From the NCBI GenBank assembly GCA_001949185.1, contig BDGG01000002.1, positions 1,981,826 through 2,045,825 of the forward strand: 64,000 bases of DNA, read 5' to 3'. The notes beneath the pieces were generated by a model. The model was not told the DNA's origin, made no database searches, and saw only the letters and a list, made by a program, of their open reading frames with translations. The stretch is from Ramazzottius varieornatus. Taxonomy: Eukaryota > Animalia > Tardigrada. A program made the translations under genes and the position numbers. Shown in pieces: positions 1 to 64,000 of this stretch (position 1 is the first letter of the stretch; the number at the start of each line of letters is the position of its first letter).

Positions 1-372
1 TTAGCGATGTACCTGTCCGCCAGCTCGTGCGTCCACTCTCGTTCCTTCTTTCGGTTATTGGCATGGGTTATTCGTAATGATAGTTGTGGATGGCGCTTGA
101 GGAATCTTCGAAAGTGCTGATCGTTGAACGCTGTGTGGACGAGGCCTGGAAAAACAAAGGAAATCCATAAGAGCTGACCAAAATTCGAATATTACATTAA
201 AATTGGGATAAATCAGCTTACCAAGTCGACTGTTCATCTCAATGATTGCTGCGGCACAGTCTTGTCGGTTAGGGGGGATCCCAGTATCTTTACAGCTCAA
301 CAGTAAGTCTTTCGGGGCATTTTCTTCGTGGGGAGGAATTTTATGCTGTTTGACTTCTGGTGTGTCGACCAT
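1..372 (-). mobile_element. Degenerate pogo/Fot1/Tigger-like (Tc1-mariner superfamily) transposase fragment, CENP-B-type HTH region; runs off the window edge
   Basis: Splicing 222^145 (GT-AG) joins ...IPPHEENAPKDLLLSCKDTGIPPNRQDCAAAIIEM... to GLVHTAFNDQHFRRFLKRHPQLSLRITHANNRKK. RFLKRHPxLSxR is typical of pogo-family HTH domains. There is an apparent frameshift near position 45. Confidence 0.5.
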
Positions 373-883
373 TCAACCGATTGTCCAGCGTCTGCCGGTC
401 TACTCCGTGCGCCTCCGCAGTTTCCCGCATCCCCCATCTCATTTCTCTCACTGCATGAACCGCTGCTTGCATCGTTAACTGCGCATGGACCTCTAGTGCA
501 GTCTTCAACCAGAGACGCCATGTTTATTCCGACAGAGTTGATAACAAAACTGCGGTACGAAATGTGGCCTCGCAGTGAAAAGAATAACTTTCATTGTCAT
601 TGAAAACCGCGTCGCCAGCGCCTCTATTGGCCTCAGATTCAGTTCTGGTCCAGGCTCTCTAACATGGGGTTTGACAGTTTGCCGAACTGCGGATCTTGTG
701 CATGCATTGAAAACCTAAGCCCATCGCAAGAAGTACCATTCGACAGCCCGTCATTTTCTCTGGTGAATCATCCAAACATGTGTTAGAATATGTCAGATAG
801 AACGGGCGAAAACAGGTGGCTAACTCAATAACCTCTCCCTCGTACAGTTGCCGCCTACGGGCGACATGGACCGAAATGTAAGT

Positions 884-1381
884 ACGCCGACACGATTTCC
901 TCAACGAATCTCTTCGACGTGCTCTGGGGTCCTGTCAAGCCCACGCTGTCCTGGAACCTAACGGCGTGCCTCGTGACGACAGCAAGAAGCGCCCAGATGG
1001 TATGACATTGGCACCGTGGAGCGAAGGTAAGGCTTTAGTGTGGGATGTGACCTGTGCGGACACCCCGTGCGAGACCTACGTGGATGGATCACCGCAGAAC
1101 GCCGGCTAACAGGGCAGACGAACGCAAGAGTACGAAGTACCAAAGACTGCGAGGTACTTATTTTGTCTGTCCTGTCGGGTTTTAGATGTCTGGGACGCTT
1201 GGACCTGCAGCTTACAGCCTTCAGAAAGACATCGGAAGAAGGATGGCTGAACATACCGGGCCAGAGATCTTTTGAATTTTTACGTCGGCGAGTGAGCATT
1301 GATATTCAATGTGGTAATGCTGCGTCTGTTTTGGGAAATTTTCCCTCTTCCCGCGCACGTGGGCTCGAGGAAGTCTTTTGA
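884..1381 (+). mobile_element. 3' relic of a CRE/SLACS-like non-LTR retrotransposon (restriction-like endonuclease domain), disrupted
   Basis: Reads RRHDFLNESLRRAL...LEPNGVPRDDSKKRPDGMTLAPWSEGKALVWDVTCADT, then a stop/frameshift, then FLRRRVSIDIQCGNAASVLG. These are the RHxxxN, RPDG, WDVT and QxGNA motifs of RLE-type elements. Confidence 0.75.
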
Positions 1382-1487
1382 TTCTGAATGTGAGCAGCGA
1401 GATAGTCCAGCATATTTTTGGTGGTTGGATCCGCAGTACTTTGTTAGTTTCGGGTTATCTGTGGATTGGTTAGTCCACCAATTATCG

Positions 1488-3070
1488 AATCGAGAAAACC
1501 CATCGGCTGTATCGACTGGTTCTTGACGCACGAAGAGATGGAACAAGAAACCTCTCCTGTGGCTAGCGAAGTCCTACTTGCCTTTGGAGGTACCAGTAAA
1601 ACTTTATATCTGAGCCACTAAACTATCGAGTTTCAGCTATGAATCGATCTGGAAGTCCGGTAAACGAATATACACAAGGTGTATACGAATAACAATATGC
1701 CTTGGTGGAGCACTTTTGTGTCAGGATTGGCTGAAAACGTGCGCCACCGAAGGTAGACGACCTTGTACATTTCGTTTGCCGCCCCTCCATTTATCAATGT
1801 TGCATTACCCAGAATTTAGATCCATGTTTCGATGCTGTGCAGCAAACTATGATCATCGGTACGTGCAGAAGATCAGTTACGCGCCAATCTACGGACCTTC
1901 TTTCAAGCGGAACCGATAAAACCACGACTACTCTGCAGTGGCCTCCGTACTTTATGATCAGGTACCTGGCAATTCAAGCACGGTTGTATCAAGAAATCGA
2001 CGACCGGGTCGGCAGTTATGTTTCTCTTCCACGGGAAGATTGAGGTACAGTGCGATGACCCGACTGAGTTTCGAATAACCGTTGCAAGAGCAAGTTTTTG
2101 TTTTTTTGCGGATGTTTTACCGTTCCTGGAAACCACCATTGGTAAGTCCTAACACTTCGACAATGCAAATTCCGTTCGGTATCCTCCATCAGAGAAGTTG
2201 CACTTTGCGCAGTTGGTTTGACTGGACGACAGTTTGAACGGAACGACTGCATTGAGAAAAGTTTAAAAATGCAAATTTGTAATTCGGCTCGCGATTCACG
2301 AAACGAAGGGGGCTTCGTTCGCGAATCACGAAGAAGAACACCTGTGGATTGCAAACATGAACAAATCGCTCTCAGTAATGCCCTGGCTGGCCCGAAGCAG
2401 TGGGAAGCGTAATCGGTGCCCGGGTAACACAGGGCCTTCACGCCGGACAATCAGGCACTCAGATTTGCATTTGAGCCGGCTCTTTTTTAACTTGGTGAGC
2501 TAATAACTGCCGAACAAACCACCATGGCCAGCAGCGGTCGTTTGTCCCATCGTTTTTCTCAAACTCGCCCGCGTTGTGCAACACCTCAAAGCTTCCAGCG
2601 ATTGCTTTTATAAACTTCGATTTTCAAAATTAATTAGTTCTCGTTTGTTCAAACCATCTGCGCAAAGTGCAACTTCTCTGTTCAAACATGGCAGGAACGA
2701 CTCTTTCAGGTTATCGTGTCTCCAAAACGCTTTGTCATCTTGCCCAACTTCCTGGCCGTCAATATGGACCCAGCGTTATGGAAGAACCCGGATGTCTTCG
2801 AACCGGTGTGGTTCCTGAATGAGGCTGGTGTTATCTTTGAGCCGCCCTTCCTCATGCCACTTTCCATCGGGAAATGCACGTGTGCTGGCGCAATTCTAAC
2901 TCGCATGCATATATGGTGGTCCATTTATTGTTCGCTAACCTCCTGCAGCGTTTCGAGTTCACCGTGCTGAAGCACACAACAAAAGCCTTCCTCCAGAGTC
3001 CATCCCTTACCTGACTAACAATATGTCATGCCGTTCGCTGCCTTTCAAAATCCGCACTGTTCCTCGGTAA
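1488..3070 (+). pseudogene. Cytochrome P450 (CYP2-clan-like) pseudogene, C-terminal half, frameshifted and interrupted by a MITE
   Basis: I/J-helix remnant DLLSSGTDKTTTTLQW...IQARLYQEIDDRVG (~1894-2016). PFGILH|SNMAGTTLSGYRVSK is split by an insertion at 2190-2680. PERF region degenerate (DPALWKNPDVFEPVWF). Heme motif degenerate (MPLSIGKCTCAG). Several frameshifts. Confidence 0.75.
2190..2680. mobile_element. Non-autonomous TIR element (MITE), 491 bp, inserted in the CYP exon
   Basis: 32-bp terminal inverted repeats: CAGAGAAGTTGCACTTTGCGCAGTTGGTTTGA (2190-2221) and its reverse complement at 2649-2680, 1 mismatch. No clear TSD. Confidence 0.8.
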
Positions 3071-3737
3071 ACGCCTGATCGACTTCATACTTCTGTTTAT
3101 CAGCCCTGCAGGAAATCAATTGGCGTTCGTTCACTGCGAATAACACCTCGCGGCCTCGGCTGTAATACAGTATATTAACTCTTCCACCTCAGTGTCAAAC
3201 TACCGGCGCCGCAGGCCTGACGTCGACTCGCAGAGCGCAGCATTTATTGGGACCTCGCTGTTGTCCCACGGTCAGGAAAGAAGACAGTAAGCGTTACCGG
3301 TCACAGGGGATGAGACTATGTACTCCAGCCAGCTGTACTAAGTGTTGCTGGACTTTACTATTAACAATAAATCGGCGGATTTTCAGTTGGTAGGGCGCAG
3401 ATTTAAGTGGCAACTAGTAATTCATGCTCAGGCGGTCGATAACTGGAAATTTGCACCATATGAGGGTGGTTCTGCTTGCACCACCGTAAAGAGGAGTCTG
3501 ATCGAGCCACCTTTTGATGATGAAAAAACCGCCCGAGCCCAGCAGCTGTCTGATACGCGCAATATCATGGACTGAAGTACACTGAAGTACTGAGAGTCAG
3601 AGTGAGAGGAAACCACTTACGGAGATGAAGTTCCGGGGCTTACTTGGCGGGGATGATTAAACCAAGATAACGAGATCTTAAATCGCTTCCTTGCTCGCTT
3701 GTTGGTATAAAGCTGTGAATCACGTTTGTTCCGTGGT

Positions 3738-4743
3738 ATGGAAGAAAACAAGTTGCGAATCGTGATGTTCCTTGGAAGTGTACGCGAAGGACGACTGGCC
3801 GACCGGGTCAAGCTTTTTCTCGAGCAGGTTCTACGCGAGCGAAACCACCAAGTGATGGTCCTTGGTAATACTCTGCCGATCTGATTGCAGTGTGGCATGA
3901 ATATGCTGATGCAATGTCCGTCCTTTCATTAATATTGCAGATCCAAAGGAGCTGCAGTTGGGTTCCGTGAGGCAGCCCGTCAATTTTTACAGGAGGCCTG
4001 CGGACGCGCCGGATGTCCTGCACCAGCTGAACAAAGCAGTTCAAGATGCCGATGCTTTCATCGTTGTTGCGGCAGAGTACAATTCAGCAATCAGCCCGGC
4101 ATTGTGCGCTATGATGGACCACTTTCCACCTTTGTCGTAAGCGGCTCCTGAAACTGTTTCGGTAGATCTTGCTATAATGGTAAACTTCGAGCTGTCACTC
4201 GAAGAGCGCTCTTCTTTTTACTTATTCCAGCTATGCGTGCCGACCGAGCGCCATCGTCACCTACTCTATGGGTTTGTCCCTGTTGGACCGGTACACATAA
4301 AGAGCTAAAGACTAAGCCTTCTGTTTGATATGCTTCAGGGCAATTTGGAGGATTACGAGCAGCAACGCAATTGCGCCAGTATCTGTCGGAATTGTTGACC
4401 ATCCATATGCCAAACATGCTCAGTATCCCTGTTCGCACTATATTTGTACCATATGCTTACACAAAGGGTATCATTAGATTTTTTCGACTTTATAGCTATC
4501 TCGAACGTTCACCAGACATTGAGCGAAAATGGCGAATCAACTGACGACGGCGTACTGCGACAAGCCACTAACCGGATGTTGGGGGACCTGGAGTGGTACG
4601 CCAGAGCTCTCCAGAAGGAGAAACAGGTTTGCCGAGAGTTTTTATCACTTTATGCAACATCAGCACACGGCAGTATAATGTTTACAACACGGTGTTGAGT
4701 CAGGAATTTCCTTTCATCGTAGATATCGAACTCGCCAGGATAA
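3738..4743 (+). CDS. NAD(P)H-dependent FMN reductase / quinone reductase (flavodoxin-like fold), ~6 exons
   Basis: Exons ~3738-3864, 3941-4136, 4231-4271, 4339-4422, 4496-4626, plus probable 4723-4743 (alternatively read-through to stop 4698). Motifs FLGSVREGR, ADAFIVVAAEYNSAISPAL and YSMGQFGGLRA. Confidence 0.85.
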
Positions 4744-4974
4744 AGAAGACTGCCACGATTATACAGTACATTCGTAAGGTAGATCCCGCGAAGTTCGCTG
4801 AGGAACCACGTACACAAAACACGCACTGTTGCTAGCCGAACTATACGGTACTGCACCTACGCTCTTTAGTGCACCTGATTAGAACCTTCGTATACGTACC
4901 CCGCAGGCAGTTCAGGATATTTACTCAAAGAAAGCTACAACATCCGTTTTTGCATTGCCGTTGGTAGTACTATT

Positions 4975-5043
4975 ACTGGCCATGGTATCAATAGAATGCT
5001 TAGCACATTGTCAGGCGACCTGGGTTCCATTCCCGGCCAGCGC
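4975..5043 (+). pseudogene. tRNA-derived (Gly-like) pseudogene or SINE head
   Basis: T-arm/B-box-like CTGGGTTCCATTCCCGGCCAGCGC followed by a T5 run (5050-5054). D-arm and anticodon arm are not recognisably intact. Confidence 0.3.
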
Positions 5044-5216
5044 CCTGCCTTTTTCGCAACAAAATAAACAAAACTAGCCGTCTTCCAGATTTATTTCGGT
5101 TGACCCTCTAGTAAGATACTAAGAGAGCATTATGAGGGGTTCTGGCCAACCATCGCGGCGAGGTTCGCTCCGTGGTAATAGTTATTCATTTTAATCTTCT
5201 TGGGCGTGGTCAGGTA

Positions 5217-8200
5217 TCATTCGCGCACGCTTGACGACGAGAGCCAGAAAGTTTCTATCTCTCCCTTTCCCTAAAAAAGCACAACCGCTGTACCTTTCTG
5301 AAATGGCAAAATACGCCATCTTCCACGTCTGGAATAAAAAAGGCCGATAATCAGTAGTACAAGGACGGTACCTTGATCGCGATGAGACCGCGCGACCGGA
5401 AAAGAAACTGATTGCTGTATGCCGCGTCCGCCTTTTCCAGCTCATTCACAATCGCGTGTGTGGAAGGGCTGACGTGAATTCGGGAAGCTGGAACACAGAT
5501 CGGGATTACAGTCTCGCAGAAAGATTAGGCTCGGAATCAAGCTCAAAACACTGTGCATTCAGCTACACCAACCTTCGCCGTGGGATTCCATTCGGCTAGC
5601 GGTGTTCATGGTATCCCCAAACCTGTAGTCGTCTCACACTTGAGAAAGTTTTTCGGTAACTGCTGTGTATACGGTTTATCAATAAGTCTTACAGGCAGTA
5701 ACGAGGCATCCGAGTTCCCACTACGCCTATTGAACAGAAAACCAATTTAAAGACCGGAAAGTAAAGTGTGAACGGTTTTCATGTTGAGTGGCGCACATTT
5801 GCATTCCTTTTGGCTGAAAGCATGCGCCACATGAAACAATAATGTACTAGTACGCTTCTTCTGCCGTCTGCCGGTGTCCAATTTTTGAAGCTTGATCGGA
5901 GCGTCTCTTACTACGTAGTGGTACAGTTACCTGCTGCAATGCATCCCGAGCTGATACCAATACGAGGCTGTGCCTGGAGATACTGCGGTTCCTGTGGAAT
6001 GGAGACAAGGTCTAGTGCTAACCGAGAGATTTCCCAGCCATGCTTCGATCCGTTTCGGGTTGGAACGCCACTGACCACCTAGAAAAAGCGCACACATGCT
6101 TACTGCAAGAGATCGAGTACACGTGCCTGGCCTAAATCTGGGGATGGACAAAAATGTGGGGAACGGAGCGAAAGCGACACGGGCCAGCTGTGCTTGACCA
6201 ATCAACTAGATCGATCGAAGCACAGTCGCTTTCGCTCCGTTCCCCACATTTTTGTCCATCCCCAGATTTAGGCCAGGCGCGTATACACCAAGAACTCTAT
6301 TGAACAAAGGACCGAAACATCTTACCACATATGAGTCGTTTATAGTTTCAACTTTGTACACGTCGTAACCCTGTACCACACGATCGAAATAGGAATGAAT
6401 ACTGTTGAGGAAGACCACGATGCCCATCGGTGGGTGTTCAGATACCAGCTGCCCAAACGAGGGAATGTCGCTGAATAAGACCGTTGCACATTCGAAAAAC
6501 TCGGGTATCACAACCTGTCGATTTCGCAACCGGGATATTATTGACCTTCAATAGAAACAACACGTCGGATCACTCTGGAAGCTGAGAAATCGGCAAACAA
6601 ATTCAACCAGATGGCTTCCCTCAGTGGCGCACTTTTCAAGTGATATTGACTGGAAGTATACGTCACTTCGCTCGATCCTGCAGACTTACGCAGGCAGCAT
6701 CTCGCGAAGAAGTAAATCAACCTTGCCCATCTCAACCCCGAGTTCCTCCGAGCGAAGATGCACCGTTTCCTCCAGGTCTTGCGCGTGTTTGCCAAGCCGA
6801 CTCAGCAACAGATCTACAATGTTGTTTTGCCGAGGGAACATCCTGTCCATTTCGCTTCGTATCTTTGCTATGCTAGCGCTTGGAGCAGGAGTGGCGTGGC
6901 ACTTTGAAATGATGTCCAGATACGATATCGGTATTTCCTGAATATCCGCGCAGATACATTGTAATATCGCTCCCAGCTCGTGAACGTCTTTGTTCTGGTA
7001 TTGAAAATGACTGTTCGACTTTTTTGGGTTTTGCAAACGCGTAGTACCGACTCCTGTAATTCGAAGTGTATATCGGTTGTTCATCAGGCAGACTTCGGGA
7101 GTGAGATGGCCGTGGTAGTGTACAGGCGAGTGATGGATATAGTAAAGTCCTTCAATAAGGCTCGTAGCGAAAACCATGCGGATATCAAAGTCGAAAAAGA
7201 TGGAGTCACAGTTTGTAGACAGCACTGTAGCCAACGTTCCTTTTACATCGGCTTCGAACACGGCATACCACTCGGTTCGGTCAAAGGTCAGTCCGTAGAA
7301 GGTTGCGATGTTCGGATGGCTCAACTGCGACACCTGTAGGTGACCCATGAAATTACAGCTCCCTGAATTTCTGCGTGAGAGTTTGAGGTAAATCCATTCA
7401 TACCGCGATTAGAATGCTCTGTAGCTCAATGTGGTACAATGGATGCCGGGAATTTCCGAATAGATTCTGTTCCGTGCTGGAGGTTACTTTCATCAGCTCC
7501 ACTTCCTGGTTTCGGTAAGACCAGTTTCTCGAAATCTTCGTTCCATAGGTCTCCTCGATTGCACTGCGTTCGATCATGAGATGCTCAACTAATCTTTTCC
7601 TGTACTTTCTCCTACAATGGGCATTCTGCTTTTAAATTACCATGCAATCGATCACCAATGCTGTACCAACTGGGGCGGCAACCCCTGCTCACCGTGCGGC
7701 CCAGAACCCAACACAAAGCAGAAGGACCACGAAGACCGCCACGACAACTATGGCGATAAACAAATCTGGTGAACGCGTGACAAAGCACTTTTCGCCGTGA
7801 TCACCGCAGAGGGGAAAATCTCCTGGCAGGAAGGTCATATCGAACCAGCTATCTGTCAGCACGATCATTTCACCAGTTTTCGGATGGATTCGCAGGACAG
7901 TCTGCAAACAGAATTCATCAAATTTGAGTAGACTGCTGAAATTACTGTAAATATTTGCTGCTATCGCGCAGCGCGTCACCGGGAAGTACAGCCAGCTCCC
8001 CTTTTGCGGCGTACGCAGACCCCGACAGGGTGCGTCGTTACCTCTGTGTGCGTACTGCGCGATAGCATCAAATATGTACACCGTGTACGGTTCTGTAAAT
8101 TTCCTTCCTCTCTTCCCGTTGCATCATACATCGTAAAAGGCGGTGGTGGCGTTCAGCCTTTTGACAGGGACCAAAGCGATCATGGTTCCAACAGGGTCGA

Positions 8201-10872
8201 GATAGACTGATCGTGTTGGCAGGTCGTAGGTATGGTTCGCAAAAGCCATCACAAAATCCGCAATGGTCATACTGCCGAAGTTTTCCCAAGTCCTTCGAAA
8301 GACCTGTCAACGACAAATAAACGAGCCGGTCAAATAAAAGATGGCACAGAATGAGCTTGTTGTATTGTTTATTCTGTCACATGTGTTCAGTATTGCCTTA
8401 CATCGGAAAAGATCAGAAACATCTCGTACGTCCGAATCGGGCCGTCATTGTTCTACATCAAAACCACCAGATTACAATTATAAGTAACTCTTCTCGCTGT
8501 ATAAGTGAACGTTGAGAAAGACCATAAAGGTCACTTACAGTTTCATTTAAGGGAACGTGCCAGCCATATCTCTCTGCAAAAAGGTCGTTGATTTGTTGCA
8601 AGAAATCAGTGGAGCCATTCCAGTCAACAACGCCATCGGAAATAATGAGGAGCGACTGGAAAGCTTGCAGCGCCATCTGTAGCAAGCATACAGTATATTC
8701 AATTAACACTAAAATGACTGTTAGAGAAATCTCTGGTAATCCTGCCTCGTCGTTTCCGTCGTCAGCTCGCCAGTACACCGCATCTTGAGCGGGAACGCCC
8801 TGGATACCGCAAGACATAAAAACCTAGAAAATACAGTAGAAATTTGAGACGGAAATTTGAGAGCCTCTCTACGTATTTCTGTACGATTTTTCCACAGTAC
8901 ATGTTTTCCATCCGTCATATTTTCCTTTCTGGCCGCTATCTGCGAATTGAACCAGCAGTCAGTGAACGGCTCCGACAGTACTGCTGGACATCAGGTAAGA
9001 TCAGTATTGCTCAAAATTACCATAAAATCTCTCAGCAAGCTGGGATACAGAAGAACGAAGCTGACTGTAACGGTACGGCATGTGAGAATCAACTCGCACA
9101 AGGAAGAATATACCGAAAAGGACGACATTCCACAAAACCAAGCATTTACCTCGGACGGTTTTGGCGGTGGTCAGAGCTTCCTCGAAAGAAGTACTGTTTG
9201 TCACATCGATGTAAGATTGTACCAGAAGGACATTGCTGCTGCGCGTATGCTGCAGAGTACCCGGGACACGGGCACAAATGTTGCTTGTGAAAGATCGACC
9301 ATTGGTCTGGCAGACGAGATGCAGTGTTTGCCAGCCATACTTTTGCGCCATGAATGCCAGACAGTAAATAAAGTAATCGTCCGGTGTGCCGAACAAGTTG
9401 ATTACCGAAGGATACCTCTGGTTATTGGCAAACTCGTTGTTAGGCGCGGTTGACATCAGGACCACTCCAGGCAACTCTATCGACAACCATAAGTAGGACA
9501 CTTGTTGGGAAAATTAAAAAAACCCTTCAGTACAGCGTACCTTGAACAAAATTAGCTGCTTCGTGCAGGACATCCATACAATCTGGACAAGAGATATCAC
9601 AGATTACGCACGATACGTTCTTTGGAGTCTGAATCCAGGGACAAATGAAGTGGTCATGCACCAATACTGTTAGCTTAGGGGGAGTAAATTTGATTGCAGT
9701 AGATACATAGGGGGTTCAATAAGTTGTAAGGCACAGTCCCCTTGAAAGTACTATTTTCAAGAGCGCGCTTCTAACAGATAGACCATTTTCTCTAACCATT
9801 ATCCTCAAAAGATGAGGTACCTAGCACTCGAACAGAAGGAGAAATAATTTTTTGAAAAGATGCAAAAACCTGTTTTCCGATTTTCCTCGTAAACTCGCGC
9901 ATTTCGTAAGGTTATTCTCGCGTTATACACGTCGATCGTGAAAATGCAGTTTCTCGAATATCTGGGATGAATAATTTTTTAGCGCTTCGACAATTACTAA
10001 CTAGAGTGTGAAGAGAACACAGAATGAGAGCTTACTTTCACCAGAAACAGAAACACGGTGGAGGAAACAGAATAGTTTTCAAAATCCAGCTGGTGATCCG
10101 GTAGCGCACCAGCCGGTTTTTCCCCGTTTCACTTGAGCACTTTCGCTTTGTCTAAAAATGAAATTTCTTCTCGATCTGGACAGCGGTCAGGCTTGACTGC
10201 CTTCCGCTCAAGCTAGTCACTAGCCATCCATCTTCCATCCAGAGCTGAAGTCAAACTCAAACGTACAATCGGGAAGAAACTACATAACTTCTTCTAGAAC
10301 ATAAAGCCCTAAATAACCTTCCTTCTTATACCTTACAAGATGTTATCAACGAATGACTTCCCAGCCTAAGTTCTTATGGTGCCGTATCGTTCATGGGTTA
10401 ACCTATACTCGAGCAAAAATTGCGGAGATCGAACGACCACAGAATTTCTGGTAATACAGCTTCAAAACTTAATGAACCTCCATGTACCTGGGGTGTTTAG
10501 GAGGATAATCTGCTCGCTTAGCGGTCGGTTGAATAATTCTCGATTGCTAAAGTAGTACTTGAAGAAGTATTCAGATACATCGGCAGAAACGTCCATACAC
10601 CTGCTGTGGTCTTTGCCGAGGAAGTTGGGACCATGATGCAAGGCCTCGCTATCCCCGTTCGAAGATTCGTAACGCAGGTGAACATGGGTTGTGTTGCCCA
10701 GACTATACTGGTGGTCCTGATAAATCCGGTCCAGAATAACGTCATACACGGGTTCGGCGGCCAAGTAACCATCTCGACCGGCTTCCTGCATGGTCAAACT
10801 CAAAAACACCACTTGCGGTATGCCGTGTGTGGTCATCAAAAGTGCGACAAGCTGGAAGATCCACAGAATCAT
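5217..10872 (-). CDS. Receptor (membrane) guanylyl cyclase, NPR-like: signal peptide, extracellular ligand-binding domain, TM, degenerate kinase-homology domain, cyclase
   Basis: Signal peptide MILWIFQLVALLMTTHG; TM LFIAIVVVAVFVVLLLCVGFWAA; kinase-like HPNIATFYG; cyclase [40 protein letters not shown], C-terminal KGKGEIETFWL, stop at 5217. Multi-exon. Confidence 0.9.
5785..5833. repeat. Intronic palindrome family copy (guanylyl cyclase intron)
   Basis: TGAGTGGCGCAC-N25-ATGCGCCACATG. Confidence 0.75.
6118..6285. mobile_element. Foldback/MITE-like element in a guanylyl cyclase intron
   Basis: Arms 6118-6178 and 6225-6285 are ~60-bp inverted repeats with 2 mismatches, TA at both ends, and a short internal CTGTGCTT/AAGCACAG inverted pair. 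Confidence 0.85.
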
Positions 10873-11023
10873 TTTTCGGCTGAGTTACACCCGAGCAACT
10901 GCAGGAATGTGTTCCGCCTAAGCAACTATCCCAATGTGAGGCGTGCAGTCGGTCTTGAAATGGCACGAAGTAAAGCCGAACATTGCGATCCTTTCGAGCT
11001 TCCAGCGTCAAGTGCACTTCAGT

Positions 11024-11311
11024 TACTGTACTCCCGCGATACACACGCCATACTTCCCTCTGTATTAGGAAAAGTAGTACTGCAAGTAAAAAAGTACCGT
11101 AGCGTTAACTGAGCTGATTGTCTGATCAGCTTGTTCTCAGCTTGTTCTTCGATCGAAGAGAACAGTGGTGACGAAGTGGCGGAAGATTCCTCTTTAGAGT
11201 ACAGCTTTTCGACTGATTATTGATTCAATAAAGTTCAAATTTTCTGCCCCCGGGAGGTGCACATTCCTGACGTACGTACGAGTATGGCGTGTGTATCGCG
11301 GGAGTACAGTA
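11024..11311. mobile_element. MITE (TA-ended, Tc1/mariner-type), 288 bp, ~150 bp upstream of the guanylyl cyclase ATG
   Basis: Perfect 31-bp inverted repeats: TACTGTACTCCCGCGATACACACGCCATACT (11024-11054) and 11281-11311. Confidence 0.85.
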
Positions 11312-12300
11312 GTTAAGCATTGAGCTTAGCCAGAAAGCAGCGTGTTTGTTCACCTGAAAGAGGTTTCAGTTGTCGGGAGTATTCCCGTACATTGTCTATC
11401 GGGAAAGCCGCCGGTAATCCACTCCTGAAGATGGATGTCAACCCGGAAGCCAGAGCAAACATTCCCCCTTTGTGCCACTAGGTATGGCCGGTCGGTAAGG
11501 CCGTAGGCACACAACAGATGAAAAGCGCAGTATCCGTATTTTACATAAATCGTACTTTCGGTTCTGCAACATCCGGCATCTCGAGTCCTGACAAACTCTG
11601 CTGCAATTTTATCATCGTTCTCACTTTTCTTTCAAGGCTCTGGGAAACGCAGGAGCATAACGATCAAGGCCAGTTCATATGAAAATATCGAACGATCGAT
11701 CAGTTCCGAACTTCCGGAAAAGGGCAGTTTGTAAATCACGTGATCCACACTAGAAGCTCCTTAGAAGTGATACCTGATCCATCTGCCCACACACGTTTTT
11801 GCCGAATTAATGTTATATCATAAACGCTCTTGTAGAGAACTGAAAACCTGAAAGCTAAAACCGAACGTCCGCGGGAGGAAAGCCCAGATTATTCAATCAT
11901 CACCACTAGAGCGCCATCTGCCGGCGAGCGCTGGTTGACGACGTCACGGTATTCTGCACGATGACGCAGCGAGACACATGGTCCATGCCATGCGGTCCTC
12001 CCTGCCGAACAATTCCGATGGAAAGAAAAGAGGCTTGGTGAGCTGTAGCATGTATCAGCTTGAGATCGCGCATTTGGAATTTTCCCAAGGTGGAAGTATT
12101 CTATGGGGCTTTACAAAAGGTGCCGCACTCATCCACGTTATCTGCTGGAAGAAGTTCGCAGAACCTCAAGATGTTCCTCATGTTTATCCCAGATCTCCTG
12201 AGAACAGAAATATCGCATTCGTAGAAATCTTCTTGTCTTGCAGGTTGGCAAATCGGGGAAGAAGAGCTGAAGGAGAGTGATTTACACGATATTCGGCATC

Positions 12301-15174
12301 ATGGCAGAAACGGCTACCATCGTCACGGACTTCACCCACCACGTTGAGCAAATGTCCTGTGATCCCACAGTGAGTCGGGACTGGCCCGAGGAAGAATGCC
12401 AGAATTTTGTGTGCTGGATATTGCGCCAGTCCCAGCTGGACAAGCTGAAATTCCCCGGTTCTACCCGTCAGGACATCTACCTCCTCCACTGCCTCCTGAC
12501 CACCGAGGCATTCCACATTGACCAGTTATTGCGCCCGTTGGATGACGAGGTGATGGAGACAGTTCTCTCCATGGCCGTCACCAAGAACGACAGTATCCTG
12601 ATCAAATATCTGCTGAAGATGGGAGCATCAGCTGACATTCTCATCGGCCCTGTATCCTCCGTCTTCAACAAACCTTCCCTCTACGCTTCCGATCGTCAAT
12701 GTCCTGCCTTCACGGCCCTGCTGGTTCAGTTTGGCCAGCCACCTGCCAGAACTCCCGTTCAAGTATGCCGGTATAGGGAACGATAGGGCATACAAGCCTG
12801 AAGCCTCTCTCCAAGTTAAATGTAAACTGACATGCGTTCGATGCAACAGCTGCGGGAACACACGCAGTAAATGTGCTCGATGAATCAGCTGGTATGTGGT
12901 GTCCCCCAAAGGATCCATGACGTACTGCGCCGATTATATTGGGTGTGCTAAACATGCGGTTTGTTCCACAGACGCCAGCCGAGCTACAGGAAATCGAGAA
13001 CAACCACCTGGATCATCAGGCCTTCCTCCAGGCTATCCAAACCAACAATGTCGTCCAGTTCTTCGACAAAGGAGTTGAGTACGATATGGCGCAGCTCAGA
13101 CAAGATCCTGACATTGGTAAGACTTGGAATGAGTAAGAAATCGTGGAATTCAAAAAGCTTCCGTTTCCTCTAAACCTCTTCACTTCTTTTGAGCCTCGCG
13201 GGGGAAAAACAGTCATGAAAGAAATGAAATTTCCAGTGTGCGGTGATCATAATATAGAATTATCTTCAGTGTGGGTGGCAGAAACCAAAGTGGGGTTCCA
13301 CCATAATGTCAGTAAAACCCCAAAGAGGAACTTCACCCTTATGTTTATGTTGTGCAGTCTTGTGGACACAAGTTACATAACAGTCGGTCAAACAAAGTCA
13401 GCCCAGGGGATGCATTTCACACTCACGTGTGCCCGGCATTTCCACGATCGTAGAAGAAACGGCAGAGAGCTAACTTGAATTAACTCGACAGTATTGGCTC
13501 TAATATTGGTGCCAGCCACATACCTTCATCCATTCGATCGGGTCTGGTTTATAACTGTACGTCTCTGGTCTTTCCCCTAGTGAAAACTTGGACAAGGACA
13601 CATCGAGCCTACGTCTACGCTCGGTTGAACCAGCGCCGTCCTAACGGACCTGCCACCGTTGAGTTTAACCGCATCGACATCTTTTGCACCTACAAAGGCG
13701 ACATCTCGGTCAACAGTTACCTGATTGACGAGATCATCGAGCGGAAGAATGCCTTGCACGAAGCAGTGGCAAGGAAGAATCTACCTTATCTGAAGTGGTT
13801 GCTGGAAGAGAAGCACGCGGATCCCAACCAGCCCAGCTTCGTCGGAGGCCTCATCTTTGACCACGTCATCATGGAGTGCAGCCCCATCGAACAGACACTA
13901 CGGGGATTCCTGGTCTGGGACGACAAGGATAGCTTGCTGGTCGGTAGAATGATGGATCTATTGCTGAATAACGGCAGCACGCAGCAGGACCAGAGGAGGT
14001 CGCTTATACGGATACTGCGAGATAATGTCTCGCTTCATATGGGTGCACACAAGTTCTTGTCGTCTGTATATTGGCAATGTGGTGTCTACAGTATTTGAGT
14101 AACGGTTTGTCCTTGTCTGTAGTCTGTATGGAATTGCTGCATTTCATGCACATGACAAGTCGACTTTTGGATCGTGATCAGAGCGTCCTGACGGAAGACA
14201 TGAGCCACGAATTCAACTCTGGCTTCCCTTTGTACGTACTGTACAGGACCAAAACTGCTTTAACTTGCTATTGAGTTTTCTATTCCGTTGTACTGTATTC
14301 TAGAGCAGAACAGAATCATTTGCGAGCTCTTCAGACAAACTTGACAAGATTGTTTCCTCAGCTGGCGCACGCTGTCAGTGATGTTGGCTGAATGCGTGCG
14401 TCACATGGGAAAACGTTCTTGCCGAGTCTGCTCCAACTGGCGCACATCTGTGGTGTTATTGACTGGTGGGCTGCGCCACGTGGGAAGACTGCTCGAATCT
14501 CGCTGAGAATGTCTTCTGATGCATTTCGTATGGGTTATAGGATGCTGCGATCATGCGAGAAGAAGTGGTTTGAAGAAGCGGTAGAAATGTCGGCGGTCGT
14601 CCAGTACATGGACCGCGTCCTAGCCGAAGTTCCCGTCTTCCTGTCGCGCGTCACCCCGCCTGAGCACTTCTCTTTACAACCCGACACCTTCCGTACCCTA
14701 ACCATCCATCGCTGTTACCGTACCCTCGCCACGCTCTTCAAGACCTACGGATGTCGCGCGGTGTCCGTCGCGCCTCTCTCCCTGATGATCGCCGTCCCGC
14801 CAGCGAACATCGAGCCCATCTTCAGCGACGCCCATCGCTCTCGTTGCTTCCTGCTGGAACAAGTCATCGCCAACCACACACGACGCGTAGGCGCTCTCAT
14901 TATCATCATGGCCCGACTCTTCCCAGTGACACATGCTGTGAGGGATTTCTTATTACAGTATTACAGAGTGTTGATAGGTGACGAGAATGTGATATTACCT
15001 CAGAGTGTATACAAGCTACAGAATCGTTGTGTATCGGTCTTGAAGCAGGAAGTCCTGGCTAAGAGGTTGACGGAAAACTATATCGCTTCGCGGTTGTTGC
15101 CGACACCTTTTAGTGATATCTTTCAGTCCAATGTTGAATATCTAACTTTAGCCATATTCGATCCTCTCGCTTGA
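12301..15174 (+). CDS. Ankyrin-repeat protein with putative C-terminal SOCS box (ASB-like), multi-exon
   Basis: Ankyrin-like ETVLSMAVTKNDSILIKYLLKMGASAD and NALHEAVARKNLPYLKWLLEEKHADPN; C-terminal PQSVYKLQNRCVSVLK...LLPTPFSDIF resembles BC-box plus cullin box. Internal exon limits approximate. Confidence 0.6.
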
Positions 15175-15423
15175 TCATGGAAGTTAGTGTTTCTTTTTCA
15201 TTCCATGGCTACTTTTGTTTCTAACTCACGTTGTGTCTCCGTTGCACATTCTCAACGGAGATGCAGTTCAGGTGTCCAGTGTACCAAATTTTACTATGTT
15301 CTCTTGTGGAAGATATCCACTAGACAGTCTCCATCGGGTGTTTTGCAGCGTAACATGTCGGAGCGCAGAAACACTGGATAGACTTAAGCTACTGTAGAAC
15401 GGTGACTTTGGTCATTTCCGGTT

Positions 15424-18400
15424 CTAGAGGAAGGCATCCAGACGCATGGAGCTTCTTGCGATAATGTCCTGGCACGACATTAGCGGGTTTCTGAAGAAAA
15501 AAATTGACCCGCATTTAAAGGCCTGCCGTTTGGGGGGGGGGAAGAGGAAACTGCGGGAGTATTGAGGGACGAAAGCGACAGGGCAACTTACGTGGCTGAA
15601 TGAGCTTCCAGCACGCGAGCTTGAACATTGTTGATGGGCGAGTTGAGGCACATGATAGTGGCCAGTGACACCTTTCGGATTTCTTGCAGTTGGGCTACAA
15701 TAGAACGTTCATTCTTGATTGGGTTTCACGTGAACGGGTAACGGCGGTAACAGTAAGGCAAAGGCTTACATGGTGTAAAGACATTCTCGTTCTCGTAAAA
15801 GAAACGGTCCCCGTTCTTTAATCTTCGGAACTGCTCGGTCAAGATACAGGCAAACGTAGGACCAGAGAGACCTTCACCGTTGACGGGCTTCTCCGACATT
15901 CCACCGGCGAAGAAATCCTACGTAAAAACGTCAATGGGGTAAATGAGTCTTGATGGCTCGATCATTCCGAGTTCATCAATACGGAGCTGTTTCCAAATGG
16001 GCAAGTCGGCAACGGTATTGAACACTGTCGTTTGTGTTGACTCCACTGGCGCACGTTTGCATTGTAATTGGCTGAGAATGTGCGCCATTTGAAAAACGAC
16101 CATTTTCCAATCGTTCCCCGACGTTTCAGTTGATTTATTTCGGTGCCATCTTTGCTATTATGTACCGTGTACTTACAACGTCGTTGATGTTCTTGTAGAT
16201 TGATGCAAGGTTAGCGGCGTTCTGGGGCGAAGTAACTCGTTCGAGGTCGCTGAGGCTGTTAATAGGTGGTAGTCCACAGAACTTCCTCATTTGGAGGTAC
16301 GTGGGAACTCCGTGGTCGCGACCCCGCTGGACGTTCATGGCCAGCTGATCGAAACCTGTGGACCTGTTTGGCGGCTTGTACATCTGGTTCTGGAAGACGA
16401 AAGAGAAATCCACGTCAAAGTTCTGAGCACGTTTTCGGGCCATGCCGGCAATCAGTTGGTCCAGAACGCCGGCCTTGTACCTTTGGATGAAGCAAAATAG
16501 GTTGAATTCAAAGTACAGAAACAAAACCAGAAAAATTTGATGATCCTCAAGTATCTACAATTCAAGAGCTGAATCAACAATACGGAGCTCGGCGGATAAA
16601 TTCGACAAGTCATTTTTACTATGTGGTGCAAGTTCCCAATAATCTTAGCCGAACGCGTGCGCCAATTTTGAAAAATGATCAAATTTGACCAAGTCGTTTT
16701 CCCATGGGGCTCACCTTTCCAGTGACTTTGGTTGGAAGCGTGCGCCACTTGAGAAATCGATCTCGTCGCATTTCTTTCCGTGTTTTGTTACTTCACCGGT
16801 AACCGACGTGATTAGATGCTTACCACATGTTCGGATTGAAAAAGTGTAAAAAGAATGGGGTCTCTGTGCCATTGTCTTGTAAGACTGGCAGCTCGTTCCC
16901 GGCCAGCGTATGCAGACGGAAGGCCGCCGCGGCAAACTCCACCGTGACAGTCGCATCCACGTCAGGATTGTAGCTGTTGGAGTAGCCGGTATCCCTCAGT
17001 GCTACGCCGTTTCGTCCATCGTTGTAGAGTCGTCTACCAAGGATCAATGGGATCATTTCTTTGTAGCTTATGTGCTGAACCATGGCGCCGACAATCTTGC
17101 GTGTCATCTGGAAGGTCGTCTCGTCAGTAGCTCCAGGTAAGCGGGTGAAGAGGAACTGGGCGATGCGGTTGTGCTCGCGTAGGAAGAGGCTGTGAAGGGC
17201 CACTAGGCCGGTGTGTAGATTGACACGTATATCACCGGCATCGACGCATTTCCTGTCGGGGCTAGGCGCGACGCAGGCCAGAGCGTCGGATCCACCGGGC
17301 ACCATCACGACATTCTGCGCCTTTATGAGGGGCGAATCGTTAATTTTCAACATGCCGCCAGATCCTGATCGCAACCTGTGACCATAAGGATTTTTCAGCC
17401 CGAGCACGTTTTGTACTTGATCCCCTTAGTTGATAGTTTACCGTGCTGCGTCACTGTCCTTGTTGCCGTACATGTGCGAAGCGTCAATGTAAGACGCTAC
17501 TCCGTTGACGGGTACTCGGATCCCTGGGACAAAGAAGTTTCAGTATGTCGGCATCGGCTTGAGAAAGTACGGTGCAAGTACGAAGAGAAAGGACCAAGCA
17601 ATAACGGCGGCAACATTAAAGTCAACCGTAGAAAATTGTCGAGAATTGTGTGGAACTGACTTCACCTTAATTTCCGATACTTTTCTACGGTTGAACTACA
17701 CAATGCAGTCTTTTCAACTTGGTCCAGACTTTCTCTTCGTGCCCGTACCAGCCCAGACACTTACTTAGCGAGCAGCCGGTCACGGGCGCTGGCTTTGAAC
17801 GAACAAACTCCATGCAAGTGGTACCCAACGGACCAAAAACGGGATCATTGGCCGGAACAAAGATTGGGAAGCACGATGGATGCACTGGACAGCTGGGATT
17901 CGGGTTGGCGTTCGGCGAGCAGCACTGGACGGTGATCGAGTTGCCTATAATCGAGTGGAAACCGGTCATGTCTGGCGGTCAAGTATAAAGAAAGCCAAAG
18001 TAATTGTCTCACTAGAGTTGGTCGGGTCGGGAACCTTTTCCGCCGGAGCTGAAGGGAAAAAATAACTGTCAAATTTTAGTGCTGGCAGTTTGGACTGACC
18101 ACAAGCGGAACCTGGTGTGACTTACTGTTGACTATGTCGTGAGCAATGAACTGCGCATACTGGACCAGCATGAAAGTTATGTCCCGGTCCTCGGAATCTC
18201 TGTTCTTTGACAGTGCAGTACTGACTGCGCGAGCTGATGGCAACAGCACAGGCTGAGAAGGCCGTGATGTCACGGAGAATGCGCGGGGTGTCGATATACC
18301 ATCCTGGTACGACGACTGTCTGGTCATGCGGGCTTGTGGATAGTCGCTGGAAGCCCATAATGGTCGCCGCAAGTTGTTGCAGGTCCCATCGAAAGTGCGG

Positions 18401-19179
18401 AATGGCCAAGCGCTGTTGCAAGCCACTGTCTTGTCTGGAAAACACACGGGCGGTGCAGGGCCAGGACCTGGAGGTGGAGGTGGGGGTGGCGGTGGTGGTG
18501 GAGCCCCATTTGGAGCTTGACCTGGCGGGCGAAGAAGCGGAGGCGGAGGTGGAGGTGGCGCTCCATTTGGAGGGGGACCTGCAGGGCGAGAAGGCGGAGG
18601 TGGTGGTGGACCAGCTTGTCGTCTCTTCCGTTGACTGTGACTCTGAGCGAGAAGATCGGCGCTGTCGGTGTCTCTGCAAAATCATCCGTGAACACAAGGC
18701 GGCATTTTAATGAGGATCGGGATTTTACACGAGCAAAGAACTCACGACAACTGTTGAGAGAGTGCGCGAGCTGCGTTCTCGCTGACGTAAGCGTATTGTA
18801 CGTTGGGATCGTGTTCCCCTACCATCCACGTCAGGCTTGATCGTCTGTTCGGGTCGGCTTCCACAGCTGCAACGAAACAGTCTCATTTGCAAGGTCAGGA
18901 GTTCGGAGCAAGTCGCAGATATCTGCGCGTCGTAAAGCATCTCCATTTACCGCATTGTGGCGATCTGCTGACTGCAACCATCCGCAGAAAGTCTTCTTGC
19001 CCCGTCTGGAGCGCAGACGGCAGATTTCTCATGGCGCGTCTCACATTGTCGTTGGGCGGGGGCGGAGCATCTCCGCCGGACAGCACGAATGTCGACACTT
19101 GATCGATATCTTGCGCGCTCACAAGATACGTCGAAACCCCCAGCTGGACGACAAGAATCAAGCAACTTGCGAACTTCAT
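15424..19179 (-). CDS. Secreted animal heme peroxidase (peroxinectin/chorion-peroxidase-like) with polyproline N-terminal region
   Basis: Signal peptide [22 protein letters not shown]; [16 protein letters not shown] (distal His), SYIDAS, AGDIRVN (distal Arg), [16 protein letters not shown] (proximal His), [17 protein letters not shown]; stop at 15424. Confidence 0.92.
16043..16751. repeat. Three intronic palindrome family copies (peroxidase introns): 16043-16091, 16620-16668, 16703-16751
   Basis: Each has GTGGCGCAC-like and GTGCGCCAC-like arms separated by 25 nt. Confidence 0.75.
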
Positions 19180-20166
19180 GGCTGGACCCAATGGCTGACA
19201 GATACCAATGCTGCAGGCCGGCTCAAGGCGGGAAATTTCAACTGCTGGTTTCCGTCTCGGCCCACCGTTTAACATCGGTTTTTTTCTCAGAGCGTCTAGG
19301 CACTGCACAACACTTTAGAATTCTGACGTGTATAGCATCCGCTTTGGGGCGGTCTGGGTTCATGATGATTCGGGACAATCTGACCAGCGTCAGCACTATA
19401 AAACTTTCGGCGACGACCAGCGCACTCCACTTAGGAAGTAAGTAGGGAGGCACTCTGGACTTTCTCTGCTTTCAAATCAGGTTCAGCGGGAAGGTGCGAC
19501 GGTGGACTTACTTATGTCGCTCTGTCTGGAAGTGAGTCTTTCCGAGTGCGCGTGCCAAATAAAGACGCGCTACATATGCCGCGACACACGCTACCAGCGC
19601 TGCAAAGTCCAAGGTCAGCCGACATGACTACAGTGTAGTTGCGTAACGTGTTTTTGTGTACGTTTCTGGAGATGTGACGTAGAAACTAGATACGCTTGAA
19701 AACCCTTGAGTGGCGCGTATCAAGTGTCTCAGGTTCGAAGCGTAGGTTGAGGAAGAACTGTGGTTCTTTGTGACTGCGAGCAACGAAGTGACCAAAAAGC
19801 TTTCATCATACACTGACGTACAGTGAATTCATTTGGTCACAAGCTGACGCCGATCTGGGTGGTCGATGCCGCGAAAAAAATTGTAAGAAGTTATTTGTAC
19901 ATGTAACGCAATCCAGACTAGCTACGCCACAGAACGCAATGCCGATAAGTCGGATTTACCCTGTTTCTTTTTTTCGCTCTCAAAGTTCGGCATGATCGTG
20001 GTCATTCAGAAAGAAGCAGCGAATGAATGATGAGTGCGGCGTGTTGTAGCGTAAAAATATCCGATAATTGCGGATACAGTAAACCACGGCAAACAGCCAC
20101 TCATTTCAAAGTCAATTTTGTTAGATCTCCGGCTGTTAACAGTAAATGAACAAATTTTCATTGTAG

Positions 20167-20575
20167 ATGTATAAGGCGCGTTGTTCCCGCGAAAGCGACC
20201 ATGGACTAAAGTTCCTGAAAGGCCAACGAGTTGTGGGCTTGAAGGTCTTCCTCATCTGGCTCGTGGCCCTACTCCTCGTGATTTTTTTGTTCCACGGGAT
20301 TGGTGCCAGAGCTGTGAGCCTGCCTTACGGAACGTGCACTGTGCGACATTTCAAGACCTTCGGTCAAGGTTGCGGATATCTGTCGACTGTAATAGCGTAT
20401 TCGTTAGTGGTCATCGGTTCGAGCACTGTTGAGATTTGACGGAGTTTGTAGGAAAATTGTCGTGACCGTATTACTCCTCCGCTCCGAGAGTACCGAGTCC
20501 TGCGGAAACGTCTGGTTACTGTAATAGCAGTGTTTCTATCCTTGATCTGGTGTCTTGCCAGTTCGATGCCTACAG
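20167..20575 (+). pseudogene. Possible rhodopsin-like GPCR fragment (TM4-TM6-like), disrupted
   Basis: Hydrophobic segments VFLIWLVALLLVIFLF, GTCTV, YLSTVIAYSLVVIG and, after stops, RKRLVTVIAVFLSLIWCLASSMP. Confidence 0.3.
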
Positions 20576-21078
20576 TATGTAGTTATATGTGAATGTATTG
20601 ATATCGAACTAGGGCTTGACTTTCCCTTCGTTTTCCATGGTGAGGTGGGTATTTCAGAACCGCAAGTCTGAAGAGTTAATCATTTTCCGAGTATTCTGCT
20701 TCGTCGTTTTCTCATCGCTGCGTCAAGAGCCTGCCGAGAGAGGTTGGCGGACCTGGGCTAGGACCATCCAAACGAATGTTAGCGCCACTTCTGCCAGCCT
20801 ACTCTTGACGGCGCCCTCCAGCAGGCTCGTCACCGATCAAATCATCAAATCATTGAGGCACATTTGATGTTTTCGAAGGAAGAGAACGCCAACGTGGCGA
20901 CACATGAAAATGTTTTCATCATGCTTGACCGAACATGCTTTGAAAATTTAAGCCTGCAGAGAACAAAGGAATATCTTTTATCAGACAAGAGTACATCGGT
21001 GTAATGCAGGTTGACGTACATTAAATTAGAAGTTTAAAGGGTGTTTCGGTATGTTTTTCACATAATATTATATGACTC

Positions 21079-22797
21079 TTAAACTACTTCGTCTTGATGT
21101 TGTCGGATGGATATTTTCCTGGGTCGGTCTAGTTCCTGCATTGACAGACGACGCCCGATTCCGTTACTGCTGACTGAAGACGACGACCGACTTCGTTCCA
21201 CCGTCGATACCGAACTCACTACGAACACAGTACATGCGACCTCAAAAACCAGAACCTAAAGGTATTGTCAAGTCGCGCATGTACTGTACTTACGAATTCC
21301 AAGACCTTGGCAGAAAAGAAGCAAGGCTCGCGCCACCTTCTCCGGCTGTAAAAAGGTTAACGGTAGCAGACGGTGGAAAGTTTACCTTATACAGATGACA
21401 AGTAATTCGATCGTACCGCTTCGCTCAGCGGCTCGTTGACGTTATCGACAGCCAGAATACTGCATTTCAGCACATTGCTGTGGCTGTGCATTTCCTGGAC
21501 GCTGTCATGGAATGGGGAGTTGTCACCAACCACCAACATTGTATCGCACCTGTTACAATGAGACTTATAAAATACTCGATCCAGCTAAGAGAGCTCTGGA
21601 GAGAAGAAAACGAACCTGAGCTTCTCCTTCAGCATAGGTTGCAAATTGTTCCGCCTGCGAGATGGCGCGCAAACGGTTTCGGCCCGGGCATTTGTTCGAA
21701 TTAAGGTCGAGGTTCGAGTTGGACTTACTCGTGAAAGGCCTCCACTAGCATTTGCAAATTTTTACGGTTGACCGGTGCTCGGTTCAACTGGAACTGCAAA
21801 GAGCTGACATCAGATATCGGTCTTCGGAAGGTTACATTGCTACACGCACCTTTCCCTTATAGCGTTCCTGGAAGCCGGCCGAAGTGACGATGGGGTGTAT
21901 CAAGAAGAGGCCCAGAACTTGATCAGGGTACGACATCTGGGGCAAATCAAGAAACAGCAATGAGGCTATTTGGACAAGACCTGTCTGGTGATGGCTGGAT
22001 AACAAGGAGGGACCGATACCGCGAAACGTATGAGAATATTGGCCCCTGCTCCTTCGCCGAACCCGATCACGTAGGTGGTACTATGACCAGTGAGTGACTT
22101 GATTACTTGATAAACAGTGCTGCGGGTTGATAACGAGCCGCGTAATCAGGGCTTACTGAAGCTGATTAAGAATATCTGCCAGGCTATCGGATAGAGCTTG
22201 CAGGGAAGGGTACCTGAAGAAAACCACCATTCGACCTCGAATGATCTGAGTGGGCTATTGTTAAATCAGGACAGCTACTTACTCGGAAGAAAGCTCGCTG
22301 GTGTTGACGCCTTGGCCTGGTAGCTCGACGTGTATCCAAACCGATCTCGAGCAAAGTTCCTGCATGCTGGTATGCGACAGGAACTGGTCAAAACTGTGTG
22401 CTGTAGGGTGTCCAGGGTATATTCGAGGTCAACAGTGCGAATATGTAGGATCACGAGCAATGAATTGCTATTAGCGTACCATTCAAACCGAGATCGTGGA
22501 CCGTTAGGAAGACTGGCTTTGTTGCCACGTCCTTCGTGTCACCCTAAGGGGCAAGAACTACGTGTGCCGCCAACCGATGAACAGCAGTTACATCATCGAT
22601 CACGGTTCATGCACTCCGTGAAAAAGTACAGTAGCAAAGGACCGAATTTACCTGAACATGGAGCTTCATCTCCCCACTTCGCGCAGTCCGAACCACCATA
22701 TCCGGCGACTGCAACAAGTAAGGTATCGCAGGCGAAAATCACATTGTGTAACAAAGATTTTCCTCAAGGGCGAAGAGCTAATTCTCACCTGAGCCAT
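21079..22797 (-). CDS. NDRG-family alpha/beta-hydrolase-fold protein, paralog 2 (cap-region deletion)
   Basis: Spliced exons give MAQ-SPDMVVRTARSGEMKLHVQGD..PVFLTVHDLGLN..VELPGQG..YPSLQAL..GFGEGAGANILIRFA..PEKVARALLLFCQGLG..RRLSMQELDRPR; stop at 21079. Confidence 0.85.
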
Positions 22798-23238
22798 GAT
22801 CGATGCTCGATGCGAATGGACACGAAACTGATCAGCTAGGACTTCGGTAACTTTGTGTGACAGAAAGAATTAGTAACGTTAACGACTGTTTCGAAATGTT
22901 CCGGTTCTGGCGATTTATATACGGCGAAATTCCATATGATAAACCTCAATGAAAAGATAAACATTTGCCACACAAACAGATGTGGATAATTTACTGTAAT
23001 TGTCAGTTGAACAATACAATATCTTGGTAGACTCAGATGGAGGAAATATAAAGTCCGATGCACATCACTCATGTTCCAAACGGTTCATGACTATCGTCAT
23101 AACGATCGAGTTTCCATAGTCATCATGGTCCACATTACCCAGTAAAACCCTCACAGCAACCTTTGTTCCATCAAGGAAATTCGAGCCATAATTGGCACTA
23201 CTGTTTGTTTGAATATGTTGGCTGATGTAATTTAGAAA

Positions 23239-25948
23239 TTACAGGTGGGACGTTTCCGGCGGACGTTGCGCTGTGACGGATATCCGTCGTGGCAAGTCAG
23301 CTTCTTGCATTGACACACGTCTTCTGGGTGCCCCACCATCGCCGCTCAGTGACGTGGAGGAACGAGCTCGTTCTCCTGGCGTTGTAACCGACGTCACTGT
23401 AAAAACAGATAAAATTTTCATTAAACATAATGTTTGACCAAATCTGGAAGCTCGGTCAACCAACTCGACGACATCCCTTTTCCAAGTAGCGCAGGCATCT
23501 AGCCACAGTCATCGTCCAGGTGCGCCACTTGGAACGCTGATTATGTCGAGTTTGTTCGTCGAAGTGGCGCACGTTTTTGTGATAGCGTGCGTCACTTTCA
23601 AAAACGATTTAGTTGAGTCTGTTAGTTAAGCACTCATTTACTGTATGCTGTTTTGGCTTCTGCGTCTCAGCTGTATCAATAGAAGCCTGGACTATGCAGT
23701 TCTTGGCAAAAGGCATGGGAGGAAATGGCTTTAGGCTTTACGACCGCGCATAAAGGGACTTACATAGACCGAGGCCTTTGCAGAAGAGCACCAATCCACG
23801 CGTGACTTGTGCTGGCTGCAAACAAACAGTGAAATCAAAAGCAAGTTATTTCCTTTTTGTTGATAAGATACGGGCGCCAGTACTTGCAAGTAAGAGGAGG
23901 ACAAACATTATCTGGAAAACCAGGCAGTGCTCACTTCAAACACCCTTACCGCTTCGTTCAAGGCATCGCCAACGTTGTCAATATTGAGCAGACTGGCTTT
24001 CTGGGGGTTCAGATGGGAATACATGGTCACCACTGTATGCTGGAATGAGGATTTATTGCCGCAGATGATCAGGACGTCGCAACTGCAACAAAAAGGACAA
24101 TGGAAAAAAGCGGCGGCAGGAAATTCTCAGTTTACGGTTTACACACAGGTTATACACTGTCCAGAATGCTCTCTTAACTGACTTCGAATTTGATTGGTTT
24201 ATTGAGTTTGCCAGAGTAACGTATCAATGCAGTATTCAGGCTACGAGCATAACGCAAATTTGACGTCTGGTATAGAGGTGTGTCTGGCACTGCACTTACG
24301 TCAGCTTGTCCTTCAAAACAGTGGTTATGTCATTGCGGCTGTAAAGAAAACAGTCCACCATTACATTGGCGAGTTTTCCGAGCAGCTTTTGGGAAGTATT
24401 ATGGCAGATCGAATAGCTTTATAAATCCTTCTATGCTTACTTCGAGAAAGCGTCCATGTAAAGTTGGAGGTTCTTGTGGTTGATTCGGCTGCGCAGCTCT
24501 GCCAGGTACTGTTTGATGGCTTGTTCCCGACCCTCCTCTCTCCCTTCGGTGTCCTGTCAATTCAGTCCACAGTCGACTAGTGTTGTTAGTTCGAGCGTCA
24601 AGTCATGATGATTCAAATTCGATCTTACGTTTCCAAACTTGTACATGACCAGGTAGTCTTCGGCGCTTGGGTTGCTGCTGCTGCTGCTTTTCAGCGTGAA
24701 GTTCAGCCATTTCTCTTTAAACCATTCTTGGATGCCAGCAGAGGTCGCCGTTGGGTGGATCAGAATTAGGCCAAGTACTCGGTTTGGATACGTCATCTGT
24801 AATAGTAAACGCTCTGTCATACATTTCAGGCGTTTGTCAGTGGATGTAAATGTACCGCAAAGCGCGTGAGGATGTTTGCTCCAGCGCCTTCCCCAAATCC
24901 GACCACATATTGCACACTGTAAAGAAATTAAACTTATTATCTTCATATCGAACAAAGTCCACACCATCTTCTTCGCATATACAGAGCGTTAACGATAAGA
25001 TAAAAGTAAAAGCAGAGATAACGAGCAACAAACACGAAAGTCAAAGAGAAGGCTTACTGAACGAGGTTAAGGATCTCCACCACGTCTTCCCCGATTTCCT
25101 GGAGTGATGGAAATTTGTAGCTGCAAGCACACAGGCCCAATGAAAACGTTCAGACTGAAGAGTAATTGATATCTGGTGTAAATTAGAGTGGGTGTGGCGT
25201 AGCGAAGGACGTACTCAGAGGGCAGATCGGGGGAGTTGATGCCTTGGCCGGGTACTTCGACATTGAGCCAGACGGACCTTGAGCGCACTTCTTGCATGCT
25301 CTCGTGTAACACGAACCGATCAAAGCTATGGGCTGTTCAACATCATAAAGAATGCATAGGCCGATAGGCAAGATCCATCGACGTCTATTAACTCTTTCTG
25401 TAAACTCTTCATTCGAATCGTACGTATCGATCTTGGTTAAGATGCGAACGATCCTTCACTTTGCTTACTTTACAGAAGTCCCATCACACTTACCATTGGA
25501 ACCAAAGTCGTGCACGGTCAAAAAGACAACGCGGTTGCTTACTTGTTGGATGTCACCCTGAAATTAAACACGTAGAAATATAAGCATCGATCGTGCTCCA
25601 TTGCAAAGAAGCAACTTCCGGGTTCCGTAAATAGCTAACCCTCCGAATCTATTCTCTTTGATACTTTCAGTTTAGAGATGGTACGTCGGGAAATGCTTTG
25701 AACATGAACGTTTCTCTGAATGGCGCACTCAATCAGCCAAAAATAATGAGGGTATACGCCACTTGAAACACCATGGTCAGTTGTATCAAATGCCGTGGAT
25801 TATTTGACCTGGAGTTCTAATCAGGTGTATATTTGGGCTTTCCACAAATTCTTTTTTGCGAGTAGCCAAGAAGTGATCCATGCCTTATACTCACCAGAAC
25901 GTGGACATCGACTTCACCGCATCGCGTGGTGCGCAGCTTCAGACATGT
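23239..25948 (-). CDS. NDRG-family protein, paralog 1 (first coding exon not resolved)
   Basis: Exons give TTRCGEVDVHVLGD..VVFLTVHDFGSN..VEVPGQG..YKFPSLQEIG..GFGEGAGANILTRFA..YPNRVLGLILI..RRVSMQEADLPR; stop at 23239. Confidence 0.85.
23483..23598. repeat. Tandem pair of intronic palindromes (NDRG intron); spacers 25 and 14 nt
   Basis: CAAGTAGCGCAG-N25-GTGCGCCACTTG; GAAGTGGCGCAC-N14-GTGCGTCACTTT. Confidence 0.8.
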
Positions 25949-27264
25949 CTGTGAATAACAGAGAACACCGTCAATATCACTTAACGCGGTTTTTGAGTGA
26001 GGATCGCCTGGGAGCCTCGTCACATTCCTTGTTATCGCCGTTGGAACATGGACTCTGACAGGCCGATAATTGCTCTCTAAATAATGCACTCCTCTCACGC
26101 AAAGACGCGATAGGATACATCAAGCCCGTGTCATACGTTCTTCAAGTTGTAAACTGCAATTACCGTCAGTACCACCGCGGGCTTTGCACATCTCGCGGCA
26201 GAAACTACAGTTTACAAACACCAGATTGAACATTCCTTCATATTTACTGTTTAGTTCGGGTAGTGCATACCTGGGAAATAGTATTATCCGCCATCCTGGA
26301 AAATTCCTGCACCAACAGTTAAAATAATTGACTGTGCAAAAGTCAATAACGCGACCCCACAATTAGCCGAATGAAGCTGGAGGGTTTATCAAGATCAGCC
26401 GTGTGCATAAAAGGCAGAACAAGCAAACAGATGTATCTGCAAAAGACAAAAATCTGATATACAGTAGTGCGCCTTCCGTAAGCGTTAGGATTCTTTGGGC
26501 TGACTTAAAGAAGAATGACGCCTGCTGTGTTGTAGCGGCGCCGCAAAAGCTGCAACTTGCGAGGCTTGTCAACGTTGTTGGGTGAAACTGGGCTGTTCAT
26601 GGTTGGACGCAGCAGTTCGTACACTTAAATATCAGGTTTTACTGGAGTTTTATCGATTTTATGGCACAGCGTGACGTTCCATGCACACTCCTGGGCGCCC
26701 ATGGCTTAATATCCGACCTGGCAGGCTTTCGTGCCAGTAAGATTCCGAAAAACTTGCTTGTATGTGCGTCGCCAGTTACCGTCTAGAGACACAGTACGCA
26801 ACTTGAAAACAAGCAAAATCGATAGCGGATGGAGCTTCCCCCAAAGGACTTGGCGTATATGCCGTTTCATGAGTAATACACTACAAATATCGCACATCTG
26901 TAGCAATTGGTCAAAGAATATGGTTCGCTGTATCCTAATCTCGCTGTTGTCAGGATGTCGCAGTCAGGCAAACCAGAAGTCGTAGGAAGTCGTGACTTGA
27001 GCAGGAAATTGTCATCTCACCCACCGGCAGATGGCAGGACTATAGGAAGCTTGGAGAACAATTAGACCTTCGGTAACTGTGTAAAAGCCGAACCTAGTCA
27101 CCAATCTACACCATCCACGATGTATGCAGCAACTTCAGTGCTAAATCTGGAAATTTTAAACTTTAAGTCGGCTCTTTATAGTACGCACCATCATAAAAAA
27201 GGCGAGCTTGAAAGACCAAGTTTTCAGGGATTCAGAACGCAAACATTTAGGCACATTTTATTCA

Positions 27265-29010
27265 TTAGCCTTTCCTCATTGTGTCAAGTAACCACCCTGT
27301 GAACAAGCTCAATCGGGTATACACTCCGGGATAACCTGTGAAACAAAGGAATTCAAGAACATCACATTTCCGAGCAAGTCCGAGTTTAGATTTACCAGGT
27401 AAAGCACAACCGTAGCCCCAACTGACAACGCCGGCCAGCACGTACAGCCCATCCTTGACGATTGTCAAAGGACCTCCAGAGTCACCCTGTATCGACAGCA
27501 TGTTAGTGCCGAAAATTTCCTGCACTTTTGTGTTTTTTTCCAGAAGCGTCTACGGTCGTCACGAACCTGACAGGCGTCCTTGCTGACTCCTTCTTCGGTA
27601 GTGCCGCAAATCATTTGTGGCATGATCCTCTCCGGTGTCTTTTGTGTATCGAACATGGCTTCACATCTCTGATTGTCGATCAGCGGTATGTCGGCAAACT
27701 GCAAGATGCTCGGTCTTTCCTCCCGGAACTGTAGTCGGCCCCAGCCGGTAATGGTCGCCAGCTTGCCCTCAAAGTTATCCGTCGGTTCTGGCAGACATAC
27801 AGGTTGGATATGCGGGGCATAGGCCACCGGAGCGTCCAGGCGCAATAGCGACACGTCGTGAGAGAAACTTCTCTGAGATCCGTAGAGTGGGTGCAGGACA
27901 AACTTGGTTATCCTCCTTTCCTCCACCGGTAATATGTCGTTGGTCCGTGTACGGTCCCAGACACCTAGCCGGACGATGATGTCGTGAGCCGTAACCGACG
28001 CCCTGAAACAATGATCATTCGGAGTCATTTCGGTATCATTTCGATATCATGTGGCGTACGTGAATGGAGAGCTTGATGAGCAAACTCGACACCTTCACTA
28101 TTCCAAATGGCGCACGGTTCCAGCCAGTTATACCGAGAACATGCGTCACTTGGAAAAAAAACACTTTCTGTCCAGTTTGTTTGTCAAGCACCCAAATGCT
28201 CCCCGTCCGTTTGCACGTCCGATGCCACACTAGTTGTCATCATCAACAGAACACTAAAATGACTGCTTACGGTGCAACGCAGTGCCCAGCTGTGACGACC
28301 CACTGGTGATCGAGGAGGGCGCCACCGCAGCGCTCTTGGCCTTTGATGACCACCATGGCCTGGAAGGGAAACTGGGCGAACTGGGCTGCTGCTCCGCCGA
28401 CTATGCGACCTTGTCGTCCATGAAGCAGAGGGGCAGTACCACATGCTGTAGAATAAAACAGACGCCGTAAATTTGGTCTCTCGAATCTAACGTGGTAGAC
28501 GCTTACATCGAAATTCAGGACGACGGCTTGAGACTGGTGCTAGGAAAGGCAGAAGAGGAGTAGTTGGACTTGGCGTAGTCGCACTTGTCGTAGTGGTCGT
28601 AGTAGTCGTTGTGGAGGTTGTCGCCTGGGTTGTGGTCTTTGATTCGGGTTCGTCGTCCATAACACCGAGAGGATTACCTTTGGTCCGACAACAAACGGTG
28701 AAATAAAAGAATGGTCCTGCGCAGAAGCGAACCGGCTCGCCTATCCGATCGCATACCCAACTGAAGACACAGGTCTCGTCGTCGGCGCAACTTCCCACGC
28801 TCTTCTCCGCAATCTTGGCTGGAGAGAAGAGAAGTTTGTTCAGCACTGTGCGATATATGCAAAAGTCTGATGCTTATTACCATTGTGCTTCTGAAGTTTC
28901 AGTGCGAAATTGATACTCCGTGCTACGGTATTTTCGGTGGTTTCGTTGAAGGCGTGACTGGATGATATGCAGAGCTGGGAAATGTGGAGGACCAGCCACA
29001 CCCACCGCAT
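27265..29010 (-). CDS. Clip/disulfide-knot-domain trypsin-like serine protease (Stubble-like)
   Basis: Signal peptide; Cys-rich knot (CVFSWVC...[13 protein letters not shown]); Thr-rich linker; activation site R|IVGG; catalytic triad TAGHC, HDVSLL, DACQ|GDSGGP. Confidence 0.92.
28104..28152. repeat. Intronic palindrome copy (serine protease intron)
   Basis: CAAATGGCGCAC-N25-ATGCGTCACTTG. Confidence 0.8.
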
Positions 29011-30626
29011 TTCCCTCGACCAACCGTCCCCGACCAGTAGCACCCAATCTCCTTTTCCGTGGGAGTCTATAAGAACAAGGTTGCAACGAAACATGAAGAA
29101 AGGCCAACGTGTAGAGAACATACGAGATGCGACCATCGGTTGATCTGGCCGAAATCTTGTTAACCTTGATTACAGCATTATTCATCCTCTTTATGGATGT
29201 AATCGTGGATGTAATCGTTTCAGTACAAACTTCTGTTTATTGTTGCGTTCGAGTTCTCATGTCATAGTGTAAATTCTGACCGGATATATTAGTATCATCA
29301 GCCTGAAATTAGCGTTTACAGTTTGACGGAGAGCAATTTCCAGCTTTGTCAATATGTTTTCGGTTGGAGGTTTTTTCCAGTAAAAAACCATGATTACTGC
29401 AATTGGAGTCAGAAGACGGCAAAGTGGGGCAATAGAGAAAGAGCTTTCTCTTGATCTCAAAAGAGTGCACCATAAATTCTCGTTGCTCTAGATCGCTCTC
29501 AAAGATATCAGAGATGAGTAAATCAAAGTGGTATTGAAAGTTGGCGCCATCTTTTATGCTTGACCAAGCATCACATGGACGGTGTCGGACCACTTTCACC
29601 GGTCGCAGAGCTCACGCGCTTCAAGAGCCAACCGCGCTGCAATATGGTAGGTATGATGGACACATTAATAACTGTCCGTGTCATCCCAAACATGAATGCA
29701 ATGTCAAAGTTCTCGTCAATATAAACTTTTATGATCCGCCTTGCCATTGTTTATACACACAGCTAAAGAAGCGTTACCTCTTAGCATTTTCCAAGAACCC
29801 AATACTCCGTGAAAGACTAACGCGGAGTGTTAGCATAGTTACGGTGCTCTACTTGCTCTACGATACTTACATTAGCGGGCCTTGATATGCTTCTCAGTGC
29901 CGATGGGCGAGTTCGATCCAGTCACAGGAGCAAATGTAGGCAACAAAAGATGAGGTTTCACTACTCCACTAAGCTATTTCCGCTGGAGCACAGTGGTGCC
30001 GGTGCCGAAGAATCAGTTACGAGCTGAATGAATGCGATGGAACTGCATTATAGTTTGCGGATTTCGCAACGAAAGTTTGCAATTCCGGGATCCAGGCTCG
30101 AATAAGTGATGTAACTTACGAGGAAGTTGTCGACTTGGCCAATTGTATACTACTGACCAAGTCTTTCTCTTACGATCTACTAGTTCCGTGTGTTATGCGA
30201 GGGAAAAATGGAGCAGCGAATGACCCTAGGGCTTACGAAAAGACCATGATGATTGTTACAACCACAATATTACAGTTGAGCAGGCATGTCCGGTCACCGT
30301 CCGTAGAACTCCTTCACATTTAACCTAACCACGTACCGCGTTACACCGGTCCTACATGTAAGAGTACGCACAGTGTCGATACCTTAGCTCTGGTACGTAT
30401 ACGAGGCAGGGCGAACTACGGTGTCGAGCGCAATTCTAGCTTCTCGTTTTGGCTTTAGAATTACAAGAACGAACTCGGGAGCCGATCCCAGAAACTGAAA
30501 TATGATCTGAAGCAATATACCATCGCAAGTGTCATTGGCAGTGCACGGACTGTTCGATTGCGAGGCTTTCGAATCGCATCAACACGGACAGAAGCGAAAG
30601 AAAGGAGAATCAGATTTTGTGCTGTG

Positions 30627-33171
30627 CTAAAGCCAAGACGCAGTAGGTTTGTGCAGTCGTAGAGATTTTAGTCTGTCCAAAGTCATGGCGCGCTGGACAC
30701 ATTTGCGAAATCTTTTGGACAGCAAGGTGTAGAGGAATGGGTTGACGCAGCAGTTGAGGAATATCATGCACTTGGCGAACAAGACGTACCATAAGTCCAA
30801 CCATGGATCTTTCACCAGGCTGTTGTAAAGCAACAGACCGCGGAACGGCAGCCAACACACGGCGAACAGGAAGACGATTGCCAGCAATACGCGAAGACTC
30901 TGAAAGGCAACATCAACAGATTGTAATTCGCGGGAGACTTTCAGGGAAAGCCATTCGGGGCGGTGGCATGTTAGTTCACCCAGATCGAATTTCCAAGTGG
31001 CGCATGCTCTCGGCCCATAAGAAGCCAAACGTGCGCCACTTGAGATAACGATAGGGGTGGATTTGCCGACGTCCCTTTGGGAGCAAGGTTTACCGTTCCG
31101 ACGTTAGAGGGATGAAGGAATAATAATCGCTCATTCGCACGGATATCGTAAGCCCCTTCGGAGACGCTCCTGTGTAGCGTCTTAACCGGAGCTTCTCCGC
31201 CGACCAGGAACGAAGTGTTTCGCGACACAGGTGGATCCGCCGACGAGCGCAGTGATCGATGCATTAAACTGGCCGAATTTCCTCTACGCACATTGCGGGA
31301 AGTATTTCGGGACCACTGGGGTTGGTGTATCGAGTCTTTTCTTCGGGTTGACCGATTTACCCGTGCTGAGTTTTCTGTGAAGAGGCCGTACTTGGTACCG
31401 AGAGAACCTACTGGGATACGCCGAATGACGCGACCAATTTTCCAGTAAGCGACGACAGCGCCTACTAGCGGCAGTATGTAGAAGAGGACCAAGTCAGCGC
31501 TGAAGATGGCGGTGTAGATGGCGGGCGAGAGCGTCAGTTCGCAGTAAGTCAGATGCGGATGGCCACTGTCTTCGATCGAGAATACTTCCGCTAGAACGAA
31601 CCAGGGGCTGCAGTAGACGGCGACAAGTATCCAGCAGGATATAATGATACGTCGAGCTCGCTCGACCGTACATAGCTTTTGGGCAAGGAAGGGCTTGCAG
31701 GCTGCGATGTACCTTTCCAATGTGAATAACATCATACTGAAAAGAGCAAAGAGGTGTTTCGGCAGACGTAACTGGGGATAAATTGCAACATTTAATAGCA
31801 GGCGGACATGCATGTTGGAGGCCAGCAAGCAAATGGTACAGATGACCGTCCCAGGTGGCACGTCCTTACTGTTTTTGGCTGGAAGAGCACGCCACTTTGG
31901 AAAACGATCTGGTTGAGATCATTTACCCACTTTTCATGTTGTGAATTTCAGATCGATAATGCTAGCTTTTATCAAACAACAAACAAAGGAATTACCTGAC
32001 AGTTCCGACATTAATACTGAAGAAGTTGAGAAACACAAAAGCCGAGCACATAAAGCTGCCGGAATACCACGATCCACTGGAGATGGTGTACCTGTGCCAC
32101 AGTTCATACTGTAATTAAGCGGGGCATTGCTAATGGACTTTGCCTGTGGACAAACAGGCATGCCAGGTTTTCTCCGTGAATTCGGTCTCTCTCGCGGATC
32201 ACTGTAATACTATGTAGTTTTCTATATCGTGTGATATTACAATCGGACTTCATCGATTGTCAAAATCGGCGTACACTTCGACGCAATTTTGCAAAACCGA
32301 AACCGGACACCTGAACAGGGGCGATGTGACATTTCAAACAGTAAACTTACACGACACCTTCCGGAGCGGCGGTTACAACAGCCAGCAAGTCGGCACACGC
32401 CAAGGAGGCCTGTAAGGGAAGAAAACAAAAAAATAAATATGACGCACAAGAAACACGGAAGCAGGTCATTGTTGGGTGAAAGAAATCACGGTACAGCTTC
32501 TCTGCTGGTCCAGGGTCCTGAACGGTATCGATGATAGGTTACATGTGGACCACGATCATCCCCTAGTGTCTGCGGTGGGCGGCAGTCAAACTGTATTACC
32601 ATTAGATTCTGTCGTGCGCGGGAAGGTTCAATCAGAAAATATACTTCCTCTAAGCCATTGAAGCGCTCGCAAGCGGTGCTGCCACTCTGAAGGCGGGTGC
32701 TGGAGTCAAAATTCAGCACGTTTGCTAATCTTTTTCTTACGAACTGCTAAACATGGCAGGCCGGTAACCGAAACAAACAAGATCGTTGTCCCAAGTGGCG
32801 CACGCTTACCGCCAATAACAATACAAATGCGCGCTACTTGAAATACCGATCTTGTGCGTTTCGCTTGCCGATCTTACACAACATTCTCGGGCTATCGGCA
32901 GCATGCAAACAATAAAAATAGCCTTTACCAGATAGGAGTACGGCGACGTGTGCAGGGATGGTGAGCAATAAATAGTAAAGATGACCAAGCAGTTGCCGGT
33001 AACGCCCAGGGTAAAGATGATGACGTAGAGTAGGGTAGCCACAACGCGGTAGTGGATTTCGAATAATTCATAGCTGAGATGGCCTTCCGCAGGTCCCTCC
33101 ACGGAATCGTTCCATCTTGTTGGGTTCTCATTATAATTAACCGCAAACAGTATTCTTTCCGGCGGTTCCAT
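30627..33171 (-). CDS. Class A peptide GPCR, TRH/ETH-receptor-like, 5 exons
   Basis: Exons ~33171-32929, 32409-32351, 32091-31996, 31736-31094, 30899-30627. Motifs GVTGN, SLACADLL, FTLERYIAAC, CWLPFRGLLLYNS, NCCVNPFLY. Confidence 0.88.
30994..31042. repeat. Intronic palindrome copy (GPCR intron)
   Basis: CAAGTGGCGCAT-N25-GTGCGCCACTTG. Confidence 0.85.
32792..32840. repeat. Intronic palindrome copy (GPCR intron 1)
   Basis: GATCGTTGTCC-CAAGTGGCGCAC-N25-GCGCGCTACTTG. Confidence 0.8.
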
Positions 33172-35008
33172 ATGGTGCACATAACCCGGAAAGGGTTCCT
33201 TCCGTCAATCTAATGAGACCTCACACACAAGGCAGTAGTTTCTTGGAGATGTTGGGTCTTCGTCGCAACTGAAGCTGGATTCCTCGGATATACAGACGCA
33301 GATGTTGTAGCTAATTCCAATTTCCTCCACGAAAGTAATTTGCGAACGGTGAATGTCAGTTACGACTTCGCCCTGTCGTACAGACAGCCTAGAAAACCTG
33401 CGATGCACCGCAACGGGTAATTAAAAAATTATCCCGTGGCTGAAGACCGTGATTGGACCCAAATTGGTCCGCCCTGATTCTACTGAGAAACTTTCTTCCA
33501 GATTTCCGTTCAAAGGTGAAGAATTACAGTATTTAATACTTAGACAGAGAGACTTATTCAAGGAACCAAACGGGAAGGAATTATTGCATCAGCCAGGTAA
33601 TCCAAAACTTATGCTGATGTCAGTTGACGTGATGAAACCGATGAAAACTCCACAAAGCTTCGTGGTGTCCGAACTCCTTCAATTTTCACGGCTCTCATGT
33701 GAGGCAATCAAAGCAGTGAAAGCAGTGAGTCCCTCCATTAACACGTAATGATGGGGTAATCTTGAGAAAATGCGACAGTAGCGGCAAAGTGCACCATTCC
33801 TCAGAAAAAGGAAAGTGGCAAAGGAGATTTGATGTCGTGTCGCTTTTAACGTGATCAATTCGAGGATCGCGATCGACCTTGTAGTTATCACACTCATCAC
33901 CAACGGGAAGGGAGCCCGGTACAACGGGAAACCGTGTCCACAGCGGATACGGTATTTGCCAAAAGGGCATTCACATCCTCACGCTACCGGCCACGTTATG
34001 ACCGGTAATTTAACTCGGGTAGCCTCCAGCGCGAAGAACAATTTGGCGGTGTTCACCACTGATTAATCGCCACTTACGACTTTGAGTTATCGGGAAGATA
34101 ATTGCAAGAACGTGATGACTGACACAGACTGAAACCAAATGTGAGACGGTAGCTGGTTGCCAGTTATTTTTGCAGTCGACCTTGTTACTTCTCGTCGGAT
34201 AGGCACTGTACTACGTACAGTAGGAGATCGGATCAGTCGGCTGTGAAACATTAGTGGCCATGCAAGGCCGCTTCTTGGCAGATTTTAGTCGTTTGCCATT
34301 AACCACTGATGAGAGGATAGGAAACGGGGTGGGGTAACACAATTGATGCTTCTGTGCGCTTCAGATGGTTCCTGGAGAAATCTCGTGGTCTGACAAACAC
34401 TGTTATTTGCTACTGAAGCATCCGACGCAGCAACTGTAGCAACAGTGAAGGTCCTGAAGGTTCGCTCTTGACACATCTTCGGGATCAAGTGTCCAATGAA
34501 ACCGCATGTCACGCCCTCTGAGCGGCTCAACTCGAACCATGATCGCAATTGATCTTTTTGGTTAGAACTTTTTGGTCCAAGTGGCACCTCAAATGCCGAA
34601 AATTTGTCCTGTTAAACCTAAAGTTGTGCAATTCAGGAGTGAACTGCGGAAACAGCAAAAGTGGTAAGGTATGAGCAACGGTGACTTTGATTTCGCGGGT
34701 TTCTTCCCAGCTAAACTACCCTCGTGCACATTCAATCACCACCTTCGCCCTTCAGCACCGTGATCCGTTTTGAGCCAAATGCTTCGGAAAACAAACCACC
34801 ATATCAATCACAAATAACACGCGTATTCCACTTGTTCCACCACCCAAATTTACAAAGAGCAAAGTTGCTAACACATGACCAGAAAGCAGAAATCGTTCAA
34901 CTTGTCGGAAGAAGTGAAAATGCACGGTCGTTTCGAACGCCATAACCCTTTTACCGAACAGCTGCAAGGCTTTTCGTAGTTGGAGTATATTTGATAGTAG
35001 TCATTACT

Positions 35009-36329
35009 ATGCTCGATTATTTCTTCCTGCTCGGTACTCTATCGCTTGTATGTTTCTGTAGCCCAAGCCCTGTCACTTTGCCGTCTGGATTCCCGACATC
35101 TAGCAAAGGATGTTGTCCTGACATTATTGACAACCCTGTACCATCTGACCTGCGGAAAGTGAGCAATCCGAGTTGCCACACTCGGGTGAATCAGTGTGGA
35201 TGAAATAATTACGCTCCATATACGTTTATTAAACGGGATCGGACCATGGACCGTATATGGACCAACCTTTTTTCATGGCTTACATATACTTTCGCCATAG
35301 TCTGACCATGGTCTACCAAGTTTTGCCATAGTTCCGGCATGGTTCTGCCATATGTTGCGCCCTACTTGAACCGCTCACGGGCCAGGGTTTCCCTGTTGAA
35401 GCGGCGAAAGCATAGTTCAGTCATAGTTTCCGTCTAGTAAACGTACATGGAGCGTACTTTTTTCATCCTCAGTAAATCAACCGAGCGTACAACCACCAAT
35501 GAAAAGTTTGGGATAAAAATACTGCCGAGTTTGGCGTACAGAAAGTGGTGTTGTTTTACGAATATCGGAGCACATCCGTCAACGAGCAAGTACACAACGC
35601 ATTCTTCACCTACACCTTGCCCTTGGTGGGAGACGGATTTGCATAACTACCGGCATCCATGACTCCAGCAATCCACGTTGCTGAAGTCTACCAACACACA
35701 ACGTCATCGGTCGACGGCCAGAGAACCTGTCACTACCAAAATACTGATTCTCCATCGAGATTGGATGGAGTAACGTTTCTGCACTCTTTTGATACTGCGC
35801 TCGGTGGGAGTAACCCATGTAAGCGTCCACTGACTTCCAGTTCTGCGGGACTGACCAAACAAAACGTACGAGATCGTTATCCAAGGTGGCGCACCTTTGT
35901 GTTGTCATTGGCTGGGAAGGTGCGCCACTAGAGATGACTAGCTTACACATTTCGTTTGCCCAGCTCTCATGTATTATAGTGACTAAAGAACTTGACGATT
36001 GTGCTCGATACTTTCTGTGCGTTACAGTCTACGCTGCCCTGTATTACCTGTATAACGATGAGCGACCGAAGGTGTTCGAGATTGTTTTCATCTATAACAA
36101 AATGAACTTCGAAGCTGGAATTTACGATGACCCCAACGTCCTCGTCAATGTCAGGGTTCATCCGAACTCAATGTCCGGGGCTGAGAAGAGCGCAATTGAC
36201 GATGTCATCGACAGAACGTTGCGGCCTTACTGCATGGGTACGGCTGATTTGCAGACGACCATTTTCCGTCTTGGATCCTTGTACGGAACCCCCAACACGG
36301 GACTTCCTCAACTTGGTGGCAGGATATGA
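35009..36329 (+). pseudogene. Secreted lipocalin-like protein, 3 exons, with an in-frame stop (pseudogene or sequencing error)
   Basis: Exons 35009-35158 (signal peptide MLDYFFLLGTLSLVCFC), 35542-35818 and 36028-36329 join in phase. TAA at 35644-35646. Weak lipocalin-like motifs FYEYRS, YLYND and VNVRVHP. Confidence 0.45.
35883..35931. repeat. Intronic palindrome copy (lipocalin-like gene intron)
   Basis: AAGGTGGCGCAC-N25-GTGCGCCACTAG. Confidence 0.8.
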
Positions 36330-36560
36330 GGCTTCCTTGCCCCATCCCCCTTTGACTTAGCACATACATCTGTGATTAGAAAGGCAGACACGGCCAAGTT
36401 CATGGTCAATATCCGAGTACCAGGTCGATCGAGAATTTTATCTTTCCATACGATGATGACCAATGACAATCGAAACGCAAAGTAGGAGAGGGAACCAAGA
36501 GGGTTTGCGACAGGGTAAGACTCGTTGGCGACCGTAAGGACAGTCGAAATAGCGTTCCAG
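36308..36560 (-). pseudogene. Possible GPCR TM1-TM2 relic
   Basis: LSLVIIVWKDKILDRPGTRILTMNLAVSAFLI resembles ICL1/TM2 (NLAVSD); no continuation found. Confidence 0.25.
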
Positions 36561-38391
36561 GAGATGTCTGGAGGCACAGTACGACGGTGGAAGTACCTTA
36601 CGATCAACCCGCCTACTTTTGAACAGGAAAATGCGAGTGCGCTCTTTTTGAACAAACCACAAATCTATAGTCAGTTGCGAACAGGAAAAGTTTTGTTTAG
36701 GACTGAGAAGTCGGATACTCCGATGAAATTACTCTCCCTAGGCAGCAGCTTAGGTCTTGTGCTGTAGAGCACACCAGTTTGTTCGCGACCGCTTTCTCTT
36801 TGGTTCCGTATCGCAAAGTTCTTACCGAAGGCGGGTCATGTCGTCGCGGGACAGTATCGAGTAACTGGAAATGTCAGGCGAGCCACACAACACTTCCCAG
36901 CAATATTATGATTTCCTGTGAGCAGAAATGATTATAGCCTTTCGCTGAGGTGCTTCTCAAGCCTGTGCAGTAACTTCCAAAGCGCCATCGCTTGGAGCCA
37001 CCTCAGGTCGATCGTGTTGCGGTTTGATCAAGTTAATGAATACAGCTACATCTCGTCAACTGAAAGCATCAGGCAGGTCGGGTGCTTCATTCTGAAATCT
37101 GAAGTGCGCCTCCTTGCATGAAGTTCAATAGAGCATTATTAAACTTACGCCGTACCGCGCCCTCTAACGCGCTAATCCTAATGCTCCTAATGCTCTAACC
37201 CGCCAATCTCAATCCATGCGCATATTATTGTTCGGTATTGTGGTTCGGCCAACTGGCTTGTTCGGCCAACTGGAAAAGATGTCATGGTCCTATTTATCCG
37301 CAAGACTGAGCGTCAGCTCCTCATGTCAGATGGATTAGTGAGTATTTAAGTGTATTTATTAATTTTTTTATGGAAATATCCACTCAAACCTGATGAACTG
37401 GATATCTAATATTAAGGAAAGCTGAAACATACTTACGTGAACGACATGACATTGTAGGGCTAGCGACTTTGTGTCCTATAAAATCGATCTTGTGAATCAA
37501 ATCTTTATGTTTATTGTATGATTGCAAGAGCAATTGGTTGTGCTCCTGAAGACGTTTCCGACGTGAAATCAGTAGAATACAGTGAACGTGATGTATATCA
37601 TTGTGTGTCACTTTGTTTGTTCCTAGACTTTCCAGCCCAGTCGAGTTCTAGGTTCCTGCTCTAGAGTTTTCCACTCACAAATCGGACGCACGAAATCTGA
37701 TCTAACTGAGCTTGGAATCAGCGTTTAATCAGCTGGTAGTTTTATTACTGCCATTAACACCCTGATTACCACCGTACTCACTGTGAGTACAATACGGCAC
37801 TTTTTCGCTCACCATAATTTCCATTTTGCCCGGTTTGAGTCAAACTTTTTTTCATTGCCTGGTCTGCGGTCTTATCACCGAAACGCAGCTGATGGCCACT
37901 GGTCAGTACAACTTCCGCAGGCTGGAAAAAATCCTCACGATTTCGGGCAGTTTCGGGGGTATTTTAGGTTTCATGTCTTTGCTCGAGATACATAGCTACC
38001 ATCTGTTTAGAAAGACAATGAAACACTGAGGAGAGCTTCCTCTACCGATACTAGGCTTGGGACAAAGTCGGTGTCATCGGTGCGTCCAGAAAAAAATCAA
38101 AACGGCCAGGGCTACTTTTCCCACGTTGGGCTTTACGGCCTTCCAATCTCCACAATTTCGAAATTCTGAAAGTTGTCTATTGGCTAGTTTGGGTTACGCT
38201 TTCCCTTTCCTCCAGTTAAAGTTCTGTGCTCACAGTGAGTACGCTGGTAATCTGCCGACACAAAAAGCTTGGTATTCAGGGTGTTAAATTTGCGCCCACG
38301 AACTCCGACAATCGATTTTACTTAAACGTCAAGATTTTCGCTTCGGCAGACCGTTTTTCCAGCCGAGCCCACGACAGATTTATCAAATAGG

Positions 38392-39474
38392 ATGGAACTT
38401 TTAAGCAATTGGTCCAACTGGATTGAAGCGAGGCACGCCAACGCGTCTCTGTTATCAAGCAACCTTACCGGCGCAAATGCCACGCTGACCACCGATGGCT
38501 CGAATCCTATTGCTGCCTGGTGGATGCTGCTGATCTTCGTTCTGATGACCGCCGTCACGGTTTTCGGGAACCTAGCTATCGTTACATTGTTTCTCGCCGA
38601 CAAAAAAGTCCGTACTCCTTTCAACTACATTTTATTAAATATTGCTATTGGTGATGCGCTGATTGGTACGGTGGATATGCCGTACTATGCAGCGAGCTAC
38701 TTTTACTGGGGTTTCTGGCCGTTTTCCGACCAGCAATGTTCCTTCTGGATGTTCATCGACTACCTCATGCCGACCATAACGCTGGCTAGCATAACCGCTT
38801 TGTCGCTGGACCGTCTTTGGGCCTTGATGGCGCCCATCGCCTATCGGTGCTGTAACACCACGCGGAAAGCTTCTGTGACAATTTTCGTTATTTGGTTGTA
38901 TTCGACGTTGGGGATGCTTCCTGGTTATGCCTACACCCGTCTTTATCTGGCCGATCAAAGAGCAGATAAAACTTGTTTATGGGAAGTGGCAGGTCTGCCA
39001 AACTGGGCTTCGCCTTCCTATCCATTAATTATCAATTTGTGTGCTCCTTTCGCGATTACGCTGCTTTGCTACGTCGGCATCGTGCTGAGGTTGCTTCAGC
39101 TGCGTTCAAGTCGAGCGGCGGTCAACCCTGAGACCCATCGCCAGACAAGCAAGAGGAACCGTCGTGAGCAACAGGCATTTGCAGTGTTGACCTTACTGGT
39201 CGTGACCCTATCCGTCTCCTACATGCCATGGGTGGTCTATACGGTCCGATTAGTGGTATTGAAGTATGAAGACTCATTGACATTCTACAATGTCAGCTAC
39301 TGGATGGGCTTCATTTTGTCAGCTGCCAGTCCTTTCATGGCTCTTGTTGGGAGTCAGGATCTCAGGACTGCGATGCGAAGACTGTGTCATGGAAGATCCG
39401 GCAACCTGGAGAACCCCAGTGGTAACAGAGTATCCGTATTGCGCAAAGCCACCGCTCCGATACCCACCACGTAG
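38392..39474 (+). CDS. Intronless class A GPCR, aminergic (muscarinic/histamine-like), 360 aa
   Basis: Seven hydrophobic segments; TVFGN, NIAIGD, TM3 FWMFIDY (Asp3.32), SLDRL, SYMPW. NPxxY is replaced by SPFMA. Confidence 0.9.
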   Translation: MELLSNWSNWIEARHANASLLSSNLTGANATLTTDGSNPIAAWWMLLIFVLMTAVTVFGNLAIVTLFLADKKVRTPFNYILLNIAIGDALIGTVDMPYYAASYFYWGFWPFSDQQCSFWMFIDYLMPTITLASITALSLDRLWALMAPIAYRCCNTTRKASVTIFVIWLYSTLGMLPGYAYTRLYLADQRADKTCLWEVAGLPNWASPSYPLIINLCAPFAITLLCYVGIVLRLLQLRSSRAAVNPETHRQTSKRNRREQQAFAVLTLLVVTLSVSYMPWVVYTVRLVVLKYEDSLTFYNVSYWMGFILSAASPFMALVGSQDLRTAMRRLCHGRSGNLENPSGNRVSVLRKATAPIPTT

Positions 39475-39673
39475 GCCTACATGCCAACATGGCGATGCGA
39501 CTGGTTCACTATCAGTGTGTAGCCTTTATTCATTCAGTTCACATAATCCATATGCACAGGAAATGAAAGTCGACTAAGGGGGTGAGGAAAGATTCATGGT
39601 GAACATAAATGCAGAGAATTGTTTTGTGTACATCCAAACAGGAAGACTATACTATGAAACTCATATATCACGT

Positions 39674-42600
39674 TTATGACCGGAGAGCAGTGTTAATGTG
39701 GTTGGCGGTGATGCGAGCGGCGTCACCCAGGACAAATCCTTCGTGGTTTCCAGTCACCGTCGACACGTTCAGCTTCGTCGTGCACACCTGCGAAAATTTC
39801 CAATATAATTTCAGGCAAAAGAACAACGGCCTCTTGACTTACCTTATCGAGTTCGTAGACTTCACCGAGGTTGCGGATCATCTTCTCCGAGCACTTGATC
39901 AAGGTAACCTTGCCGGTGTACTTGCGAGCAGGCTTGTATGTATCAGCGGCTATCAGACGTTGGGCGAAGAGGTTGGCGGCCTCGCTGAAATCCGCACCTT
40001 GAATGTGACGGAGTTGCGGACAGCGGTGTAGTTCCTCGATGGCCACCTTAGTCTTGGCTTCGAAGCCAGTGGCAGCGGCCAATTTCTCTTGAAGCTGAAA
40101 AACCCAAAGTCAATATCTGAAATTTTGAGCGATAAAAGAAGAGTTCGACTTACCGTCTTGCGTTGCGTCTTGACGAACTGCGTGACAAACATGGTCAGGA
40201 TGGCGTTCTGGAAAGCGTTGTCCTTGCGTCTGTTTAGCTCTTCGATGGCAGCGGTGGGGTCGACCGTGTAGCCAGCCTTCATGGTCTTGGTGAAAGCAGC
40301 CACGAAGGAGTGCGACCCGTCGAGGAGGATGAGGTTGCTGACGGTCTCGTTGCTCTCTTGAAGCTGCAGAGCCATCTCGAAGGCGATGCCGGCACCGAAG
40401 GAGTAGCCGGCCAGGTTGTAGGGACCTTCTGGCTGGATCTTCTTCACCTCCTGCAAACCATGATTATATTTGTTCTAATTTCTTTCAATTTCGTACATCT
40501 ACAAAAAAAGCACTATGTTCTAAACTGAAAGTTCGCCAAACAAATTCAAGCAGGTCGCTTTTTGCAACTGACACACGCTTTTAGCCAATTCAGCCGAAAA
40601 AGTGCGCCACTTCAGAAAATAATGTGGTCCAGCTTATTTAGCTTTTAGGTTTCTCGGTCGTACCTTCAGATAAGACTCCGCGAGTGCTTGTGTGGAACTG
40701 ATGTCGGCTTGTTTGGTGCAGTTCAAGCCATACGCCGTGACTTGCAGATGGTTAGCCAAGGTAGCCAACACGGGGAGCACCGTACCTTCCATCGGGTGGA
40801 CGATGAACAGGGTTACCTTGGAGTCTCGCGACTCGCTCAGCGGGACGATGGCAGTCTTGGGCACGATCTCCTGCAGGTTGTAGTGCTTATTGACGTTCTC
40901 CAACAGCGTCGGGTTCTCGAAGTCGCTGGACGCCTTGTGGCTCTCGGAGAACTTGGCGGCCTCCACAGCGTTGGTGGCGCCCGACAGCAGGCACACGTCA
41001 CGGACACACAGCGAACGGATCTCTTGGAGGGTGAGAGACAGGTCGAAGTCGCGTTCGAGGACTTGACCGAGCTCCATGGCCATCAAAGAATCGATACCGT
41101 AGTCGCCCAGGGACAAGAACATGTCCAGTGAAGCAAAGTCTTTGATACCTAATTTTAAAAGCAGGCATGAGTATTGGAAACCGATTTTGCCTATGCAGAA
41201 TTGGGAGGGCGGTACTAGTAAATGAAACATTTGAGCTCGTTCTTCAAGTTGCGCATGTTCTAGTTGTTATTGGAACGATCTACTTAGAGGAACGATCTTC
41301 TCGAGTTCGATTATTCCCCAAGCGGCGCATGTACCTATATAGCATGCGCCACTTGAAAAAACGATTTCATACGTTTCGTTTGCCAGCATTCCAATTTATG
41401 CCTTCATACCCATAATTTTGGCGACGGTCTGTGGAAGGTGTGACTTGTCTCGTGGTCCTTCACCATCGTCATCGCCGGTGGTGGTGTGCTTCTTCTGACT
41501 TTCCTTGACGGCGTCCAGAAAGAAGATGCCGTGTTGGTGATGGTCGACGATGGTATTCAGCGCATCGAAGTAGGCTCGAGCAGTCAGAGTTGCCTTGGGT
41601 GTTTCAACCTCCGTTTCACCATCTGGTTGTTCACTCTGCTTGGTCTTTTGATCTACAAAAGCAACGTCAGTCAGCAATACAATCATCAAGCAGAAATGGT
41701 ACCGCCCAGATCGTCATCTCAGGTGGCGCACCGTTTTATTGTTATTGGCTAAGAATGTGCGCCACTTGGATAAATAATCTGGGCCAGTTCCCTTCTTGAT
41801 GTCCCAACTCCCAAGTGGTTGATTCAACGATTCATCTTACTCAGAGTTGGACTGTTGACGATGATGGTAGGTCGTCCGCGCTTTTCGCGGCTAGCCAGCC
41901 ACACACTCTGTTGCGACACCGCCTGGTTGACGTTCTTCTCCGTGCCGAAGTTCATCACGACAAACTGTTGCATCTTCTCGTCGGCGTTGGTGTTGGCCAA
42001 AGCTCCATCAATGAGACCCGACTTGTCGTCTCCACCAGCCTTATTCAGGATGTACAAGCCAGTCACCGGGATTTGGCTCGCGACATCACGGAGGACATCG
42101 GGGTGGTCGACGTGGTGGACCAGCTTGGCGCCAGTCGACTCGACGTAGCGCAACTGAGCCGCGGTGGATGCAGCCAAATTGGGACTGAACGTCACAAAGT
42201 GAATGGTGGTAGCACCTTGACTGGCCAACCAGTAAGCTACCTTGGCAGCAATGTTCTCTTCGTCGTTGGCGAAGACCACAAACGAACCTGAAGAAAAAGG
42301 ATAATTTGATAGAACTTGTCCGAAAACGTTTTCACCCAGATCGTTACGCCAACTGGCGCATGTTCTCGTTTTTCTTAGCTGAGAGTGTGCGCCTCTTGAC
42401 AAGACGTTCGGAAAACGGTCGAGGACGAACCTGGCTTGTTCTGTGGGACAGCCAAAGGTACGCTGTTTTGGGTGTTGGTGGTAGATATGACTGGTGGAGG
42501 AAGTGGCAGGAAGGCGCCGTTGGACAGTCCAGTGGCGATGAACTCGTTGACACGGGTGTTCTGATCCTGGACGAAGGAAGCGAACTTGAGGTAAGGGACG

Positions 42601-45600
42601 ATGCGGTGGTTCAGGGCGTAGTGCAGATCAGCAGACGAGGCTTCGGTGGTCAGGGTGTTAGGTTCCAGGTAGACACCACCCTTTTGCAGCAGACGAGAGG
42701 AGGCTCGCAACTTGCTACTCGTTGTTGCGTTGTAGACGATATCAACACCTTGACCGTTTGTCAGCTATACGATAGACTTAGCATTAGAGACCAAAAAGGT
42801 AAATGTCGATGTTGGAAGGTTAATGTTACCTTCGTGATGTGACGGACGAGGCTGGTGGTCAAAGGTGAGTCGAACAGCGTGACAGCCTTGAAGGTATGGA
42901 GACGATCGTTGGCCAAACGAGCCTGTTCCTGACTGAGACCCACAACGAAAGCGTGGTATCCGAGGACGGAAGCCACACGGGCGACAGCCTCAAACTCAAA
43001 GGTGCAGGCATCGGCGTGGATCAGGATGGCTTGGGATATGACGGGGTGCGCGGCATGGGCTAGCTCCAGCAGACCGTAGGCAGCTGTGGCGTACGGACGG
43101 ATGACGTCGGACTCGGACAGTGGCTGGGTGGGTGTGGACAACAAAGTGGCGGGTTGCTTGGTGGTAGGGGTGGCAACGTGGGTGCGGTAGGTGCCCCAGG
43201 TGGCGTGGTGTTCCACGTTGACGAGGAGATCGACGGCGATGATCTCGCGGGGAATGCTACCGGATGAACTAACGGCCACTCTGCAAGATTGAGACCGCCT
43301 CAGAATTCCACTCAACTTAAGTTACAGTGCAAGCAACATTTTTGCGCCTTTTGAATATTCGTTTGGACAATACCGACGTGACAGAACGACATAGCATCGG
43401 CCACGACACTCCAGTTTTCTACGCTTTCCTCACCATGCCTTCAACGTCTGTTCTGCTGGTTCGGAAAATGACCCTCATATGGGTACGAGGTAAACGGCAT
43501 AATTCGGGCATGGCAANNNNNNNNNNNNNNNNNNNNNNNNNNNNNNNNNNNNNNNNNNNNNNNNNNNNNNNNNNNNNNNNNNNNNNNNNNNNNNNNNNNN
43601 NNNNNNNNNNNNNNNNNNNNNNNNNNNNNNNNNNNNNNNNNNNNNNNNNNNNNNNNNNNNNNNNNNNNNNNNNNNNNNNNNNNNNNNNNNNNNNNNNNNN
43701 NNNNNNNNNNNNNNNNNNNNNNNNNNNNNNNNNNNNNNNNNNNNNNNNNNNNNNNNNNNNNNNNNNNNNNNNNNNNNNNNNNNNNNNNNNNNNNNNNNNN
43801 NNNNNNNNNNNNNNNNNNNNNNNNNNNGTAGTTTGCCGAGTGGAAAAACTTGTTTACGGTAGCCTTAAACAGTTTTGAGGATGATCTGGTGGACGGAATT
43901 CGAAAAACAGGACTCTAGCCAGAGGAAGGTATCGCTAATGTTAAAAAGCCTACGAAATGAGATTGAGAAGGGCCACAAGAGGCGCTTGACTCGATTTATT
44001 TAACAACCTTCGTTGACGTCATAAAGCTCGTTTGAAGTGAAAAAAGACTTTCACATGACAAAACACTGCTCGATGATGCATTACCGCCGGTTATAGTCAG
44101 CGGCACACGCTAACCAGCAACCTGACACGTGCTGCCACCCCATACCGCAGGCTTGCCCGAATTATGGGTCGGAAATTGCCATGCCCGAATTATGCCGTTT
44201 ACCTCGTAGTCGACAAATGACTCGAACAAAATCGTCATCCCAAGTGGCGCACATTTTCAGCCAATAACAATGCAAACGTGCGCCTGTTGAGGTAACGGTC
44301 GTGTTCAGTTCATTTAACGACTTCTCAATCATTATGATTTATGCGGTTGCTTACCGGAGTGGTCCACCGTTGGAGTCCTTGTTTCGTGCCACGACGGCAT
44401 CGACCACCATGGCGTCGAAGGTGGGCATGGTCAACCACACCCGGCCAGTACCGTCTAAGGTGCTGCTTTGCTGAGCCTTCTCACTGACATCATCCAAGAA
44501 GCTCTCGACATCCTTCTGATCACGGAACTGTGGCACTGGCACGACTGTTGGGGTGGTAATCCTGGTACTCTGGCCCATCTTGCGGCACAACAGCGTGCTA
44601 CTGACCAGTCCATCGCGATGAGCGGCCACCACCTGGAAACCTTCCTTAGCCAAAGCCTCAGCAAAGTCAGTCAAACCTACGATCGAGAAACCATCGCTTG
44701 ACTTTTGTTTGTGTTGATTGATTGATACTCAGTACCTGGTAGAATGCTCTTCTGGCTTTCTTCGCCAAAGGCTCCGAAGAAGTTCCAGACGCTGGCGTAC
44801 TTCTCCAATGGCTGGACGACCATGAGGTAGCCATCGTTGGCGATCAAGGTCGACAGACCGCGCAGTTGGTTGGGGACGGCTTCGACACCTTGGGTGAAGT
44901 AGTTCTTGGCTACCAGGACGGAGGCAGAAGCGGGCTCGATTTCCACCGACTGGTTGGACTTGATGGCGACGGTCTTGTACTCCACGGTGACGTTGGGTGT
45001 GGTGTGCACTTGGTTTGATGAAAGGGACTTCAGACCTTCTTGGCCAGTCTGCACCAACTCAAGAACCTTCACTTCGTTACCTGAAGGAATATCAAAATTC
45101 AAACTTCCGCCCCCACGAGGACTCGAAAGCACCAGCACAGTGCCGGCATGAAGCTCAAGGACTGGAGTCCGGCAAAAAACCTGGGAATGGCCGTTACCCT
45201 GGTGGCGCACGTTTACTTTGTTATTAGCGAAAGCGTACGCCACTTGGATATTACAGCAGAATTGCTTTAGGCGCACCTCTCCGCTGTTATCAACTGGAGA
45301 TGTGCGCCACTTGAGACCGCGGTCATCCCGAGATTGTTTGTCGGTCACCCACAAAGTACAACTTTTAGATTTTGATGCTTACCCGGGAAGTTTTCGACTG
45401 CAAGTTCCAGTAGCTGGGCGATGGTCTTCTGGCTACCCAACTCGGCCAAGTAGGCGTCATTCTGTACCAAGGTCTTGTAGTTGGGCACAGTCTTCTTGAC
45501 CATATCCTCGACGCTGCTGTACTGTTGGCCGTTGATGCCGGAGAAGACAGAGGTGATGAGCTGCAAGAAGCCGGCGTCACCTTGCTCGATGGTTCGCTTG

Positions 45601-48600
45601 ATCTCTTGGTTGGAGTAGTTGTGGCCGTTGAGGAGGCTCTGATGAGACTGGATTAAGGTGGTGATCTGCTTGGGTGCCTTGTTCTCGTTGACCAGGCGCG
45701 AAGCCTCGGACAGGATGTAGTTGGAGCATAGCTTGGCGTAGGCTGTGTGCGGGTTCTTCTCGTTGGCGGTGCTGGTCATGTCGAAGGGCACAAAGTTAGC
45801 TTCCTTCAGGATGTAGGCACCCTGTTGGGAATGGGTGGGCAACGGTGTCCAGGTGATACCTTCCATCTCGAGGCCAGGAGTGAAAGCAATGTCCAAGTCG
45901 GCCAAAGCTTGAGCTCGGGCTCCATTTTGAGAAGACGCAGCCAACTGGGGGAAGTTTACCTGCATAAAAACTAAGCTATATTCATCTGCAGAAGAATCTG
46001 CTCAAAACAGCAACTTGAGAGCGCAAAACAGACTCGGCCACATCGATGCCCGCAAGTGGCGCATACTTCCAGCCATGAACGCTGGAAAAATGCGTCACTT
46101 GGAACAACAATCAAACTGGTCGATATTGTCTGTTTTCCCAACTGGCGCACAATGCAGGCTTATAACACCGAGGGAGTGCGCCGCTTGGGAAAGCAAGGAA
46201 ATCTGAAGAGGTCGCTCATAAAAAGGCTGGTCGATTACCTTCATGGACTGGATGTTGGTCACACGAGCCAGCTGACGCTTCGGCAAGCTCAATGCATGAA
46301 GTTGGATCAAGCCATCGATGGCGGTCTCGTGATGACGCGCGGTGATGATGGCGGTGCCGTCTTGAGCGGACAGGCCATCGAGGACTTGGTAAAGTGGACC
46401 AAAGTCATAGCCACGGTAGGCCAGTTCTTGGTAGATGGCCGACTGGTCGATGGTGGAGGATCCAGTGGTCTCGATCTGGTCTTCGCCGCATGGTGTGCTT
46501 GAGCTACCGACGTAACCGGTCATGATGACATTCTCGCCGTGAAGGACCTCAAAGTAGCCGGTGGACTTGACAAAGTTGACGTTGAAGGCCACGGATGGCT
46601 TGTGGTCCAGCTCGATGGGCTCACCCGGGAAGTTAACGTTGGAGAACTCCAGTTGCGGGCACTTCTCGATGGTGTTGCCGGTCTCGACGGCGAATGCCTT
46701 GGCCACCACACTGATCAAACCTACAGTCAAGAGCAAATCCCCATTTTTCCACCTAACATAATCGCTTGTGTGACATTTCTATATTCTATGTAAGCATGTT
46801 TTATCACTATTTTCGGATGTTCCAGACTTGCACGTTTTGCTACGGTCTTTCAATTGTTTAAATTGAAGAACCTGACTGCCTTATCGGCCAGCTCGTTTCA
46901 GTACACGTATCAGCTTATTTACCTCCGATGGGGAAGACGCTTCGTTGGTTGATCTTGTGGTCATGATAACGAGCGTTGAGTTGCTCAGTCAGATCGATGG
47001 TGGTCGTTCTCTGCGAGGAGCCGCTGCCACCTTTGTGGATGAAGTCGGTGAAGGCCGGAATTCGCCACTACGGAAGCGACACAACACGGTAAGTTAGATG
47101 TTTCCTGCAAGATAAGAGGACGATGTCTTACGAAGGCCGAATGGTCCCATCGGACGACAGAGCCAATGAAGGGCGTGTCTCTGGGAGCTGGGAGACTGGG
47201 CTTGGGGAATATCTCGTTAACGTGTGGATTCAAGCCGTTGACGTACAGCTTGCCGATGCTCTCTAAGAAGTACTGGACGTTATTGGATGCGCCGCGCTTC
47301 ATTAGTGCGACTGTGGTGCACAGTGGGCCGACCGTCTTCTTGATCAGGGCTTGGAGAAGTCCGTGGGGAGCAATCTCGATGCAGATGGCGTTCTTGGGTA
47401 TCTTGACCATCACTTCGTGGAACTTGACGGTGGTGCGCAGGTTGTGGGCGAAGTATTCGGCAGAGGAAGTCTTGGCCAGATCGGAGTTCCAGTCGGACTC
47501 AGGGACTGAGCTGGACAACCAACGATCAGTTCGACTCTTGGGGTTGGTCAGAGTCTGGAAAAAATGTTGAATTTGAAGATTGTAATTCATTAATTGTCAA
47601 GTTACTTATGTACAGAGAGTAATTCTCCCACTGGTGTGAAACGTAACTTTAATGACAGAAATTGTCGCCTTTTCGCCGCACGTACTTTAAAATCCCACAT
47701 GTCACTTGGGACGGGAGTAAATGACTTGGACCATAATGGACCTCCAAGTGGCGCATGCTTCGGGTCAATAAGAATGGAAACGTGCGCCACTTGAAATAAC
47801 GGTCTGATTAATTCATTTGCCAGTGTCCCAAATGGCTCTTTGATTGTCCCAACTTCGCAGAGCGATTGCATCATATTATTCTAGAAAGTATGCTGTAAGC
47901 GTCATTGTGCGTTGGTTTACCTTCTTCAAGGCTTCGAGGTAGATTGGTGAAGCTTTCTGCATAGCCGGTGAATGGAAGGCAATGCCGTAGCTCTTGACTT
48001 CCTTAGCAAAGATGTTCTTCGCCTTCAGTTCCTCGACGAACTTGTTAACAGCGTCAGCGGGTCCCGAGATAGTCACGTTGTCTTCAGCGTTGTTACAGGC
48101 CACATTCACCTGCGGGTGGTTCTTGCACATCTCGGTGGCATCAGCGGCGCTCAGACCAACGGCGGCCATTGCACCCGGAGCTAAGCCGGCTTCCTGTAAC
48201 CACAGGTGTGTCAACTCGTCCTTCGGTTGATTCATTGACTGATGAATTACCTTGACCGCGCGACCTCTCCAGTAAGCAGTCAAGACCGCTTCTTCCGCTG
48301 TGAAGCATCCATCGGCATAAGCACAGCCGATTTCGCCGGCACTGTGGCCAATGAAACCTTCAGCGTTGATCTTCAAGGCTTGGAGGAGGTCGACCAGGGC
48401 CACTTGGATGGCGGCGATGCCGACGAAGGAGATGGTGGGATCGTCGTAATCAGCCTCGGTGGCGGTGGACAGAAGCTGAACCAAGTCGAGGTTATATGGC
48501 GTCAAGGCAGCGGCGCACTTATCGATGGACTTGCGGAAGAAATCCAGTGTGACCATTTGTTGACCCATCGAGGCCCATTGGGTACCTTGACCGCTGCAAA

Positions 48601-51464
48601 ATAAATCGCCATGTCAGTTGCATAATTTTCACCATTTTTGTTCGATTATGGGTCCATCTGAACGGAAATCAAGCAGAAGCAACGTACAAATACGTTGTCG
48701 ACCACATGGTTTCTATTGCGAACGACCAAACGTCTCATGGCACGCATAAATAGAAACCACGGTAATGCTGTGTTATATGATACGAGAGTAGACCTCGGTT
48801 TCTGTTTGAATGGTCCATTCTAAAAGTTTCTCACCTGAAGATCCACCAAACGGGCTTCTGCTCAACAGCCACACGTTCAACGACAGTCTGGGGCTCTCCT
48901 GAGTTGGTGATGGTGTACGCTCGGTAAGGCATAGAAGCGGGCTTGGCAAAGGCGCTTTGCATCAGGAGGTACGGGACGTATGGGTTGTCGGGGTATCGAT
49001 TGATGTACTCCATGGCGTGTCGGGCGGCTTCTTCGGTTCGACCCATGTAGACGGCCAGGCGGATATCGCTGATGGAGGTGTCACGGGTCTTGGGATTGCC
49101 ACGGACGACGAGATGACTGTTCTGACCACCGAAACCGAAGCAGTTGATACCAGCTAGCGTGCAGTCCCACTTGAAGGGCTCAGTCACCACCTTCAGGCGA
49201 CCATCGACCAGAGCGGGGATCAGCGGGTTGGGGTTCTTGTAATGCAGATTGGGTGGAATGATGCCAGTTTGCATGGCGATCATAATCTTGCATACACTTA
49301 CGGCACCTAACCAGGAGAAATATATTTTTTTTGATATTTTTTCTATTTAGTCATCTCAAGTGGCGCACGATTCCGTTGAATTTGGCTGAAAGTATGCGCC
49401 ACTTGGGGAAAACGGTTTTGGTTCCGCTCTTTTGCCCACGTCCATGTGACGTTTCGCTAGCTTCCTTCTGGAAAAACGGCGTTGCAGATTTGGCAACTCT
49501 TGGTGTTGTGGTTGGGTAATGAGCGGGCCATTTACATCAGTGGTAAAGCGACTCACGCTGCGGTAGCGTGAGGTGGAAATTTTGAGGATGTCATTGTTGA
49601 GCTGCGGAGATGTTAGAAAGCGTGAGTAAGGTACCTGAGGCATGTTCCGAATGGCCCATGTTGGACTTGACAGCACCAATCGGCAGCGGTTTGGTACGAG
49701 TATTGGCAAAGCCTAGAGCGATACCGTTGGTTTCTTGGGGATCCCCAATCTTGGTGCCTGTTCCGTGAGCTTCGACGTATTCCACATCTTCCGGGTCGAT
49801 ACCGGCTTCGGCGTACACTTCGCGGATCAACTGACCTTGACTTTCCGTGCAAGGAAACGTGATACCTAAAGACGATATCCAACGATTACGACCACGAAAC
49901 ACCTGACTGCAAAGTTAGAACCAAGCCAAAATTACTTTTCGCTAACCGCTTCACAAAAAATTTTCTGCTCTTTCTCCGTAAACCAGTCGTTTCTCTACTG
50001 TAATTCGTTCATTACAAGGCACTGAAAGATATCCAGATTTTCCTCAATTGGGAGGCTGGTAAAAAAATCTAGGGACGATCGCCATTCCAAGTGGCGCAAT
50101 TTTATCTGCTTTGGCTGAAAACCTGCGCCATTCGGCATATCAATCGGTCCGAGACTGTTTGCCGTTCTTCCACTTTTCACCGAATTACACAACAATTGTG
50201 TCAAAAAAGGCCAGAAGGTTTCCGCTGTCAGTCAGGTACCTTGCTCCTTGAAGCCATCGTTGTTAATTTTGCTGTGCAGCAGTGTGGCGTAGACTCGTCG
50301 AGCGTCTTTGCGCTTCTGAAGCATGATACAGACGATGGCTTCGGCGCGCACGTAGCCGTCGGCGGCTTCGTCAAAGACCTTGCACATTCCGTCCTTGCAC
50401 AGAAGACCCAGCTTGAGGATCTGGTAGGAGACCTTGGGTTGGTAGACCAAGCTGACACCACCGACCAGCGCGGCCTCGCAGACGCCGTGCTTGATGTGCA
50501 GGAAACCCTGGTTGATGGCCACACCACTGGTGGCGCAGGCGGCATCCACACCGTAACTGGGACCTCGAAGGTCGAAGGTGAAGGACAAACGGTTGGCCAA
50601 GAAGGCACGATGCGTACCGATCAGCGAGTAACCATCGATCTCTGCAACGACATGAAAACATTTACCGATGATATTCTGCAAATCGAATACACTCCACATG
50701 ACTGTCCTTTCGAGTGGCGCATTTTCCCCAGTACTATTGCTGAAAAAGTGCCGAGCTTGCCGCTTAGCGAAGACGACATAAAGGTCTTCCTAAGTGGTGC
50801 ATTTTCTGGTTGTTGGTGGCTGGCGGCTTGCGCCACTTGAGATAACCATGTTGAACGTTTAGTTTGCCGACCACAGAAAATATTTGGAGATTACGGCACC
50901 ATTTTTGCGAGGTGGATCGATGCGACGGAAAACTGTGGCTTTACCTGAAACATCAACGGAGGTCCAGGCTTCACGGGCGTCCGAGTTGGAAGTACCGATG
51001 AAGACCCCGGTGTTGGAGTTCTTCAGCTCGGCGGGGTCGATACCAGCGTCGATGATACTTTCGTAGGCAACCTCGTGAAGGATTCTCAACTGAGGATCCA
51101 TGCCTTCGGCCTGCTTGGGATGGACACCGAAGAAGGTGGCGTCAAACTTGCGAATATCCTTGATGAACCCATGCTGTTTGGGTACGCCGAAATGGTCCTC
51201 GTCGCAACGCTGCAGGTTCTCGTGGACCATGTTGACTCCATTGTACAAGTTCTCGGCGAACTCTTCAATGTTGTCCGACTGCGAGCAACTACCCGACAAA
51301 GTATTAAGTTGGAAAATCGAAAACACACTGAAAAAAAATCGAGGAATTAAAGGGAAAGGGGAGTCTTACCGAATAGACATTCCAGAGATGACAATGTCAT
51401 CGGGCGACTCAACTCCAGCAGAGCCATTTTGGGTTGTCGGTGAGTTTTCCTGAGCGTGCACCAT
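39674..51464 (-). CDS. Type I FAS-like megasynthase KS-AT-DH-psiME-psiKR-ER(dead)-KR(dead)-ACP-TE; probable non-reducing animal FAS-like polyketide synthase, ~21 exons
   Basis: ATG at 51464 ([14 protein letters not shown]). KS DAAC/EAHGTGT/MGHSE; AT GQGTQW/GHSAG/AFHS; [13 protein letters not shown] and DGLIQ; ACP GIDSL; TE GYSFG/LLDGS/GNHE; stop at 39674. ER and KR nucleotide-binding motifs are absent. Confidence 0.9.
41720..41768. repeat. Intronic palindrome copy (FAS-like intron)
   Basis: CAGGTGGCGCAC-N25-GTGCGCCACTTG. Confidence 0.85.
43484..44208. mobile_element. Tc1/mariner-type MITE in a FAS-like gene intron (contains the assembly gap)
   Basis: Perfect inverted repeats of at least 33 bp: TACGAGGTAAACGGCATAATTCGGGCATGGCAA (43484-43516) and 44176-44208. 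TA ends; subterminal GCCCGAATTATG repeat. Confidence 0.85.
43517..43827. other. Assembly gap (N run)
   Basis: Run of n characters. Confidence 1.
46053..46187. repeat. Tandem pair of intronic palindromes (FAS-like intron)
   Basis: 46053-46101 and 46139-46187, both with 25-nt spacers. Confidence 0.85.
47745..47793. repeat. Intronic palindrome copy (FAS-like intron)
   Basis: CAAGTGGCGCAT-N25-GTGCGCCACTTG. Confidence 0.85.
49357..49405. repeat. Intronic palindrome copy (FAS-like intron)
   Basis: CAAGTGGCGCAC-N25(..TTTGGCTGAAAGT)-ATGCGCCACTTG. Confidence 0.85.
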
Positions 51465-52286
51465 TTTCGAAACAAAAGCGTGAAGCTAAGATTCGGAAAG
51501 AGCTTGAGCAAGTGATTTGAAAGCGAATGAAAGAACGGAAAACTCCCAAGAATACTCTAGTAGAAAAGTATTGACGGTTACTTCTTCGGCACGTCCAAAA
51601 GTGATAATGGTTCCTCAGGTTGCGCGACGGAGAGCCGACAGATTCCTTATTGCTTTCTTATAGGCAGGTATTAGGTACCTTGCTACCTGCTCCGGCTGAT
51701 TTCGCCTCGAGACAGCGCATCATAGTCGTTGGAAAATGGACAATGCAACCACACGATGCGTGCTACCTTCCGGCAACTGACACATCCCCGGACCGCGGCA
51801 GCTGATCACGGGCAAAAGATCGATCAAAGTGGGAAACCCATTGTCTGCAGTTTTCCCCATTGCACCCGCAAATCCGATTACATATATGATCTGACGTGAG
51901 CTCAAAACCGCGAACAACATTAGTTTCGTGGCTAAGCGAAGTGTGCGGTACAACTCAGCCATGATGACAAATGCGTCATCAAGCCTCCAGCTTTGCCGCG
52001 AGGCCCTGTGTATCGCGGCTCGCATTCCCTTTCATCGAAGTATCGTTTTTTCGAAAGCTTCTCTTCCAGATATTGCTAACGTTTACTTTCCGCTATTTTG
52101 CCGGTACGTTTTCAAAGCGGTATCTCTTCTTCGGCTGCGAACTTACTTCGTTCTTTAAGCCTCTCTAATACCATCACCAGCCAAGTGTCGGCTTCACAAA
52201 AGAGTCTGTTGCGATGTATGGAAGGTAATTGATCACAGCAAATTAGAAAAGAAGAATCGGTGAAACAAAAACTGTGGAGAAGTTTT

Positions 52287-55200
52287 TCACCAGTCATAAC
52301 TTTGGGATTTGTCTTTCTCAGCTTGGTTAACCGGTTTGTGCTCCATGTACGGACTCTCTCTGCCGGCATGCGCCGGGTTCTTGTACTCACCCAAAAACCT
52401 CCGAGCTTTCGCATCCATTTTGTAGTTCCCTTTAAAAGATAACGTGCAACTCAAAATCATTTCGAAATAAGAAAACTATTAAGAGGAAATTTTACCCAGT
52501 ATTTTCCTGGACTTGACTTCGCTGGCGGAAGTGGGTCCATTCTGCTGCTTGGGCGTCACTGTCGCATTCTTCGGTGCGTGTTTCTCCCCATCAATGCCAT
52601 CCAGTGCATACACCGACGTGGTCTTTCCGCTGACGATGAAGTGTGGACGTTGGACGGGTGTTAGACGCAAAGACTGGTTCTTTGAACGTCTACGATCCCG
52701 ATGGAAGAGCTGACCGAACAGCGAATGATTCCTCTGGAAGGACAACACAATATCATCAATCAACCGACCAGACCAGAAAATGTTAAGCTGACCCCACGAC
52801 CAATGAATCAGTTCATCATTTCGAAAAAGCGGAAAGAATCATGTGGCCGTTAAACAAAACGTTCAAGATCGTTATCTGAAGTGACGCACAGCTCCATCTC
52901 TATTGGCTACGCGCGTGCGCTACGCAGGAAAACGATCTCGCCGTGTCTGATTGTTTACCCAAGTGGCGCAGGTTTTCGGTGCCATTGCCTGGAACCGTGC
53001 GGCAATCAGAGAAACGATCTTGTACGTTTTTTTTATCCGACTTCCCAGGTCATAAAGAAGTTTTCCCAACAATGAACGGTTATTTTGGTAACTTACTCTG
53101 TGCATAGGTTCTTCGCCGTCCATTTCGTCGAGGTTGCCCGATATGGTCCGTCTAATTTGGGGGCCAATTTCGCACAGTGATCTAAGGCCGGCTTTCAGTG
53201 CCACGGTGTGTTCTTCGTCCTTGAGAGCGCGGTTCTGCATTTCTTTGCGCTTCTTGAAGCGGCGGAAATAGTCTTGAATGAGGAATGTAGCGTAGAACTT
53301 GCCCACCGTTACGTCCTCGTCACCAGGTGCCGGGATGATCAGGTCCAAAAGTCGGTTGGACGTTCGCTTCCAGATCTTCTTGATAATATACCGTAGCTCG
53401 GCGTTGTTCTCGTCAATGTTGGTTTCCTTGCTCGTCTTGATGTCCAGGGAAGTTCGCACAAGGGCAAATAACGTCGCGTTGAAGTTGACTGTTCCGTCTG
53501 CATTCAACGGCATGTTCATCGAAACTAAACGCTGTAAAGGAACGGAGAAACAACGAATTACATTTCGCAGATTCAGTTGGAAGAATGTTAGACCCACCAA
53601 CAGCCCAGTCCCTCAGCCACTTCCATACACAAACCCTAAATTGCGCTCATGAGTGAGTGTATGCAGGTCGGTGAGAGAAAATTACATTTCATTTGCATTA
53701 TGCGCCTGCATACTTGGCTAGACCACGACCGCGATACCTCCTGCATGCGGGTGCGTGACGCTTGCGAATTTGTGATAGAGGAAACGCATACCTTGCAAGC
53801 GATACGATGCGGACATAACGCACCAAAGCCCAGCGGCGGGTTGATCTTCCTCAGCAGCGTCACAACGTCCAAATGCTTGATCCTTCCCTTCGCATCCGGG
53901 TCGTACTCGCTCCACAACCGAATGAACTCGTCCAGATGATGAGGACCTGGAGAGAAAGATTTGTCGACAACGGGTTACTCTATGAAAAGTGGATGAAGTT
54001 ACCTAGGATGGACCAGTCTCTGGTTAAGTAGTCAAAGTTGTCCATGATGACAGCCACGAACAAGTTGATGATGAGGAAGGAGCAGACGATGTAGAAGGAG
54101 ATGAAGTAGGCGTATGAGAAGGTCGTCCCGCACAGTGTCCCTTCCGGTTCGCCAGAAGCCGGGTCGCACTTGACAGTATCACGGTTGGCGCATGACAACA
54201 TCACCTCCTGCCAGTTCTCCCCCGTTGCACACCGGAAGAGCGCTAGGACTGCTTGTGGGAAAGACTGGAAGTTGTTGTTGGGCGAAATCTCACTGTCGTC
54301 GTTGTCCAAGGCAATCTTGCCGAATATCTAAGAAGGAAAACATAAAATCACCAAACCAAATATAAACCAGGGTGCACCGTCATTCATCGATGTTGAAGTC
54401 GCCCTTGATTTCTATTTCAAGAGGCCATACTGTCGGAAGTTTCAAAAAAAATCACGTTCACTGAAATATCGGCTGGACTTTTTCAGGGGCTACCTGCATG
54501 CCGATGACAGCGTAGATAAAGAAAAGCATGACGATGAGCAGGGCGACGTAAGGAAGTGCTTGAAAGGACTTGATGAATGTCCACAGCAGCGTACGGATGC
54601 CTTCTCCACGAGCTAGAAGCTTCACCAAACGCATGGCGCGGAACAGCCGAAAGAAGTTAACTCGCACGATCTTGTGCCCACCCTGAGAGAAAAACGCCCT
54701 TGGTATATGCATTAAGTCGAATAGCTTTCTCGAGTTATAAATTCTCACGATGTGACTAGACTTACCTCGCTCATCGCAGAGTAGATAATGTCGATGAAAC
54801 TTCCCAGCACGATGATGAAATCAAAGGAATTCCACGCATCTCCGAAATAATTCTAAAAGATATCAGTTAGGATTTTCACCACGGAAGGAGCACGTAGGAT
54901 GACAACGAGATGAATAAGAACTTACTTTGAAACGAAAGGCGATGATTTTCAGGATACTTTCCAAGGCGAAGACAGAAGTGAAGATGATATTGAGCCAATC
55001 GAGGAGCTCCGAATAAGCTCTTGGCTGCCCTTCAAACTGCAAATAAAGTTGCAGATCAAAATCGATACAGGTCCAACCTTCCTCCGGCTGAGAAGGTTGT
55101 TCTTCAAAAGAGTTACCTTCATAGCCAGGGTGATAGTGTTGAGGACGATGAGTGCAAAGATGGCATACTCGAACGGCTGTGAGGTGACCAGCCACCATAC

Positions 55201-58200
55201 TCGGTACTGGAAGCGGTTCTTGGGAATGTACCGTCGGATAGGCTTGGCTTTCAGGGCAAACTCGACGCACTTCCTCTGCCACAACAAAATACTCATCAAC
55301 ATACATATACAAAGAACGACTGACGGACCTGGTTTCTGTCCAGTTCGCAATTCTTGTATTCCTGTTCTCCTTCTTGCTGGAACGTGACAATGACGAAGCC
55401 GACGAAGATGTTGACCATGAAAAAGGCAATGACGACCAGGTAGATGATGAAGAACATGGCAATGTATGGGCGGTGGTTGAAGGTCGGCCCGTGGTTCTCA
55501 ATGTTGGAATCGATGGCTTTGTACGTCAGCCTGAAAAATTCACGATTATGAAAATCGGGAAAGACTTTACCGAGTTTTAAAAAAAGCATCTTACGTTGGC
55601 CATCCTTCAAAAGTAGAGACCGCGAATAGCGTCAGCAAGGCCTTAGCCACATCATCGAAATTGAACTTGTTGTTCACCCACTCGCGTGGCTCGATCTTCA
55701 CCGCATCATCTAGGTCATTTCCGGAGTAGACCAGAAATTCCCCTCTAAAAAATACACGTAAATATTCTAAAACCAGTGCAGTGAAAACCACGCCACTTTA
55801 GAGAAACCGAAACTCTGCCATACAATATCATATGCTGCGTATGCGGTTCAGAAGTATCGTCTTCCGTAATAGAAACCAGGGGAGAGCCAAACGTAAGTCC
55901 GGCAAGGTCCACCCTGGTTTCTACTATGTACGACCGACTTTCGGTTGGAAGCAAGGGTGGACCCTTTGATGATGAAAATTTCCAAACGGACTTTCGGCCA
56001 CGAATGGTCCGCCCTTACGTTGCTCAGTTGGAAGTTTTTTCGTCTGAGCATCGAACAGAAACTTACTGGCAATCGTCTTCCGTTGATTTGGATGGATCGG
56101 TACAGTCGTAGAAGCGTCCCTTGAAGAGCTGGACGCCGACAACAGCAAAGCAGAATTGCAGCATGTATGTCACGATGAAGACATTTCCGATGACTTGTAC
56201 TGAGGTGATGAGACATTGGACAACGTGCTGTTAGTTGGAAGGGCGCCATAGGAGGAAAAAAGAGAGAAACGAGTTAGTCGGGGTTCGCTAGTCTAGACTT
56301 CTCACCTGTACTCCTATGCAGGCGAAGATGAACTGTTGGATGGATATTCAAAAAACGAAAAAAGCAGAGATCAGCACAGAGTATAGTGAGGGAAGGAGGG
56401 AGGGCAAGTGCAGAGGAAAGGGGAAGTGGAAAAAGGCACCTGAAGCATGAAAGTAACCAGCATGATATTCCAGATGGTCTTGATAGCCACCACCACGCAC
56501 TGCACCACGTGCTATAACAGAGAAGAACACCGATGAGAAGTGGGAAAAAGCGTGAAAAAAATCACCCAGATCAATTAGAAACTTCTCTTCAAAGCATCTT
56601 CGAAGCCAAGGCTGTAGGAAAAAGGGCGTGGATAAACACCGCGGACACTCGTAAAGAAAGCCCGCAGCCCGCATAACGACCCCGACATTAGTATAAACTT
56701 GATGGAAGACTAGGCTGAATCTTGTTTTGGACTGACATATTTTTGACGGTGTATTAATAGTATTTTCTAATTTTATGGTATTTTCGGTTTACCTTTAGGC
56801 CTTTTGCTCGGTTGATGGCGCGTAATGGACGCAACACCCGGCACACTCGGAGAATTTTCACGGCGGAGAACTGCGAGTTCCTGATGATAGGGGGAAAAGT
56901 TGAGACTTCATCAGTTTCTTCAAAGCCTTGACGTCAGAATATTTCTTACTCTAGCCCATAGGAGACGATAGAGACTCCAACGACCATGATATCCAGCATG
57001 TTGAACTTGTTCCGGCAAAAGGCTTCCGGATGGCCGATCACACCGTAAGTTATCAGTTTGAGGAGGATCTCAATGGTGAAAACTGATGTAAAAGCGTAAT
57101 CGAAGAAGTTCAGAATCTACGAAGATCAAAATATCTATGAAAAGCAAGTGAAGGTTAGCAAAACTTTGGGGAAAAATTTTCGTACAGTACCTTATTTCGA
57201 TCGCTTTTCTCCGAAGGAATGACGGGGTCTTCAGCGGCCAACATGGCACTACTGACCAAGATACAGACCAGCACGACGTTGCCGAAATAGCGATGGTTAC
57301 AGACGAAATGACAAAAGACTCGAAACTTGTTATCAGGTTGGAAGACAAAGAAGGACGTGTAGGGGGGAATGGGTTTCTTCTCTTCGGCAATATTAATCTC
57401 GGACATGCGTCGAGGCCTTGCGCGCGGTGTATCGGGCTCCTCAGCGTCCTCGAGAATTTCTTCCTCCTCGGCGTCTTGATCTTCCGGTCTCAGTGCCAAA
57501 CTGGCTTCTCGGTGTCTTCCGCGCCGTTCTTCGTTGATCATCTCGATACGCATCCGAGTGGCGACGGGGCTGGGAGTCGATCGAGGTCGAGCGGCTTCCA
57601 CGTCACCATCGGGCTGCTTCTTCTCCTCCTCGATCAAGGATTTCTTGTCCGACTCTTCGATCATAGCCTACGACCACACAACCAAACTGTCAAAACTATT
57701 ATTTCTAACAGTGACAATACTGATTTTGCTAGATCGGCGTTAAGTAACGGTATGTTCCTACACCTGCATACGACGCATTATGCTTCAAACACAGTATGCA
57801 TGTATGTAGGAACATGAGTTGCAATCGACGGAAATGCACCGGTTCAAACTGTTGACCCTTTTGTGCACATGAATTCCCGCACTTCAGGCTGTCTTCATAA
57901 TAAGTCAATATCATACTGCACATGAGTATGCAGGTGCATGCGGTATGCGAAACGTTCACATCAAGTATATTTATAGGAGGAGTACAGAGCATCGTACCTC
58001 GGGGACATCTTCTTCTTCTGGTGTTGCTTCGCCGTCAGGAGGGAAGATTTGTATCTGAACTGGGTCGTCGGAGATGCGAACGCGGTCGTGGTTCGATACT
58101 TCATTGGAATCATGGATGGAGCTTTGGTTGGACCTGTTGGAGGTACTCGAAGACAGCGAAGCCCTCCGTTCGCGCTCCCTCTTGGCTGCAGCTCTTTCTT

Positions 58201-61200
58201 CAAGCTTCTTCTCTTCTTCCTCGTTATCATTCAGGTTATCCACGGCGATGGCCAAGAAGACGTTCAGTAGAATATCTGACAAAAGAAAACCAATATGAGC
58301 ATTTGGGAAGATCGGTAGGCGCGACACGCCATTCCCTCACAGACCTAAATACAGAAACTGCGCGTCTACCACAGAGTATGAGTGTGTAGGTGGATGACAT
58401 AGAGGGCGCCCGTCTTTCGCCCAGAAAAAGACACGGAAATAAAGTGACTTACAGTTTCCACAGATGAACAGGAGGATGAAGTAGAAAGAACAGAGGATGC
58501 CGATGGAGTTGACTCCTCCGAAAGCGTTGACGCCTTGATACATGACTTCATTCCAGTCTTCGCCTGTCAGGATCTGGAAGACGGTCAACAGCGCCTGCCA
58601 GAAGCTGTCGAAGTTGTTGCGGTACGGTTCGGTCTCCCCTTCGAAGCTGAACTTCCCACCGAATAACTGCATGCCCAACAGCGCGAAGATTAGAATAAAC
58701 AAGAAGAGAAGTAACAGCAGACTGACAATGGAGCGAATGGAGCCAATCAGGGACTCGACCAGGAGACTGAGGCTCTTCCAGTACTTGGTGTACTTGAAGA
58801 TTCTCAACAGTCGCGCAGACCGAAGAACCGACAAGCCCAAGGGAGGCATCAGGCCTGTTCGCGTCAGGACGAACTCAAAGATAGACGACAGCACCACGAA
58901 ACAGTCGAAACGGTTAAAAGTAGCTGCAAAGTAGCCTTCACTACCCAGGCAGAATATCTTAAACATCATCTCCAACGTGAACAGGATCACGAAGAAGAGA
59001 TTGGCTGCATCCTACAAAACGAAAGTGGACATTTAGAAAACTCAGTCCTAAATTGGAAGCCCAGCGTCGAAACAAAATCGACAACAATGTTTCCCCAAGT
59101 GACACCCGATTGTACTTTATTTGGGTGGAAGCGTGCGCCACTTGGGAAGAGGTCTGGTCGAGTTTGTTTGCCTGCGTCCCGACTCCTAACTATTTTTACA
59201 CGAGTACAATATACCTGAAAATGACCGAGCCAAGGAGGCTGACCGTGATACTCCGTAGCCAGGACGCAGGTGTTGAGGAAGACCAGGATGATGATGGCCC
59301 AGTAAAAGTGTTGGGTCTTGATGAGACGCCGACACGCCCGACGACACCTACAAAACGACAGACGTCAGTAGGTCAGCAATAAACCAGCACAATAAGGGGA
59401 AACTCAGGGCGTACTTTCGAATGATACGCCGAATCTTCTTGAAGCTATCCCGTTGATACCACGTTTGCTTATCCTCACCGTCATCCTTACTGTTGCTGCC
59501 AGGGTTGTTGCGGTCGCGTAGAGTGGGCTTCCGTTTCAGGCGTGGACGGTCGTCAACGTCGGGATCGTCGTCTGTTGCATCATCTTCCATCAACTCAGCG
59601 TGCATAATCCAATCGAGGTAGTCTTTGACCGCATCGTTGATCATCTTCTCCTCGCGTTCTGCGCGGAAGACACCCGTCTTTTCGGCTTTGTCTCGCTCCT
59701 TGGAAAACTCCCTGAAACCCATACGGAAGTGAGAACATTTCAAACTTTCATCCACCTACATACAAAAGTGAACAACGACCACTACGTCATACAGGCATGC
59801 AGGTGTACGCGAAAAACAGCCACGTCATCGACCTGCATACGGAGACCCACGCAGTTCCTGCTGTCAAGAATGTATATAGGTTCGTGAGAGACCAGCATAC
59901 AGAAAGCAACGCGATTATTGCGATACACGTGCATGCGATTTCTGTACCAAACGAGAGTACTGATCTGCTTACCCGCTGAGAACACCAAGGACGAGGTTGA
60001 GGACAAAGAAGGATCCGAAGATGACCAAGCTGACAAAATAGATCCATGGCCAAGTGTAGCCCACCGAGTCATTCATCCAATACATGATAGTCGTCCAGCC
60101 TTCCATGGAGATACACTGAAAGACCGTCAACATAGCCAGCCCGAAATTGTCAAAATTGGTGATGCCCGAGTTTGGTCCTTCCCATCCCTTGCCGCAATAC
60201 CCGATTTCTGCACACACTGACTCATCCGCTCCACACGGTACTGGATCGGACATCATCTCATCTGCAAACAAGAGCTCCATTTAAAGACCACACAGAAACA
60301 TAACCGGAAGTTAACCCATGTTACCATTCTACTTCGGCTTCCGATCAAGTTACACGTTACCACCATATGACGACATGGGACTGTTTCGATTATTTTTACC
60401 GTGTTACTCGGACGGTACCATGATACCAGGTGACGTTACTTTGTGGCCCGACGCCGAAGACACGGTAAGGTGGTCGTGCTTTGTGAGCCCAAATACTCCC
60501 ACCGTGTTACTCGAGCCTGACCGTCTTGTCACCTGGTGTCACCATGTAACCTAGGTGTTGCCTCATGGAATACCACTAAGTTAGAATGAATGTTCAATTT
60601 ACGAGTGTCGTTGTTATAGCATGTCCGGTGGAGAGCGCCCATGAAGAGTTCCAGGCCGATGATGGCGTAGATCATGATGACAAAGAGGACCAGAAGAGCG
60701 ATATGCAGAAGCGGGACCATGGCCATGAGGATGGAGTTTAAGACAATCTGCAGACTGGGTACGCCGGAGACAAGACGCAGCGGACGAAGGACGCGGAAGG
60801 CTCGTAGAGCCTTGACGTCGAAGGCGTCTTTGGCACCCTTCTTGGTGGCTTCTTCGGACGCATACAACTGCGAGATGGCCGGCAGGATCATGCTGACGAG
60901 ACCCACAACCACGATAACGAAGTCTAGCAAGTTTAGACCGTTGCGAAGGTAGGCCCCGGAATGGAGGAGAAACCCGTAGGCGCAAATCTTTAGGATACAT
61001 TCCCCGGTGAAAATCACAACGAAGACGTACTCTAGATGCTCCTGTAAAACGGTGCAGCATCCCGTGAGACTCTTATTTTTGAATTGGCGTAAAGAAAAAT
61101 TAGGACTGTGACGCGTCCTTTCATAAGCTTGCTCGTTTTGCCAAGTGGGGCCTCGGCAAAGAAACTCGACAAGACTGACATCCCAAGCGGCGCAGGTTTC

Positions 61201-62225
61201 AGTGTTAATGGCTGAGATAGTGCGCCAATTAGGAAAACGATCTTGTCGAGTCGGTTTGCAATTACTTGCTGTTCATAAACATGTCAGGTTTTGGTGGTTA
61301 TTCAAAATGGAAGGATTTCAGCCAGCTGCTGGCAAAAACTCAAAGATCGAAAGTTAGCTTTCCGAATTTCTCCAAAAATATTTATGATGTTAAACACTGT
61401 GGTCGTAACTTTTCCGAAGACAATAAAAGGAGAGAGACCTATGGAGATTGTGATCGTTATTAGACGGTACTCACCAGGATCTGATTAACCATGTTGGAGT
61501 CTCCATTGGGGTAGGGTGTCTGGATAGCGAGGGCGATACAGTTGGCAAAGATGGTAGCCAGGATGATGTAGTCGAAGCCTCTGCACAAAGATCACAACCC
61601 GAATTTCAACTCCTTCCAATTACCCTCGAAATAGCTTAGCACGACGTCAATAACTAACTGCCGTATGACGAGGCGTCAGAATTGACAGGCACTTACTTCC
61701 ACTCGACGACCTTGATGCATGCTTTGCGGAAGGGGTTCGTCAAGGAAAGACAGAAGAGCGCCCGTTCGGGTCGGTTCTCGGGTTTGCCCATGAGGATGGT
61801 GTTGGCCCTCTTACTGTTCGGATTGGACTTATTGGCGTAGGCCGCGGCGGTGGCGGAAGAGAGTGTCTTTTGCCATGCCGAGCTGAGAGGCTTGTCAGGG
61901 ATCTTGATTACCGGTGAGCCAGCTAAACGGAATGCAAACACATAAGATCAAAATCCTCGGGCTAGACATGCCCAATATCAGAAGGTCGGCACTTACGTTG
62001 TCCTGGAAGAACGATAACGCTGGATGATCGCTTCGCATCAGGAGCGTCATGACTGGATGGAGTAGTCGGAGACGCCGCGATTGGAGTTGTCGCCGCTGCA
62101 AAAATAACCAGAGAGTAAATAAGTTCGGATGTTCGATCAAAACGTTCATTCTCCAACTGTATTTTTTTTATCGTTTACACAACAACCAACATGGAAGACC
62201 GCGGTACAGTACCTGGGTTCGACAT
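52287..62225 (-). CDS. Voltage-gated L-type calcium channel alpha1 subunit (Cav1; egl-19/Ca-alpha1D-like), multi-exon; 3' end approximate
   Basis: Four-repeat channel with EEEE filter (CISMEGW, ILTGEDW, VSTFEGW, CATGENW), S4 [19 protein letters not shown]-hand [12 protein letters not shown] and IQ motif [13 protein letters not shown]. Putative ATG at 62225 (MSNP). Confidence 0.95.
52878..53008. repeat. Tandem pair of intronic palindromes (Cav1 intron)
   Basis: 52878-52926 and 52960-53008, 25-nt spacers, flanked by GATCGTT / AACGATC. Confidence 0.75.
59096..59144. repeat. Intronic palindrome copy (Cav1 intron)
   Basis: CAAGTGACACCC-N25-GTGCGCCACTTG. Confidence 0.75.
61162..61252. repeat. Intronic palindrome copy with extended outer arms (Cav1 intron)
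   Basis: AAACTCGACAAGAC..CCCAAGCGGCGCAG-N24-GTGCGCCAATTAGGAAAACGATCTTGTCGAGT. Confidence 0.75.
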
Positions 62226-63255
62226 GTTGGAATCGGTAAAGTTAACCTCGGAAAAGCAACACAAACTCGATCAACGCCAATATTTCTCAGTCGGACTCAT
62301 TCCATAGTTTGGAAGCAATTCTTATCCATAGAACAACATCAGGGGATTCCCTTTCGCGAAGTTCCTCGGTCAAAGCAGGCTGAAAGGGTTGATCGCCTAG
62401 ATAATCCGACCAGAGGGTGTATATCGAACAAACAACTCGTGCCTCAGGGTCAAACCTTCATTCCGAGACCTTTCCGACAGAGTTGCTAAATAAAAACCCA
62501 ACGTCTAAGTTTCCTACTGATCCAGACGAACTAAGATAATGAGGGTAGACTATCAGCATCCCAATGCCTCATTACGGTCGAAAGCACGACGTGAAAACCC
62601 CAGCTATCCAACAGCGTCAATACAAATGTGACTGTTTCTTCTGTCAGTGGTTCAAGTTCTTCGTCATCTTCAACTGTAATGTTCGACGCGGTGAAATTTG
62701 AGTACGACGTCTCGAGAATTCCAAGCTAGGCACGAGGTCAGCTAATGCTAGCTTCTTCCTCAGCTCCTAGCTATACGACGTGTTCTAGAGCGGAAGCCCA
62801 CATGCCGGACTATTTCTTCAATGAAACTGCAGTTCCAGATGGGAGTGTCGTGTATGAGAGAGAAACACCGCTGCCGTTGGCAATTACGCCATACTGCACA
62901 TGATGGATGCCGTATTTCTTACAAGTACTCCAAGGAGCCGAAGAGCGTCTCGGTTGAACGGACTGTACCATTTCTATTTTTACTCAAAGTATATCCTACG
63001 AAGAGCGCTAAACGATCGCAGGCAACGTAGAACATGACTGATGGCGATACAGCAAAGCACAACTAAAGAACTAGTCTTAGGCCCTCTTAAATCTCCTTCA
63101 AAACACTCCCCGGTATCTAAACTTATCATGAACCTGTAATTTTATTTTTCGAACCATTGCGTGGGAAAGATTGCACCGCAAATTCAGTAGCCGCTAGCTA
63201 GCTTGAAGTAAAGCCAAGCAAGAAATGATGGTTCGTCGCCAGAGGCGGCTAGAGG

Positions 63256-63598
63256 TACGAGGTAAACACATAATTCGGGCGTGAAGGTTTTTCACTCGTA
63301 ATTCGTGCATATTTTTTCTCAGCTCCTGCTGCGCGTAATGAACCGCTTCTTGTTTCCTGAGATAGACTGATCCCTCTCCTCGAGGTTTCAATAGGTTTGA
63401 GAACGGGAAAGCGTTGTAGATTACGGGACTTTGGCCTGGGATAGAGATGGGTCTGTCCAATGTCAAAAAGCCTAATGTTGTATCAACACACGTACGATGA
63501 GGGATGAATCAAGCGTTGAAAGTAATGTTCAAACCTTTCGCGCTGCCCGAATTATGGTGCGAAAATCGATATGCCCGAATTATGTCGTTCACCTCGTG
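63256..63598. mobile_element. Second, more degenerate copy of the TACGAGGTAAAC mariner-type MITE
   Basis: Left end TACGAGGTAAACACATAATTCGGGC; right end GCCCGAATTATGTCGTTCACCTCGTG, with the same duplicated GCCCGAATTATG subterminal motif as 43484-44208. Confidence 0.75.
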
Positions 63599-64000
63599 TT
63601 AAAAAGGTCCGCAGTTTGGCTCTTTTTCTACGAAGTTGCTTGTCAGGTCCGTGCTCGACACAACCTTGACTGGTAATCCATGAAAATTTCGTAGAATAAG
63701 GGCCAAATGGCGGACCTTTTTAATACCTTCAGCCGCATCTGTTCGTCGCTGGCGCTACCTGTAGAGCCATGTCAAAGCCACAGCGCCATCTCGAGGTGAT
63801 TGACGTCAAAACGGTTAAGTAGTGTTGAACAGCTGATCGCTCTTCTGGAAAACGTGTGGGCGGAGCTAAAGCTGACTCGGCAGAAATTCTCAGATCCGGT
63901 TTGGTTATCTTCCGATCTTCCCTCTGTCTTCCTTATCTTTCGAATCAGTGCCTTACTGATCTTACGTTGATGTCGCTATCTTACGTTTCTCGGCAGGTTC

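What the first reader, a model, noticed from the sequence alone, without database searches (positions are those of the whole stretch)
39674..51464. FAS-derived megasynthase with both reductase domains inactivated: candidate non-reducing animal polyketide synthase
SEEN: the spliced ORF has the full animal-FAS domain order and intact chain-building and release residues: KS Cys (DAAC, 50535-50537) plus both His (EAHGTGT, MGHSE), AT Ser (GHSAG, 48341-48343; AFHS), ACP Ser (GIDSL, 41087-41089), and the TE triad (GYSFG 40400-40402, LLDGS, GNHE). The two NADPH-binding Rossmann motifs are gone. ER reads [19 protein letters not shown] where animal FAS has LIHSGSGGVGQAAIAIA. KR reads [25 protein letters not shown] where FAS has SYIIAGGLGGFGLELAQWL. 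The KR catalytic Ser/Tyr segment (FSSVS...GQSNYGFAN) is replaced by [20 protein letters not shown] found no stops or frameshifts across ~21 exons, so this is not simple pseudogene decay. KNOWN: without KR a type I synthase cannot make saturated fatty acids and leaves poly-beta-keto chains that cyclise to pyrones or aromatics, as in fungal NR-PKSs. Animal FAS-like PKSs are known from molluscs and arthropods. INFERENCE: this is a neofunctionalised FAS paralog making an unreduced polyketide, for example a pigment or a UV-screening/antioxidant phenolic or quinone. Automated annotation would call it 'fatty acid synthase'.
Basis: partly seen in the sequence, partly recalled or inferred. Interest (0 to 1): 0.92.

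Follow-up and report, generated by a model that had tools for sequence, protein, structure and literature searches.

The report
Tardigrade fatty-acid synthase lacking both reductases
The water bear's only full-length fatty-acid-synthase gene is intact and expressed but has lost both of its NADPH-using reducing domains, so it probably makes unreduced, polyketide-like chains rather than fat, and the animal may not be able to make fatty acids itself.

Summary
On the minus strand, 51464-39674, lies a 20-exon gene with a 7134-nt CDS (2377 aa) and no internal stop. Spliced RNA contigs from four runs in four studies give one exon chain. They join 44355 directly to 43280, so the N gap is intronic. The ER has lost its NADPH loop and about 115 aa of its N-subdomain. 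The KR has lost its glycine loop and its Ser/Tyr segment. Both regions still have coding-type codon usage. An unnamed environmental orthologue (42-47% identical there) shares the same defects, so the inactivation is old and the pseudo-domains are kept.

The gene is GAU91939.1 of Ramazzottius varieornatus. Lin et al. 2024 used it as the tardigrade representative of canonical FAS.

The 55.8-Mb assembly has no canonical FAS, only this gene, a shorter KS-AT-ACP paralogue and the mitochondrial KAS.

Non-reducing chain extension giving pyrone, beta-keto or aromatic products is the best reading, but it is untested. FAS-like enzymes with decayed KR also occur in insects and are predicted in molluscs, so this is a new variant of a known kind. 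The scan had noted the ER deletion and DH dyad on this same window.

The parts
51370..51464 (-). exon 1 (aa 1-31), start codon at 51464; KS N-terminus ([10 protein letters not shown])
   Evidence: Predicted from ATG/GT..AG and homology. The junction SGMSI|RCSQSDN equals the published GAU91939.1 text.
50945..51288 (-). exon 2, KS
   Evidence: Pfam PF00109 E 9e-24; junction prediction; matches the GAU91939.1 text.
50240..50641 (-). exon 3, KS with active-site Cys182 (50535-50537, DAAC)
   Evidence: Pfam PF00109 E 3e-32; alignment; coordinates.
49635..49865 (-). exon 4, KS C-terminal half with His314 (EAHGTGT) and His352 (MGHSE)
   Evidence: Pfam PF02801 E 4e-27.
48835..49306 (-). exon 5, KS end and KS-AT linker
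   Evidence: Pfam PF16197 E 9e-27; junctions.
47921..48593 (-). exon 6, AT with Ser599 (GHSAG, 48341-48343), Arg624 and His722 (AFHS); about 20-25 extra residues after Arg624
   Evidence: Pfam PF00698 E 1e-51; BLAST splits at the insertion.
47132..47554 (-). exon 7, AT C-terminal part and linker
   Evidence: Pfam PF00698 E 1e-14. The 3' end is fixed by the RNA contig loose end at 47132.
46923..47067 (-). exon 8, DH start with His917 ([11 protein letters not shown]; the canonical Gly is Gln)
   Evidence: RNA joints; alignment.
46239..46720 (-). exon 9, DH with Asp1064 (AIDGLIQ)
   Evidence: RNA joints; Pfam PS-DH E 2.5e-6.
45383..45959 (-). exon 10, DH end / pseudo-methyltransferase region
   Evidence: RNA joints. 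No Pfam hit. Coding-type codon usage.
44736..45080 (-). exon 11, pseudo-methyltransferase region
   Evidence: RNA joints.
44355..44676 (-). exon 12, pseudo-ME end / pseudo-KR
   Evidence: RNA joints. Weak match to crinoid FAS-like P0006 residues 1365-1472.
43281..44354 (-). intron 12 (1074 nt as assembled) holding the N gap 43517-43827 and a 33-nt perfect inverted repeat (43484-43516 / 44176-44208)
   Evidence: All four runs join 44355 to 43280 with GT..AG; inverted repeat.
42830..43280 (-). exon 13: pseudo-KR end, then ER remnant (ER0). About 115 aa of the substrate-binding N-subdomain are absent. The NADPH loop HSGSGGVGQAA reads [12 protein letters not shown].
   Evidence: RNA joints; alignment. 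No Pfam or PDB hit. FAS-ER HMM gives only 4.4 bits. Orthologue P0189 shares the deletion and the LIHAD loop.
42431..42764 (-). exon 14: ER C-terminal remnant
   Evidence: RNA joints. 30% identity to FAS ER in BLAST. FAS-ER HMM 28 bits, E 6e-9.
41841..42287 (-). exon 15: KR remnant (KR0). GGLGGFG reads [27 protein letters not shown] reads MNFGT-(7-residue gap)-EKNVNQAVS.
   Evidence: RNA joints; alignment. No Pfam, PDB or database hit. FAS-KR HMM 3.9 bits. AF2 gives beta-alpha-beta topology for residues 1-80.
41410..41652 (-). exon 16: KR end / linker to ACP
   Evidence: RNA joints.
40664..41148 (-). exon 17: ACP with Ser2016 (GIDSL, 41087-41089) and start of TE
   Evidence: 5' end fixed by the RNA loose end. 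Pfam PP-binding E 4e-6..
40154..40450 (-). exon 18: TE with Ser2174 (GYSFG, 40400-40402) and Asp2201 (LLDGS)
   Evidence: Pfam Thioesterase E 2.5e-18; junctions.
39843..40094 (-). exon 19: TE
   Evidence: Junction prediction; BLAST to FAS TE.
39674..39787 (-). exon 20: TE end with His2355 (GNHE, 39743-39745) and stop codon 39674-39676

Best explanation
This is the FAS-type megasynthase of the tardigrade Ramazzottius varieornatus (GenBank protein GAU91939.1). Its order is KS-AT-DH-pseudoME-pseudoKR-ER0-KR0-ACP-TE, 2377 aa. Shown: the gene is spliced and expressed. The condensing (KS), loading (AT), carrier (ACP) and release (TE) parts keep their catalytic residues and near-normal conservation. 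The two NADPH-dependent reductase domains have lost cofactor loops, catalytic residues and, for ER, a whole subdomain. They are nevertheless kept in frame as structural pseudo-domains. Inferred: the enzyme can load acetyl or acyl and malonyl units and condense them on its ACP, but it cannot reduce the beta-keto groups. It would therefore act as an iterative non-reducing synthase. Its products would be unreduced chains released by the TE or by spontaneous lactonisation. Candidates are triacetic-acid-lactone-type or alkyl pyrones, beta-keto acids, or aromatics. They would not be palmitate. The assembly holds no canonical FAS, so the animal probably gets its bulk fatty acids from food and only elongates them.
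For: The exon chain and expression come from spliced contigs of 4 runs in 4 studies, all with GT..AG introns, and the gap is intronic. The CDS is open over 7134 nt, and a 7362-nt RNA contig fits it. All catalytic residues of KS, AT, DH, ACP and TE align with canonical FAS. The ER and KR motifs are destroyed and the ER N-subdomain is absent.

The collapse is domain-specific. Against bird, bee and clam FAS the gene scores KS 53%, AT 49-50% and TE 32-40%, but ER 29-31% and KR 17-20%. Canonical FASs share 63-69% and 56-64% in ER and KR. ER and KR exons get no Pfam or PDB hit.

The ER0 and KR0 exons keep the codon usage of the catalytic exons, while off-frames and introns do not. An unnamed orthologue (P0187-P0189) is 42-47% identical in these exons. 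It shares the ER deletion, the LIHAD loop and a glycine-free KR loop. The loss is therefore old and the open frame has been maintained.

The genome has type I KS only here and in one truncated paralogue, plus the mitochondrial KAS, and no FAS-type KR or ER elsewhere. ACC, ELO elongases and a PPTase are present. Metazoan FAS that cannot reduce the beta-keto group releases pyrones (PMC12856111). Lin et al. say of mollusc AFPKs predicted to have inactive KR that they should likely lead to aromatic compounds (PMC10764717).
Against: No product, enzyme assay or phenotype exists. The TE is as conserved as in true FASs and the DH dyad is retained. Both facts would also fit an enzyme that still handles long or beta-processed acyl chains. 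Trans-acting reductases cannot be excluded by sequence. Absence of a canonical FAS rests on one 200-contig assembly. Contigs cannot exclude rare isoforms. Exons 1-7 and 17-20 were not covered by my single read-laying run. They rest on homology, on contig length and, for the KS exons, on the published protein text.
Confidence: 0.5

Rival explanations
1. It is still the animal's fatty-acid or lipid synthase. The cis KR and ER are dead, but free-standing reductases (an SDR and an MDR or TECR-type enzyme) act in trans on the ACP-bound chain. The cis DH dehydrates and the conserved TE releases long-chain acids.
For: No other FAS exists in the genome. The DH His/Asp dyad is retained. The TE is as conserved as in true FASs. 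ACC is retained. Generic SDR loci exist. Trans-ER is known in fungal PKS (LovB/LovC; my own knowledge).
Against: No FAS-type KR or ER fragment exists anywhere else in the genome, only weak generic SDR hits of 24-44 bits. Trans-KR complementation of an animal FAS has no precedent that I know of. The DH is clearly relaxed, at 22-25% against 37-44% among true FASs. ACC is also needed for the elongases.
Confidence: 0.2
2. It is a relic with no catalytic role. It would be an expressed but functionless gene on its way to pseudogenisation, or a purely structural protein.
For: Two of its seven activities are gone. The DH and pseudo-domain regions are strongly diverged.
Against: Every KS, AT, ACP and TE catalytic residue is kept. 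KS and AT are about 50% identical to FASs of other phyla. KS dN against the old paralogue is 0.09-0.15 with dS saturated. There are no stops in 2377 codons. Codon bias is kept in all exons. The defects are shared with a 42-47% identical orthologue that is also open. The gene is present as spliced RNA in 16 runs of 6 studies.
Confidence: 0.08
3. It is an assembly or annotation artefact. Intact ER and KR exons would then be hidden in the N gap or in unsampled isoforms.
For: A gap of estimated length lies between the pseudo-KR and ER exons. Contigs drop rare variants.
Against: All four runs join 44355 to 43280 across the gap. The destroyed NADPH loops and the KR catalytic segment lie in sequenced, transcribed exons. 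The ER deletion lies inside exon 13, not at the gap, and is shared by P0189. The published protein is the same gene.
Confidence: 0.02

Closest known systems
Animal type I fatty acid synthase (FASN; e.g. bird P0005, bee P0017, clam P0151)
   Same: The domain order is the same, including the pseudo-ME, pseudo-KR and a C-terminal TE. KS is 53%, AT about 50% and TE 32-40% identical. All KS, AT, DH, ACP and TE catalytic residues are present. Lin et al. 2024 picked it as the FAS representative of Tardigrada.
   Different: The KR glycine loop and Ser/Tyr segment are gone. The ER NADPH loop and about 115 aa of the ER N-subdomain are gone. ER and KR identity falls to 29-31% and 17-20%, against about 60-69% among true FASs. 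It cannot run the reductive cycle by itself.
Animal FAS-like polyketide synthases (AFPKs; Torres et al. 2020, my own knowledge; Lin et al. 2024, PMC10764717), especially mollusc mo-clade 2 with predicted inactive KR
   Same: It is an FAS-derived iterative megasynthase with altered reductive programming. Inactive KR is predicted to give aromatic or unreduced products.
   Different: Mollusc AFPK clades 1-3 lack a TE, whereas this gene has one. AFPKs are defined by KS phylogeny and HMM score, and by that criterion this protein was filed as FAS. AFPKs are described as enzymes distinct from the animal FAS, whereas here no canonical FAS is left.
Insect 'fatty acid synthase-like' paralogues with decayed KR (e.g. 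P0044 Epargyreus, P0083 Plodia, P0074 Tuta, P0087 Thrips, P0120 Frankliniella, P0067 Adelges)
   Same: They have FAS architecture, and some keep a TE motif. Their KR glycine loop and catalytic segment are degenerate, with a deletion in the same loop.
   Different: They keep an ER glycine motif and the ER N-subdomain, with ER HMM scores of 90-250 bits against 4+28 here. They form their own clade, from which the window's KS and AT exons are excluded in the best trees, although an AU test cannot reject joining (p 0.30). No sequence similarity between their KR remnants and this one was found.
Fungal non-reducing PKS (SAT-KS-MAT-PT-ACP-TE/CLC)
   Same: The expected chemistry is the same: iterative condensation without beta-keto processing.
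   Different: There is no SAT and no PT domain. The only trace is a sub-threshold SAT hit inside the AT (21 bits against a cut-off of 22.8). The ancestry differs. A DH-derived fold with a dyad is present, but nothing shows a PT-like role.

Membership tests
Animal type I FAS (by descent and architecture) | Domain order KS-MAT-DH-pseudoME-pseudoKR-ER-KR-ACP-TE on one polypeptide | tested here: met
   Exons align colinearly to 33 full-length FAS or FAS-like proteins. Pfam finds KS, AT, DH, ACP and TE. ER and KR are recognisable only as remnants in the right places.
Animal type I FAS (by function) | KR with a GGxGGxG NADPH loop and a catalytic Lys/Ser/Tyr/Asn set | tested here: not met
   The loop reads ANDEENI. 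The Ser/Tyr segment reads MNFGT...EKNVNQAVS with a 7-residue deletion. FAS-KR HMM gives 3.9 bits. No Pfam or PDB hit.
Animal type I FAS (by function) | ER with a GSGGVG NADPH loop and a substrate-binding N-subdomain | tested here: not met
   The loop reads [12 protein letters not shown]. About 115 aa of the N-subdomain have no counterpart. Only the C-terminal remnant scores, at 28 bits.
Animal type I FAS | KS/AT/ACP/TE catalytic residues (Cys-His-His; Ser-Arg-His; Ser; Ser-Asp-His) | tested here: met
AFPK (animal FAS-like PKS) | KS falls in an AFPK clade or HMM-score class separate from FAS (Lin et al. 2024) | tested here: inconclusive
   Lin et al. used this protein as 'picked_FAS'. My single-exon trees put it in an unresolved polytomy outside the insect FAS-like clade. 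An AU test cannot reject joining that clade (p 0.30). AFPK-Finder was not available, and the joined KS-AT tree was left out.
AFPK (animal FAS-like PKS) | Product is a polyketide rather than a saturated fatty acid | not testable with these tools
   This needs an enzyme assay or metabolite analysis.
Fungal-type non-reducing PKS | SAT starter domain and PT product-template domain | tested here: not met
   No PT hit. The SAT hit is sub-threshold and lies inside the AT.

The most novel reading that the evidence does not exclude
Ramazzottius, and perhaps eutardigrades generally, have no reducing cytosolic fatty-acid synthase at all. The ancestral FAS-type gene was converted long ago into a non-reducing polyketide synthase. 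That would make a free-living animal a fatty-acid auxotroph. Its sole FAS-type enzyme would now make a pyrone or aromatic metabolite, possibly linked to the unexplained brown coloration or the UV and oxidative tolerance of this species.
Probability: 0.3. Interest if true: 0.8.

Novelty: new variant of a known kind. Interest (0 to 1): 0.6.

Why it matters
De novo fatty-acid synthesis by a type I FAS is regarded as core animal metabolism. To my knowledge its loss is known mainly from parasites. Here a free-living model extremophile appears to lack any reducing FAS. It keeps, under selection, an expressed FAS derivative that can only condense. If confirmed, three things follow. The tardigrade would be a dietary fatty-acid auxotroph. 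Animals would gain a naturally occurring 'KR/ER-null FAS' for studying how FAS architecture turns into PKS chemistry. An unknown tardigrade metabolite would become a target for discovery. There is also a practical warning. This very protein served as the tardigrade 'FAS' reference in a phylum-wide FAS/AFPK study, so KS-based classification misses functional loss in the reducing domains. CRISPR knockouts are possible in this species (PMC11175437), so the prediction can be tested directly.

Tried and rejected
I therefore had no DNA for P0001 or P0187-P0189 and no dN/dS on the ER0 and KR0 exons.
- The metagenome scan with the AT exon gave 39 loci. All are 44-57% identical canonical-type FAS genes of other organisms, with no match to exons 8, 10-13, 15 or 16. 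No orthologue was found.
- The database search with the KR0 exon found nothing. A search with P0189 found only its own cluster.
- The ESM Atlas look-alikes of the KR0 exon were only unnamed bacterial clusters, which is uninformative.
- AF2 on the KR0 exon used a single sequence and reached mean pLDDT 55, with only residues 1-80 usable. Foldseek gave no hit at E <= 0.001. PKS ketoreductases appear among generic Rossmann folds at E 0.009-0.04, which is suggestive only.
- Single-exon trees are poorly resolved. The AU test could not decide whether the gene belongs with the insect FAS-like clade. The C1 paralogue's AT exon, at 39% identity, was left out of the AT tree.
- dN/dS against the C1 paralogue has saturated dS, so only dN is usable.
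- Literature searches for tardigrade FAS or PKS found no description of this gene's defects.
- Depth in RNA contigs was not used to rank expression, as the tool advises.
- Joined step left out: no search, fold or tree was run with the joined 2377-aa model. Exons were searched one by one by reference. A local script concatenated the exon chain in memory only to count its length and stops, and no joined sequence was printed or saved.
Full report
**What is there.** The minus strand between 51464 and 39674 carries a multi-exon gene whose stop-free segments hit KS, KS_C, the KS C-terminal extension, AT, PS-DH, PP-binding and Thioesterase in Pfam. The segments in the ER and KR positions hit nothing. 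Those two segments also find no chain in the PDB, although mammalian FAS structures are there.

**The gap and the transcript.** I tested the gap first. Sixteen public runs from six studies hold about 60% of the sampled words of 41800-46000, which is the signature of spliced RNA. I laid contigs of four runs from four studies on 41200-47100. All gave one and the same chain. After applying the stated cut shifts, every intron is GT..AG on the minus strand. All four runs join 44355 directly to 43280. The 1074-nt intron therefore contains the N gap 43517-43827, and no exon is hidden there. The gap abuts a perfect 33-nt inverted repeat, which may explain the assembly break.

**The gene model.** I placed the remaining junctions by GT..AG, frame and homology. 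The model has 20 coding exons and a 7134-nt CDS of 2377 aa with no internal stop. It fits a 7362-nt RNA contig with about 110-120 nt of UTR at each end.

**Identity.** The assembly has 55.84 Mb in 200 contigs. The supplement of Lin et al. 2024 (PMC10764717) contains 'picked_FAS_GAU91939.1_Ramazzottiusvarieornatus'. Its KS text equals exons 1-4 here, including my predicted junctions. The gene is therefore GAU91939.1 of the tardigrade R. varieornatus. It was used as the tardigrade representative of canonical FAS for HMM training. I found no paper that mentions its dead reductases.

**State of the domains.** I added the exons, as separate rows, to an alignment of 33 full-length FAS and FAS-like proteins.
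- Intact residues: KS Cys/His/His, AT Ser/Arg/His, the DH His...Pro and Asp (the canonical Gly is Gln), ACP Ser, and TE Ser/Asp/His.
- ER: HSGSGGVGQAA reads [12 protein letters not shown]. About 115 residues of the substrate-binding N-subdomain have no counterpart, and the deletion lies inside exon 13.
- KR: GGLGGFG reads [27 protein letters not shown] reads MNFGT, then a 7-residue gap, then EKNVNQAVS.
- HMMs built from seven canonical FASs give the KR exon 3.9 bits. They give the ER exons 4.4 and 28 bits, each in the colinear position.

The decay is domain-specific:

| Domain | Bird, bee and clam FAS vs each other | This gene vs them |
|---|---|---|
| KS | 60-63% | 53% |
| AT | 54-61% | 49-50% |
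| DH | 37-44% | 22-25% |
| ER | 63-69% | 29-31%, over two thirds of the columns |
| KR | 56-64% | 17-20%, over 130 of 225 columns |
| ACP | 38-53% | 33-41% |
| TE | 28-38% | 32-40% |

**Not a decaying pseudogene.**
- The ER0 and KR0 exons have the same GC3 and the same in-frame codon log-likelihood (+0.36 to +0.43 per codon) as the catalytic exons. Off-frames and introns are negative.
- A search with the ER0 exon found three unnamed ENA proteins, P0187-P0189. They are 42% identical in exon 13 and 47% in exon 14.
- These proteins share the ER N-subdomain deletion and the LIHAD(S/L)HAVNLEAV loop.
- Where P0189 reaches the KR, it shows a glycine-free loop, SHVIFAQTAVDAAVKMAYW. The flanks are conserved and the former loop residues are free to vary.
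- The inactivation therefore predates a deep split, and both lineages kept the frame open. This argues for a retained structural role, like the pseudo-ME and pseudo-KR of normal FAS.
- A single-sequence AF2 model of the KR0 exon gives a beta-alpha-beta Rossmann topology for residues 1-80 (pLDDT 70-86). Foldseek hits are only weak and include PKS ketoreductases.

**Genomic context.**
- A bird FAS and the KS and KR Pfam models were searched against the whole assembly. They find type I KS only here and at G000:C1:6.862-6.872 Mb. The mitochondrial KAS lies on C9. No FAS-type KR or ER exists anywhere.
- The C1 gene is an old paralogue. Its KS exon is 78% identical, dN is 0.09-0.15 and dS is saturated. 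Its order is KS-AT-short DH piece-ACP-TE remnants. Its AT serine motif reads GYGTG, and it has no ME/ER/KR block.
- The 'paralog of a canonical FAS' idea is therefore wrong for this assembly. There is no canonical FAS.
- ACC, at least three ELO elongase loci and a PPTase are present.
- Neighbours in the window are GPCRs, a trypsin-like gene and a calcium channel. No tailoring enzymes are adjacent.

**Comparison with known kinds.**
- Lin et al. describe AFPKs in molluscs and arthropods. They predict inactive KR in mollusc clade 2, saying such proteins should likely form aromatic compounds.
- Among the 150 nearest cluster representatives, many insect 'FAS-like' proteins from Lepidoptera, thrips, an adelgid and others also have glycine-free KR loops and a deleted catalytic segment. 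They keep an ER motif.
- In trees of the KS exon 3 and the AT exon 6, the tardigrade genes fall outside that insect clade (support 91 and 99*). The backbone is a polytomy, and an AU test does not reject joining (p 0.30).
- Whether the gene descends from FAS proper or from a panarthropod FAS-like lineage stays open.

**Mechanism.**
- Shown: intact condensing, loading, carrier and release sites; no NADPH sites; expression.
- Inferred from FAS and PKS chemistry: iterative condensation without beta-keto reduction. Engineered metazoan FAS that loses ketoreduction releases pyrones (PMC12856111). Plausible products are therefore triacetic-acid-lactone-type or alkyl pyrones, beta-keto acids, or aromatics.
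- The conserved TE and the retained DH dyad keep a rival alive, namely a lipid synthase served by trans-acting reductases.
- My estimates are about 0.5 for the non-reducing synthase, 0.2 for the trans-reductase rival, under 0.1 for a functionless relic and about 0.02 for an artefact.

**Limits.**
- Only one read-laying run was available, so exons 1-7 and 17-20 rest on homology, on contig length and, for exons 1-4, on the published KS text.
- No search, fold or tree used the joined protein. Exons were searched one by one by reference.

Noticed in passing
G000:C1:6862548-6871738 (loci L025, L026), minus strand: A second, old FAS-derived paralogue. Pfam finds KS, KS_C, the KS extension, AT and PP-binding only. 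The AT nucleophile motif reads GYGTG instead of GHSxG. There is no counterpart of exons 10-16 (ME/ER/KR) or of the TE serine exon 18. Its KS exon is 78% identical to the window gene (dN 0.09-0.15, dS saturated), but its AT exon is only 39% identical. Whether it is expressed was not tested.
   Followed up: partly
proteins P0044, P0083, P0074, P0024, P0092, P0087, P0120, P0067 (insect 'fatty acid synthase-like'): Many insect FAS-like paralogues (Lepidoptera, thrips, an adelgid) have a KR without the glycine loop (e.g. VILCDNDLVG) and with the Ser/Tyr segment deleted, while keeping a GGAGALGQA-type ER loop. KR-intact members sit in the same clade, so KR decay looks recurrent in insects.
   Followed up: partly
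proteins P0187, P0188, P0189 (ENA, unnamed, contigs 852-2246 bp): These are environmental fragments of an orthologue from an unidentified organism. They share the ER deletion and the dead ER and KR loops. The ORF runs through what is a 65-nt intron in the window and shows no break at the exon 14/15 junction.
   Followed up: partly
window 43484-43516 and 44176-44208: A perfect 33-nt inverted repeat lies inside intron 12. One arm directly abuts the N gap, and one RNA-run contig shows an 'opposite strands' joint at 43828/44153. It is probably a hairpin-forming insertion that broke the assembly.
   Followed up: partly
window about 48188-48256 (exon 6): The AT carries about 20-25 extra residues ([19 protein letters not shown]...) just after the malonyl-binding Arg624. 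Canonical FASs lack them, and BLAST alignments split there.
   Followed up: no
window 27468-28046 (-), 30974-31918 (-), 38326-39471 (+), 52923-61272 (-): The neighbours are a trypsin-like gene, two rhodopsin-family GPCR genes (one single-exon, ending 200 nt from the FAS-like gene's stop) and a voltage-gated calcium-channel gene (Ion_trans, Ca_chan_IQ). No biosynthetic or tailoring genes flank the synthase.
   Followed up: partly
G000:C17:642691-645492; C3:1550044-1551140; C4:2770790-2771676; C14:1349643-1350855; C12:1570375-1570596; C9:483765-484691: The genome keeps acetyl-CoA carboxylase, at least three ELO elongase loci, one PPTase and the mitochondrial KAS. Malonyl-CoA supply, ACP activation and elongation of dietary fatty acids are therefore available despite the missing canonical FAS.
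   Followed up: partly
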